From assembly GCA_951406725.2 (NCBI GenBank), contig OX597841.1, positions 20,894,001-20,958,000 on the forward strand: DNA of 64,000 nt, written 5' to 3'. The position numbers and the translations under genes were made by a program. The notes beneath the pieces were generated by a model that saw only the letters and a program-made list of their open reading frames with translations, did no database searches and was not told the origin of the DNA. Of the stretch, positions 1 to 64,000 are shown piece by piece. Each line of letters opens with the position of its first letter. Position 1 is the first letter of the stretch. Origin of the DNA: Octopus vulgaris (Eukaryota).

Positions 1-3000
1 GGCTTGTTTCTATGGACGCATGATGTGTGATCGAGGCTTGATTGTATGGACGCATGATGTGTGAACGAGGCTTGTTTGTATGGATGGATGATGGGTTAAC
101 GAGGCTTGTTTGTATGGACGCATACTGTGTGAACGAGGCTTGTTTGTATGGATGCATGATGTGTGAACGAGGCTTGTTTGTATGGACGCATGATGTCTGA
201 ACGATGCTTGTGTGTATAGACGCATGATGTGTGATCGAGGCTTGTTTGTATAGACGCATGATGTGTGAACGAGGCTTGTTTGTATGGACGCATGATGTGT
301 GAACGAGGCATGTTTGTATGGACGCATGATGTGTGAACGAGGCTTGTTTGAATGGAAGCATGATTTGTGAACGAGGCTTCTTTGTATGGACGCATCATGG
401 GTTAACGAGGCTTGTTTGTATGGACGCATGATGTGTGAACGAGGCTTGTTTGTATGGACGCATGATGTGTGATCGAGTCTTGTTTGTATGGACGCATGAT
501 GTGTGATCGAGGCTTGTTTGTATGGACGCATGATGTGTGAACGATACTTGTTTGTATAGACGCATGATGTGTGAACGAGGCATGTTTGTATGGACGCATG
601 ATGTGTGAACGAGGCTTGTTTGCATGGAGCCATGATTTGTGAACGAGGCTTCTTTGTATGGACACATGATGTGTGAACGAGGCTTGTTTGTATGGACGCA
701 TGATGTGTGAACGAGGCTTGTTTGTATGGACGCATAATTTGTGAACGAGGCTTGTTTCTATGGACCCATGATGTGTGAACGAGGCTTGTTTGTATGGACG
801 CATGATGTGTTATCGAGGCTTCTTTCTATGGACGCATGATGTGTTAACGAGGCATGTTTGTATGGACGCATGATGTGTGAACGAGGCTTGTTTGTATGGA
901 TGCATGATTTGTGAACGAGGCTTGTTTGTATGGACGCATGATGTGTGAAAGGGGCTTGTTTGTATGGACGCATGATGTGTGAACGAGGTTTGTTTGTATG
1001 GCGCATGATGTGTGAACGAGGCTTTTTTCTATGGACCCATGATGTGTAAACGAGGCTTGTTTCTATGGACGCATGATATGTGAACGAGGCTTCTTTCTAT
1101 GGACGCATGATGTGTGAACGAGGCATGTTTGTATGGACGCATGATGTGTGAACGAGGCTTGTTTGTATGGACGCATTATTTGTGAACGAGGCTTTTTTGT
1201 ATGGACGCATGATGTGTGAAAGGGGCTTGTTTGTATGGACGCATGATGTGTGAACGAAGCTTGTTTGTATGGCGCATGATGTGTGAACGAGGCTTGTTTG
1301 TATGGACCCATGATGTGTGAACGAGGCTTGTTTGTATGGACGCATGATGTGTGAAAGAGGCTTGTTTGTATGGACGCATGATGTGTGATCGAGGCTTGTT
1401 TGAATGGACGCATGATTTGTGAACGAAGCTTGTTTGTATGGACGCATGATTTGTGAAAGAAGCTTCTTTTTATGAACGCATGATGTGTGAACGAGGCATG
1501 TTTGTATGGACGCATTATGTGTGAACGAGGCTTGTTTGCAAGGAAGCATGATGTGTGATCGTGGCGTGTTTGTATGGACGCATGATGTTTGAACGAGGCT
1601 TGTTTCTCTGGACGCATGATGTGTGAACGAGGCTTGTTGCTATGGACGCATGATGTGTGAACGAGGCTTGTTTGTATGGACGCATGATGTGTGATCCAGG
1701 CTTGTTTGTATGGACGCATGATGTGTGAACGAGGCTTGTTTCTATGGACGCATGATGTGTGAACGAGGCTTGTTTCTATGGACGCATGAAGTGTGAACGA
1801 GGCATGTTTGCCTGGACGCATTATGGGTTAACGAGGCTTGTTTGTATGGACGCATGATTTGTTAAAGAAGTTTCTTTTTATGAACGCATGATGTGTGAAC
1901 GAGGCTTGTTTGTAAGGACGCATGATGTGTGAACGAGGCTTGTTTATATGGACGCATGATTTGTGAACGAGGCTTGTTTGTATGGACGCATGATGTGTGA
2001 ACGAGGCTTATTTGTTTGGACGCCTATGTGCTAACGAGGCTTGTTTGTGTGGACGCATGATGTGTGAACGAGGCTTGTTTGTATGGACGCATGATTTGTG
2101 AACGAGGCTTGTTTGTATGGACGCATGATGTGTGAACGAGGCTTTTTTCTATGGACCCATAATGTGTGAACGAGGCTTGTTTGTATGGACGCATGATTTG
2201 TGAATGAGGCTTGTTTCTATTTACGCATGATGTGTGAACGAGGCTTGATTCTATGGACGCATGATGTGTGAACGAGGCTTGTTTGTATGGACGCATGATT
2301 TGTGAACGAGGCTTGTTTGTATGGACGCATGATGTGTGAAAGAGGCTTGTTTGAATGGACGCATGATGTGTGAACGAGGCTTGTTTGTATGGACGCATGA
2401 TGTGTGAACGAGGCTTCTTTGTATAGACGCATGATGTGTGAACGAGGCTTGTTCGTATGGACGCATGATGTGTGAACGAGGCTTGTTTGTATGGACGCAT
2501 GATGTGTGATCGTGGCGTGTTTGTATGGACGCATGATGTTTGAACGAGGCTTGTTTCTATGGACGCATGATGTGTGAACGAGGCTTGTTGCTATGGACGC
2601 ATGATGTGTGAACGAGGCTGGTTTTTATGGACGCATGATGTGTGATCCAGGCTTGTTTGTATGGACGCATGATGTGTGAACGAGGCTTGTTTCTATGGAC
2701 GCATGATGTGTGAACGAGGCTTGTCCGTATGGACGCATGATGTTTGCTCGAGGCTTCTTTGTATGGACGCATGATGTGTGAACGAGGCTTGTTTGTATGG
2801 ACGCATGATGTGTGAACGAGGCTTGTTTGTATGGACGCATGATGTGTGACAAGGCTTGTTTGTAAGGACGCATGATGTTTGAACGAGGCTTGTTTGTATG
2901 GACGCATGATGTGTGAACGAGGCTTGTTTGTATGGACGCATGATGTGAGAACGAGGCATGTTTGTATGGACGCATGATTTGTGAAAGAAGCTTCTTTGTA

Positions 3001-6000
3001 TGAACGCATGATAAATGAACGAGGCTTCTTTGTATGGACGCATGATGTGTGAACGAGGCTTGTACGTATGGACGCATGATGTGTGAACGAGGCTTGTTTG
3101 TATGGACGCATGATGTGTGAACGAGGCTTGTTTGTATGGACGCATGATTTGTGAACGAGGCTTCTTTGTATGGACGCATGATGTGTGAACGAGGCTTGTT
3201 TGTATGGACGCATGATGGGTGAACGAGGCTTGTTTGTATGGATGCATGATGTGTTAACGAGGCTTGTTTGTATAGACGCATGATGGGTTAACCAGGCTTC
3301 TTTGTATGGACTCATGATGTGTGAACGAGGCTTGTTTGTATGGACACATGATGTGTGAACGAGGCATTTTTGTATGGACGCATGATGTGTGAACGAGGCT
3401 TGTTTGTATGGACGCATGATTTGTGATCGAGGCTTGTTTCAATGGACGCATGATGTGTGAACGAGGCTTCTTTGTCGACGCATGATGAGTAACGAGGCTT
3501 ATTTGTAATGATGTCTGAACGAGGCTTGCTTGTATGGACGCATGATTTGTGAATGAAGCCTGTTTGAATGGACGCATGATGTGTGAACGAGGCTTGTTTC
3601 TATGGAAGCATGATGTGTGAAAGAAGCTTCTTTGTATGGTCGCATGATGTCTGAACGAGGCTTGCTTGTATGGACGCATGATGTGTGAACGCGGCATGTT
3701 TCTATGGACGCATGATGTGTGAACGAGGCTTGTTTCTATGGACGCATGATGTGTGAACGAGGCATGTTTGTATGGACGCATGATGTGTGAACGAGGCTCC
3801 TTTGTATGGACCCATGATGGGTTAACGAGGCTTGTTTGTATGGACGCATGATGTGTGATCGAGGCTTGTTTGTATGGACGCATGATGTGTGAACGAGGCT
3901 TGTTTCTATGAACGCATGATTTGTGAACGAGGCTTGTTTGTATGGACGCATGATGTGTGAACAAGGCTTGTTTGTAGGGACGCATGATGTGTCAACAAGG
4001 CTTGTTTGTATGGACGCATGATGTGTCAACGAGGCTTGTTTGTATGGACGCATGAAGTGTGTATGAGGCTTGTTTGTATGGACGCATGATGTGTGAACGG
4101 GGCATATTTCTATGGACGCATGATGTGTGAACGAGGCTTGTTTGTATGGACGCATGATGTGTGAACGAGGCTTGTTTGTATGGACGCATGATGTGTGAAC
4201 GACGCTTGTTTGTTTGGACGCATGATGTGTGAACGGGGCATGTTTGTATGGACGCATGATGTGTGAACGATGCTTGTTTCTATGGACGCATGATGTGTGA
4301 ACGATGCTTGTTTGTATGGACGCTTGATGTGTGAACGAGGCTAGTTTGTATGGACTCATGATGTTTGAACGAGGCTTGTTTGTATGGACGCATGATGTGT
4401 GAACGAGGCATGTTTGTATGGACGCATGATGGGTTAACGAGGCCTATTTGTATGAACGAATGATGTGTGAACGAAGCCTGTTTGTGTGGACGCATGATGT
4501 GAGAACGAGGCATGTTTGTATGGACGCATGATTTGTGAAAGAAGCTTCTGTGTATGAACGCATGATATGTGAAAGAGGCTTCTTTGTATGGACGCATGAT
4601 GTGTGAACGAGGCTTGTTTGTATGGGCGCATGATGTGTGAACGAGGCTTGTTTGTATGGACGCATGATGTGTGAACTAGCCTTGTCTGTATGGACGCATG
4701 ATGGGTTAACCAGGCTTGTTTGTATGGACGCATGATGTGTGAACGAGGCTTGTGTGTATGGACGCATGATGGGTTAACGGGGCTTGTTTGTATGCATGCA
4801 TGATGGGTCAACGAGGCTTGTTTGTATGGACGCATGATGTGTGAACGAGGGTTGTTTGTATGGACGTATGATGTGTGATCGGGGCTTGTTTGTATTGACG
4901 CATGATGTGTGAACGGGGCTTGTTTGTATGGACGCATGATGTGTGAACGAGGCTTCTTTGTATGGACGCATGATGTGTGAAAGAAGCTTCTTTGTATGAA
5001 CGCATGATGTGTGAACGATGCTTGCTTGTATGGACGCATGATGTGTGAAAGAAGCTTCTTTGTATGGACGCATGATGTGTGAACGAGGCTTGTTTGTATG
5101 GATGCATGATGTGTGACAGAAGCTTCTTTGTATGGACGCATGATGTGTGAACGAGGCTTGTTTGTATGGATGCATGATGTGTGAACGAGGCATGTTTGTA
5201 TGGACGCATGATGTGTTAACGGGGATTGTTTCTATGGACGCATGATGTGTGAACGAGGCTTGTATGTATGGACGCATGATGTGTGAACGAGGCTTGTTTG
5301 TATGGACGCATTATGTCCGAACGAGGCTTGCTTGTATGGACGCAAGATGTGTGAACGAGGCTTGTTTGTATGGACGCATGATGTGTGATCGAGGCTTGTT
5401 TCTATGGACGCATGATGTGTGAACGAGGCTTTTTTGTATGGACGCATGATGTGTGAAAGAAGCTTCTTTGTATGGACGCATGATGTGTGAACGAGGCTTG
5501 TTTGTATGGACGCATGATGTGTGAACGAGGCTTGTTTGTATGGACGCATGATGTGTGAACGAGGCTTGTTTGTATGGACGCATGACGTGTGAACGAGGCA
5601 TGTTTGTATGGACGCATGATGTGTGAACGGGGATTGTTTCTATGGACCCATGATGTGTGAACGAGGCATGTTTCTATGGACGCATGATGTGTGAACGACG
5701 ATTGTTTCTTTGGACGCATGATGTGTGAACGATGCTTGCTTGTATGGACGCATGATGTGTGAACGGGGATTGTTTCTATGGGCGCATGATGTGTGAACGA
5801 GGCTTGTATGTATGGATGCATGATGTGTGAAAGAAGCTTCTTTGTATGGACGCATGATGTGTGAACGAGGCTTCTTTGTATGGACGCATGATGTGTGAAC
5901 GAGGCATGTTTGTATGGACGCATGATGTGTGAACGGGGATTGTTTCTATGGACGCATGATGTGTGAACGAGGCTTGTATGTATGGACGCATGATGTGTGA

Positions 6001-9000
6001 ACGAGGCTTGTTTGTATGGACGCATAATGTGTGAACGAGGCTTGTTTGTATGGACGCATGATGTGTGAACGAGGCATGTTTCTATGGACGCATGATGTGT
6101 GAACGAGGCTTGTTTCTTTTGACGCATGATGTGTGAACGAGGCTTGTTTCTATGGACGCATGATGTGTGAACGAGGCTTGTTTCTATGGACGCATGATGT
6201 GTGAACGATGCTTGTTTCTATGGACGCAGCATGTGTGAACGAGGCTTGTTTGTATGGACGCATGATGTGTGAAAGAAGCTTCTTTGTATGGACGCATGAT
6301 GTGTGAACGAGGCTTCTTTGTATGGACGCATGATGTGTGAACGAGGCATGTTTGTATGGACGCATGATGTGTGTACGGGGATTGTTTCTATGGACGCATG
6401 ATGTGTGAACGAGGCTTGTATGTATGGACGCATGATGTGTGAACGAGGCTTGTTTGTATGGACGCATAATGTGTGAACGAGGCTTGTTTGTATGGACGCA
6501 TGATGTGTGAACGAGGCAATGTTTCTATAGACGCATGATGTGTGAACGAGGCTTGTTTCTATGGACGCATGATGTGTGAACGAGGCTTGTTTCTATGGAC
6601 GCATGATGTGTGAACGATGCTTGTTTTTATGGACGCAGCATGTGTGAACGACGCTTGTTTGTATGGACGCATGATGTATGAACGAGGCTTGTTTCTATTG
6701 ACGCATGATGTGTGAACGAGGCTTGTTTGTATGTACGCATGATGTGTGAACGAGGCTTGTTTCTATGGACGCATGATGTGTGAACGGGCTTGTTTCTATG
6801 AACGCATGATTTGTGAAAGAGGCTTGTTTGTATGGACGCATGATGTGTGAACAAGGCTTGTTTGTAGGGACGCATGATGTGTCAACGAGGCTTGTTTGTA
6901 TGGACACATGATGTGTGAACGAGGCTTGTTTGTATGGACGCATGAAGTGTGAATGAGGCTTGTTTGTATGACGCATGATGTGTGAACGAGGCTTGTTTGT
7001 ATGGACGCATGATGTGTGAACGGGGCATGTTTCTATGGACGCATGATGTGTTAACGAGGCTTGTTTGTATGGACGCATGATGTGTGAACGAGGCTTGTTT
7101 GTATTGACGCATGATGTGTGAACGAGGCTTGTTTGTATGGACGCATGATGTGTGAACGAGGCATTTTTCTATGGACGCATGATGTGTGAACGATGCTTGT
7201 TTCTATGGACGCATGATGTGTGAAAGATGCTTGTTTGTATGGACGCTTGATGTGTGAACGAGGCTAGTTTGTATGGACTCATGATGTTTGAACGAGGCTT
7301 GTTTGTATGGACGCATGATGTGTGAACGAGGCATGTTTGTATGGACGCATGATGGGTTAACGAGGCCTATTTGTATGAACGAATGATGTGTGAACGAGGC
7401 ATGTTTGTATGGACGCATGATTTGTGAAAGAAGCTTCTGTGTATGAACGCATGATATGTGAAAGAGGCTTCTTTGTATGGACGCATGATGTGTGAACGAG
7501 GCTTGTTTGTATGGGCGCATGATGTGTGAACGAGGCTTGTTTGTATGGACGCATGATGTGTGAACGAGCCTTGTTTGTATGGACGCATGATGGGTTAACC
7601 AGGCTTGTTTGTATGGACGCATGATGTGTGAACGAGGCTTGTGTGTATGGACGCATGATGGGTTAACGGGGCTTGTTTGTATGCATGCATGATGGGTCAA
7701 CGAGGCTTGTTTGTATGGACGCATGATGTGTGAACGAGGCTTGTTTGTATGGACGCATGATGTGTGATCGGGGCTTGTTTGTATTGACACATGATGTGTG
7801 AGCGGGGCTTGTTTGTATGGACGCATGATGCGTGAACGAGGCTTGTTTGTATGGACGCATGATGTGTGAAAGAAGCTTCTTTGTATGAACGCATGATGTG
7901 TGAACAATGCTTGCTTGTATGGACGCATGATGTGTGAAAGAAGCTTCTTTGTATCGACGCATGATGTGTGAACGAGGCTTGTTTGTATGGACGCATGGTG
8001 TGTGAAAGAAGCTTATTTGTATGGACGCATGGTGTGTGAACGAGGCTTGTTTATATGGATGCATGATGTGTGAACGAGGCATGTTTGTATGGACGCATGA
8101 TGTGTGAACGGGGATTGTTTCTAGGGACGCATGATGTCTGAACGAGGCTTGTATGTATGGACGCATTATGTCCGAACGAGGCTTGCTTGTATGGACGCAT
8201 GATGTTTGAACGAGGCTTGTTTGTATGGACGCATGATGTGTGAACGAGGCTTGTTTCTATGGACGCATGATGTGTGAACGAGGCTTGTTTGTATGGACGC
8301 ATGATGTGTGAAAGAAGCTTCTTTGTATGGACGCATGATGTGTGAACGAGGCTTGTTTGTATGGACGCATGATGTGTGAAAGAAGCTTCTTTGTATGGAC
8401 GCATGATGTGTGAACGAGGCTTGTTTGTATGGACGCATGACGTGTGAACGAGGCTTCTTTGTATGGACGCATGATGTGTGAACGGGGAGTGTTTCTATGG
8501 ACGCATGATGTGTGAACGATGCTTGCTTGTATGGACGCATGATGTGTGAACGGGGATTGTTTCTATGGACGCATGATGTGTGAACGAGGCTTGTATGTAT
8601 GGACGCATGATGTGTGAAAGAAGCTTCTTTGTATGGACGCATGATGTGTGAACGAGGCTTGTTTGTATGGATGCATGATGTGTGAACGAGGCATGTTTGT
8701 ATGGACGCATGATGTGTGAACGGGGATTGTTTCTATGGACGCATGATGTGTGAACGAGGCTTGTTTGTATGGACGCATAATGTGTGAACGAGGCTTGTTT
8801 GTATGGACGCATGATGTGTGAACGAGGCATGTTTCTATGGACGCATGATGTGTGAACGAGGCTTGTTTCTATGGACGCATGATGTGTGAACGAGGCTTGT
8901 TTCTATGGACGCATGATGTGTGAACGAGGCTTGTTTGTATGGACGCATGATGTGTGAACGATGCTTGTTTCTATGGACGCAGCATGTGTGAACGAGGCTT

Positions 9001-12000
9001 GTTTGTATGGACGCATGATGTGTGAACGAGGCTTGTTTCTATTGACGCATGATGTGTGAACGAGGCTTGTTTGTATGGACGCATGATGTGTGAAAGAAGC
9101 TACTTTGTATGAACGCATGATGTGTGAACGACGCTTGCTTGTTTGGACGCATGATGTGTGAAAGAAGCTTCTTTGTATGGACGCATGATGTGTGAACGAG
9201 GCTTGTTTGTATGGACGCATGATGTGTGAAAGAAGCTTCTTTCTATGGACGCATGATGTGTGAACGAGGCTTGTTTGTATGGACGCATGATGTGTGAAAG
9301 AGGCTTGTTTGTATGGACGCATGATGTGTGAACGGGGATTGTTTCTATGGACGCATGATGTGTGAACGAGGCTTGTATGTATGGACGCATGATGTGTGAA
9401 CGAGGCTTGTTTGGAGGCTTGTTTGTATGGACGCATGATGTGTGAACGAGGCATGTTTCTATGGACGCATGATGTGTGAACGAGGCTTGTTTCTATGGAC
9501 GCATGATGTGTGAACGAGGCTTGTTTCTATGGACGCATGATGTGTGAACGAGGCTTGTTTCTATGGACGCAGCATGTGTGAACGAGGCTTCTTTGTATGG
9601 ATGCATGATGTTTGAACGAGACTTGTTTGTATGGACGCATGATGTGTAAAGATCTTTGTGTCTATGGACGCATGATGTGTGAACGAGGCTTTTTACTATA
9701 GACCCATGATGTGTGAACGAGCCTTTTTTCTATGGACGCATGATGTGTGGACGAGGCTTGTTTGTATGGACGCATGATGTGTAAATGATGCTTGTTTCTT
9801 TGGACGCATGATGTGTGACCGAGGCTTCTTTGTATGGACGCATGATGTGTGAACGAGGCTTGTTTCTATGGACGCATGTTATATGAACGAGACATGTTTG
9901 TATGGACGCATAATGTATGAACGATGCTTGTTTGTATGGCGCATGATGTGTGAACGAGGCTTTTTTCTATGGACCCATGATGTGTAAACGAGGCTTGTTT
10001 CTATGGACGCATGATATGTGAACGAGTCTTCTTTCTATGGACGCATGATGTGTTAACGCGGCATGTTTGTATGGACGCATGATGTGTGAACGAGGCTTGT
10101 TTGTATGGACGCATGATTTGTGAACGAGGCTTGTTTGTATGGACGCATGATGTGTGAAAGAGGCTTGTTTGTATGGACGCATGATGTGTGAACGAGGCTT
10201 GTTTGCAAGGACGCATGATGTGTGATCGTGGCGTGTTTGTATGGACGCATGATGTTTCTACGAGGCTTGTTTCTCTGGACGCATCATGTGTGAACGAGGC
10301 TTGTTGCTATGGACGCATGATGTGTAATCCAGGCTTGTTTGTATGGACGCATGATGTGTGAACGAGGCTTGTTTGTATGGACGCATGATGTGTGAACGAA
10401 GCTTGTTTCTATGGACGCATGATGTGTGAACGAGGCTTGTTTGTAAGGACGCATGATGTGTGAACGAGGCTTGTTTCTATGGACTTATGATTTGTGAACG
10501 AGGCTTGTTTGTATGGATGCATGATGTGTGAACGAGGCTTATTTGTTTGGACGCATGATGTGCTAACGAGGCTTGTTTGTGTGGACGCATGATGTGTGAA
10601 CGAGGCTTGTATGTATGGACGCATGATTTTTGAACAAGGCTTGTTTCTATGGACGCATGATGTGTGAACGAGGCTTTTTTTTGGACCCATAATGTGTGAA
10701 TGAGGCTTGTTTGTATGGACACATGATGTGTGAACGAGGCTTGTTTCTATGGACGCATGATGTGTGAACGAGGCTTGATTCTATGGACGCATGATGTGTG
10801 AACGAGGCTTGTTTGTATGGACTCATGATTTGTGAACGAGGCTTGTTTGTATGGACTCAGGATGTGTGAAAGAGGTTTGTTTGAATGGACGCATGTTATT
10901 TGAACGAGACATGTTTGTATGGACGCATAATGTATGAACGATGCTTGTTTGTATGGACGCATGATGTGTGAACGAGGCTTGTTTGTATGGACGCATGATG
11001 TGTGAACGATGCTTGTTTCTATGGACGCAGCATGTGTGAACGAGGCTTCTTTGTATGGATGCATGATGTTTGAACGAGGCTTGTTTGTATGGACGCATGA
11101 TGTGTAAAGATCTTTGTTTCTATGGACGCATGATGTGTAAAGATCTTTTTTTCTATGGACGCATGATGTGTGAACGAGGCTTGTTTCTATGGACGCATGA
11201 TGTGTGAACGAGCCTTTTTTCTATGGATGCATGATGTGTGAACGAGGCTTGTTTGTATGGACGCATGATGTGTGAACGATGCTTGTTTCTATGGACGCAT
11301 GATGTGTGACCGAGGCTTCTTTGTATGGACGCATGATGTGTGAACGAGGCTTGTTTCTATGGACGCATGTTATATGAACGAGACATGTTTGTATGGACGC
11401 ATAATGTATGAACGATGCTTGTTTGTATGGACGCATGATGTGTGAACGAGGCTTGTTTGTATGGACGCATGATGTGTGATCGAGGCTTGTTCGTATGGAC
11501 GCATGATGTTTGATCCAGGCTTGTTTGCACGGACGCATGATGTGTAAACGAGGCTTGTTTGTATGGACGCTTGATGGGTTAACGAAGCTTGCTTATATGG
11601 ACACATGATGTGTGAACGAGGCTTGTTTGTATGGACGCATGATGTGTGATCGAGGCTTGTTTGTATGGACGCATGATGTGTGAACGAGGCTTGTTTGCAT
11701 GGAGCCATGATTTGTGAACGAGGCTTCTTTGTATGGACACATGATGTGTGAACGAGGCTTGTTTGTATGGACGCATGATGTGTGTACGAGGCTTGTTGGT
11801 ATGGACGCATAATTTGTGAACGAGGCTTGTTTCTATGGACGCATGATGTGTAAACGAGGCTTTTTTCTATGGACCCATGATGTGTGAACGAGGCTTGTTT
11901 GTATGGACGCATGATGTGTTATCGAGGCTTCTTTCTATGGACGCATGATGTATTCACGAGGCATGTTTGTATGGACGCATGATGTGTGAACGAGGCTTGT

Positions 12001-15000
12001 TTGTATGGACGCATGATTTGTGAACGTGGCTTGTTTGAATGGACGTATGATGTGTGAACGAGGCTTGTTTGTATGGCGCATGATGTGTGAACGAGGCTTT
12101 TTTCTATGGACCCATGATGTGTAAACGAGGCTTCTATCTATGGACGCATGATATGTGAACGAGGCTTCTTTCTATGGACGCATGATGTGTTAACGCGGCA
12201 TGTTTGTATGGACGCATGATGTGTGAACGAGGCTTGTTTGTATGGACGCATGATTTGTGAACGAGGCTTGTTTGTATGGACGCATGATGTGTGAAAGAGG
12301 CTTGTTTGTATGGACGCATGATGTGTGAACGAGGCTTGTTTGTATGGACGCATTATGTGTGAACGAGGCTTGTTTGCAAGGACGCATGATGTGTGATCGT
12401 GGCGTGTTTGTATGGACGCATGATGTTTGTACGAGGCTTGTTTCTCTGGACGCATGATGTGTGAACGAGGCTTGTTGCTATGGACGCATGATGTGTTAAC
12501 GAGGCTTGTTTGTATGGACGCATGATGTGTGATCGAGGCTTGTTTGTATGGACGCATGATGTGTGAACGAGGCTTGTTTCTATGGACGCATGATGTGTGA
12601 ACGAGGCTTGTTTCTATGGACGCATGAAGTGTGAACGAGGCATGTTTGCCTGGACGCATCATGGGTTAACGAGGCTTGTTTGTATAGACGCATGATTTGT
12701 TAAAGGAGTTCCTTTTTATGAACGCATGATGTGTGAACGAGGCTTGTTTGTAAGGACGCATGATGTGTGAACGAGGCTTGTATGTATGGACGCATGATTT
12801 TTGAACAAGGCTTGTTTCTATGGACGCATGATGTGTGAACGAGGCTTTTTTTTTGGACCCATAATGTGTGAACGAGGCTTGTTTGTATGGACGCATGATG
12901 TGTGAACGAGGCTTGATTCTATGGACGCATGATGTGTGAACGAGGCATGTTTGTATGGACGCATGATGTGTGAACGAGGCTTGTTTGTATGGACGCATGA
13001 TTTGTGAACGAGGCTTGTTTATATGGACTCATGATGTGTGAAAGAGGTTTGTTTGAATGGACGCATGTTATATGAACGAGACATGTTTGTATGGACGCAT
13101 AATGTATGAACGATGCTTGTTTGTATGGACGCATGATGTGTGAACGAGGCTTGTTTGTATGGACGCATGATGTGTGAACGAGGCTTGTTTCTATGGACGC
13201 AGCATGTGTGAACGAGGCTTCTTTGTATGGATGCATGATGTTTGAACGAGGCTTGTTTGTATGGACGCATGATGTGTAAAGATCTTTGTTTCTATGGACG
13301 CATGATGTGTAAAGATCTTTGTTTCTATGGACGCATGATGTGTGAACGAGGCTTGTTTCTATGGACGCATGATGTGTGAACGAGCCTTTTTTCTATGGAC
13401 GCATGATGTGTGAACGAGGCTTGTTTGTATGGACGCATGATGTGTGAACGAGGCTTGTTTCTATGGACGCATGATGTGTGACCGAGGCTTCTTTGTATGG
13501 ACGCATGATGTGTGAACGAGGCTTGTTTCTATGGACGCATGTTATATGAACGAGACATGTTTGTATGGACTCATAATGTATGAACGATGCTTGTTTGTAT
13601 GGACGCATGATGTGTGAACGAGGCTTGTTTGTATGGACGCATGATGTGTGATCGAGGCTTGTTCGTATGGACAGATGATGTTTGATCGAGGCGTGTTTGC
13701 ACGGACGCATGATGTGTGATCGAGGCTTGTTCGTATGGACAGATGATGTTTGATCGAGGCTTGTTTGCACGGACGCATGATGTGTGAACGAGGCTTGTTT
13801 GTATGGACGCTTGATGGGTTAACGAGGCTTGCTTATATGGACACATGATGTGTGAACGAGGCTTGTTGGTATGGACGCATAATTTGTGAACGAGGCTTGT
13901 TTCTATGGACGCATGATGTGTGAACGAGGCTTTTTTCTATGGACCCATGATGTGTGAACGAGGCTTGTTTGTATGGACGCATGATGTGTTATCGAGGCTT
14001 CTTTCTATGGACGCATGATGTGTTCACGAGGCATGTTTGTATGGACGCATGATGTGTGAACGAGGCTTGTTTGTATGGACGCATGATTTGTGAACGTGGC
14101 TTGGTTGTATGGACGTATGATGTGTGAAAGAGGCTTGTTTGTATGGACGCATGATGTGTGAACGAGGCTTGTTTGTATGGCGCATGATGTGTGAACGAGG
14201 CTTTTTTCTATGGACCCATGATGTGTAAACGAGGCTTCTTTCTATGGACGCATGATATGTGAACGAGGCTTCTTTCTCTGGACGCATGATGTGTTAACGC
14301 GGCATGTTTGTATGGACGCATGATATGTGAACGAGGCTTGTTTGTATGGACGCATGATTTGTGAACGAAGCTTGTTTGTATGGACGCATGATGTGTGAAA
14401 GAGGCTTGTTTGTATGGACGCATGATGTGTGAACGAGGCTTGTTTGTATGGACGCATTATGTGTGAACGAGGCTTGTTTGCAAGGACGCATGATGTGTGA
14501 TCGTGGCGTGTTTGTATGGACGCATGATGTTTGTACGAGGCTTGTGTCTCTGGACGCATCATGTGTGAACGAGGCTTGTTGCTATGGACGCATGATGTGT
14601 TAACGAGGCTTGTTTGTATGGACGCATGATGTGTGATCCAGGCTTGTTTGTATGGACGCATGATGTGTGATCCAGGCTTGTTTCTATGGACGCATGATGT
14701 GTGAACGAGGCTTGTTTCTATGGACGCATGAAGTGTGAACGAGGCTTGTTTGTATGGATGCATGATGTGTGAACGTGGCTTGTATGCATGGATGCATTAT
14801 TTTTGAACAAGGTTTGTTTCTATGGACGCATGATGTGTGAACGAGGCTTGATTCTATGGACGCATGATGTGTGAACGAGGCATGTTTGTATGGACGCATG
14901 ATGTGTGAACGAGGCTTGTTTGTATGGACGCATGATTTTTGAACGAGGCTTGTTTGTATGGACTCATGAGGTGTGAAAGAGGTTAGTTTGAATGGACGCA

Positions 15001-18000
15001 TGATGTGTGAACGAGGCTTGTTTGTATGGACGCATGATGTGTGAACGAGGCTTCTTTGTATGGAAGCATGATGTGTGAACGAGGCTTGTTCGTATGGACG
15101 CATGATGTGTGAACGAGGCTTGTTTGTATGGACGCATGATGTGTGATCGTTGCGAGTTTGTATGGACGCATGATGTTTGAACGAGGCTTGTTTCTCTGGA
15201 CGCATGATGTGTGAACGAGGCTTGTTGCTATGGACGCATGATGTGTGAACGAGGCTGGTTTGTATGGACGCATGATGTGTGATCCAGGCTTGTTTGTATG
15301 GACGCATGATGTGTGAACGAGGCTTGTTTCTATGGACGCATGATGAGTGAACGAGACTTGTCCGTATGGACGTATGATGTGTGCTCGAGGCTTCTTTGTA
15401 TGGACGCATGATGTGTGAACGAGGCTTGTATGTATGGACGCATGATGTGTGAACGAGGCTTGTTTGTATGGACGCATGATGTTTGAACGAGGCTTGTTTC
15501 TCTGGACGCATGATGTGTGAACGAGGCTTGTTTGTATGGACGCATGTTGTGAGAACGAGGCATGTTTTTATGGACGCATGATTTGTGAAAGAAGCTTCTT
15601 TGTATGAACGCATGATAAATGAACGAGGCTTCTTTGTATGGACGCATGATGTGTGAACGAGGCTTGTTTGTATGGACGCATGATTTGTGAACGAGCCTTG
15701 TTTGTATGGACGCATGATTTGTGAACGACGCTTCTTTGTATGGACGCATGATGTGTGAACGAGGCTTGTTTGTATGGACGCATGATGGGTTAACCAGGCT
15801 TCTTTGTATGGACTCATGATGTGTGAACGAGGCTTGTTTGTATGGACACATGATGTGTGAACGAGTCATGTTTGTATGGACGCATGATGTGTGAACGATG
15901 CTTGTTTGTATGGACGCATGATTTGTGATCGAGGCTTGTTTCAATGGACGCATGATTTGTGAATGAAGCCTGTTTGAATGGACGCATGATGTGTGAACGA
16001 GGCTTGTTTCTTTTGACGCATGATGTGTGAACGAGGCTTGTTTCTATGGAAGCATGATGTGTGAAAGCAGCTTCTTTGTATGGTTGCATGATGTCTGAAC
16101 GAGACTTGCTTGTATGGACGCATGATGTGTGAACGCGGCTTGTTTCTATGGACGCATGATGTGTGAACGAGGCTTGTTTCTATGGACGCATGATGTGTGA
16201 ACGAGGCATGTTTGTATGTACGCATGATGTGTGAACGAGGCTTGTTTGTATGGACCCATGATGGGTAAACGGGGCTTGTTTGTATGGACGCATGATGTGT
16301 GATCGAGGCTTGTTTGTATGGACGCATGATGTGTGAACGAGGCTTGTTTCTATGAACGCATGATTTGTGAACGAGGCTTCTTTGTATGGACGCATGATGT
16401 GTGAACAAGGCTTGTTTGTAGGGACGCATGATGTGTGAACGAGGCTTCTTTGAATGGACGCATGAAGTGTGAATGAGGCTTGTTTGTATGACGCATGATG
16501 TGTGAACGAGGATTGTTTGTATGGATTCATGATGTGTGAACGAGGCTTGTTTGTATGGACGCATGATGTGTGAACGAGGCTTGTTTGTATGGACGCATGA
16601 TGTGTGAACGAGGCATGTTTGTATGGACGCATGATGTGTGAACGATGCTTGTTTCTATGGACGCATGATGTGTGAACGATGCTTGTTTGTATGGACGCAT
16701 GATGTGTGAACGAGGCTAGTTTGTATGGACTCATGATGTTTGAAAGAGGCTTGTTTCTATGGACGCATGATGTGTGAACGAGGCATGTTTGTATGGACGC
16801 ATGATGTGTGAACGAGGCTTGTTTCTATGAACGCATGATTTGTGAACGAGGCTTGTTTGTATGGACGCATGATGTGTGAACAAGGCTTGTTTGTAGGGAC
16901 GCATGATGTGTCAACGAGGCTTGTTTGTATGGACGCATGATGTGTGAACGAGGCTTCTTTGAATGGACGCATGAAGCGTGAATGAGGCTTGTTTCTATGG
17001 ACGCATGATGTGTGAACGAGGCTTGTTTGTATGGACGCCTGATGTGTGAACGAGGCTTGTTTGTATGGACGCATGATGTGTGAACGAGGCTTCTTTGAAT
17101 GGACGCATGAAGTGTGAACGAGGCTTGTTTGTATGGACGCATGATGTGTGAACGATGCTTGTTTCTATGGACGCATGATGTGTGAACGATGCTTGTTTGT
17201 AATGACGCATGATGTGTGAACGAGGCTAGTTTGTATGGACTCATGATGTTTGAACGAGGCTTGTTTTTATGGACGCATGATGTGTGAACGAGGCTTGTTT
17301 GTATGGACGCATGATGTGTGAACGAGGCTTGTTTGCAAGGACGCATGATGTGTGATCGTGGCGTGTTTGTATGGACGCATGATGTTTGTACGAGGCTTCT
17401 TTCTCTGGACGCATGATGTGTTAACGCGGCATGTTTGTATGGACGCATGATATGTGAACGAGGCTTGTTTGTATGGACGCATGATTTGTGAACGAGGCTT
17501 GTTTGTATGGACGCATGATGTGTGAATGAGGCTTGTTTGTATGGAAGCATGATGTGTGAACGAGGCTTGTTTGTATGGACGCATTATGTGTGAACGAGGC
17601 TTGTTTGCAAGGACGCATGATGTGTGATCGTGGCGTGTTTGTATGGACGCATGATGTTTGTACGAGGCTTGTTTCTCTGGACGCATGATGTGTGAACGAG
17701 GCTTGTTGCTATGGACGCATGATGTGTTAACGAGGCTTGTTTGTATGGACGCATGATGTGTGATCCAGGCTTGTTTGTATGGACGCATGATGTGTGAACG
17801 AGGCTTGTTTCTATGGACGCATGATGTGTGAACGAGGCTTGTTTCTATGGACGCATGAAGTGTGAACGAGGCATGTTTGCCTGGACGCATTATGGGTTAA
17901 CGAGGCTTGTTTGTATAGACGCATGATTTGTTAAAGAAGTTTCTTTTTATGAACGCATGATGTGTGAACGAGGCTTGTTTGTAAGGACGCATGATGTGTG

Positions 18001-21000
18001 AACGAGGCCTGTTTCTATGGACTTATGATTTGTGAACGAGGCTTGTTTGTATGGATGCATGATGTGTGAACGAGGCTTATTTGTTTGGACGCATGATGTG
18101 CTAACGAGGCTTGTTTGTGTGGACGCATGATGTGTGAACGAGGCTTGTATGTATGGACGCAATATTTTTGAACAAGGTTTGTTTCTATGGACGCATGATG
18201 TGTGAACGAGGCTTGTTTGTATGGACCAATAATGTGTGAACGAGGCTTCTTTGTATGGACACATGATGTGTAAACGAGGCTTGTTTCTATGGACGCATGA
18301 TGTGTGAACGAGGCTTGTTTGTATGGACGCATGATGTGTGAACGAGGCTTGTTTGTATGGACGCATGATTTGTGAACGAGGCTTGTTTGTATGGACTCAT
18401 GATGTGTGAAAGAGGTTTGTTTGAATGGACGCATGATGTGTGAACGAGGCTTGTTTGTATGGACGCATGATGTGTGAACGAGGCTTCTTTGTATGGAAGC
18501 ATGATGTGTGAACGAGGCTTGTTTGTATGGACGCATGATGTGTGAACGAGGCTTGTTTGTATGGACGCATGATGTGTGATCGTTGCGAGTTTGTATGGAC
18601 GCATGATGTTTGAACGAGGCTTGTTTCTATGGACGCATGATGTGTGAACGAGGCTTGTTGCTATGGACGCATGATGTGTGAACGAGGCTGGTTTGTATGG
18701 ACGCATGATGTGTGATCCAGGCTTGTTTGTATGGACGCATGATGTGTGAACGAGGCTTGTTTCTATGGACGCATGATGTGTGAACGAGACTTGTCCGTAT
18801 GGACGTATGATGTGTGCTCGAGGCTTCTTTGTATGGACGCATGATGTGTGAACGAGGCTTGTATGTATGGACGCATGATGTGTGAACGAGGCTAGTTTGT
18901 ATGGACGCATGATTTGTGAACGAGCCTTGTTTGTATGGACGCATGATGTGTGAACGACGCTTCTTTGTATGGACGCATGATGTGTGAACGAGGCTTGTTT
19001 GTATGGACACATGATGTGTGAACGAGGCATGTTTGTATGGACGCATGATGTGTGAACGATGCTTGTTTGTATGGACGCATGATTTGTGATCGAGGCTTGT
19101 TTCAATGGACGCATGATTTGTGAATGAAGCCTGTTTGAATGGACGCATGATGTGTGAACGAGGCTTGTTTCTGTGGACGCATGATGTGTGAACGAGGCTT
19201 GTTTCTATGGAAGCATGATGTGTGAAAGAAGCTTCTTTGTATGGTTGCATGATGTCTGAACGAGACTTGCTTGTATGGACGCATGATGTGTGAACGCGGC
19301 TTATTTCTATGGACGCATGATGTGTGAACGAGGCTTGTTTCTATGGACGCATGATGTGTGAACGAGGCATGTTTGTATGTACGCATGATGTGTGAACGGG
19401 GCTTTTTTTTTTGGACCCATAATGTGTGAACGAGGCTTGTTTGTATGGACACATGATGTGTAAACGAGGCTTGTTTCTATGGACGCATGATGTGTGAACG
19501 AGGCTTGATTCTATGGACGCATGATGTGTGAACGAGGCATGTTTGTATGGACGCATGATGTGTGAACGAGGCTTGTTTGTATGGACGCATGATTTGTGAA
19601 CGAGGCTTGTTTGTATGGACTCATGATGTGTGAAAGAGTTTTGTTTGAATGGACGCATGATGTGTGAACGAGGCTTGTTTGTATGGACGCATGATGTGTG
19701 AACGAGGCTTCTTTGTATAGAAGCATGATGTGTGAACGAGGCTTGTTCTTATGGACGCATGATGTGTGAATGAGGCTTGTTTGTATGGACGCATGATGTG
19801 TGATCGTTGCGAGTTTGTATGGACGCATGATGTTTGAACGAGGCTTGTTTCTCTGGACGCATGATGTGTGAACGAGGCTTGTTGCTATGGACGCATGATG
19901 TGTGAACGAGGCTGGTTTGTATGGACGCATGATGTGTGATCCAGGCTTGTTTGTATGGACGCATGATGTGTGAACGAGGCTTGTTTCTATGGACGCATGA
20001 TGTGTGAACGAGACTTGTCCGTATGGACGTATGATGTGTGCTCGAGGCTTCTTTGCATGGACGCATGATGTGTGAACGAGGCTTGTATGTATGGACGCAT
20101 GATGTGTGAACGAGGCTTGTTTGTATATACGCATGATGTTTGAACGAGGCTTGTTTCTCTGGACGCATGATGTGTGAACGAGGCTTGTTTGTATGGACGC
20201 ATGTTGTGAGAACGAGGCATGTTTTTATGGACGCATGATTTGTGAAAGAAGCTTCTTTGTATGAACGCATGATGTGTGAACGAGGCTTGTTTGTATGGAC
20301 GCATGATGTGTGAACGAGGCTTGTTTGTATGGACGCATGATTTGTGAACGAGCCTTGTTTGTATGGACGCATGATTTGTGAACGAGGCTTCTTTGTATGG
20401 ACGCATGATGTGTGAACGAGGCTTGTTTGTATGGACGCATGATGGGTTAACAAGGCTTCTTTGTATGTACGCATGATGTGTGGACGAGGCTTGTTTGTAT
20501 GGACACATGATGTGTGAACGAGGCATGTTTGTATGGACGCATGATGTGTGAACGATGCTTGTTTGTATGGACGCATGATTTGTGATGGAGGCTTGTTTCA
20601 ATGGACGCATGATTTGTGAATGAAGCCTGTTTGAATGGACGCATGATGTGTGAACGAGGCTTGTTTCTGTGGACGCATGATGTGTGAACGAGGCTTGTTT
20701 CTATGGAAGCATGATGTGTGAAAGAAGCTTCTTTGTATGGTTGCATGATGTCTGAACGAGGCTTGCTTTGTATGGACGCATGATGTGTGAACGCGGCTTG
20801 TTTGTATGGACGCATGATGTGTGAATGAGGCTTGTTTCTATGGACGCATGATGTGTGAACGAGGCATGTTTGTGTGGACGCATGATGTGTGAACGAGGCT
20901 TGTTTGTATGGACCCATGTTGGGTTAACGAGGCTTGTTTGTATGGACGCATGATGTGTGATCGAGGCTTCTTTGTATGGACGCATGATGTGTGAACGAGG

Positions 21001-24000
21001 CTTGTTTCTATGAACGCATGATTTGTGAACGAGGCTTCTTTGTATGGACGCATGATGTGTGAACAAGGCTTGTTTGTAGGGACGCATGATGTGTGAACGA
21101 GGCTTGTTTGTATGGACGCATGATGTGTGAACGAGGCTTGTTTGTATGGACGCATGAAGTGTGAATGAGGCTTGTTTGTATGACGCATGATGTGTGAACG
21201 AGGCTTGTTTGTATGGACGCATGATGTGTGAACGAGGCTTGTTTGTATGGACGCCTGATGTGTGAACGAGGCTTGTTTGTATGGACGCATGATGTGTGAA
21301 CGAGGCTTGTTTGTATGGACGCCTGATGTTTGAAAGAGGCTTGTTTGTATGGACGCATGATGGGTTAACCAGGCTTCTTTGTATGGACTCATGATGTGTG
21401 AACGAGGCTTGTTTGTATGGACACATGATGTGTGAACGAGCCATGTTTGTATGGACGCATGATGTGTGAACGATGCTTGTTTGTATGGACGCATGATTTG
21501 TGAACGAGGCTTGTTTCAATGGACGCATGATTTGTGAATGAAGCCTTGTTTGAATGGACGCATGATGTGTGAACGAGGCTTGTTTCTTATGGACGCATGA
21601 TGTGTGAACGAGGCTTGTTTGTATGGAAGCATGATGTGTGAACGAGCTTGTTTGTATGGTTGCATGATGTGTGAACGAGGCTTGTTTGTATGGACGCATG
21701 ATGTGTGAACGAGGCTTGTTTTCTATGGACGCATGATGTGTGAACGAGGCTTGTTTCTATGGACGCATGATGTGTGAACGAGGCATGTTTGTATGGACGC
21801 ATGATGTGTGAACGAGGCTTGTTTGTATGGACCCATGATGGGTTAACGAGGCTTGTTTGTATGGACGCATGATGTGTGATCGAGGCTTGTTTGTATGGAC
21901 GCATGATGTGTGAACGAGGCTTGTTTCTATGAACGCATGATTTGTGAACGAGGCTTCTTTGTATGGACGCATGATGTGTGAACAAGGCTTGTTTGTAGGG
22001 ACGCATGATGTGTTAACGAGGCTTGTTTGTATGGACGCATGATGTTTGAACGAGGCTTCTTTGAATGGACGCATGAAGTGTGAATGAGGCTTGTTTGTAT
22101 GACGCATGATGTGTGAACGAGGATTGTTTGTATGGATTCATGATGTGTGAACGAGGCTTGTTTGTATGGACGCTTGATGTGTGAACGAGGCTTGTTTGTA
22201 TGGACGCATGATGTGTGAACGAGGATTGTTTGTATGGACGCATGATGTGTGAACGATGCTTGTTTCTATGGACGCATGATGTGTGAACGATGCTTGTTTG
22301 TATGGACGCATGATGTGTGAACGAGGCTTGTTTGTATGGACGCATGATGTTTGAACGAGGCTTGTTTCTATGGACGCATGATGTGTGAACGAGGCATGTT
22401 TGTATGGACGCATGATGTGTGAACGAGGCTTGTTTCTATGAACGCATGATTTGTGAACGAGGCTTGTTTGTATGGACGCATGATGTGTGAACAAGGCTTG
22501 TTTGTAGGGACGCATGATGTGTCAACGAGGCTTGTTTGTATGGACGCATGATGTGTGAACGAGGCTTCTTTGAATGGACGCATGAAGCGTGAATGAGGCT
22601 TGTTTCTATGGACGCATGATGTGTGAACGAGGCTTGTTTGTATGGACGCCTGATGTGTGAACGAGGCTTGTTTGTATGGACGCATGATGTGTGAACGAGG
22701 CTTCTTTGAATGGACGCATGAAGTGTGAACGAGGCTTGTTTGTATGGACGCATGATGTTTGAACGATGCTTGTTTCTATGGTATGGACGCATGATGTGTG
22801 AACGATGCTTGTTTGTAATGGACGCATGATGTGTGAACGAGGCTTGTTTGTATGGACGCATGATGTTTGAACGAGGCTTGTTTTTATGGACGCATGATGT
22901 GTGAACGAGGCATGTTTGTATGGACGCATGATGTGTGAACGAGGCTTGTTTGCAAGGACGCATGATGTGTGATCGTGGCGTGTTTGTATGGACGCATGAT
23001 GTTTGTACGAGGCTTCTTTCTCTGGACGCATGATGTGTTAACGCGGCATGTTTGTATGGACGCATGATATGTGAACGAGGCTTGTTTGTATGGACGCATG
23101 ATTTGTGAACGAAGCTTGTTTGTATGGACGCATGATGTGTGAAAGAGGCTTGTTTGTATGGACGCATGATGTGTGAACGAGGCTTGTTTGTATGGACGCA
23201 TTATGTGTGAACGAGGCTTGTTTGCAAGGACGCATGATGTGTGATCGTGGCGTGTTTGTATGGACGCATGATGTTTGTACGAGGCTTGTTTCTCTGGACG
23301 CATGATGTGTGAACGAGGCTTGTTGCTATGGACGCATGATGTGTTAACGAGGCTTGTTTGTATGGACGCATGATGTGTGATCCAGGCTTGTTTGTATGGA
23401 CGCATGATGTGTGAACGAGGCTTGTTTCTATGGACGCATGATGTGTGAACGAGGCTTGTTTCTATGGACGCATGAAGTGTGAACGAGGCATGTTTGCCTG
23501 GACGCATTATGGGTTAACGAGGCTTGTTTGTATAGACGCATGATTTGTTAAAGAAGTTTCTTTTTATGAACGCATGATGTGTGAACGAGGCTTGTTTGTA
23601 AGGACGCATGATGTGTGAACGAGGCCTGTTTCTATGGACTTATGATTTGTGAACGAGGCTTGTTTGTATGGATGCATGATGTGTGAACGAGGCTTATTTG
23701 TTTGGACGCATGATGTGCTAACGAGGCTTGTTTGTGTGGACGCATGATGTGTGAACGAGGCTTGTATGTATGGACGCAATATTTTTGAACAAGGTTTGTT
23801 TCTATGGACGCATGATGTGTGAACGAGGCTTTTTTTTTGGACCAATAATGTGTGAACGAGGCTTCTTTGTATGGACACATGATGTGTAAACGAGGCTTGT
23901 TTCTATGGACGCATGATGTGTGAACGAGGCTTGTTTGTATGGACGCATGATGTGTGAACGAGGCTTGTTTGTATGGACGCATGATTTGTGAACGAGGCTT

Positions 24001-27000
24001 GTTTGTATGGACTCATGATGTGTGAAAGAGGTTTGTTTGAATGGACGCATGATGTGTGAACAAGGCTTGTTTGTATGGACGCATGATGTGTGAACGAGGC
24101 TTCTTTGTATGGAAGCATGATGTGTGAACGAGGCTTGTTCGTATGGACGCATGATGTGTGAACGAGGCTTGTTTGTATGGACGCATGATGTGTGATCGTT
24201 GCGAGTTTGTATGGACGCATGATGTTTGAACGAGGCTTGTTTCTATGGGACGCATGATGTGTGAACGAGGCTTGTTGCTATGGACGCATGATGTGTGAAC
24301 GAGGCTGGTTTGTATGGACGCATGATGTGTGATCCAGGCTTGTTTGTATGGACGCATGATGTGTGAACGAGGCTTGTTTCTATGGACGCATGATGTGTGA
24401 ACGAGACTTGTCCGTATGGACGTATGATGTGTGCTCGAGGCTTCTTTGTATGGACGCATGATGTGTGAACGAGGCTTGTATGTATGGACGCATGATGTGT
24501 GAACGAGGCTAGTTTGTATGGACGCATGATTTGTGAACGAGCCTTGTTTGTATGGACGCATGATTTGTGAACGACGCTTCTTTGTATGGACGCATGATGT
24601 GTGAACGAGGCTTGTTTGTATGGACGCATGATGGGTTAACCAGGCTTCTTTGTATGGACTCATGATGTGTGAACGAGGCTTGTTTGTATGGACACATGAT
24701 GTGTGAACGAGGCATGTTTGTATGGACGCATGATGTGTGAACGATGCTTGTTTGTATGGACGCATGATTTGTGATCGAGGCTTGTTTCAATGGACGCATG
24801 ATTTGTGAATGAAGCCTGTTTGAATGGACGCATGATGTGTGAACGAGGCTTGTTTCTGTGGACGCATGATGTGTGAACGAGGCTTGTTTCTATGGAAGCA
24901 TGATGTGTGAAAGAAGCTTCTTTGTATGGTTGCATGATGTCTGAACGAGACTTGCTTGTATGGACGCATGATGTGTGAACGCGGCTTATTTCTATGGACG
25001 CATGATGTGTGAACGAGGCTTGTTTCTATGGACGCATGATGTGTGAACGAGGCATGTTTGTATGTACGCATGATGTGTGAACGAGGCTTTTTTTTTTGGA
25101 CCCATAATGTGTGAACGAGGCTTGTTTGTATGGACACATGATGTGTAAACGAGGCTTGTTTCTATGGACGCATGATGTGTGAACGAGGCTTGATTCTATG
25201 GACGCATGATGTGTGAACGAGGCATGTTTGTATGGACGCATGATGTGTGAACGAGGCTTGTTTGTATGGACGCATGATTTGTGAACGAGGCTTGTTTGTA
25301 TGGACTCATGATGTGTGAAAGAGTTTTGTTTGAATGGACGCATGATGTGTGAACGAGGCTTGTTTGTATGGACGCATGATGTGTGAACGAGGCTTCTTTG
25401 TATAGAAGCATGATGTGTGAACGAGGCTTGTTCGTATGGACGCATGATGTGTGAATGAGGCTTGTTTGTATGGACGCATGATGTGTGATCGTTGCGAGTT
25501 TGTATGGACGCATGATGTTTGAACGAGGCTTGTTTCTCTGGACGCATGATGTGTGAACGAGGCTTGTTGCTATGGACGCATGATGTGTGAACGAGGCTGG
25601 TTTGTATGGACGCATGATGTGTGATCCAGGCTTGTTTGTATGGACGCATGATGTGTGAACGCGGCTTGTTTCTATGGACGCATGATGTGTGAACGAGACT
25701 TGTCCGTATGGACGTATGATGTGTGCTCGAGGCTTCTTTGCATGGACGCATGATGTGTGAACGAGGCTTGTATGTATGGACGCATGATGTGTGAACGAGG
25801 CTTGTTTGTATATACGCATGATGTTTGAACGAGGCTTGTTTCTCTGGACGCATGATGTGTGAACGAGGCTTGTTTGTATGGACGCATGTTGTGAGAACGA
25901 GGCATGTTTTTATGGACGCATGATTTGTGAAAGAAGCTTCTTTGTATGAACGCATGATAAATGAACGAGGCTTCTTTGTATGGACGCATGATGTGTGAAC
26001 GAGGCTTGTTTGTATGGACGCATGATTTGTGAACGAGCCTTGTTTGTATGGACGCATGATTTGTGAACGACGCTTCTTTGTATGGACGCATGATGTGTGA
26101 ACGAGGCTTGTTTGTATGGACGCATGATGGGTTAACCAGGCTTCTTTGTATGGACTCATGATGTGTGAACGAGGCTTGTTTGTATGGACACATGATGTGT
26201 GAACGAGGCATGTTTGTATGGACGCATGATGTGTGAACGATGCTTGTTTGTATGGACGCATGATTTGTGATGGAGGCTTGTTTCAATGGACGCATGATTT
26301 GTGAATGAAGCCTGTTTGAATGGACGCATGATGTGTGAACGAGGCTTGTTTCTGTGGACGCATGATGTGTGAACGAGGCTTGTTTCTATGGAAGCATGAT
26401 GTGTGAAAGAAGCTTCTTTGTATGGTTGCATGATGTCTGAACGAGACTTGCTTGTATGGACGCATGATGTGTGAACGCGGCTTGTTTCTATGGACGCATG
26501 ATGTGTGAATGAGGCTTGTTTCTATGGACGCATGATGTGTGAACGAGGCATGTTTGTACGTACGCATGATGTGTGAACGAGGCTTGTTTGTATGGACCCA
26601 TGATGGGTAAACGAGGCTTGTTTGTATGGACGCATGATGTGTGATCGAGGCTTCTTTGTATGGACGCATGATGTGTGAACGAGGCTTGTTTCTATGAACG
26701 CATGATTTGTGAACGAGGCTTCTTTGTATGGACGCATGATGTGTGAACATGGCTTGTTTGTAGGGACGCATGATGTGTCAACGAGGCTTGTTTGTATGGA
26801 CGCATGATGTGTGAACGAGGCTTCTTTGAATGGACGCATGAAGTGTGAATGAGGCTTGTTTGTATGACGCATGATGTGTGAACGAGGATTGTTTGTATGG
26901 ATTCATGATGTGTGAACGAGGCTTGTTTGTATGGACGCCTGATGTGTGAACGAGGCTTGTTTGTATGGACGCATGATGTGTGAACGAGGCTTGTTTGTAT

Positions 27001-30000
27001 GGACGCCTGATGTTTGAAAGAGGCTTGTTTCTATGGACGCATGATGTGTGAACGAGGCATGTTTGTATGGACGCATGATGTGGAACGAGGCTTGTTTCTA
27101 TGAACGCATGATTTGTGAACGAGGCTTGTTTGTATGGACGAATGATGTGTGAACAAGGCTTGTTTGTAGGGACGCATGATGTGTCAACGAGGCTTGTTTG
27201 TATGGACGCATGATGTGTGAACGAGGCTTCTTTGAATGGACGCATGAAGTGTGAATGAGGCTTGTTTCTATGGACGCATGATGTGTGAACGAGGCTTGTT
27301 TGTATGGACGCCTGATGTGTGAACGAGGCTTGTTTGTATGGACGCATGATGTGTGAACGAGGCTTCTTTGAATGGACGCATGAAGTGTGAACGAGGCTTG
27401 TTTGTATGGACGCATGATGTGTGAACGATGCTTGTTTCTATGGACGCATGATGTGTGAACGATGCTTGTTTGTAATGACGCATGATGTGTGAACGAGGCT
27501 AGTTTGTATGGACTCATGATGTTTGAACGAGGCTTGTTTGTATGGACGCATGATGTGTGAACGAGGCTTGTTTCTATGGACGCATGATGTGTGAACGTGG
27601 CTTGTTTGTATGGACGCATGTTGTGAGAACGAGGCATGTTTGTATGGACGCATGATTTGTGAAAGAAGCTTCTTTGTATGAACGCATGATAAATGAACGA
27701 GGCTTCTTTGTATGGACGCATGAGGTGTGAACGAGGCTTGTTTGTATGGACGCATGATGTGTGAACGAGCCTTGTTTGTATGGACGCATGATTTGTGAAC
27801 GAGGCTTCTTTGTATGGACGCATGATGTGTGAACGAGGCTTTTTGTATGGACACATGATGTGTGAACGAGGCATGTTTGTATGGACGCATGATTTGTGAT
27901 CGTCGCTTGTTTCAATGGACGCATGATTTGTGAATGAAGCCTGTTTGAATGGACGCATGATGTGTGAACGAGGCTTTTTTCTGTGGACGCATGATGTGTG
28001 AACGAGGCTTGTTTCTATGGAAGCATGATGTGTGAAAGAAGCTTCTTTGTATGGTTGCATGATGTCTGAACGAGGCTTGCTTGTATGGACGCATGATGTG
28101 TGAACGCGGCTTGTTTCTATGGACGCATGATGTGTGAACGAGGCTTGTTTCTATGGACGCATGATGTGTGAACGAAGCATGTTTGTATGGACGCATGATG
28201 TGTGAACGAGGCTTGTTTCTATGGACCCAAGATGGGTAAACGAGGCTTGTTTGTATGGACGAATGATGTGTGATCGAGGCTTGTTTGTATGGACGCATGA
28301 TGTGTGAACGAGGCTTGTTTCTATGAACGCATGATTTGTGAACGAGGCTTGTTTGTATGGACGCATGATGTGTGAACAGGGCTTGTGTGTAGGGACGCAT
28401 GATGTGTCAACGAGGCTTGTTTGTATGGACGCATGATGTGTGAACGAGGCTTCTTTGAATGGACGCATAAAGTGTGAATGAGGCTGGTTTGTATGACGCA
28501 TGATGTGTGAACGAGGATTGTTTGTATGGATTCATGATGTGTGAACGGGACTTGTTTCTATGGACGCATGATGTGTGAACGAGGCTTGTTTGTATGGACG
28601 CATGATGTGTGAACGAGGCTTGTTTGTATGGACGCATGATGTGTGAACGAGGCTTGTTTGTATGGACGCATGATGTGTGAACGAGGCATGTTTGTATGGG
28701 CGCATGATGTGTGAACGATGCTTGTTTCTATGGACGCATGATGTGTGAACGATGCTTGTTTGTATGGACGCATGATGTGTGAACGAGGCTAGTTTGTATG
28801 GACTCATGATGTTTGAACGAGGCTTTTTCGTATGGACGCATGATGTGTGAACGAGGCATGTTTGTATGGACGCATGATGGGTTAACGAGGTTTATTTGTA
28901 TGAACGAATGATGTGTGAACGAAGCCTGTTTGTGTGGACGCATGATGTGAGAACGAGGCATGTTTGTACGGACGCATGATTTGTGAAAGAAGCTTCTTTG
29001 TATGAACGGATGATATGTGAACGAGGCTTCTTTGTATGGACGCATGATGTGTGAATGAGGCTTGTTTGTATGGGCGCATGATGTGTGAACGAGGCTTGTT
29101 TGTATGGACGCATGATGTGAGAACGAGGCTAGTTTCAATGGACGCATGATGTGTGAACGAGGCTTGTTTCTATGGACGTATGATGTGTGAACGATGCTTG
29201 TTTCTATGGACGCACCATGTGTGAACGAGGCTTGTTTCTATTGAAGCATGATGTGTGAACGAGGCTTGTTTGTTTGGATGCATGATGTGTAAAGATCTTT
29301 GTTTCTATGGACGCATGATGTGTGAACGAGGCTTGTTTGTTTGGACGCATGATATGTGAACGAGCCTTTTTTCTATGGACGCATGATGTGTGAACGAGGC
29401 TTGTTTGTATGGACGCATGTGACGTGAACGATGCTTGTTTCTATGTACGCATGATGTGTGAACGAGTCTTCTTTGTATGGAAGCATGATGTGTGAACGAG
29501 GCTTGTTTGTATGGACGCATGATGTATGAACGAGGCATGTTTGTATGGACGCATAATGTATGAACGAGGCTTGTTTGTATGGACGCACGATGTGTGAACG
29601 AGGCTTGTTTGTATGAACGCATGATGTGTGATCGAGGCTTGTTCGTATGGACGCATGATGTGTGATCGAGGCTTGTTTGTACGGATGCATGATGTGTGAA
29701 CGAGGCTTGTTTGTATGGATGCTTGATGGGATAACGAGGCTTGTTTATATGGACACATGATGTGTGAACGAGGCTTGTTTGTATGGACGCATGATGTGTG
29801 AACGAGGCTTCTTTGAATGGACGCATGAAGTGTGAACGAGGCTTGTTTGTATGGACGCATGATGTGTGAACGATGCTTGTTTCTATGGACGCATGATGTG
29901 TGAACGATGCTTGTTTGTAATGACGCATGATGTGTGAACGAGGCTAGTTTGTATGGACTCATGATGTTTGAACGAGGCTTGTTTGTATGGACGCATGATG

Positions 30001-32693
30001 TGTGAACGAGGCATGTTTGTATGGACGCATGATGTGTGAACGAGGCTTGTTTCTATGGACGCATGATGTGTGAACGTGGCTTGTTTGTATGGACGCATGT
30101 TGTGAGAACGAGGCATGTTTGTATGGACGCATGATTTGTGAAAGAAGCTTCTTTGTATGAACGCATGATAAATGAACGAGGCTTCTTTGTATGGACGCAT
30201 GATGTGTGAACGAGGCTTGTTTGTATGGACGCATGATGTGTGAACGAGCCTTGTTTGTATGGACGCATGATTTGTGAACGAGGCTTCTTTGTATGGACGC
30301 ATGATGTGTGAACGAGGCTTGTTTGTATGGACACATGATGTGTGAACGAGGCATGTTTGTATGGACGCATGATTTGTGATCGTGGCTTGTTTCAATGGAC
30401 GCATGATTTGTGAATGAAGCCTGTTTGAATGGACGCATGATGTGTGAACGAGGCTTTTTTCTGTGGACGCATGATGTGTGAACGAGGCTTGTTTCTATGG
30501 AAGCATGATGTGTGAAAGAAGCTTCTTTGTATGGTTGCATGATGTCTGAACGAGGCTTGCTTGTATGGACGCATGATGTGTGAACGCGGCTTGTTTCTAT
30601 GCACGCATGATGTGTGAACGAGGCTTGTTTCTATGGACGCATGATGTGTGAACGAAGCATGTTTGTATGGACGCATGATGTGTGAACGAGGCTTGTTTCT
30701 ATGGACCCAAGATGGGTAAACGAGGCTTGTTTGTATGGACGAATGATGTGTGATCGAGGCTTGTTTGTATGGACGCATGATGTGTGAACGAGGCTTGTTT
30801 CTATGAACGCATGATTTGTGAACGAGGCTTGTTTGTATGGACGCATGATGTGTGAACAGGGCTTGTGTGTAGGGACGCATGATGTGTCAACGAGGCTTGT
30901 TTGTATGGACGCATGATGTGTGAACGAGGCTTCTTTGAATGGACGCATAAAGTGTGAATGAGGCTGGTTTGTATGACGCATGATGTGTGAACGAGGATTG
31001 TTTTTATGGATTCATGATGTGTGAACGGGACTTGTTTCTATGGACGCATGATGTGTGAACGAGGCTTGTTTGTATGGACGCATGATGTGTGAACGAGGCT
31101 TGTTTGTATGGACGCATGATGTGTGAACGAGGCTTGTTTGTATGGACGCATGATGTGTGAACGAGGCATGTTTGTATGGGCGCATGATGTGTGAACGATG
31201 CTTGTTTCTATGGACGCATGATGTGTGAACGATGCTTGTTTGTATGGACGCATGATGTGTGAACGAGGCTAGTTTGTATGGACTCATGATGTTTGAACGA
31301 GGCTTTTTCGTATGGACGCATGATGTGTGAACGAGGCATGTTTGTATGGACGCATGATGGGTTAACGAGGTTTATTTGTATGAACGAATGATGTGTGAAC
31401 GAAGCCTGTTTGTGTGGACGCATGATGTGAGAACGAGGCATGTTTGTACGGACGCATGATTTGTGAAAGAAGCTTCTTTGTATGAACGGATGATATGTGA
31501 ACGAGGCTTCTTTGTATGGACGCATGATGTGTGAATGAGGCTTGTTTGTATGGGCGCATGATGTGTGAACGAGGCTTGTTTGTATGGACGCATGATGTGT
31601 GAACGAGGCTTGTTTGTATGGACGCATGATGTGTGAAAGAAGCTTCTTTGTATGGACGCATGATGTGTGAACGAGGCTTGTTTGTATGGACGCATGATGT
31701 GTGAACGGTGATTGTTTCTATGGACGCATGATGTGTGAACGAGGCTTCTATGTATGGACGCATGATGTGTGAACGAGGCTTGTTTTTTTGGACGCATAAT
31801 GTGTGAACGAGGCTTGTTTGTATGGACGCATGATGTGAGAACGAGGCTAGTTTCAATGGACGCATGATGTGTGAACGAGGCTTGTTTCTATGGACGCATG
31901 ATGTGTTAACGAGGCTTGTTTCTATGGACGCATGATGTGAGAACGAGGCTAGTTTCAATGGACGCATGATGTGTGAACGAGGCTTGTTTCTATGGACGTA
32001 TGATGTGTGAACGATGCTTGTTTCTATGGACGCACCATGTGTGAACGAGGCTTGTTTCTATTGAAGCATGATGTGTGAACGAGGCTTGTTTGTTTGGATG
32101 CATGATGTGTAAAGATCTTTGTTTCTATGGACGCATGATGTGTGAACGAGGCTTGTTTGTTTGGACGCATGATATGTGAACGAGCCTTTTTTCTATGGAC
32201 GCATGATGTGTGAACGAGGCTTGTTTGTATGGACGCATGTGACGTGAACGATGCTTGTTTCTATGTACGCATGATGTGTGAACGAGTCTTCTTTGTATGG
32301 AAGCATGATGTGTGAACGAGGCTTGTTTGTATGGACGCATGATGTATGAACGAGGCATGTTTGTATGGACGCATAATGTATGAACGAGGCTTGTTTGTAT
32401 GGACGCACGATGTGTGAACGAGGCTTGTTTGTATGAACGCATGATGTGTGATCGAGGCTTGTTCGTATGGACGCATGATGTTTGATCGAGGCTTGTTTGT
32501 ATGGACGCATGATGTGTGAACGAGGCTTGTTTGTATGGACGCTTGATGGGTTAACGAGGCTTGTTTATATGGACACATGATGTGTGAACGAGGCTTGTTT
32601 GTATGGACGCATGATGTGTGAACGAGGCTTGTTTGTATGGACGCATGACGTGTGAACGAGACTTGTTTGTATGGACGCATGACGTGTGAATGA
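1..32693. repeat. 34-bp tandem satellite array, consensus GGACGCATGATGTGTGAACGAGGCTTGTTTGTAT, roughly 960 monomers, runs off the left edge of the window
   Basis: Monomer read directly throughout. Recurrent variants include TTTCTAT, GGCATG, GGGTTAAC and GAAAGAAGCTTC. All minus-strand ORFs here are the same 34-aa periodic peptide generated by the repeat. Confidence 0.98.
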
Positions 32694-32795
32694 TAGAGTA
32701 AATACTCGGCTTAGAAAGAATGAGTCCCGGGGACTCATTTGCTTGAGAAAAGGTGCTACATCATGGTCACAGTCAAATAAATGAGACAAATAATG
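32692..32795 (+). mobile_element. Diverged 3' tail fragment of the tRNA-derived SINE family, fused to the satellite end
   Basis: GATAGAGTAAATACTCGGCTTAGAAAGAATGAGTCCCGGGG...CATGGTCACAGTCAAATAAATGAGAC aligns by eye with the SINE tail at 61682-61790. Confidence 0.75.
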
Positions 32796-32984
32796 TCGCT
32801 GATGTAAAATGTAAGGGAGGTAACTCTTGAAAATATACAATTTAATTACCTCCACTATTCATAACGGACGTAAAATTTAAGGGAAGTAACTCTAGAAAAT
32901 ATTTATTTCAGTTATCTCCTATGTTCATAGGAGATAACTCAAATAAATATTTTCTGGAGTTAACTCCCTTACATTTTACATAAA

Positions 32985-33092
32985 CGACTTATTTGTCTAA
33001 TTCATTTCACCGTGCCCATGCTGTCGCACCGCCTCTTCTCAAGCAAATCGACCCCAGGACTTATTCTTTCTAAGCCTAGTACTTGCTCTATC
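32985..33092 (-). mobile_element. SINE 3' tail fragment, inverted copy
   Basis: Reverse complement reads GATAGAGCAAGTACTAGGCTTAGAAAGAATAAGTCCTGGGGTCGATTTGCTTGAG, matching the SINE tails at 55250-55355 and 61682-61790. Confidence 0.8.
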
Positions 33093-33284
33093 GTTCACAC
33101 GTCATGCGTCCATACAAACAAGCCTCGTTAACCCATCATGCGTACATACAATCAAGACTCGTTCACACATCATGCGTCCATACAGAGAAGCCTCGTAGGA
33201 CGCATGATGGGTGAACGAGGCTTGTTTGTATGGACGCATGATGGGTGAACGAGGCTTGTTTATATGGACGCATGACGTGTGAAC
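33093..33284. repeat. Short patch of the 34-bp satellite in two orientations: about 3 inverted monomers (33093-33196), then about 2.5 forward monomers (33198-33284)
   Basis: CATGCGTCCATACAAACAAGCCTCGTT units switch to GGACGCATGATGGGTGAACGAGGCTTG at about 33197. Confidence 0.9.
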
Positions 33285-33392
33285 AATAGAGCAAGTACTA
33301 GGCTTAGAAAGAATAAGTCCTTGGGTCGATTTGCTTGAGAAAAGGCGGGGCTACAGCATCAGCACCGTCAAATGAATGAGACAAGTAGCGTC
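33285..33392 (+). mobile_element. SINE 3' tail fragment, forward copy
   Basis: AATAGAGCAAGTACTAGGCTTAGAAAGAATAAGTCCTTGGGTCGATTTGCTTGAG, a near mirror image of 32985-33092. Confidence 0.8.
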
Positions 33393-33477
33393 GTTGAGTT
33401 ATCTCCCTTACATTTGTAAGGGAGATAACTCTAGGAAACATTCATTTGAGTTATCTCGCATATTCATAGGAGTTATT

Positions 33478-34050
33478 AATTGTAAGGAAGGTTACTCTAG
33501 AAAATATTCACTTTAGTTATCTCCTATGAACATTGGAGATAACTGAAATAAATATTTTCTAGGGCTAGCTGACTTACATTTATGTCGTTTATATAAAATG
33601 TAAGAGAGTTAACTCCAGAAAATATTTATTTGAGTTATCTCCTATGAACATAGGAGATAACTGTAATAAATATTTTCTAGGGTTACCTCCTTTACATTTA
33701 TGTCGTTTATGTAAAATGTAAGGGAGTTAACTCCAGAAAATATTTATTTGAGTTATCTCCTATGGACATACGAGATAACTGAAATAAATATTTTCTAGGG
33801 TTACCTACCTTACATTTATGTCGTTTACGTAAAATGTAAGGGAGTTAACTCCAGAAAATATTTATTTGAGTTATCTCCTATGAACATAGGAGATAACTAA
33901 AATTAATATTTTCTAGGGTTACCTCCCTTACATTTATGTCGTTTAAGTAAAATGTAAGGGAGTTAACTCCAGAAAATATTTATTTGAATTATCTCCTATG
34001 AAAATAGGAGATAACTGAAATAAATATTTTCTAGAGTTACTTCCCTTATA
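33478..34050. repeat. 118-bp tandem repeat (about 5 copies) whose monomer is a near-perfect palindrome
   Basis: TAAG(G/A)GAGTTAACTCCAG starts at 33601, 33719, 33837 and 33955 (period 118). The arms of about 51 bp fold around CTCCTATG-AA-CATAGGAG. Confidence 0.92.
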
Positions 34051-34174
34051 TTTTACGTCCGTTATGAATAGAGGAAGTGATTAAATTGTATATTTTAAAG
34101 AGTTACCTCCCATCATATAAGAACATAGGTGATAGTTATAATGAAAATTTAAGAGTTACCTCCCTTACATTAAC

Positions 34175-34290
34175 GACGCTGTTTGTTTCATTAATTTAAC
34201 GTGTCCATGCTGTAGCCCCGCCTTTTTTCAAGAAAATCGACGCCAGGACTTCTTTCTAAGCTTAGTATTTATTCTATCGGTCTCCTTTAT
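34175..34290 (-). mobile_element. SINE 3' tail fragment, inverted copy
   Basis: CCATGCTGTAGCCCCGCC...AAATCGACGCCAGGACTTCTTTCTAAGCTTAGTATTTATTCTATCGGTCTC is the reverse complement of the SINE tail. Confidence 0.75.
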
Positions 34291-34297
34291 TCGGCCC

Positions 34298-35315
34298 GCT
34301 TGTTTGTATGGACGCATGAGGTGTGAACGAGGCTTGTTTATATGGACGCATGATTTGTGAACGATTCATGCGTACATAGAAACAAGCCTCGTTCACCCAT
34401 CATGCGTCTATACAAACAAACCACGTTCACAAGTCATGCGTCCATACAAACAAGCCTCGTTCTCAAATCATGCGTCCATACAAAGTAGTCTCGTTCACAA
34501 ATCATGCGTCTATACAAAGAAGCCTCACACATGCATCCATACAAACATGCCTCGTTCACAGATGCTGCGTCCATACTAGTTTATACTTGTTTATACCATC
34601 ATGCGTCCATAGAAACAAATCTCGTTCACACATAATGCGTCCATACAAACAAGCCTCGTTCACACATCATGCGTCCATACAAACATGCCCCGTTCAAACG
34701 TCATGCGTCACACATCATGGATTAACTAGGCTTGTTTGTATGCACGCTTGATGTGTGAACGAGGCATGTTTGTTTGCACGCATGTTGTGTGAAGGAGGCA
34801 TGTTTGTATAGATGCACGATATGTGGACGAGGCATGTTTGTATCGATTCATGTGAATGAGGCTTGTTTGTATGGACGCATCTTGTTTGAACGAGGCATGT
34901 TTCTATGGACGCTTGATGTGTGAACGAGGCATGTTTGTATGCACGCATGATTTGTAAACGAGGCTTCTTTCTATGAACGCATGATATGTGAACGATTTAT
35001 GCGTTCATACAAACAAGCCTTGTTCACAAATCATGAGTCCATAAAAACAAGCCTCGTTCTCAAATCATGTGTCTATACAAACATGCCTTTTTCACACAAG
35101 CATCCATACAAACAAGCCTCGTTCACATAGCTTGCGTCCATACAAACATGCTTTTTTACACATGATGCATCCATACTTCTTTAAACCATCATGCGTCCAT
35201 ACAAACGACCATCGTTCACACATCATGACTCTATATATACATGCCTCGTTCACATATCACGCGTCTATGGAAAGAGGCCTCGTTCAAACATCATGCGTCC
35301 ATACAAGCCTCGTTG
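34298..35315. repeat. Diverged 34-bp satellite in alternating orientation (+ 34298-34364, - 34366-34716, + 34717-34995, - 34997-35315)
   Basis: Monomer motifs GGACGCATG/CATGCGTCC and GAACGAGGC/GCCTCGTTC switch strand three times. The ORF track also shows the periodic peptide on both strands here. Confidence 0.88.
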
Positions 35316-36069
35316 ACAATGTTAAAATATTGCATATGTATACTTGAAAAACAAGAAATTTAGTGATCTTTTAATTGAATATAAGTTAAATGATTGATAA
35401 TAACTCATACTTATCAAACAAATTTCTAAATTCGCAAAAGTTTTTAGGTTAGAAATTGTCAAAATATTGCATATGTGTACTTGAAAAACAACAAAAAGTT
35501 TAGTGATTTCTTAGCTAAATATAAGCTATTTGATTAATTATAAGCTTATATTTATCTAAAAAATCACTAAATTTGCAAAAGTTTTCAGTTTAGAAAAAGT
35601 CAAAATATTGCATATGTGCAATATCAACAAAATCAACAAAAAATAAATGATCTCTTATTTAAGTGTAAGTTAAATGATTGATAAAAAGCTTATATTTATC
35701 CAAGAGACGAGTAAAATCGCAAAAACTTTCAGGTTAGAAAATGTCAAAATATTGCATATGTGTACTTGTAAGACAACAAAAAATTTAGTAATCTCTTTGC
35801 TAAATATAAGTTAACTGATTGATCAAAAGCTTATATCTATATAAGAATTGCAGAAGTTTTTAGGTAATAAAAAAGTTTATAATTGCAAAGTTTTCAGGTT
35901 GTAAAATGTCAAAATATTGCATATCTGTACTTAAAAAACAATAAAAAATTTAGTGATCTCAGCTAATTTTAAGTTAACTGATTGATAAAAAGCTTATTTT
36001 TATCCAAGTGATCACTAAAATCGCTGAATTTTTTAGGTTGTAAAATGTTACAATATTGTATATACACAA

Positions 36070-38650
36070 AACATTTGTAAAAGGTTGTAGAATGTCAAAA
36101 AAGGCTTATATTTATCCAAGAGATCACTAAAATCGCAAAAGTTTTCACGTTCGAAAATGTCAAAATATTGCATATACACAAAAATTTATAAAATGTTGCA
36201 AAATGTAAAATTATAGTATAAACAACAAAAAATTTAGTGATCTCTTAGCTAAGTATAGATTAAATGATTGATAAAAAGTTTATATTTATCCATGAGATCA
36301 CTAAAATCCCAAAACTTTTTAGGTTAGAAAATGTCAAAACATTGCATATGTGTACTTGTAAAACATTAAAAAATTTATTGATATTTTATTTAAAAGATAT
36401 TTTTGTAAAAGGTTGTAGAATGTCAAAAAAGGCTTATATTTATCCAAGAGATCACTAAAATCGCAAAAGTTTTCACGTTCGAAAATGTCAAAATATTGCA
36501 TATTCACAAAAATTTATAAAATGTTGCAAAATGTAAAATTATAGTATAAACAACAAAAATTTAGTGATCTCTTAGCTAAGTATAAATTAAATGATTGATA
36601 AAAAGTTTATATTTATCCATGAGATCACTAAAATCCCAAAACTTTTCAGGTTAGAAAATGTCAAAACATTGCATATGTGTACTTGTAAAACATTAAAAAA
36701 TTTATTGATATTTTAGTTAAAAGATATTTTTGTAAAAGGTTGTAGAATGTCAAAAAAGGCTTATATTTATCCAAGAGATCACTAAAATCGCAAAAGTTTT
36801 CACGTTCGAAAATGTCAAAATATTGCATATTCACAAAAATTTATAAAATGTTGCAAAATGTAAAATTATAGTATAAACAACAAAAATTTAGTGATCTCTT
36901 AGCTAAGTATAAATTAAATGATTGATAAAAAGTTTATATTTATCCATGAGATCACTAAAATCCCAAAACTTTTCAGGTTAGAAAATGTCAAAACATTGCA
37001 TATGTGTACTTGTAAAACATTAAAAAATTTATTGATATTTTAGTTAAAAGATATTTTTGTAAAAGGTTGTAGAATGTCAAAAAAGGCTTATATTTATCCA
37101 AGAGATCACTAAAATCGCAAAAGTTTTCACGTTCGAAAATGTCAAAATATTGCATATTCACAAAAATTTATAAAATGTTGCAAAATGTAAAATTATAGTA
37201 TAAACAACAAAAATTTAGTGATCTCTTAGCTAAGTATAAATTAAATGATTGATAAAAAGTTTATATTTATCCATGAGATCACTAAAATCCCAAAACTTTT
37301 CAGGTTAGAAAATGTAAAACATTGCATATGTGTACTTGTAAAACATTAAAAAATTTATTGATATTTTAGTTAAAAGATATTTTTGTAAAAGGTTGTAGAA
37401 TGTCAAAAAAGGCTTATATTTATCCAAGAGATCACTAAAATCGCAAAAGTTTTCACGTTCGAAAATGTCAAAATATTGCATATTCACAAAAATTTATAAA
37501 ATGTTGCAAAATGTAAAATTATAGTATAAACAACAAAAATTTAGTGATCTCTTAGCTAAGTATAAATTAAATGATTGATAAAAAGTTTATATTTATCCAT
37601 GAGATCACTAAAATCCCAAAACTTTTCAGGTTAGAAAATGTCAAAACATTGCATATGTGTACTTGTAAAACATTAAAAAATTTATTGATATTTTAGTTAA
37701 AAGATATTTTTGTAAAAGGTTGTAGAATGTCAAAAAAGGCTTATATTTATCCAAGAGATCACTAAAATCGCAAAAGTTTTCACGTTCGAAAATGTCAAAA
37801 TATTGCATATTCACAAAAATTTATAAAATGTTGCAAAATGTAAAATTATAGTATAAACAACAAAAATTTAGTGATCTCTTAGCTAAGTATAAATTAAATG
37901 ATTGATAAAAAGTTTATATTTATCCATGAGATCACTAAAATCCCAAAACTTTTCAGGTTAGAAAATGTCAAAACATTGCATATGTGTACTTGTAAAACAT
38001 TAAAAAATTTATTGATATTTTAGTTAAAAGATATTTTTGTAAAAGGTTGTAGAATGTCAAAAAGGCTTATATTTATCCAAGAGATCACTAAAATCGCAAA
38101 AGTTTTCACGTTCGAAAATGTCAAAATATTGCATATTCACAAAAATTTATAAAATGTTGCAAAATGTAAAATTATAGTATAAACAACAAAAATTTAGTGA
38201 TCTCTTAGCTAAGTATAAATTAAATGATTGATAAAAAGCTTATATTTATCCATGAGATCACTAAAATCCCAAAACTTTTCAGGTTAGAAAATGTCAAAAC
38301 ATTGCATATGTGTACTTGTAAAGCATTAAAAAATTTATTGATATTTTAGTTAAAAGATATTTTTGTAAAAGGTTGTAGAATGTCAAAAAAGGCTTATATT
38401 TATCCAAGAGATCACTAAATTCGCAAAAGTTTTCACGTTCGAAAATGTCAAAATATTGCATATACTCAAAAATTTATAAGATGTTGCAAAATGTAGTTAA
38501 AATTTTAGTTAAAAGATGTTTTTGTAAAAGGTTGTAGAATGTCAAAAAAGGCTTATATTTATCCAAGAGATCACTAAAATCGCAAAAGTTTTCACGTTCG
38601 AAAATGTCAAAATATTGCATATACACAAAAATTTATAAAATGTTGCAAAA
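36070..38650. repeat. Homogenised ~327-bp dimeric higher-order unit, about 7 full copies plus partial copies
   Basis: GGTTGTAGAATGTC at 36083, 36411, 36738, 37065, 37391, 37718, 38045, 38371 (spacing 326-328), then 38530. Each unit holds two variants of the ~140-bp core. Confidence 0.93.
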
Positions 38651-39645
38651 TCTTAGCTAAATGTAAGTTAACTGATTGATAAAAAGCATATATTTATCCA
38701 AGAGATCACTAGAAGCGCAAAAGTATTCTGGTAATAAAATGTCAAAATATTGCATGTGTACTTGAAAAACAACAAAATATTTATTGATATTTTAGTTAAA
38801 TATAAGTTAACTAATTGATAAACTGCTTATATTTATCCCAGAGATTACTAAAATCTGAAAAGTTTTCAGGTTAGAAAATGTCAAAATATCGCATATGTGT
38901 ACTTGAAAATCAACAAAAAATATAGTGATCTCTTAGTTAACTGATTGGTAAAAAGCTTATACTTATCCAAGAGATTACTAAAATCGCAAAAGTTTTCAGG
39001 TTAGAAAATCTCAAATTATGTGTACTTGAAAAACAACAAAAAATTTAATGATCTCAGCAAAATATGAGTTAACTGATTGATAATAAGCTTATAAAAGTTT
39101 TCAGGTTAGAAAATATTAAAGTATTGCATTACGAAAAAAAAAATTTAGTGATTTCTTAGCTAAATGTAAGTTAACTGATTGATAAAAAGCATATATTTAT
39201 CCAAGAGATCACTAGAATCGCAAAAGTTTTCAGGTTAGAAAACCTCAAATTATGTGTACTTGAAAAACAACAAAAAATTTAATGATCTCAGCAAAATATG
39301 AGTTAACTGATTGATAATAAGCTTATAAAAGTTTTCAGGTTAGAAAATATTAAACTATTGCATTAACAAAAAAAAAATTTAGTGATTTCTTAGCCAAATA
39401 TAAGTTAACTGATTGATAAAAAGCATATATTTATCCAAGAGATCACTAGAATCGCAAAAGTTTTCAGGTTGAAAATTGTCAAACTATGTGTACTTGAAAA
39501 AATACATCAAATTTAGTCATCTCTTTCCTAAATGTAAGTTAACTGATTCATAAAAAGCATATGATTATCCAAGAGATCACTAAAACCTTAAAAGTTTTTA
39601 GGTTATAAAATGTCAAAATATTGCATACGTGTACTTGTAAAACTA

Positions 39646-39984
39646 TAAAAAAATTAAGTGATCTCTTAGTTAACCGATTGACAAAAGGCTTATATTTATC
39701 CAAGAGATCACTAGAAGCGCAAAAGTATTCTGGTAATAAAATGTCAAAAAATTTTGCATGTGTACTTGAAAACCAACAAAATATTTATTGATATTTTAGT
39801 TAAATATAAGTTAACTAATTAACTTATATTTAACTAAAATATCAATAAATATTTCGTTATTTTTCAAGTACACATGCAATATTTTGACATTTTATTACCA
39901 GAATACTTTTGCGCTTCTAGTGATCTCTTGGATAAATATAAGCCTTTTGTCAATCGGTTAACTAAGAGATCACTTAATTTTTTA
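39646..39984. repeat. Long inverted duplication (palindrome, arms about 165-170 bp) inside the AT-rich satellite
   Basis: 39820-39984 is the reverse complement of 39646-39814, e.g. CAAGAGATCACTAGAAGCGCAAAAGTATTCTGG versus CCAGAATACTTTTGCGCTTCTAGTGATCTCTTG. Confidence 0.92.
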
Positions 39985-40445
39985 ATTGATAAACTGCTTA
40001 TATTTATCCCAGAGATTACTAAAATCTGAAATGTTTTCAGGTTAGAAAATGTCAAAATATCGCATATGTGTACTTGAAAATCAACAAAATATATAGTGAT
40101 CTCTTAGTTAACTGATTGATAAAAAGCTTATATTTATCCAAAAGATTACTAAAATCGCAAAAGTTTTCAGGTTAGAAAATCTCAAATTATGTGTACTTGA
40201 AAAATGTCAAAATATTGCATATGTGTACTTGTAAAACAATAAAAAATTTAGTGATCTCTTAGTTAACTGATTGACAAAAGGCTTATATTTATCCAAGAGA
40301 TCACTAGAAGCGCAAAAGTATTCTGGTAATAAAATGTTAAAATATTGCATATGTGTACTTGAAAATCAACAAAATATTTATTGTTATTTTAGTTAAGTAT
40401 AAGTTAACTAAGCTTATATTTATCCGGAAAATCACTAAAATCTGA

Positions 40446-42065
40446 ATTTCAGTGAACCAAAGAGCAAGTATCAAAGCGCAATTTTTACCCTACTAAAGTA
40501 TTAAATTGCGCTTTAAACAATTTAACACTTTAGTAGGGTAAAAATTGCGCTTTGAAACATTTAATACTTTGTAAAAATTTACTTTTACAACACTTTTGTT
40601 TTCCTGTTGTATAGGGCTTTTTTCTTCTTCCTTTGATACTTGCTCTTTGGTTCACTGAAAAATTGCGCATTAAATCATTTAAAACTTTAGTTTCTGTAAA
40701 AATTTATTATTTGCTTTTACAGCGTTTTTCTTTTTCTGTCGTTTACGGCTTTTTCTAGATCCTTCGATACTAACCGTTTGGTTCACGGACATATTGTGCT
40801 TCAAACCGTTTAATGCTCGTTTCTGTAAAAATTTCCTAATTTAATCCTATAAATGTTTTCTTTTTGTTTTTTGCGGCTTTTTTGTACTTCTTTTGATACT
40901 AGCTCTTTGGTTCACTGACTTAATTTTCTTATTTTCTTTCACAACGATTTTGTGTTTTTATGTTGTTTATGGCTGTTTTGTAGTTCCTTCAATACTGGCA
41001 CTTTGGTTCACCGATAAGTTGCTTTTTATGCGCTTTAATAGGTTCAAAACTTTATTTTTTTTAAAAATTTTTTATTTGCTTTTACAGCGGTTTTGCATTT
41101 CTGTTCTTTACGGATTTTTTATCGTTTCTTCGATAAAAAGTTCACTAAGAAATTGCGCTTCAATACGTTTAATACTTTAGTTACTGTAAAAATTTCATAT
41201 TTACTATAGCAACGGTTTTCTGTTTTTCTGTTGTTTACGGCTTTTTTCTACTTGCTTCGATACTATTCACAGAGAAATTACGTTTTAAACCGTTTCTGTA
41301 AACATTTCTTATTTACTGTAAGAACGGTTTTGCTTTCTTTGTAGTTTCTTCCATACTAGCTCTTTTGTTCACTGACAAATTCCTGTTGAAACCTATAGTA
41401 ATTTATTACTGTATACATTTCGTATTAACTTTTACAATCGTTTTCTTTTTTTGTTGTTTACGGTTTGTTTTCTGTAACAAATTTTTATTAACCTTTACAA
41501 CGGTTTTGTGTTTTCTTTTCTTACTTACGGGTTTTTTATTCTTACCTCAAAACTTGCACTTTGTTTCACTGACAAACTGCACTTGAAAAACATTTAATAT
41601 TTTTACTGCACTTTAAAAACATTTAATATTTTTACTGTAAAAATTGCGCTTTAAACCGTTCAATACTTCATTTTCTGTAAAAATTATTTGCTTATACAGT
41701 GGTTTTGTGTTTCTGTAGTTTACTGCTTTTTTCTAATTCCTTCGAAACTAATTATTTGGTTCACTGACAAATTGCGCTTTAAATATTTTAATACTAGATT
41801 CTGTAAAAAATTTTTTTTAACTATAGTAAATAAGAAATTTTTGCAGAATCTAGTATTAAAAGTTGTAAAGCACAATTTCTCAGTGAACCAAAGAATAAAA
41901 AATTAATACAGTAATAAAGTATTATAGGTTTAATGCGGAATTTGTAAGTGAACAAAAGAGCAAGTATGGAAGGAACTAGGAAAAAGCAAAACCGTTTTTA
42001 CAGTAAATAAGAAATTTTTACAGAAACTATAGTATGAAACGGTTTGAAACTCAATTTCTCATTGA
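40446..42065. repeat. Degenerate T-rich tandem repeat (about 120 bp) with local inversions
   Basis: Recurring TTGGTTCACTGA, AATTGCGCTTTAAA, TTTCTGTAAAAATT and GTTTACGGCTTTTT motifs. Inverted copies occur at 40449-40500 and about 41830-42060. Confidence 0.7.
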
Positions 42066-42069
42066 ATAT

Positions 42070-42855
42070 GAAAAGCATCAGTTGTGGCCGTACAAAGGAG
42101 GAAAAAAGTGGTATGATGACACCTTGTTCTCTGGACCAAAAAGTTCTTAATATCCAGCAACTCATCCGACGAACTTCTTGTTGATGTGTGCACTCCAAGT
42201 GAGAGCGTCATCAACAATTACACCCAGATCTCTGATAATGTTAGAGTCTGTATGAGCGGTTCCCCTGAAGGAAGAAAGTATAGCTGTTTTAGTGAGGAGT
42301 TTCTTCTAAAATGCATCAGCTCAAATTTTCCACATTCAGTTGCATTATTTTTCTGTTTGCCCATTGACTCACAGCATATAGATCAGACTGGAGTTGAGTT
42401 CGGTCTGCTTCTTCATTGACGATTTGTCGGAGTTTAGTGTCACCAGCAAATATTTTCACTTTGCAGTAATGTACGACACTATTCGTTTATGTATATTACG
42501 AAGAGTAGCGGACGCAAGACAGTCCGCTGGGGGGACACTGCTGGTGACTTTTGCTGGGCTTGAGTGGACTCCATCAAATACAACATGTGTTGTATTCGCC
42601 AGGAAATTCTTGATCCATTGTAGAACTTTTCCACGGATTCCAACATTTGCCAATTTTGAGAGTAGGATAGTATGGTTTACCCTGTCGAACACTTTACTGA
42701 AGTCAAGATATATGACATCAGAGTTCGAACCTGTTCCCAAGGCTTTGAGTACATCTTCAATGTGGTGTAAGAGATGTGTTAGACAGTCCCTGCCACAGCG
42801 AAAGCCATGCTGATTTGCAGCTAGTAGTTTCTGGGTCTCCAGGAAGTCAGCATTA
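42070..42855 (-). pseudogene. Decayed non-LTR retrotransposon reverse transcriptase fragment (CR1/L2-like clade)
   Basis: Minus-strand translation NQHGFRCGRDCLTHLL...DVIYLDFSKVFDRVNHTILLSKL...GIRGKVLQWIKNFL...VTSSVP. After frameshifts come KIFAGDTKL (degenerate F/YADD motif) and LFSSFVRPQL. Frameshifted and truncated. Confidence 0.88.
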
Positions 42856-44456
42856 TAATTTAATAATACATAATAGTAATTACATTAGATGTGAGGGAAG
42901 TAACTCTCGAAGATTTAGGAGTTGTCTTCCTTCGTAGAGTTACATTGCATATTATAATTAATAATAATATGCCAGGGGAGTAACTCTACAAAGGGAAATA
43001 ATTAAAAAAAAATATCCCAGAGTTACCTCCCTTGAATCTAATTAAGTTACGGTTATGTATTTTTAAATTATAAGATTTAAGGGAAGTAACTCTAGAGAGG
43101 TGGAACATTATCTCCCTTTCGAGAGTTATTCCCCTTGAATATTATAATTTGATAATACATAATAGTAATTTAATTAGATGTAAGGGAAGTAACTCTCGAA
43201 GATTTAGGAGTTGTCTTCCTTCGTAGAGTTACTTACCTTGCATATTATAATTAATAATAATATGCCAGGGGAGTAACTCTAGGAAGGGAAATAATTTTTA
43301 AAAAATATCCCAGAGTTACCTCCCTTCAATCTAATTAAGTTATTGTTATGTATTTTTAAGTTATAAGATTCAAGGGAAGTAACTCTAGAGAGGTAGAACA
43401 TTATCCAGAGTTACTTCCCTTACATGTTATTACGTTACGATTGGGGTTTAGGGTTTGGGGGTTAGGTTTAGGGATAAGGTTGGGGTTAGGATTAAGATTA
43501 GGGTTTGGGTTAGGGTTAGTTATGTCCCTTTCTAGAGTTATTCCCCTTGAATATTATAATTTAATAATACATAATAGTAATTTAATTAGATGTAAGGGAA
43601 GTAACTCTCGAAGATTTAGGAGTTGTCTTCCTTCGTAGAGTTACTTACCTTGCATATTATAATTAATAATAATATGCCAAGGGAGTAACACTAGAAAGGG
43701 AAATAATTTTTTAAAAAAATATCCCAGAGTTACCTCCCTTCAATCTAATAAATTTATTGTTATGTATTTTTAAGTTATAAGATTCAAGGGAAGTAACTCT
43801 AGAGAGGTAGAACATTATCCAGAGTTACTTCCCTTACATGTTATTACGTTACGATTGGGGTTTAGGGTTAGGGGGTTAGGTTTAGGGATAAGGTTGGGGT
43901 TAGGATTTAAGATTAGGGTTTGGGATAGGGTTAGTTATGTCCCTTTCTAGAGTTATTCCCCTTGAATATTATAATTTAATAATACATAATAGTAATTTAA
44001 TTAGATGTAAGGGAAGTAACTCTCGAAGATTTAGGAGTTGTCTTCCTTCGTAGAGTTACTTACCTTGTATATTATAATTAATAATATGCCAGGGGAGTAA
44101 CTCCAGAAAGGGAAATAATTTTTTAAAAATATCCCAGAGTTACCTCCCTTTAATCTAATTAAGTTATTGTTATGTATTTTTAAGTTATATGTTTCAAGGG
44201 AAGTAACTCTAGAGAGGTAGAACATTATCCAGAGTTACTTCCCTTACATGTTATTACGTTACGATTGGGGTTCAGGGTTAGGGGGTTAGGTGTAGGGATA
44301 AGGTTGGGGTTAGGATTTAAGATTAGGGTTTGGGTTAGGGTTAGTTATCTCCCTTTCTAGAGTTATTCCCCTTGAATATTATAATTTAATAATACATAAT
44401 AGTAATTTAATTAGATGTAAGGGAAGTAACTCTCGAAGATTTAGGAGTTGTCTCCC
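42856..44456. repeat. Subtelomere-like tandem repeat: one 289-bp unit, then three ~410-415-bp units each carrying a degenerate TTAGGG tract
   Basis: GATTTAGGAGTTGTC at 42912, 43201, 43613, 44028 and 44438. TTAGGG-variant tracts at about 43441-43520, 43856-43935 and 44266-44345. Confidence 0.9.
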
Positions 44457-44467
44457 TGCAGAGCCAA

Positions 44468-47400
44468 GGCCAGGCCAGGCCAGCAGGCCAGGAGGCCAGG
44501 CCAGGCCAGGCCAGGCCAGGCCAGGCCAGGCAGGCCAGGCGCCAGGCCAGGCCAGGCCAGGCCAGGCCAGGCCAGGCCAGGCCAGGCCAGGCCAGGCCAG
44601 GCCAGGCCAGGCCAGGCCAGGCCAGGGCCAGGCCAGGCCAGGCCAGGCCAGGCCAGGCCAGGCCAGGCCAGGCCAGGCCAGGCCAGGCCAGGCCAGGCCA
44701 GGCCAGCCAGGCCAGGCCAGGCCAGGCCAGGCCAGGCCAGGCCAGGCCAGGCCAGGCCAGGCCAGGCCAGGCCAGGCCAGGCCAGGCCAGGCCAGGCCAG
44801 GCCAGGCCAGGCCAGGCCAGGCCAGGCCAGGCCAGGCCAGGCCAGGCCAGGCCAGGCCAGGCCAGGCCAGGCCAGGCCAGGCCAGGCCAGGCCAGGCCAG
44901 GCCAGGCCAGGCCAGGCCAGGCCAGGCCAGGCCAGGCCAGGCCAGGCCAGGCCAGGCCAGGCCAGGCCAGGCCAGGCCAGGCCAGGCCAGGCCAGGCCAG
45001 GCCAGGCCAGGCCAGGCCAGGCCAGGCCAGGCCAGGCCAGGGCCAGGCCAGGCCAGGCCAGGCCAGGCCAGGCCAGGCCAGGCCAGGCCAGGCCAGGCCA
45101 GGCCAGGCCAGGCCAGGCCAGGCCAGGCCAGGCCAGGCCAGGCCAGGCCAGGCCAGGCCAGGCCAGGCCAGGCCAGGCCAGGCCAGGCCAGGCCAGGCCA
45201 GGCCAGGCCAGGCCAGGCCAGGCCAGGCCAGGCCAGGCCAGGCCAGGCCAGGCCAGGCCAGGCCAGGCCAGGCCAGGCCAGGCCAGGCCAGGCCAGGCCA
45301 GGCCAGGCCAGGCCAGGCCAGGCCAGGCCAGGCCAGGCCAGGCCAGGCCAGGCCAGGCCAGGCCAGGCCAGGCCAGGCCAGGCCAGGCCAGGCCAGGCCA
45401 GGCCAGGCCAGGCCAGGCCAGGCCAGGCCAGGCCAGGCCAGGCCAGGCCAGGCCAGGCCAGGCCAGGCCAGGCCAGGCCAGGCCAGGCCAGGCCAGGCCA
45501 GGCCAGCCAGGCCAGGCCAGGCCAGGCCAGGCCAGGCCAGGCCAGGCCAGGCCAGGCCAGGCCAGGCCAGGCCAGGCCAGGCCAGGCCAGGCCAGGCCAG
45601 GCCAGGCCAGGCCAGGCCAGGCCAGGCCAGGCCAGGCCAGGCCAGGCCAGGCCAGGCCAGGCCAGGCCAGGCCAGGCCAGGCCAGGCCAGGCCAGGCCAG
45701 GCCAGGCCAGGCCAGGCCAGGCCAGGCCAGGCCAGGCCAGGCCAGGCCAGGCCAGGCCAGGCCAGGCCAGGCCAGCCAGGCCAGGCCAGGCCAGGCCAGG
45801 GCCAGGCCAGGCCAGGCCAGGCCAGGCCAGGCCAGGCCAGGCCAGCCAGGCCAGGCCAGGCCAGGCCAGGCCAGGCCAGGCCAGGCCAGGCCAGGCCAGG
45901 GCCAGGCCAGCCAGGCCAGGCCAGGCCAGGCCAGGCCAGGCCAGGCCAGGCCAGGCCAGGCCAGGCCAGGCCAGGCCAGGCCAGGCCAGGCCAGGCCAGG
46001 CCAGGCCAGGCCAGGCCAGGCCAGGCCAGGCCAGGCCAGGCCAGGCCAGGCCAGGCCAGGCCAGGCCAGGCCAGGCCAGGCCAGGCCAGGCCAGGCCAGG
46101 CCAGGCCAGGCCAGGCCAGGCCAGGCCAGGCCAGGCCAGGCCAGGCCAGGCCAGGCCAGGCCAGGCCAGGCCAGGCCAGGCCAGGCCAGGCCAGGCCAGG
46201 CCAGGCCAGGCCAGGCCAGGCCAGGCCAGGCCAGGCCAGGCCAGGCCAGGCCAGGCCAGGCCAGGCCAGGCCAGGCCAGGCCAGGCCAGGCCAGGCCAGG
46301 CCAGGCCAGGCCAGGCCAGGCCAGGCCAGGCCAGGCCAGGCCAGGCCAGGCCAGGCCAGGCCAGGCCAGGCCAGGCCAGGCCAGGCCAGGCCAGGCCAGG
46401 GCCAGGCCAGGCCAGGCCAGGCCAGGCCAGGCCAGGCCAGGCCAGGCCAGGCCAGGCCAGGCCAGGCCAGGCCAGGCCAGGCCAGGCCAGGCCAGGGCCA
46501 GGCCAGGCCAGGCCAGGCCAGGCCAGGCCAGGCCAGGCCAGGCCAGGCCAGGGGCCAGGCCAGGCCAGGCCAGGCCAGGCCAGGCCAGGCCAGGCCAGGC
46601 CAGGCCAGGCCAGGCCAGGCCAGGCCAGGCCAGGCCAGGCCAGGCCAGGCCAGGCCAGGCCAGGCCAGGCCAGGCCAGGCCAGGCCAGGCCAGGCCAGGC
46701 CAGGCCAGGCCAGGCCAGGCCAGGCCAGGCCAGGCCAGGCCAGGCCAGGGCCAGGCCAGGCCAGGCCAGGCCAGGGCCAGGCCAGGCCAGGCCAGGCCAG
46801 GCCAGGCCAGGCCAGGCCAGGCCAGGCCAGGCCAGGCCAGGCCAGGCCAGGCCAGGCCAGGCCAGGCCAGGCCAGGCCAGGCCAGGCCAGGCCAGGCCAG
46901 GCCAGGCCAGGCCAGGCCAGGCCAGGCCAGGCCAGGCCAGGCCAGGCCAGGCCAGGCCAGGCCAGGCCAGGCCAGGCCAGGCCAGGCCAGGCCAGGCCAG
47001 GCCAGGCCAGGCCAGGCCAGGCCAGGCCAGGCCAGGCCAGGCCAGGCCAGGCCAGGCCAGGCCAGGCCAGGCCAGGCCAGGCCAGGCCAGGCCAGGCCAG
47101 GCCAGGCCAGGCCAGGCCAGGCCAGGCCAGGCCAGGCCAGGCCAGGCCAGGCCAGGCCAGGCCAGGCCAGGCCAGGCCAGGCCAGGCCAGGCCAGGCCAG
47201 GCCAGGCCAGGCCAGGCCAGGCCAGGCCAGGCCAGGCCAGGCCAGGCCAGGCCAGGCCAGGCCAGGCCAGGCCAGGCCAGGCCAGGCCAGGCCAGGCCAG
47301 GCCAGGCCAGGCCAGGCCAGGCCAGGCCAGGCCAGGCCAGGCCAGGCCAGCCAGGCCAGGCCAGGCCAGGCCAGGCCAGGCCAGGCCAGGCCAGGCCAGG

Positions 47401-50400
47401 CCAGGCCAGGCCAGGGCCAGGCCAGGCCAGGCCAGGCCAGGCCAGGCCAGGCCAGGCCAGGCCAGGCCAGGCCAGGCCAGGCCAGGCCAGGCCAGGCCAG
47501 GCCAGGCCAGGCCAGGCCAGGCCAGGCCAGGCCAGGCCAGGCCAGGCCAGGCCAGGCCAGGCCAGCCAGGCCAGGCCAGGCCAGGCCAGGCCAGGCCAGG
47601 CCAGGCCAGGCCAGGCCAGGCCAGGCCAGGCCAGGCCAGGCCAGGCCAGGCCAGGCCAGGCCAGGCCAGGCCAGGCCAGGCCAGGCCAGGCCAGGGCCAG
47701 GCCAGGCCAGGCCAGGCCAGGCCAGGCCAGGCCAGGCCAGGCCAGGCCAGGCCAGGCCAGGCCAGGCCAGGCCAGGCCAGGCCAGGCCAGGCCAGGCCAG
47801 GCCAGGCCAGGCCAGGCCAGGCCAGGCCAGGCCAGGCCAGGCCAGGCCAGGCCAGGCCAGGCCAGGCCAGGCCAGGCCAGGCCAGGCCAGGCCAGGCCAG
47901 GCCAGGCCAGGCCAGGCCAGGCCAGGCCAGGCCAGGCCAGGCCAGGCCAGGCCAGGCCAGGCCAGGCCAGGCCAGGCCAGGCCAGGCCAGGCCAGGCCAG
48001 GCCAGGCCAGGCCAGGCCAGGCCAGGCCAGGCCAGGCCAGGCCAGGCCAGGCCAGGCCAGGCCAGGCCAGGCCAGGCCAGGCCAGGCCAGGCCAGGCCAG
48101 GCCAGGCCAGGCCAGGCCAGGCCAGGCCAGGCCAGGCCAGGCCAGGCCAGGCCAGGCCAGGCCAGGCCAGGCCAGGCCAGGCCAGGCCAGGCCAGGCCAG
48201 GCCAGGCCAGGCCAGGCCAGGCCAGGCCAGGGCCAGGCCAGGCCAGGCCAGGCCAGGCCAGGCCAGGCCAGGCCAGGCCAGGCCAGGCCAGGCCAGGCCA
48301 GGCCAGGCCAGGCCAGGCCAGGCCAGGCCAGGCCAGGCCAGGCCAGGCCAGGCCAGGCCAGGCCAGGCCAGGCCAGGCCAGGCCAGGCCAGGCCAGGCCA
48401 GGCCAGGCCAGGCCAGGCCAGGCCAGGCCAGGCCAGGCCAGGCCAGGCCAGGCCAGGCCAGGCCAGGCCAGGCCAGGCCAGGCCAGGCCAGGCCAGGCCA
48501 GGCCAGGCCAGGCCAGGCCAGGCCAGGCCAGGCCAGGCCAGGCCAGGCCAGGCCAGGCCAGGCCAGGCCAGGCCAGGCCAGGGCCAGGCCAGGCCAGGCC
48601 AGGCCAGGCCAGGCCAGGCCAGGCCCAGGCCAGGCCAGGCCAGGCCAGGCCAGGCCAGGCCAGGCCAGGCCAGGCCAGGCCAGGCCAGGCCAGGCCAGGC
48701 CAGGCCAGGCCAGGCCAGGCCAGGCCAGGCCAGGCCAGGCCAGGCCAGGGCCAGGCCAGGCCAGGCCAGGCCAGGCCAGGCCAGGCCAGGCCAGGCCAGG
48801 CCAGGCCAGGCCAGGCCAGGCCAGGCCAGGCCAGGCCAGGCCAGGCCAGGCCAGGCCAGGCCAGGCCAGGCCAGGCCAGGCCAGGCCAGGCCAGGCCAGG
48901 CCAGGCCAGGCCAGGCCAGGCCAGGCCAGGCCAGGCCAGGCCAGGCCAGGCCAGGCCAGGCCAGGCCAGGCCAGGCCAGGCCAGGCCAGGCCAGGCCAGG
49001 CCAGGCCAGGCCAGGCCAGGCCAGGCCAGGCCAGGCCAGGCCAGGCCAGGCCAGGCCAGGCCAGGCCAGGCCAGGCCAGGCCAGGCCAGGCCAGGCCAGG
49101 CCAGGCCAGGCCAGGCCAGGCCAGGCCAGGCCAGGCCAGGCCAGGCCAGGCCAGGCCAGGCCAGGCCAGGCCAGGCCAGGCCAGGCCAGGCCAGGCCAGG
49201 GCCAGGCCAGGCCAGGCCAGGCCAGGCCAGGCCAGGCCAGGGCCAGGCCAGGCCAGGCCAGGCCAGGCCAGGCCAGGCCAGGCCAGGCCAGGCCAGGCCA
49301 GGCCAGGCCAGGCCAGGCCAGGCCAGGCCAGGCCAGGCCAGGCCAGGCCAGGCCAGGCCAGGCCAGGCCAGGCCAGGCCAGGCCAGGCCAGGCCAGGCCA
49401 GGCCAGGCCAGGCCAGGCCAGGCCAGGCCAGGCCAGGCCAGGCCAGGCCAGGCCAGGCCAGGCCAGGCCAGGCCAGGCCAGGCCAGGCCAGGCCAGGCCA
49501 GGCCAGGCCAGGCCAGGCCAGGCCAGGCCAGGCCAGGCCAGGCCAGGCCAGGCCAGGCCAGGCCAGGCCAGGCCAGGCCAGGCCAGGCCAGGCCAGGCCA
49601 GGCCAGGCCAGGCCAGGCCAGGCCAGGCCAGGCCAGGCCAGGCCAGGCCAGGGCCAGGCCCAGGCCAGGCCAGGCCAGGCCAGGCCAGGCCAGGCCAGGC
49701 CAGGGCCAGGCCAGGCCAGGCCAGGCCAGGCCAGGCCAGGCCAGGCCAGGCCAGGCCAGGCCAGGCCAGGCCAGGCCAGGCCAGGCCAGGCCAGGCCAGG
49801 CCAGGCCAGGCCAGGCCAGGCCAGGCCAGGCCAGGCCAGGCCAGGCCAGGCCAGGCCAGGCCAGGCCAGGCCAGGCCAGGCCAGGCCAGGCCAGGCCAGG
49901 CCAGGCCAGGCCAGGCCAGGCCAGGCCAGGCCAGGCCAGGCCAGGCCAGGCCAGGCCAGGCCAGGCCAGGCCAGGCCAGGCCAGGCCAGGCCAGGCCAGG
50001 CCAGGCCAGGCCAGGCCAGGCCAGGCCAGGCCAGGCCAGGCCAGGCCAGGCCAGGCCAGGCCAGGCCAGGCCAGGCCAGGCCAGGCCAGGCCAGGCCAGG
50101 CCAGGCCAGGCCAGGCCAGGCCAGGCCAGGCCAGGCCAGGCCAGGCCAGGCCAGGCCAGGCCAGGCCAGGCCAGGCCAGGCCAGGCCAGGCCAGGCCAGG
50201 CCAGGCCAGGCCAGGCCAGGCCAGGCCAGGCCAGGCCAGGCCAGGCCAGGCCAGGCCAGGCCAGGCCAGGCCAGGCCAGGCCAGGCCAGGCCAGGCCAGG
50301 CCAGGCCAGGCCAGGCCAGGCCAGGCCAGGCCAGGCCAGGCCAGGCCAGGCCAGGCCAGGCCAGGCCAGGCCAGGCCAGGCCAGGCCAGGCCAGGCCAGG

Positions 50401-51894
50401 CCAGGCCAGGCCAGGCCAGGCCAGGGCCAGGCCAGGCCAGGCCAGGCCAGCCAGGCCAGGCCAGGCCAGGCCAGGCCAGGCCAGGCCAGGCCAGGCCAGG
50501 CCAGGCCAGGCCAGGCCAGGCCAGGCCAGGCCAGGCCAGGCCAGGCCAGGCCAGGCCAGGCCAGGCCAGGCCAGGCCAGGCCAGGCCAGGCCAGGCCAGG
50601 CCAGGCCAGGCCAGGCCAGGCCAGGCCAGGCCAGGCCAGGCCAGGCCAGGCCAGGCCAGGCCAGGCCAGGCCAGGCCAGGCCAGGCCAGGCCAGGCCAGG
50701 CCAGGCCAGGCCAGGCCAGGCCAGGCCAGGCCAGGCCAGGCCAGGCCAGGCCAGGCCAGGCCAGGCCAGGCCAGGCCAGGCCAGGCCAGGCCAGGCCAGG
50801 CCAGGCCAGGCCAGGCCAGGCCAGGCCAGGCCAGGCCAGGCCAGGCCAGGCCAGGCCAGGCCAGGCCAGGCCAGGCCAGGCCAGGCCAGGCCAGGGCCAG
50901 CCAGGCCAGGCCAGGCCAGGCCAGGCCAGGCCAGGCCAGGCCAGGCCAGGCCAGGCCAGGCCAGGCCAGGCCAGGCCAGGCCAGGCCAGGCCAGGCCAGG
51001 CCAGGCCAGGCCAGGCCAGGCCAGGCCAGGCCAGGCCAGGCCAGGCCAGGCCAGGCCAGGCCAGGCCAGGCCAGGCCAGGCCAGGCCAGGCCAGGCCAGG
51101 CCAGGCCAGGCCAGGCCAGGCCAGGCCAGGCCAGGCCAGGCCAGGCCAGGCCAGGCCAGGCCAGGCCAGGCCAGGCCAGGCCAGGCCAGGCCAGGCCAGG
51201 CCAGGCCAGCCAGGCCAGGCCAGGCCAGGCCAGGCCAGGCCAGGCCAGGCCAGGCCAGGCCAGGCCAGGCCAGGCCAGGCCAGGCCAGGCCAGGCCAGGC
51301 CAGGCCAGGCCAGGCCAGGCCAGGCCAGGCCAGGCCAGGCCAGGCCAGGCCAGGCCAGGCCAGGCCAGGCCAGGCCAGGCCAGGCCAGGCCAGGCCAGGC
51401 CAGGCCAGGCCAGGCCAGGCCAGGCCAGGCCAGGCCAGGCCAGGCCAGGCCAGGCCAGGCCAGGCCAGGCCAGGCCAGGCCAGGCCAGGCCAGGCCAGGC
51501 CAGGCCAGGCCAGGCCAGGCCAGGCCAGGCCAGGCCAGGCCAGGCCAGGCCAGGCCAGGCCAGGCCAGGCCAGGCCAGGCCAGGCCAGGCCAGGGGCCAG
51601 GCCAGGCCAGCCAGGCCAGGCCAGGCCAGGCCAGGCCAGGCCAGGCCAGGCCAGGCCAGGCCAGGCCAGGCCAGGCCAGGCCAGGCCAGGCCAGGCCAGG
51701 CCAGGCCAGGCCAGGCCAGGCCAGGCCAGGCCAGGCCAGGCCAGGCCAGGGCCAGGGCCAGGCCAGGCCAGGCCAGGCCAGGCCAGGCCAGGCCAGGCCA
51801 GGGCCAGGCCAGGCCAGGGCCAGGCCAGGCCAGGCCAGGCCAGGCCAGGCCAGGCCAGGCCAGGCCAGGCCAGGCCAGGCCAGGCCAGGCCAGG
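44468..51894. repeat. (GGCCA)n pentamer array of about 7.4 kb with scattered single-base indels; probably mis-basecalled (TTAGGG)n telomere
   Basis: The repeat is seen directly. The telomere interpretation is an inference from context and known nanopore telomere miscalls. Confidence 0.9.
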
Positions 51895-52324
51895 GGGGGG
51901 GGGGTGGAAGGCCAGGCAGAAGAAGAAGGTTAGGGAAGGGGATAGGGGGGGGGGGAAGAAGAAGAAGAAGGAAGAAGAAGAAGAAGGAAGGGAAGGGAAG
52001 AAGGAAGGGGGAAGAAGGTTAGGGTTAGGAAGGGGAAGAAGAAGAAGAAGAAGGGTTAGAAGAAGAAGAAGAAGAAGAAGAAGAAGAAGAAGAAGAAGAA
52101 GAAGAAGAAGAAGAAGAAGAAGAAGAAGAAGAAGAAGAAGAAGAAGAAGAAGAAGAAGAAGAAGAAGAAGAAGAAGAAGAAGAAGAAGAAGAAGAAGAAG
52201 AAGAAGAAGAAGAAGAAGAAGAAGAAGAAGGTTAGAAGAAGAAGAAGAAGAAGAAGAAGAAGAAGAAGAAGAAGAAGAAGAAGAAGAAGAAGAAGAAGAA
52301 GAAGAAGAAGAAGAAGAAGAAGAA
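51895..52324. repeat. G/A-rich noisy tract and (AAG)n interrupted by GGTTAG units
   Basis: GGTTAG(GG) at 51928, 52017-52029, 52053 and 52230, embedded in AAG repeats. Confidence 0.9.
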
Positions 52325-52391
52325 GGTTAGGGTTAGGGTTAGGGTTAGGGTTAGGGTTAGGGTTAGGGTTAGGGTTAGGGTTAGGGTTAGG
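52325..52391 (+). repeat. Canonical telomeric repeat (TTAGGG), about 11 copies, G-rich strand pointing into the gap
   Basis: Perfect TTAGGG units up to the first N. Confidence 0.97.
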
Positions 52392-52491
52392 NNNNNNNNN
52401 NNNNNNNNNNNNNNNNNNNNNNNNNNNNNNNNNNNNNNNNNNNNNNNNNNNNNNNNNNNNNNNNNNNNNNNNNNNNNNNNNNNNNNNNNNN
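52392..52491. other. Scaffold gap (100 N)
   Basis: Exactly 100 N, a conventional unknown-size gap. Confidence 0.99.
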
Positions 52492-52544
52492 TTGGCATAC
52501 CATGTCCTCTTATAAGGCATTGGTCAGCCCAGGGCTGATCTCCT

Positions 52545-52795
52545 TATCTCTCTCTCTCTATCTACCTTTCTATCTATCTATCTCTCTATCCGTCTATCCA
52601 CCTTTTAATCTATCTGCATATTTTATCTGTCTGTCTGTATGTCTATCTATCTGCCTGTCTGTCTGTCTGTCTATCTATCTATCTGTCTATCTATCTGTCT
52701 ATCTATCTGTCTATCTATCTGTCTATCTATCTATCTGTCTGTCTATCTATCTGTCTTTATCTGTCTATCTATCTATCTATCTATCTGTCTATCTG

Positions 52796-52834
<39 letters not shown>

Positions 52835-52953
52835 GTCTATCTATCTATCTGTCTATCTGTCTATCTATCTATCTATCTGTCTATCTGTCTATCTGTCTAT
52901 TTGTCTGTCTGTCTGTCTGTCTACCTCAGTTTATCCAATCTGCCTGTCTATCT

Positions 52954-52996
<43 letters not shown>
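52545..52996. repeat. (TCTA/TCTG)n and (CT)n microsatellites
   Basis: Seen directly. Confidence 0.95.
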
Positions 52997-52998
<2 letters not shown>

Positions 52999-53377
52999 TC
53001 CCTCCCCTCTAAAAACTAAGTGTGGGCAGAGGAAGCAAAGGGTACCCAGCAGCCGTTAAAGAAAGAGAGTGGGGTACCCTTTTCTCCTTCCAGAGTGAAA
53101 GCATCAGATTTTATTGGAAACTGGAAAACTACCATTGCATCATCGTCATCATCATCACCACTATTACCACCAAGCTCATCATTCTCTCCCTCCATCATTC
53201 CCTTCCTCCCACTATCACTCTAGTAACTCACCGAAAGAGAGAAGGTGAAAGAGAAAAAAAGGAGGGAGACGGACGGACAGACAGCCAGACAGCCAGAGAG
53301 AGGCTGAGGTTCATTGTAGAACGGAAAAATCAATACATTCCATTTTGCGTATTCACCTTGTTCGTTCTTCGTAGCAC

Positions 53378-53379
53378 TG

Positions 53380-53413
<34 letters not shown>

Positions 53414-53770
53414 GGATAATAATAATAATGATAAAAATAATAATAAGGATAATAATAATAATGATAAAAATAATAATTACAATAATAATAATAATGATAT
53501 TAATAATAATAATAATGATAATAATAAGGATAATAATAATAATACAATAATAATAATTACAATAATAATAATGATAATAATAATAATAATGATATTAATA
53601 ATAATAATAATAATAATGATAATAATGATAATAATAATACTAATAATGATAATAATATGATAGTAATAATAATGATAATAATAATAATAATAATGATAAT
53701 AATAATAATGATAATAATAATTATAATAATGATAATAATGATAATAATAATAATAATAATAATAATGAAA

Positions 53771-53804
<34 letters not shown>

Positions 53805-53837
53805 TGATAATAGAAATAAAAATAATAATGATAATAA

Positions 53838-53893
<56 letters not shown>

Positions 53894-53955
53894 CTAATAA
53901 TAATAATGATAATAATGATATCAATAATAATAATAATGATGATAATAATAATAAT
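53378..53955. repeat. Imperfect (AAT/GAT)n microsatellite
   Basis: Seen directly. Confidence 0.95.
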
Positions 53956-54089
53956 GGTGGAGGTGGGGGTGGTAAGGTCATGGTGGAGTGTGTATGTGTG
54001 TGTAATAGTGTGTAATCCCCCATGTAGTGTGTGTGGTGGTGGTCGTGGTGGAGTGGAGGGTGAGAGTCATCTTAGTAATACAGACACAT

Positions 54090-54390
54090 GAGCATACTCA
54101 CACATGCATACTAACAAACGTGCGTGCATATTTATGTGTACATTTGTGTATGTGTGTGTGTATATATAATATATACATGTGTGTGTATATATATATATAC
54201 ACGTGCATGTTGAAATGTATGTTTGTCGTGTGTGTGTGTATATATACATATATATATATATATACACACACACATGCACACATACATACACTCACACATA
54301 CCTATATATATATATATATAAATATTTATATAGCTATACGCACACATGCATGTATGTACATATATACGCATGCATACAAATGTATGTGTG

Positions 54391-54436
<46 letters not shown>

Positions 54437-54485
54437 ATGCTTGTGTGCATGCGTGTGTGTGTATATATATGTGTGTGTGTGTACG
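54090..54485. repeat. Compound (TA)n/(TG)n/(CA)n microsatellite
   Basis: Seen directly. Confidence 0.9.
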
Positions 54486-54771
54486 TAACCGTTCTTAGTT
54501 GACTACCATATTCGTCTAATGTACAGGAATGTTGTCTGTGCGTCCCAAGCAGAAGCAAGATGCATTTCTAATGTTTTGCTCCTCTTCCGACCCCAAACAC
54601 ACACCAACCCCAAAACACACAGACACACACACAAATGCACATATACACCCAGTATCTCTAACATGCCTGCACTCACTCTATTATTATTTGTGCATGTACA
54701 TGCATGTGTCTGTGTTTGTGTATGTGTATCATTGTAAGTTTGTGTGTTTTATATATATATCTATATATATA

Positions 54772-55161
54772 TCTATATATATAAAGCTGAAGTTGTCTGT
54801 GTGTGGCAGGTTTGGTAGCCTTCAACTAACACTATCTCCTCTGAGACCTTGCGGCACAAGTTGACCAAAATTGAGTGTATGATAGAAGAAGGCTGGCTCT
54901 TCATTCCGTAGAAGACAAAATTCAAATTGGACCATGTTAATGCCAAAAATTATTTACATCAAAAAGGTGCTATTTTCTATGAAAATCCTGATTTCTTAAT
55001 GATTTTTTGACTGCTGTGTCGCCATTTTCCGGTGTATTTCAACCAGAAAAATGTTCACTTAAAGAGAATAACAAGCTACATAATGCAAAATTCTTACTTT
55101 TCAAAAATTCCAATTCTAAAGGATTGAAACAAACCCAAGCAACGCTAGACGATACTGCTAG
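54772..55161 (+). mobile_element. Probable non-autonomous Helitron (about 390 bp)
   Basis: Starts A|TCTATATATATAAAGCTGAAG and ends AAACCCAAGCAACGCTAGACGATACTGCTAG|T. This gives 5' TC, 3' CTAG, an A/T target and a decayed subterminal hairpin. No second copy in the window to confirm the ends. Confidence 0.55.
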
Positions 55162-55197
55162 TATGTATATATATATGTGTGTGTATATATATATATA

Positions 55198-55356
55198 ATG
55201 CTGGTGTGTTTACATCCCCATAACTTAGTGGTTTGGCAAAAGAGACCAATAGAATAATTACTAGGCTTACAAAGAATAAGTCCTGAGGTTGATTTGCTCA
55301 ACTAAAGACTGTACTCCAGCATGGCCGCAATCAAATGACTGAAAGAAGTAAAAGAG
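55198..55356 (+). mobile_element. SINE 3' half (same family as 61407-61792)
   Basis: ATGCTGGTGTGTTTACATCCCC...AAAGAATAAGTCCTGAGGTTGATTTGC...CATGGCCGCAATCAAATGACTGAAAG. Confidence 0.85.
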
Positions 55357-55433
55357 TATGTCTGTATATATACACTCGAATATATACATACACATAGACA
55401 CACACACACACACACATATATATGTGTGTGTGC

Positions 55434-55615
55434 AGGTGGCACGTAAAAAGCACCCACTACACTCTCGGAGTGGTTGGCGTTAGGAAGGGCATCCAGCTGT
55501 AGAAACATTGCCAGATCAGACTGGAGCCTGGTGCAGCCTTCTGGCTTCCCAGATCCCCAGTCGAACCGTCCAACCCATGCTGGCATGGAGAACGGACGTT
55601 AAACGAGGATGATGA
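55434..55615 (+). mobile_element. 3' end of a second retroposon family (SINE or RTE-LINE 3' UTR) with a (GAT)n tail
   Basis: GGTGGCACGTAAAAAGCACCCACTACACTCTCGGAGTGGTTGGCGTTAGGAAGGGCATCCAGCTGTAGAAAC...GGACGTTAAACGAGGATGATGA. Homologous copies lie at 56098-56290 and 57938-58040 on the minus strand. Confidence 0.82.
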
Positions 55616-55651
55616 TATATATATACACACACACACACATATTTATATGTA

Positions 55652-55706
<55 letters not shown>

Positions 55707-55716
55707 CTATACATAC

Positions 55717-55750
<34 letters not shown>

Positions 55751-55774
55751 GAACATTATAAATATTGGATCTTC

Positions 55775-55895
55775 TGTGTCTGTTTTGGCAGGGTTTTTAC
55801 AGCTGGATGCTCTTGCCAATGCCACCTGCTTTATGGGGTGGGCTGGATGCTTTTTAAGTGGCACCTGCACTGCCAGGGTCGCCAAGTATCTTGCA
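55775..55895 (-). mobile_element. Diverged fragment of the same retroposon 3' end
   Basis: GGCAGGGTTTTTACAGCTGGATGCTCTTGCCAATGCC resembles GGCAGAGTTTCTACAGCTGGATGCCCTTCCTAACGCC at 56204. Confidence 0.6.
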
Positions 55896-56097
55896 ACACA
55901 CACACATACACACACACAAAAATCTTTTGAATGGGGAGGGGTCATTGGAGGAGGTGATCTTGTGTCAGATGATGAAAGGTTATAGTGAGACTGAGAGACA
56001 GAAACAGGTGCCTTGCTGTAGAGGAGGTACGAGTTTAACTGGTTAGAGAGAGAGAGGACAAGTAGATAGGCACACACGCACATACAAGGATTATATT

Positions 56098-56539
56098 ATC
56101 ATCATCATCATCGTTTAACGTCCGCTTTCCATGCTAGCATGGGTTAGACGATTGACTGAGGTCTGGTGAACCAGATGTCTGCACGAGGCTTCAATCTTGA
56201 TCTGGCAGAGTTTCTACAGCTGGATGCCCTTCCTAACGCCAACCACTCAGAGAATGTAGTGGGTGCTTTTACTTGCCACCGGCACGGGGGCCAGTCAAGC
56301 GGTACTGACAACGACCTCGCTCGAATCTTTTATACATGCCACCGGCACAGGTGCCAGTAAGGCGACGCTGGTAATGATCACACTCGAATGATGCCTTTTA
56401 CGTGCCATCGGCACGGAGGCCAGATAGCCACTCTGGCAACGATCAGGCTCGGATGGTAGTCTAATACCCTACTAGCACGGGGCTCAAGTGCCAGTAAGGC
56501 AACGCTGGTAACGATCACGCTCGAATGGTACCTTTTAAG

Positions 56540-56545
<6 letters not shown>
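56098..56545 (-). mobile_element. Retroposon 3' end with (GAT)n tail and internal ~60-bp tandem subrepeats
   Basis: ATCATCATCATCATCGTTTAACGTCCGC...CAGCTGGATGCCCTTCCTAACGCC, followed by repeated G(G/T)AACGATCACGCTCG(G/A)ATGGT-like units. Confidence 0.82.
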
Positions 56546-56576
<31 letters not shown>

Positions 56577-56830
56577 GAGAGAGAGAGAGGATGTTAATTC
56601 TATGAGCACCTTTGTCTTATAGCTGACTCATTAGACTCCAGTGGTTGTAGACGTTGGAGTCTTACGACTCGTCTATAAGACTAAGTGCTTTATAGATACA
56701 AAACCATTAGTCATTCTATGACTGGACATATAATTAACTTTCTATAAATACGTTACTGCTGTGGCTTTTAGAGTTTGTTTCTTTTTCGGATTTATGATCC
56801 ACTGAAAATACATAGGAACGGACGCAAAGT

Positions 56831-57770
56831 CATCATCATCATCATTGTTTGACCGTGGTTGAGACAATGGAATTTACCATGCTACGCCAGACTTCACGGT
56901 CCATCATGGAATTACGGAGGTCCTGTTGCTGGATGCCTGTATCCCTGGAGATTACATCAGGGTAGGAGAGTTTGCGCCCTCTGGCATTGCGAGCAGATGG
57001 CTTCCAGAGGAGAAGAGCAGAAATTACCTCTTTTTCAGCTCTACAACAATGTCCAGCAAACTGGACTCTCCTACCTTTCACAAGAGATGACACAGGTGGT
57101 AGTTTCCCATATATTTGTACTTTGGTTGGATGACGCTTCCTCGAGAGATTTTGAGCTCTCGTAAGGAGGCGAGTGTAGGTTCCATCCAACTGCCTCTCAA
57201 GCTTCTTTGATAACGTCCAGGTTTCTGAGCCATAGAGTAGAATTGGTTCGACTGGTATCGTGAGCAGATGGCTTCCAGAGGAGAAGAGTAGAAATTACCT
57301 CTTTTTCAGCTCTACAACAATGTCCAGCAAACTGGACTCTCCTACCTTTCACAAGAGATGACACAGGTGGTAGTTTCCCATATATTTGCATTTTGATTGG
57401 ATGGCGCTTCCACAAGAGATTTTGAGCTCTCATAAGGAGGCGAGTGTAGGTTCCATCCAACTGCCTCTCAAGCTTCTTTGATAACGTCCAGGTTTCTGAG
57501 CCATAGAGTAGAATTGGTTCGACTGGTATCGTGAGCAGATGGCTTCCAGAGGAGAAGAGTAGAAATTGCCTTGTTTTCAGCTCTACAACAATGTCCAGCA
57601 AACTGGACTCCCTACCTTTCACAAGAGATGACACAGGTGGTAGTTTCCCATATATTTGCATTTTGGTTGGATGACGCTTCCACGAGAGATTTTGAGCTCT
57701 CATAAGGAGGCGAGTGTAGGTTCCATCCAACCGCCTCTCAAGCTTCTTTGATAATGTCCAGGTTTCTGAG
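56831..57770 (-). mobile_element. RTE-clade LINE 3' end with a tandem triplication of a 271-bp segment
   Basis: Peptide VEPILLYGSETWTLSKKLERQLDGTYTRLLMRAQNLSW...QFAGHC...DREVWRSMV then a stop and a (GAT)n tail. CTACAACAATGTCCAGCAAA occurs at 57041, 57312 and 57583. Confidence 0.9.
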
Positions 57771-57937
57771 CAAAGTGGTTGAGTTCGTTTTGGGCATCAG
57801 GCTTCCCAGAGGCAAAGTGGCTGATCATGTCCTGAGTGTTGGGCCACATAGGGACAATGACCAAGACCTTTGGCTGAGAAGATGACCCATCAAACCGAAC
57901 AGAATCAGCTGTGGCACATATCATTGTCACACAAATT

Positions 57938-58220
57938 GGCTGCACCAGGCTCCAGTCTGATCTGGCAGAGTTTTTACAGCTGGATGCCCTTCCTAACGCC
58001 AACGACTCCGAGAGTGTAGTGGGTGTTTTTACGTGCCAAGCAGCACAGAGGCCGCGGGGACCTGGCATCAACCACATTTCTGATGGTGCTTTTTACATGC
58101 CGCCAGCACGGGGACCACAACTACAGTTTCCATTTGATTGTGGTTTGATTTGATTTTGATTTTAATGCACTTGACTCAATAGGTCTCCTCAAGCTCGGCA
58201 TGTTGCCCTACGATCCAAGA
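57938..58220 (-). mobile_element. Retroposon 3' UTR-type fragment (family of 55434-55615)
   Basis: GGCTGCACCAGGCTCCAGTCTGATCTGGCAGAGTTTTTACAGCTGGATGCCCTTCCTAACGCC. Confidence 0.78.
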
Positions 58221-58224
58221 TACT

Positions 58225-58440
58225 TTTTGAGTGGGCCTCTTCCTCTCTTGCCACTGACCATTCCGAGCATGATGTCCTTCTCCAGGGATTCTCTCCGCAT
58301 AATATGACCAAAATATGCCACTCTATGCTTGGTGATCCTAGCTTCTAGCGACATTTTTGACCTTATCTGCTTAAGAACTTCTCCATTGGTGAGCCTCGCT
58401 GTCCATGGAATCCGCAAAAGTCTTCTCCAACACCAAAGAC
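58225..58440 (-). pseudogene. RTE/BovB-like LINE ORF C-terminal fragment
   Basis: LRIPWTARLTNGEVLKQI...YFGHIMRRESLEKDIMLGMVSGKRGRG is typical of the RTE C-terminal region. Confidence 0.85.
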
Positions 58441-58461
58441 ATATATATAGATTGGCTTAAA

Positions 58462-58566
58462 TGTAGATAGGCAGATAAACAGATTGAGAGAGATAGATAG
58501 ACAAATAGATAGATAGACAGACAAATAGATAGATATACAGACAAATAGATAGATAGACAGACAGAC

Positions 58567-58637
<71 letters not shown>

Positions 58638-58875
58638 CAGATAGATAGATAGATAGACAGACAGACACAGAGATAGATAGATGGGAAGAATGATGGATGG
58701 ATTGATAGCTAACTGAATAGATTGACAGACAGATGTATAGACAGAAAGGCTGATAGACATCTACCGATACTTAGATCTAATAAGTCACATCAATAAGTAG
58801 TGATAGATAGATAGATAGATAAGTAGAGAGAGAGAGAGAGAGAAAGAAAGAGTGTGTGTGTGTGTGTGTGTGCGC
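58462..58875. repeat. (GATA/GACA)n, (GA)n and (TG)n microsatellites
   Basis: Seen directly. Confidence 0.92.
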
Positions 58876-59019
58876 CAGCAAAATAAATATCATGTTGGGT
58901 GTGGGTGAATTAATTAGCTGGCTGGCCACAGTGACATACAGACAGACTGTGTTAGCTGTTGAATATAAAGCAGAGAAGCTGAAGGGCAGAACAAGTAGAC
59001 TGGCACATTGATTTATGGG

Positions 59020-59044
59020 AATATATATATAGACACACAGATAT

Positions 59045-59081
<37 letters not shown>

Positions 59082-59205
59082 TGTATACTATATACACACA
59101 TACTCACACTTGTGGCTATATATACATTTATGTATGTAAGCATGTGAGTGTATACATGTGTGTATACATATGTACATAGATTCATATATTTATACATATA
59201 TATAT

Positions 59206-59236
<31 letters not shown>

Positions 59237-59417
59237 CATATATATATACATATATATATACATATATATACATATATATATGTATATATATATATGTATA
59301 TATATGTATATATATGTATATATATATGTATATATATATATACATATATATATATACATATATATATACATATATATATACATATATATAAACATATATA
59401 TATATATACATATATAT

Positions 59418-59488
<71 letters not shown>

Positions 59489-59572
59489 TATATACATATA
59501 TATATATATATATGCATATATATATACATATATATATACATACATACATTTATATGTATATATTGGTTTGTA

Positions 59573-59620
<48 letters not shown>
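59020..59620. repeat. Compound (TG)n/(TA)n microsatellite
   Basis: Seen directly. Confidence 0.95.
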
Positions 59621-59621
<1 letters not shown>

Positions 59622-59767
59622 GCATGTCTAAAGATTTCTGTATCTCTTTCTGTTTCTATTGATTCTGTACGAGATTTCTGGTCAGCTGGCCATCATGACC
59701 GGACTCCATCTTGTGACCACTAGCTTCTTCTAACCCCCACCCCCCGCCGCTGCGACCTCACATGTTC

Positions 59768-60965
59768 TCACACACACACACACACACCCACATATGTATA
59801 CACGCCCACACACGTATGTATACGCACACAAGTATGTATACATGCGCACACACGTATGTATACACACACACACACATGTATGTATACACACACAAGTATG
59901 TATACATGCACACACACGTATGTATACACACGCACACACACGTATGTATACACACACAAGTATGTATACATGCACACACACGTATGTATACACACGCACA
60001 CACACGTATGTATACACACACACACGTATGTATACACACACAAGTATGTATACATGCACACACACGTATGTATACACACGCATACACACGTATGTATACA
60101 CACACACACACGTATGTATACACACACAAGTATGTATACATGCACACACACGTATGCATACACACGCACACACACGTATGTATACACACACACACACATA
60201 TGTATACACACACACGTATGTATACACGCACACACACGTATGTATACACCTGCACACACACATATGTATACACACACACACACATGTATGTATTTACACG
60301 CACACACACGTATGTATACACATGCACACACATATGTATACACGCACACACACACATGTATGTATATACACGCACACACGTATGTATACACACACACACA
60401 CGTATGTATATACACACACACATGTATGTATACACACACACGTATGTATATACACGCCCACACACGTATGTATACACACACCAACACGTATGTATACATA
60501 CACACACACACACGTATGTATACACGCACACACACGTATGTATACATACACACACACACACGTATGTATACAAACACCAACACGTATGTATACATACACA
60601 CACACACACGTATGTATACACACACCAACACGTATGTATACATACACACACACACACGTATGTATACACACACCAACACGTATGTATACATACACACACA
60701 CACACGTATGTATACACGCACACACACGTATGTATACATACACACACACACACGTATGTATACACACACCAACACGTATGTATACATACACACACACACA
60801 CGTATGTATACACACACCAACACGTATGTATACATACACACACACACACGTATGTATACACACACCAACACGTATGTATACATACACACACACACACGTA
60901 TGTATACACACACCAACACGTATGTATACATACACACACACACACGTATGTATACATGCACACAT
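59768..60965. repeat. CA-rich minisatellite built on CACACGTATGTATA; the distal part has a 48-bp period
   Basis: CCAACACGTA at 60481, 60577, 60625, 60673, 60769, 60817, 60865 and 60913 (multiples of 48). Confidence 0.92.
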
Positions 60966-60999
60966 TGCAAACAGACACTTGCATATTTTCATTTGGTTG

Positions 61000-61287
61000 T
61001 TTCCTTCATTAAACTGCGGCCATGCTGGAGCATCGCTTCGAAGGGTTTTTGCTCAAACAAAATCAACCCCAGTACTAAATTTCTTTTATTCTTTCACTTG
61101 TTTCAGTTGTTTTGACTACGGCCAGGCTGGAGCACTTTCTTTTAGTTGAAGAAATTGACCCCAGGACTTATCCCTTGTAAAGCTTAGTACTTTTTCTATC
61201 GGTGTCTTTTGCTGAACTGCTAAGATACAAGGATGTAAACATACCAACATCAGTTGCAAGTGATGGTAGGTGGAGAAACACACACAA

Positions 61288-61290
<3 letters not shown>
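61000..61290 (-). mobile_element. Two adjacent SINE 3' fragments on the minus strand
   Basis: CTGCGGCCATGCTGGAGCA at 61014, and TTTCACTTGTTTCAGTTGTTTTGACTACGGCCAGGCTGGAGCA...GACCCCAGGACTTATC...TCTATCGGTGTCTTTTGCTGAACTGCTAAG. Confidence 0.8.
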
Positions 61291-61340
<50 letters not shown>

Positions 61341-61369
61341 ATGGCTCTTATATATTTAAATGTACACTG

Positions 61370-61406
<37 letters not shown>

Positions 61407-61790
61407 GAGTGGCTGTGTGGTAAGTAGCTTGCTAACTAACCACATGGTTCCGGGTTCAGTCCCACTGCGTGGCACCTTGGGCAAGTGTCTTCTGCTATAG
61501 CCCCGGGCCAACCAATGCCTTGTGAGTGGATTTGGTAGATGGAAACTGAAAGAAGCCTGTCGTATATATGTATATATATATATATAAGTGTGTGTGTGTA
61601 TGTTTGTGTGTCTGTGTTTGTCCCCCTAGCATTGCTGGTGTGTTTACGTCCCCGTCACTTAGCGGTTCGGCAAAAGAGACCGATAGAATAAGAACTGGGC
61701 TTACAAAAGAATAAGTCCCGGGGTCGAGTTGCTCGATTAAAGGCGGTGCTCTAGCATGGCCGCAGTCAAATGACTGAAACAAGTAAAAGA

Positions 61791-61792
<2 letters not shown>
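61407..61792 (+). mobile_element. Near full-length tRNA-derived CORE-type SINE (octopod OR/OK-like)
   Basis: A-box-like TGGCTGTGTGG, B-box-like GGTTCAGTCCC, CORE-like GGCACCTTGGGCAAGTGTCTT, an internal (TA)/(TG) tract, and a tail ending ATGACTGAAACAAGTAAAAGAG. The family name is from memory. Confidence 0.85.
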
Positions 61793-61830
<38 letters not shown>

Positions 61831-61835
<5 letters not shown>

Positions 61836-62045
61836 TAATCCAAACATGAAAACACAAGGAGAAAACACAACAACGCGCGGATGTGGAACAAATATAGTAT
61901 TATTGGATGCTCAGGAAAGAGGTAAAGAAGGAGGGTTTAACGTTTCAAGCAGAGCTCTTCGTCGGAAACATAGGAGAAGGAAAGATCCAGGGAAGGGAAG
62001 ACAGAGGAAAAAAAAAAATCGCGAACGGTACACACGCGGTCACAT
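61831..62045 (-). mobile_element. Probable Penelope-like element terminal (pLTR) fragment with a minimal hammerhead-like motif
   Basis: Minus strand 61969-61935 reads GTTT-CCGACGA-A-GAGC-TCT-GCTT-GAAA-CG-TT-AAAC. The fragment lies between TA tracts. Confidence 0.5.
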
Positions 62046-62083
62046 ACATATATATGTATATATAGATATATATGTATGCATGT

Positions 62084-62418
62084 GCCATGCTCAAATGGTG
62101 TTTTTTATGTGCCACCAGCACAGAATCCAGTCCAGTGGCTTTGGCAACGATCACGCTCGGATGGTGCTCTTAGCGCTCAACTAGCACGGATGCCAGTCAT
62201 CGAATTTGATTTCGATTTCAATTTCCCTTGCCTCAACAGGCAAGCAGAGTTTAGTGTCCAATGGAGGAAAAGTACACATAAGTGGACTGGTTACACCCTT
62301 GGCATAGGCCACGAGGTTATGGTCTCACCTGGCTTGCCAGGTCTTCTCAAGCACGGCATATTTCCAGAGGTCACGGTCACTAGTCATTGCCTCGGTGAGG
62401 CCTAATGTTCGAAGGTCG
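62084..62418 (-). mobile_element. RTE LINE ORF end plus 3' UTR
   Basis: Minus-strand translation from 62417 gives DLRTLGLTEAMTSDRDLWKYAVLEKT (RTE C-terminal DR..W motif). It runs into GGCAACGATCACGCTCGGATGGTGCTCTTA, the subrepeat seen at 56435-56530. Confidence 0.72.
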
Positions 62419-62458
<40 letters not shown>

Positions 62459-62479
62459 CTTATATATACTTATATATAT

Positions 62480-62682
62480 GTTTTTGTGTCTGTATTTGTC
62501 CCCTTATCATTGCTTCACAACTGATGCTGGTGCGTTTACAGCCCCTTTTGGCAAAAGAGACCGATGGAATAAGTACTAGGCTTACAAAGAATAAGTCCAG
62601 GGGTCAATATCTTCATCTAAAAAGCGGTGCTCCTGCATGGCCACAGTCAAAATAACTGAAAGCAGTAAAAGGATAAAAGAAT
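62480..62682 (+). mobile_element. SINE 3' half
   Basis: TGTCTGTATTTGTCCCC...GGCAAAAGAGACCGATGGAATAAGTACTAGGCTTACAAAGAATAAGTCCAGGGGTC...GCATGGCCACAGTCAAAATAACTGAAA. Confidence 0.83.
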
Positions 62683-62711
62683 ACACACACACACACACAT
62701 ACACATGCAAG

Positions 62712-62862
62712 AAGCTTTATTAAGTTTCCATCTAGGAAATCCACCAACAAGCCCTTTGTTGGTGCTGGGGCTACAAGTAGATGCTGCTTGCCCAAGGTGC
62801 AATGCATTAGGATTGAAACCCAGGCTGCACGGCTGTGGAGCAGACTTCTTCACCACAATCAT
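62712..62862 (-). mobile_element. Diverged SINE head and core on the minus strand
   Basis: GTTTCCATCTAGGAAATCCAC...CTTGCCCAAGGTGCAATGCATTAGGATTGAAACCC is the reverse complement of the head/core at 61450-61555. Confidence 0.7.

Positions 62863-64000: not shown

What the first reader, a model, noticed from the sequence alone, without database searches (positions are those of the whole stretch)
44468..52391. 7.4 kb of (GGCCA)n plus (AAG)n is probably a hidden ~8-kb telomere mis-basecalled by nanopore sequencing
Seen: the array is preceded by repeats carrying degenerate TTAGGG. It contains sporadic CCAGGG hexamers, degrades into G/A noise and (AAG)n with intact GGTTAG units interspersed, and ends in perfect (TTAGGG)n at a contig end. 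Established: nanopore basecallers miscall the C-rich strand (CCCTAA)n as CTTCTT- and CCCTGG/TGGCC-like repeats, whose reverse complements are AAGAAG and CCAGGG/GGCCA. Inference: the whole tract is a telomere read from the C strand, at least ~8 kb long. If GGCCA is real, it would be an unusual pure GC-rich pentamer array placed directly before the telomere.
Basis: partly seen in the sequence, partly recalled or inferred. Interest (0 to 1): 0.8.

Follow-up and report, generated by a model that had tools for sequence, protein, structure and literature searches.

The report
Ordinary telomere miscalled by nanopore sequencing
The 7.4-kb run of GGCCA repeats followed by AAG repeats is most likely an ordinary chromosome end (TTAGGG repeats) garbled by a published nanopore reading error, so it likely marks an assembly flaw and not new biology.

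Summary
In detail: (GGCCA)n at 44467-51894, G/A noise and (AAG)n to 52324 with five GGTTAG islands, 11 perfect TTAGGG units, then a 100-N gap. On the minus strand, from the tip inward, this reads (CCCTAA)n, (CTT)n, (CCTGG)n: the true C-strand repeat plus both published C-strand miscalls, with no G-strand miscall (TTAAAA). The array body has 0 substitutions and 38 homopolymer-length slips in 7.3 kb, unlike the other arrays in the window. The last subtelomeric unit is exact for 104 bases, then garbled over about 14 bases that are identical in four upstream copies, including TT read as CC. None of 115 public contigs and reads laid on the junction enters the GGCCA side, but none shown carries the predicted TTAGGG junction either, and raw reads were too few (2 and 0), so the decisive test is open. 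Two additions: the tract may be nearer 9.4 kb than 8 kb if each pentamer stands for a hexamer, and 11.5 kb of unrelated sequence follows the gap, which points to a scaffold misjoin. Verdict: known artefact, low interest.

The parts
42824..44467 (+). Subtelomeric tandem unit of about 410 bp: a first copy without the telomere-like patch, three full copies and a fifth copy cut off by the array
   Evidence: TRF period 410, 3.3 copies, 96% matches; alignment of five copies; a multi-copy family in public contigs of runs X1 and X4
43434..43519 (+). Degenerate TTAGGG patch in unit 2
43846..43934 (+). Degenerate TTAGGG patch in unit 3
44266..44344 (+). Degenerate TTAGGG patch in unit 4
44454..44467 (+). 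Garbled junction: end of the fifth unit, differing at several places from four identical upstream copies, with the unit's GTTA appearing as GCCA; inferred point of telomere addition
   Evidence: no public record covers 44461-44495
44467..51894 (+). (GGCCA)n, about 1,480 units; (CCTGG)n on the minus strand; inferred miscall of (CCCTAA)n
   Evidence: PMC10769321 passages
51893..52059 (+). Transition noise: G runs of 12 and 11, GGAAG/AAG mixture, four GGTTAG islands
51955..52324 (+). (AAG)n; (CTT)n on the minus strand; inferred miscall of (CCCTAA)n, with a GGTTAG island at 52230
   Evidence: PMC9414165
52325..52391 (+). 11 perfect TTAGGG units, correctly called telomere at the contig end
52392..52491 (.). 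100-N scaffold gap; inferred misjoin distal to a chromosome end
   Evidence: no sequence continuity across the gap

Best explanation
The tract from 44462 to 52391 is most likely one ordinary (TTAGGG)n telomere at a chromosome end, likely taken from nanopore data read on the C-rich strand, whose basecaller likely wrote most CCCTAA units as CTT or CCTGG. Entering at the tip, the read is correct for 11 units, drifts into (CTT)n with occasional correct units, passes about 170 bases of noise, locks into (CCTGG)n for 7.4 kb, and recovers about 14 bases into the subtelomeric unit. The similar current profiles of these repeats are the published cause. The assembler likely kept the miscalled tail because short reads cannot map to a repeat that does not exist and so cannot polish it (inferred). 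The telomere likely joins the 410-bp unit at the unit's own GTTA, which is in register with GGTTAG (inferred). The scaffolder likely attached an unrelated contig beyond the chromosome end (inferred). Shown: the sequence anatomy, orientation, error spectrum and junction garbling. Inferred: platform, strand of origin, true letters, terminal position.
For: (1) Minus-strand order CCCTAA, CTT, CCTGG with TTAAAA absent from the tract; the C-strand miscalls are CTTCTT and CCCTGG, and 69.5% of C-strand reads had over 90% miscalled repeats (PMC9414165). (2) The pentamer form is used as a telomere pattern for nanopore reads: TGGCCTGGCCTGGCC, and CCTGG among C-strand patterns (PMC10769321); miscalls between 6-mers and 5-mers are documented for telomere-like repeats. 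(3) Every T between 44462 and 52391 but two lies in a GGTTAG unit; the two others are in the noisy transition. (4) 0 substitutions and 38 G- or C-run length slips in 7,349 bases, against 2,056 substitutions and 45 indels in 32,557 bases of the 34-bp satellite, 51 and 2 in the (ATA)n array, 28 and 3 in the (TCTA)n array. (5) The fifth unit matches the fourth without a difference over 44350-44453, then breaks down in a 24-base stretch that is identical in 4 of 4 upstream copies. (6) 0 of 103 X1 contigs, 0 of 10 X4 contigs and 0 of 2 X11 reads cover 44461-44495; one X4 contig continues at 44457 with the intact unit's letters. (7) Subtelomere-like context: stacked tandem arrays and G-strand-oriented degenerate TTAGGG patches.
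Against: No record with TTAGGG at the junction is among the 10 loose ends shown (3 were not shown); raw Illumina depth was 2 reads in X11 and none in X12, so these are no test; the runs may be other individuals, their platform is not on record for X1 and X4, and the tool drops human-like records, which may include telomeric ones. The window's sequencing platform is not known from any call. The dominant unit is the pentamer, while the parts of PMC9414165 that I read name the hexamer CCCTGG, which is only 25 of about 1,470 units here. A homopolymer-only error spectrum would also arise from an unpolished nanopore read of a real, young GGCCA array. Short real (GGCCA)n microsatellites exist in other organisms (20 loci). 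The 11.5 kb beyond the gap is not what a chromosome end should have.
Confidence: 0.85

Rival explanations
1. The same miscall, but of a long interstitial (TTAGGG)n array, for example at an old fusion site; the contig broke in the repeat and the scaffold order is right.
For: 11,509 bases follow the 100-N gap. A read can also start inside a long internal array after shearing.
Against: The far side shows no telomeric repeats (0 TTAGGG, 1 CCCTAA), no mirrored subtelomere (0 shared 16-mers on the same strand, 1 on the other) and a different make-up (20.5% against 2.5% microsatellite). The near side has a subtelomere-like series of arrays, and the correctly called units are all perfect, with none of the decay seen in the upstream patches.
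Confidence: 0.08
2. (GGCCA)n and (AAG)n are real DNA: a very young GC-rich pentamer satellite inserted between subtelomere and a short TTAGGG telomere.
For: The array is 98% pure over 7.4 kb; perfect runs of 12-22 GGCCA units occur in 20 metagenome loci; the pentamer differs from the hexamer miscall named in PMC9414165; the direct read test was too shallow to exclude it.
Against: It needs two unrelated repeats, both published C-strand miscalls and both in the C-strand orientation, to sit by chance beside TTAGGG; it does not explain the garbled last 14 bases of the subtelomeric unit; none of 115 records laid enters the array; the natural GGCCA runs found are 60-110 bases long, mostly flanked by substitution variants, and none adjoins a telomeric array (short contigs could not hold a 7-kb array, so this is context only).
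Confidence: 0.04
3. The tract is miscalled, but the true proximal repeat is the pentamer (TTAGG)n, of which GGCCA is the unit-for-unit TT-to-CC miscall, with (TTAGGG)n only at the tip: a mixed telomere.
For: GGTTA with TT read as CC gives GGCCA exactly, and the same change is visible in the subtelomeric unit; 98% of units are five bases long.
Against: Human (CCCTAA)n alone yields the CCTGG/TGGCC pentamer pattern (PMC10769321); the correctly called end is pure hexamer; the upstream patches are hexamer-based; the two adjacent islands at 52017-52028 are six bases apart.
Confidence: 0.03

Closest known systems
Strand-specific nanopore repeat-calling errors at telomeres (PMC9414165)
   Same: (CCCTAA)n written as (CTTCTT)n and CCCTGG-like repeats; true and false repeats co-occur in one read; seen in several TTAGGG animals; C strand worst affected
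   Different: Here the main unit is the pentamer CCTGG, with CCCTGG at about 1.7% of units; it is seen in an assembled scaffold and not in raw reads; no opposite-strand or HiFi control was available
TeloNP and read-filter patterns of nanopore Telomere Profiling (PMC10769321)
   Same: TGGCCTGGCCTGGCC and CCTGG are treated as C-strand telomere miscalls of Guppy; these are the window's array read on the minus strand
   Different: Human tagged telomeres with known ends; here the end is not tagged and the basecaller is unknown
Telomere-associated subtelomeric tandem repeats with degenerate TTAGGG (general knowledge, recalled)
   Same: Tandem units holding decayed telomeric hexamers in G-strand orientation directly proximal to the terminal repeat
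   Different: The 410-bp unit was not compared with any named family
Natural (GGCCA)n microsatellites in metagenome contigs (L001-L020)
   Same: Same pentamer
   Different: 60-110 bases, mostly flanked by substitution variants, no telomeric array or (AAG)n beside them

Membership tests
Nanopore telomere repeat-calling artefact | The false repeats are among the published miscalls of the telomeric unit | tested here: met
   CTT and CCTGG/CCCTGG on the minus strand against PMC9414165 and PMC10769321
Nanopore telomere repeat-calling artefact | Orientation fits one strand: C-strand miscalls only, no TTAAAA | tested here: met
   AAG and GGCCA on the plus strand beside TTAGGG; no TTAAAA in the tract
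Nanopore telomere repeat-calling artefact | True telomeric units co-occur with the false repeats | tested here: met
   Five GGTTAG islands and 11 terminal units
Nanopore telomere repeat-calling artefact | The false repeat is absent, and TTAGGG present, in an orthogonal platform at the same site | tested here: inconclusive
   0 of 115 records cover the GGCCA side, but no TTAGGG junction was shown and raw Illumina depth was 2 and 0 reads
Nanopore telomere repeat-calling artefact | The sequence derives from nanopore reads; opposite-strand reads disagree; re-basecalling restores CCCTAA | not testable with these tools
   No raw signal or source reads available; no whole genome held
Canonical (TTAGGG)n telomere | G-rich strand runs 5' to 3' toward the end, distal to subtelomeric repeats | tested here: met
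Canonical (TTAGGG)n telomere | Lies at the physical end of the chromosome | tested here: inconclusive
   Contig end, but 11.5 kb of unrelated sequence follows a 100-N gap
Real simple-sequence satellite | Present in accurate reads of the species and joined to its flank | tested here: inconclusive
   No record enters the array, but only about 30 bases of its irregular start were offered and raw depth was minimal
Real simple-sequence satellite | Units diverge by substitution, as other arrays of the genome do | tested here: not met
   0 substitutions in 7,349 bases against substitution-dominated arrays in the same window; a very young array could also lack them

The most novel reading that the evidence does not exclude
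The 7.4-kb (GGCCA)n array is real DNA that has replaced the proximal telomere of this chromosome end, leaving only (AAG)n and a short TTAGGG cap: a nearly pure GC-rich pentamer satellite at a telomere, of a kind I found no paper on.
Probability: 0.04. Interest if true: 0.65.

Novelty: already known. Interest (0 to 1): 0.1.

Why it matters
If the best reading holds, it matters only for assembly curation: telomere finders that look for TTAGGG would see 67 bases where there are about 8-9 kb, repeat catalogues would list a satellite that does not exist, gene callers may report two false open frames of about 2,500 codons, and the contig beyond the gap is probably misplaced. The miscall itself has been in print since 2022. 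If GGCCA were real, it would be a surprising telomere architecture and worth a study.

Tried and rejected
No whole genome is held, so other chromosome ends could not be checked for the same pattern or for the G-strand miscall. The single read-laying run used a 150-base junction stretch and 4 of the 22 listed runs; raw Illumina runs were read at about 3 in 100 and gave 2 and 0 reads, no test. The metagenome scan found no second case of GGCCA beside telomeric repeats in 20 of 20 loci. A protein-coding reading is rejected: the two 2,500-codon frames are the automatic result of a stop-free pentamer. Indels in the 327-bp array and the 34-bp satellite were checked as an independent sign of nanopore origin: 3 single-base indels next to A runs in the former, 14 of 45 at homopolymers in the latter; not informative. 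A Fisher test used 39 slips, one of which came from my cut at 44546; the right count is 38 and I do not rely on the test. Earlier findings of the scan: three look-ups, nothing relevant. Eight paper searches gave no paper, among the listings returned, on (GGCCA)n in an assembled genome or as a natural telomeric satellite; passages of 10.1101/2024.02.26.582005, PMC13170970 and PMC11305138 held the letters only in primers or other repeats, and PMC12871981 does not name these motifs. Current profiles could not be simulated, as no pore model is on hand.

Full report
Observation. Tandem Repeats Finder gives a 5-bp array at 44467-51894 (1482.6 copies, 98% matches), a 3-bp GAA array at 51955-52325 and 11.2 perfect copies of the telomeric hexamer at 52325-52391, followed by 100 N at 52392-52491. 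Split into units, the array holds 1,436 GGCCA, 23 GGGCCA, 11 GCCA, 2 GGGGCCA, 2 GGCCCA and four irregular units in its first 80 bases. There is no T between 44462 and 51903. GGTTAG islands lie at 51928, 52017, 52023, 52054 and 52230. GGCCAGGCCA does not occur elsewhere in the window.

Context. Positions 1-32690 are a 34-bp satellite; smaller arrays of 118, about 140 and 327 bp follow, then a reverse-transcriptase fragment at 42456-42884 (RVT_1, E 1.4e-8) and a 410-bp tandem unit. Three copies of that unit carry a roughly 75-base patch of decayed TTAGGG in the same orientation as the terminal repeat. This is a subtelomere-like series. Beyond the gap lie 11,509 bases with 0 TTAGGG, 1 CCCTAA, 20.5% microsatellite (2.5% in positions 1-44460) and almost no 16-mer shared with the left contig (0 on the same strand, 1 on the other). 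The tract therefore ends a contig inside a scaffold.

What the literature says. PMC9414165 (main text parts 1-3 of 6 read, plus passages of two supplementary files; its supplementary figures were not seen) reports that nanopore basecallers write (TTAGGG)n as (TTAAAA)n and (CCCTAA)n as (CTTCTT)n and (CCCTGG)n, strand-specifically, in human, chicken, mouse and zebrafish data; that 69.5% of C-strand reads had over 90% of repeats miscalled; that HiFi reads lack these repeats; that 6-mers can be miscalled as 5-mers; and that similar current profiles are the possible cause. PMC10769321 (passages) filters telomeric reads with TGGCCTGGCCTGGCC and lists CCTGG among the C-strand patterns, which is this array on the minus strand. 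PMC12455769 (one passage) confirms such miscalls in a plant, and 10.64898/2025.12.10.693405 (one passage) says they are typical of the older R9 chemistry.

Internal tests. First, orientation. On the minus strand, from the gap inward, the order is (CCCTAA)11, (CTT)n with correct units scattered in it, C-run noise, (CCTGG)n with occasional CCCTGG, then subtelomere. Both foreign repeats are C-strand miscalls in the right orientation, and the G-strand miscall TTAAAA is absent from the tract. Second, error spectrum. The body of the array (44546-51894) has 0 substitutions and 38 slips, all changes in the length of a G or C run. Other arrays of the window vary mainly by substitution: 2,056 substitutions and 45 indels in the 34-bp satellite, 51 and 2 in (ATA)n, 28 and 3 in (TCTA)n. 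This fits an unpolished nanopore stretch, but it would fit a real and very young array read by nanopore equally, so it is not decisive. Third, the junction. The fifth copy of the 410-bp unit matches the fourth without a difference from 44350 to 44453 and then breaks down within a 24-base stretch that is identical in all four upstream copies; among the changes the unit's GTTA appears as GCCA. The TT-to-CC change that turns GGTTAG into GGCCAG has thus reached into sequence whose true letters are known from its neighbours. A real insertion of a satellite would be expected to give a clean break. It also suggests (inference) that the telomere joins the unit at this GTTA, in register with the telomeric repeat.

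External test. A search with 39800-44460 listed 22 runs, 10 holding part of the stretch. I laid four of them on 44346-44495: contigs of X1 and X4 and raw Illumina reads of X11 and X12. 103, 10, 2 and 0 records were laid. Depth is present up to the bin 44456-44460 and is zero over 44461-44495 in all four. At 44457 one X4 contig goes on with the intact unit's letters and one X1 contig with eight other letters. No record carries the window's junction, which agrees with an artefact. The test is weak, though: none of the 10 loose ends shown (3 not shown) is telomeric, the raw runs were read at about 3 in 100, the unit is a multi-copy family, the individuals may differ, the platforms of X1 and X4 are not on record, and human-like records are silently dropped, which may remove TTAGGG-bearing ones. 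A scan of metagenome contigs for 12 perfect GGCCA units gave 20 loci; their runs are 60-110 bases, mostly flanked by substitution variants, and none lies beside a telomeric array or (AAG)n. Short natural GGCCA microsatellites exist, but they look different; short contigs could not show a 7-kb array in any case.

Mechanism and length. Most likely a C-strand nanopore read entered at the chromosome tip, was called correctly for 11 units, then as CTT, then as CCTGG, and recovered about 14 bases into the subtelomere; the assembly kept the tail, and a scaffolder added an unrelated contig behind a 100-N gap. The tract is 7,930 bases as called and 9,379 if each of the 1,480 pentamer-type units stands for one hexamer; PMC10769321 found Guppy lengths in good agreement with peak counts, so the true value is not settled. 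Platform, strand of origin, true letters and terminal position are inferred, not shown.

Rivals. An interstitial telomeric array with the same miscall (0.08) is allowed by the sequence beyond the gap but finds no mirror subtelomere or repeats there. A real GGCCA satellite (0.04) needs two known miscall motifs in the right orientation by chance and leaves the garbled junction unexplained. A true (TTAGG)n proximal tract (0.03) fits the five-base period but is not needed, since human hexamer telomeres give the same pentamer pattern.

Verdict. It is an instance of a published artefact over an ordinary telomere, useful for curating this assembly and of little biological interest. Eight paper searches listed no paper on such an array in an assembled genome; the library lacks most subscription papers, so this says little about novelty.

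Noticed in passing
window 52392-64000: A 100-N gap and 11.5 kb of microsatellite-rich sequence lie distal to the presumed chromosome end; probable scaffold misjoin.
   Followed up: partly
window 1-32690: At least 32.7 kb of a 34-bp satellite with strong G and T skew; short inverted blocks of the same unit recur at about 33091-35306 in both orientations.
   Followed up: partly
window 42824-44467, 33481-34053 and 32804-32929: The 410-bp unit is built from inverted copies of a 12-base motif (window 44422-44433) that also occurs in the 118-bp and 66-bp arrays 10 kb upstream; public contigs show a large, varied family of it. It may be a palindromic mobile or satellite element.
   Followed up: partly
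window 42824-43112 against 43113-44349: The first copy of the unit lacks the degenerate TTAGGG patch that the next three carry, as if an older telomere addition had been captured and then amplified in tandem.
   Followed up: no
window 42456-42884 (-): Reverse-transcriptase fragment (Pfam RVT_1, E 1.4e-8) of a decayed retroelement directly proximal to the 410-bp units.
   Followed up: partly
window 36074-38495: AT-rich 327-bp tandem array, 7.4 copies, 99% alike, within a family of related 112-234-bp units (35318-40335).
   Followed up: no
window 44314-51933 (+) and 44379-51929 (-): The stop-free pentamer gives two spurious open frames of about 2,500 codons that gene callers could annotate.
   Followed up: yes
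window 56991-57771: 271-bp tandem triplication, 96% alike, in the contig beyond the gap.
   Followed up: no
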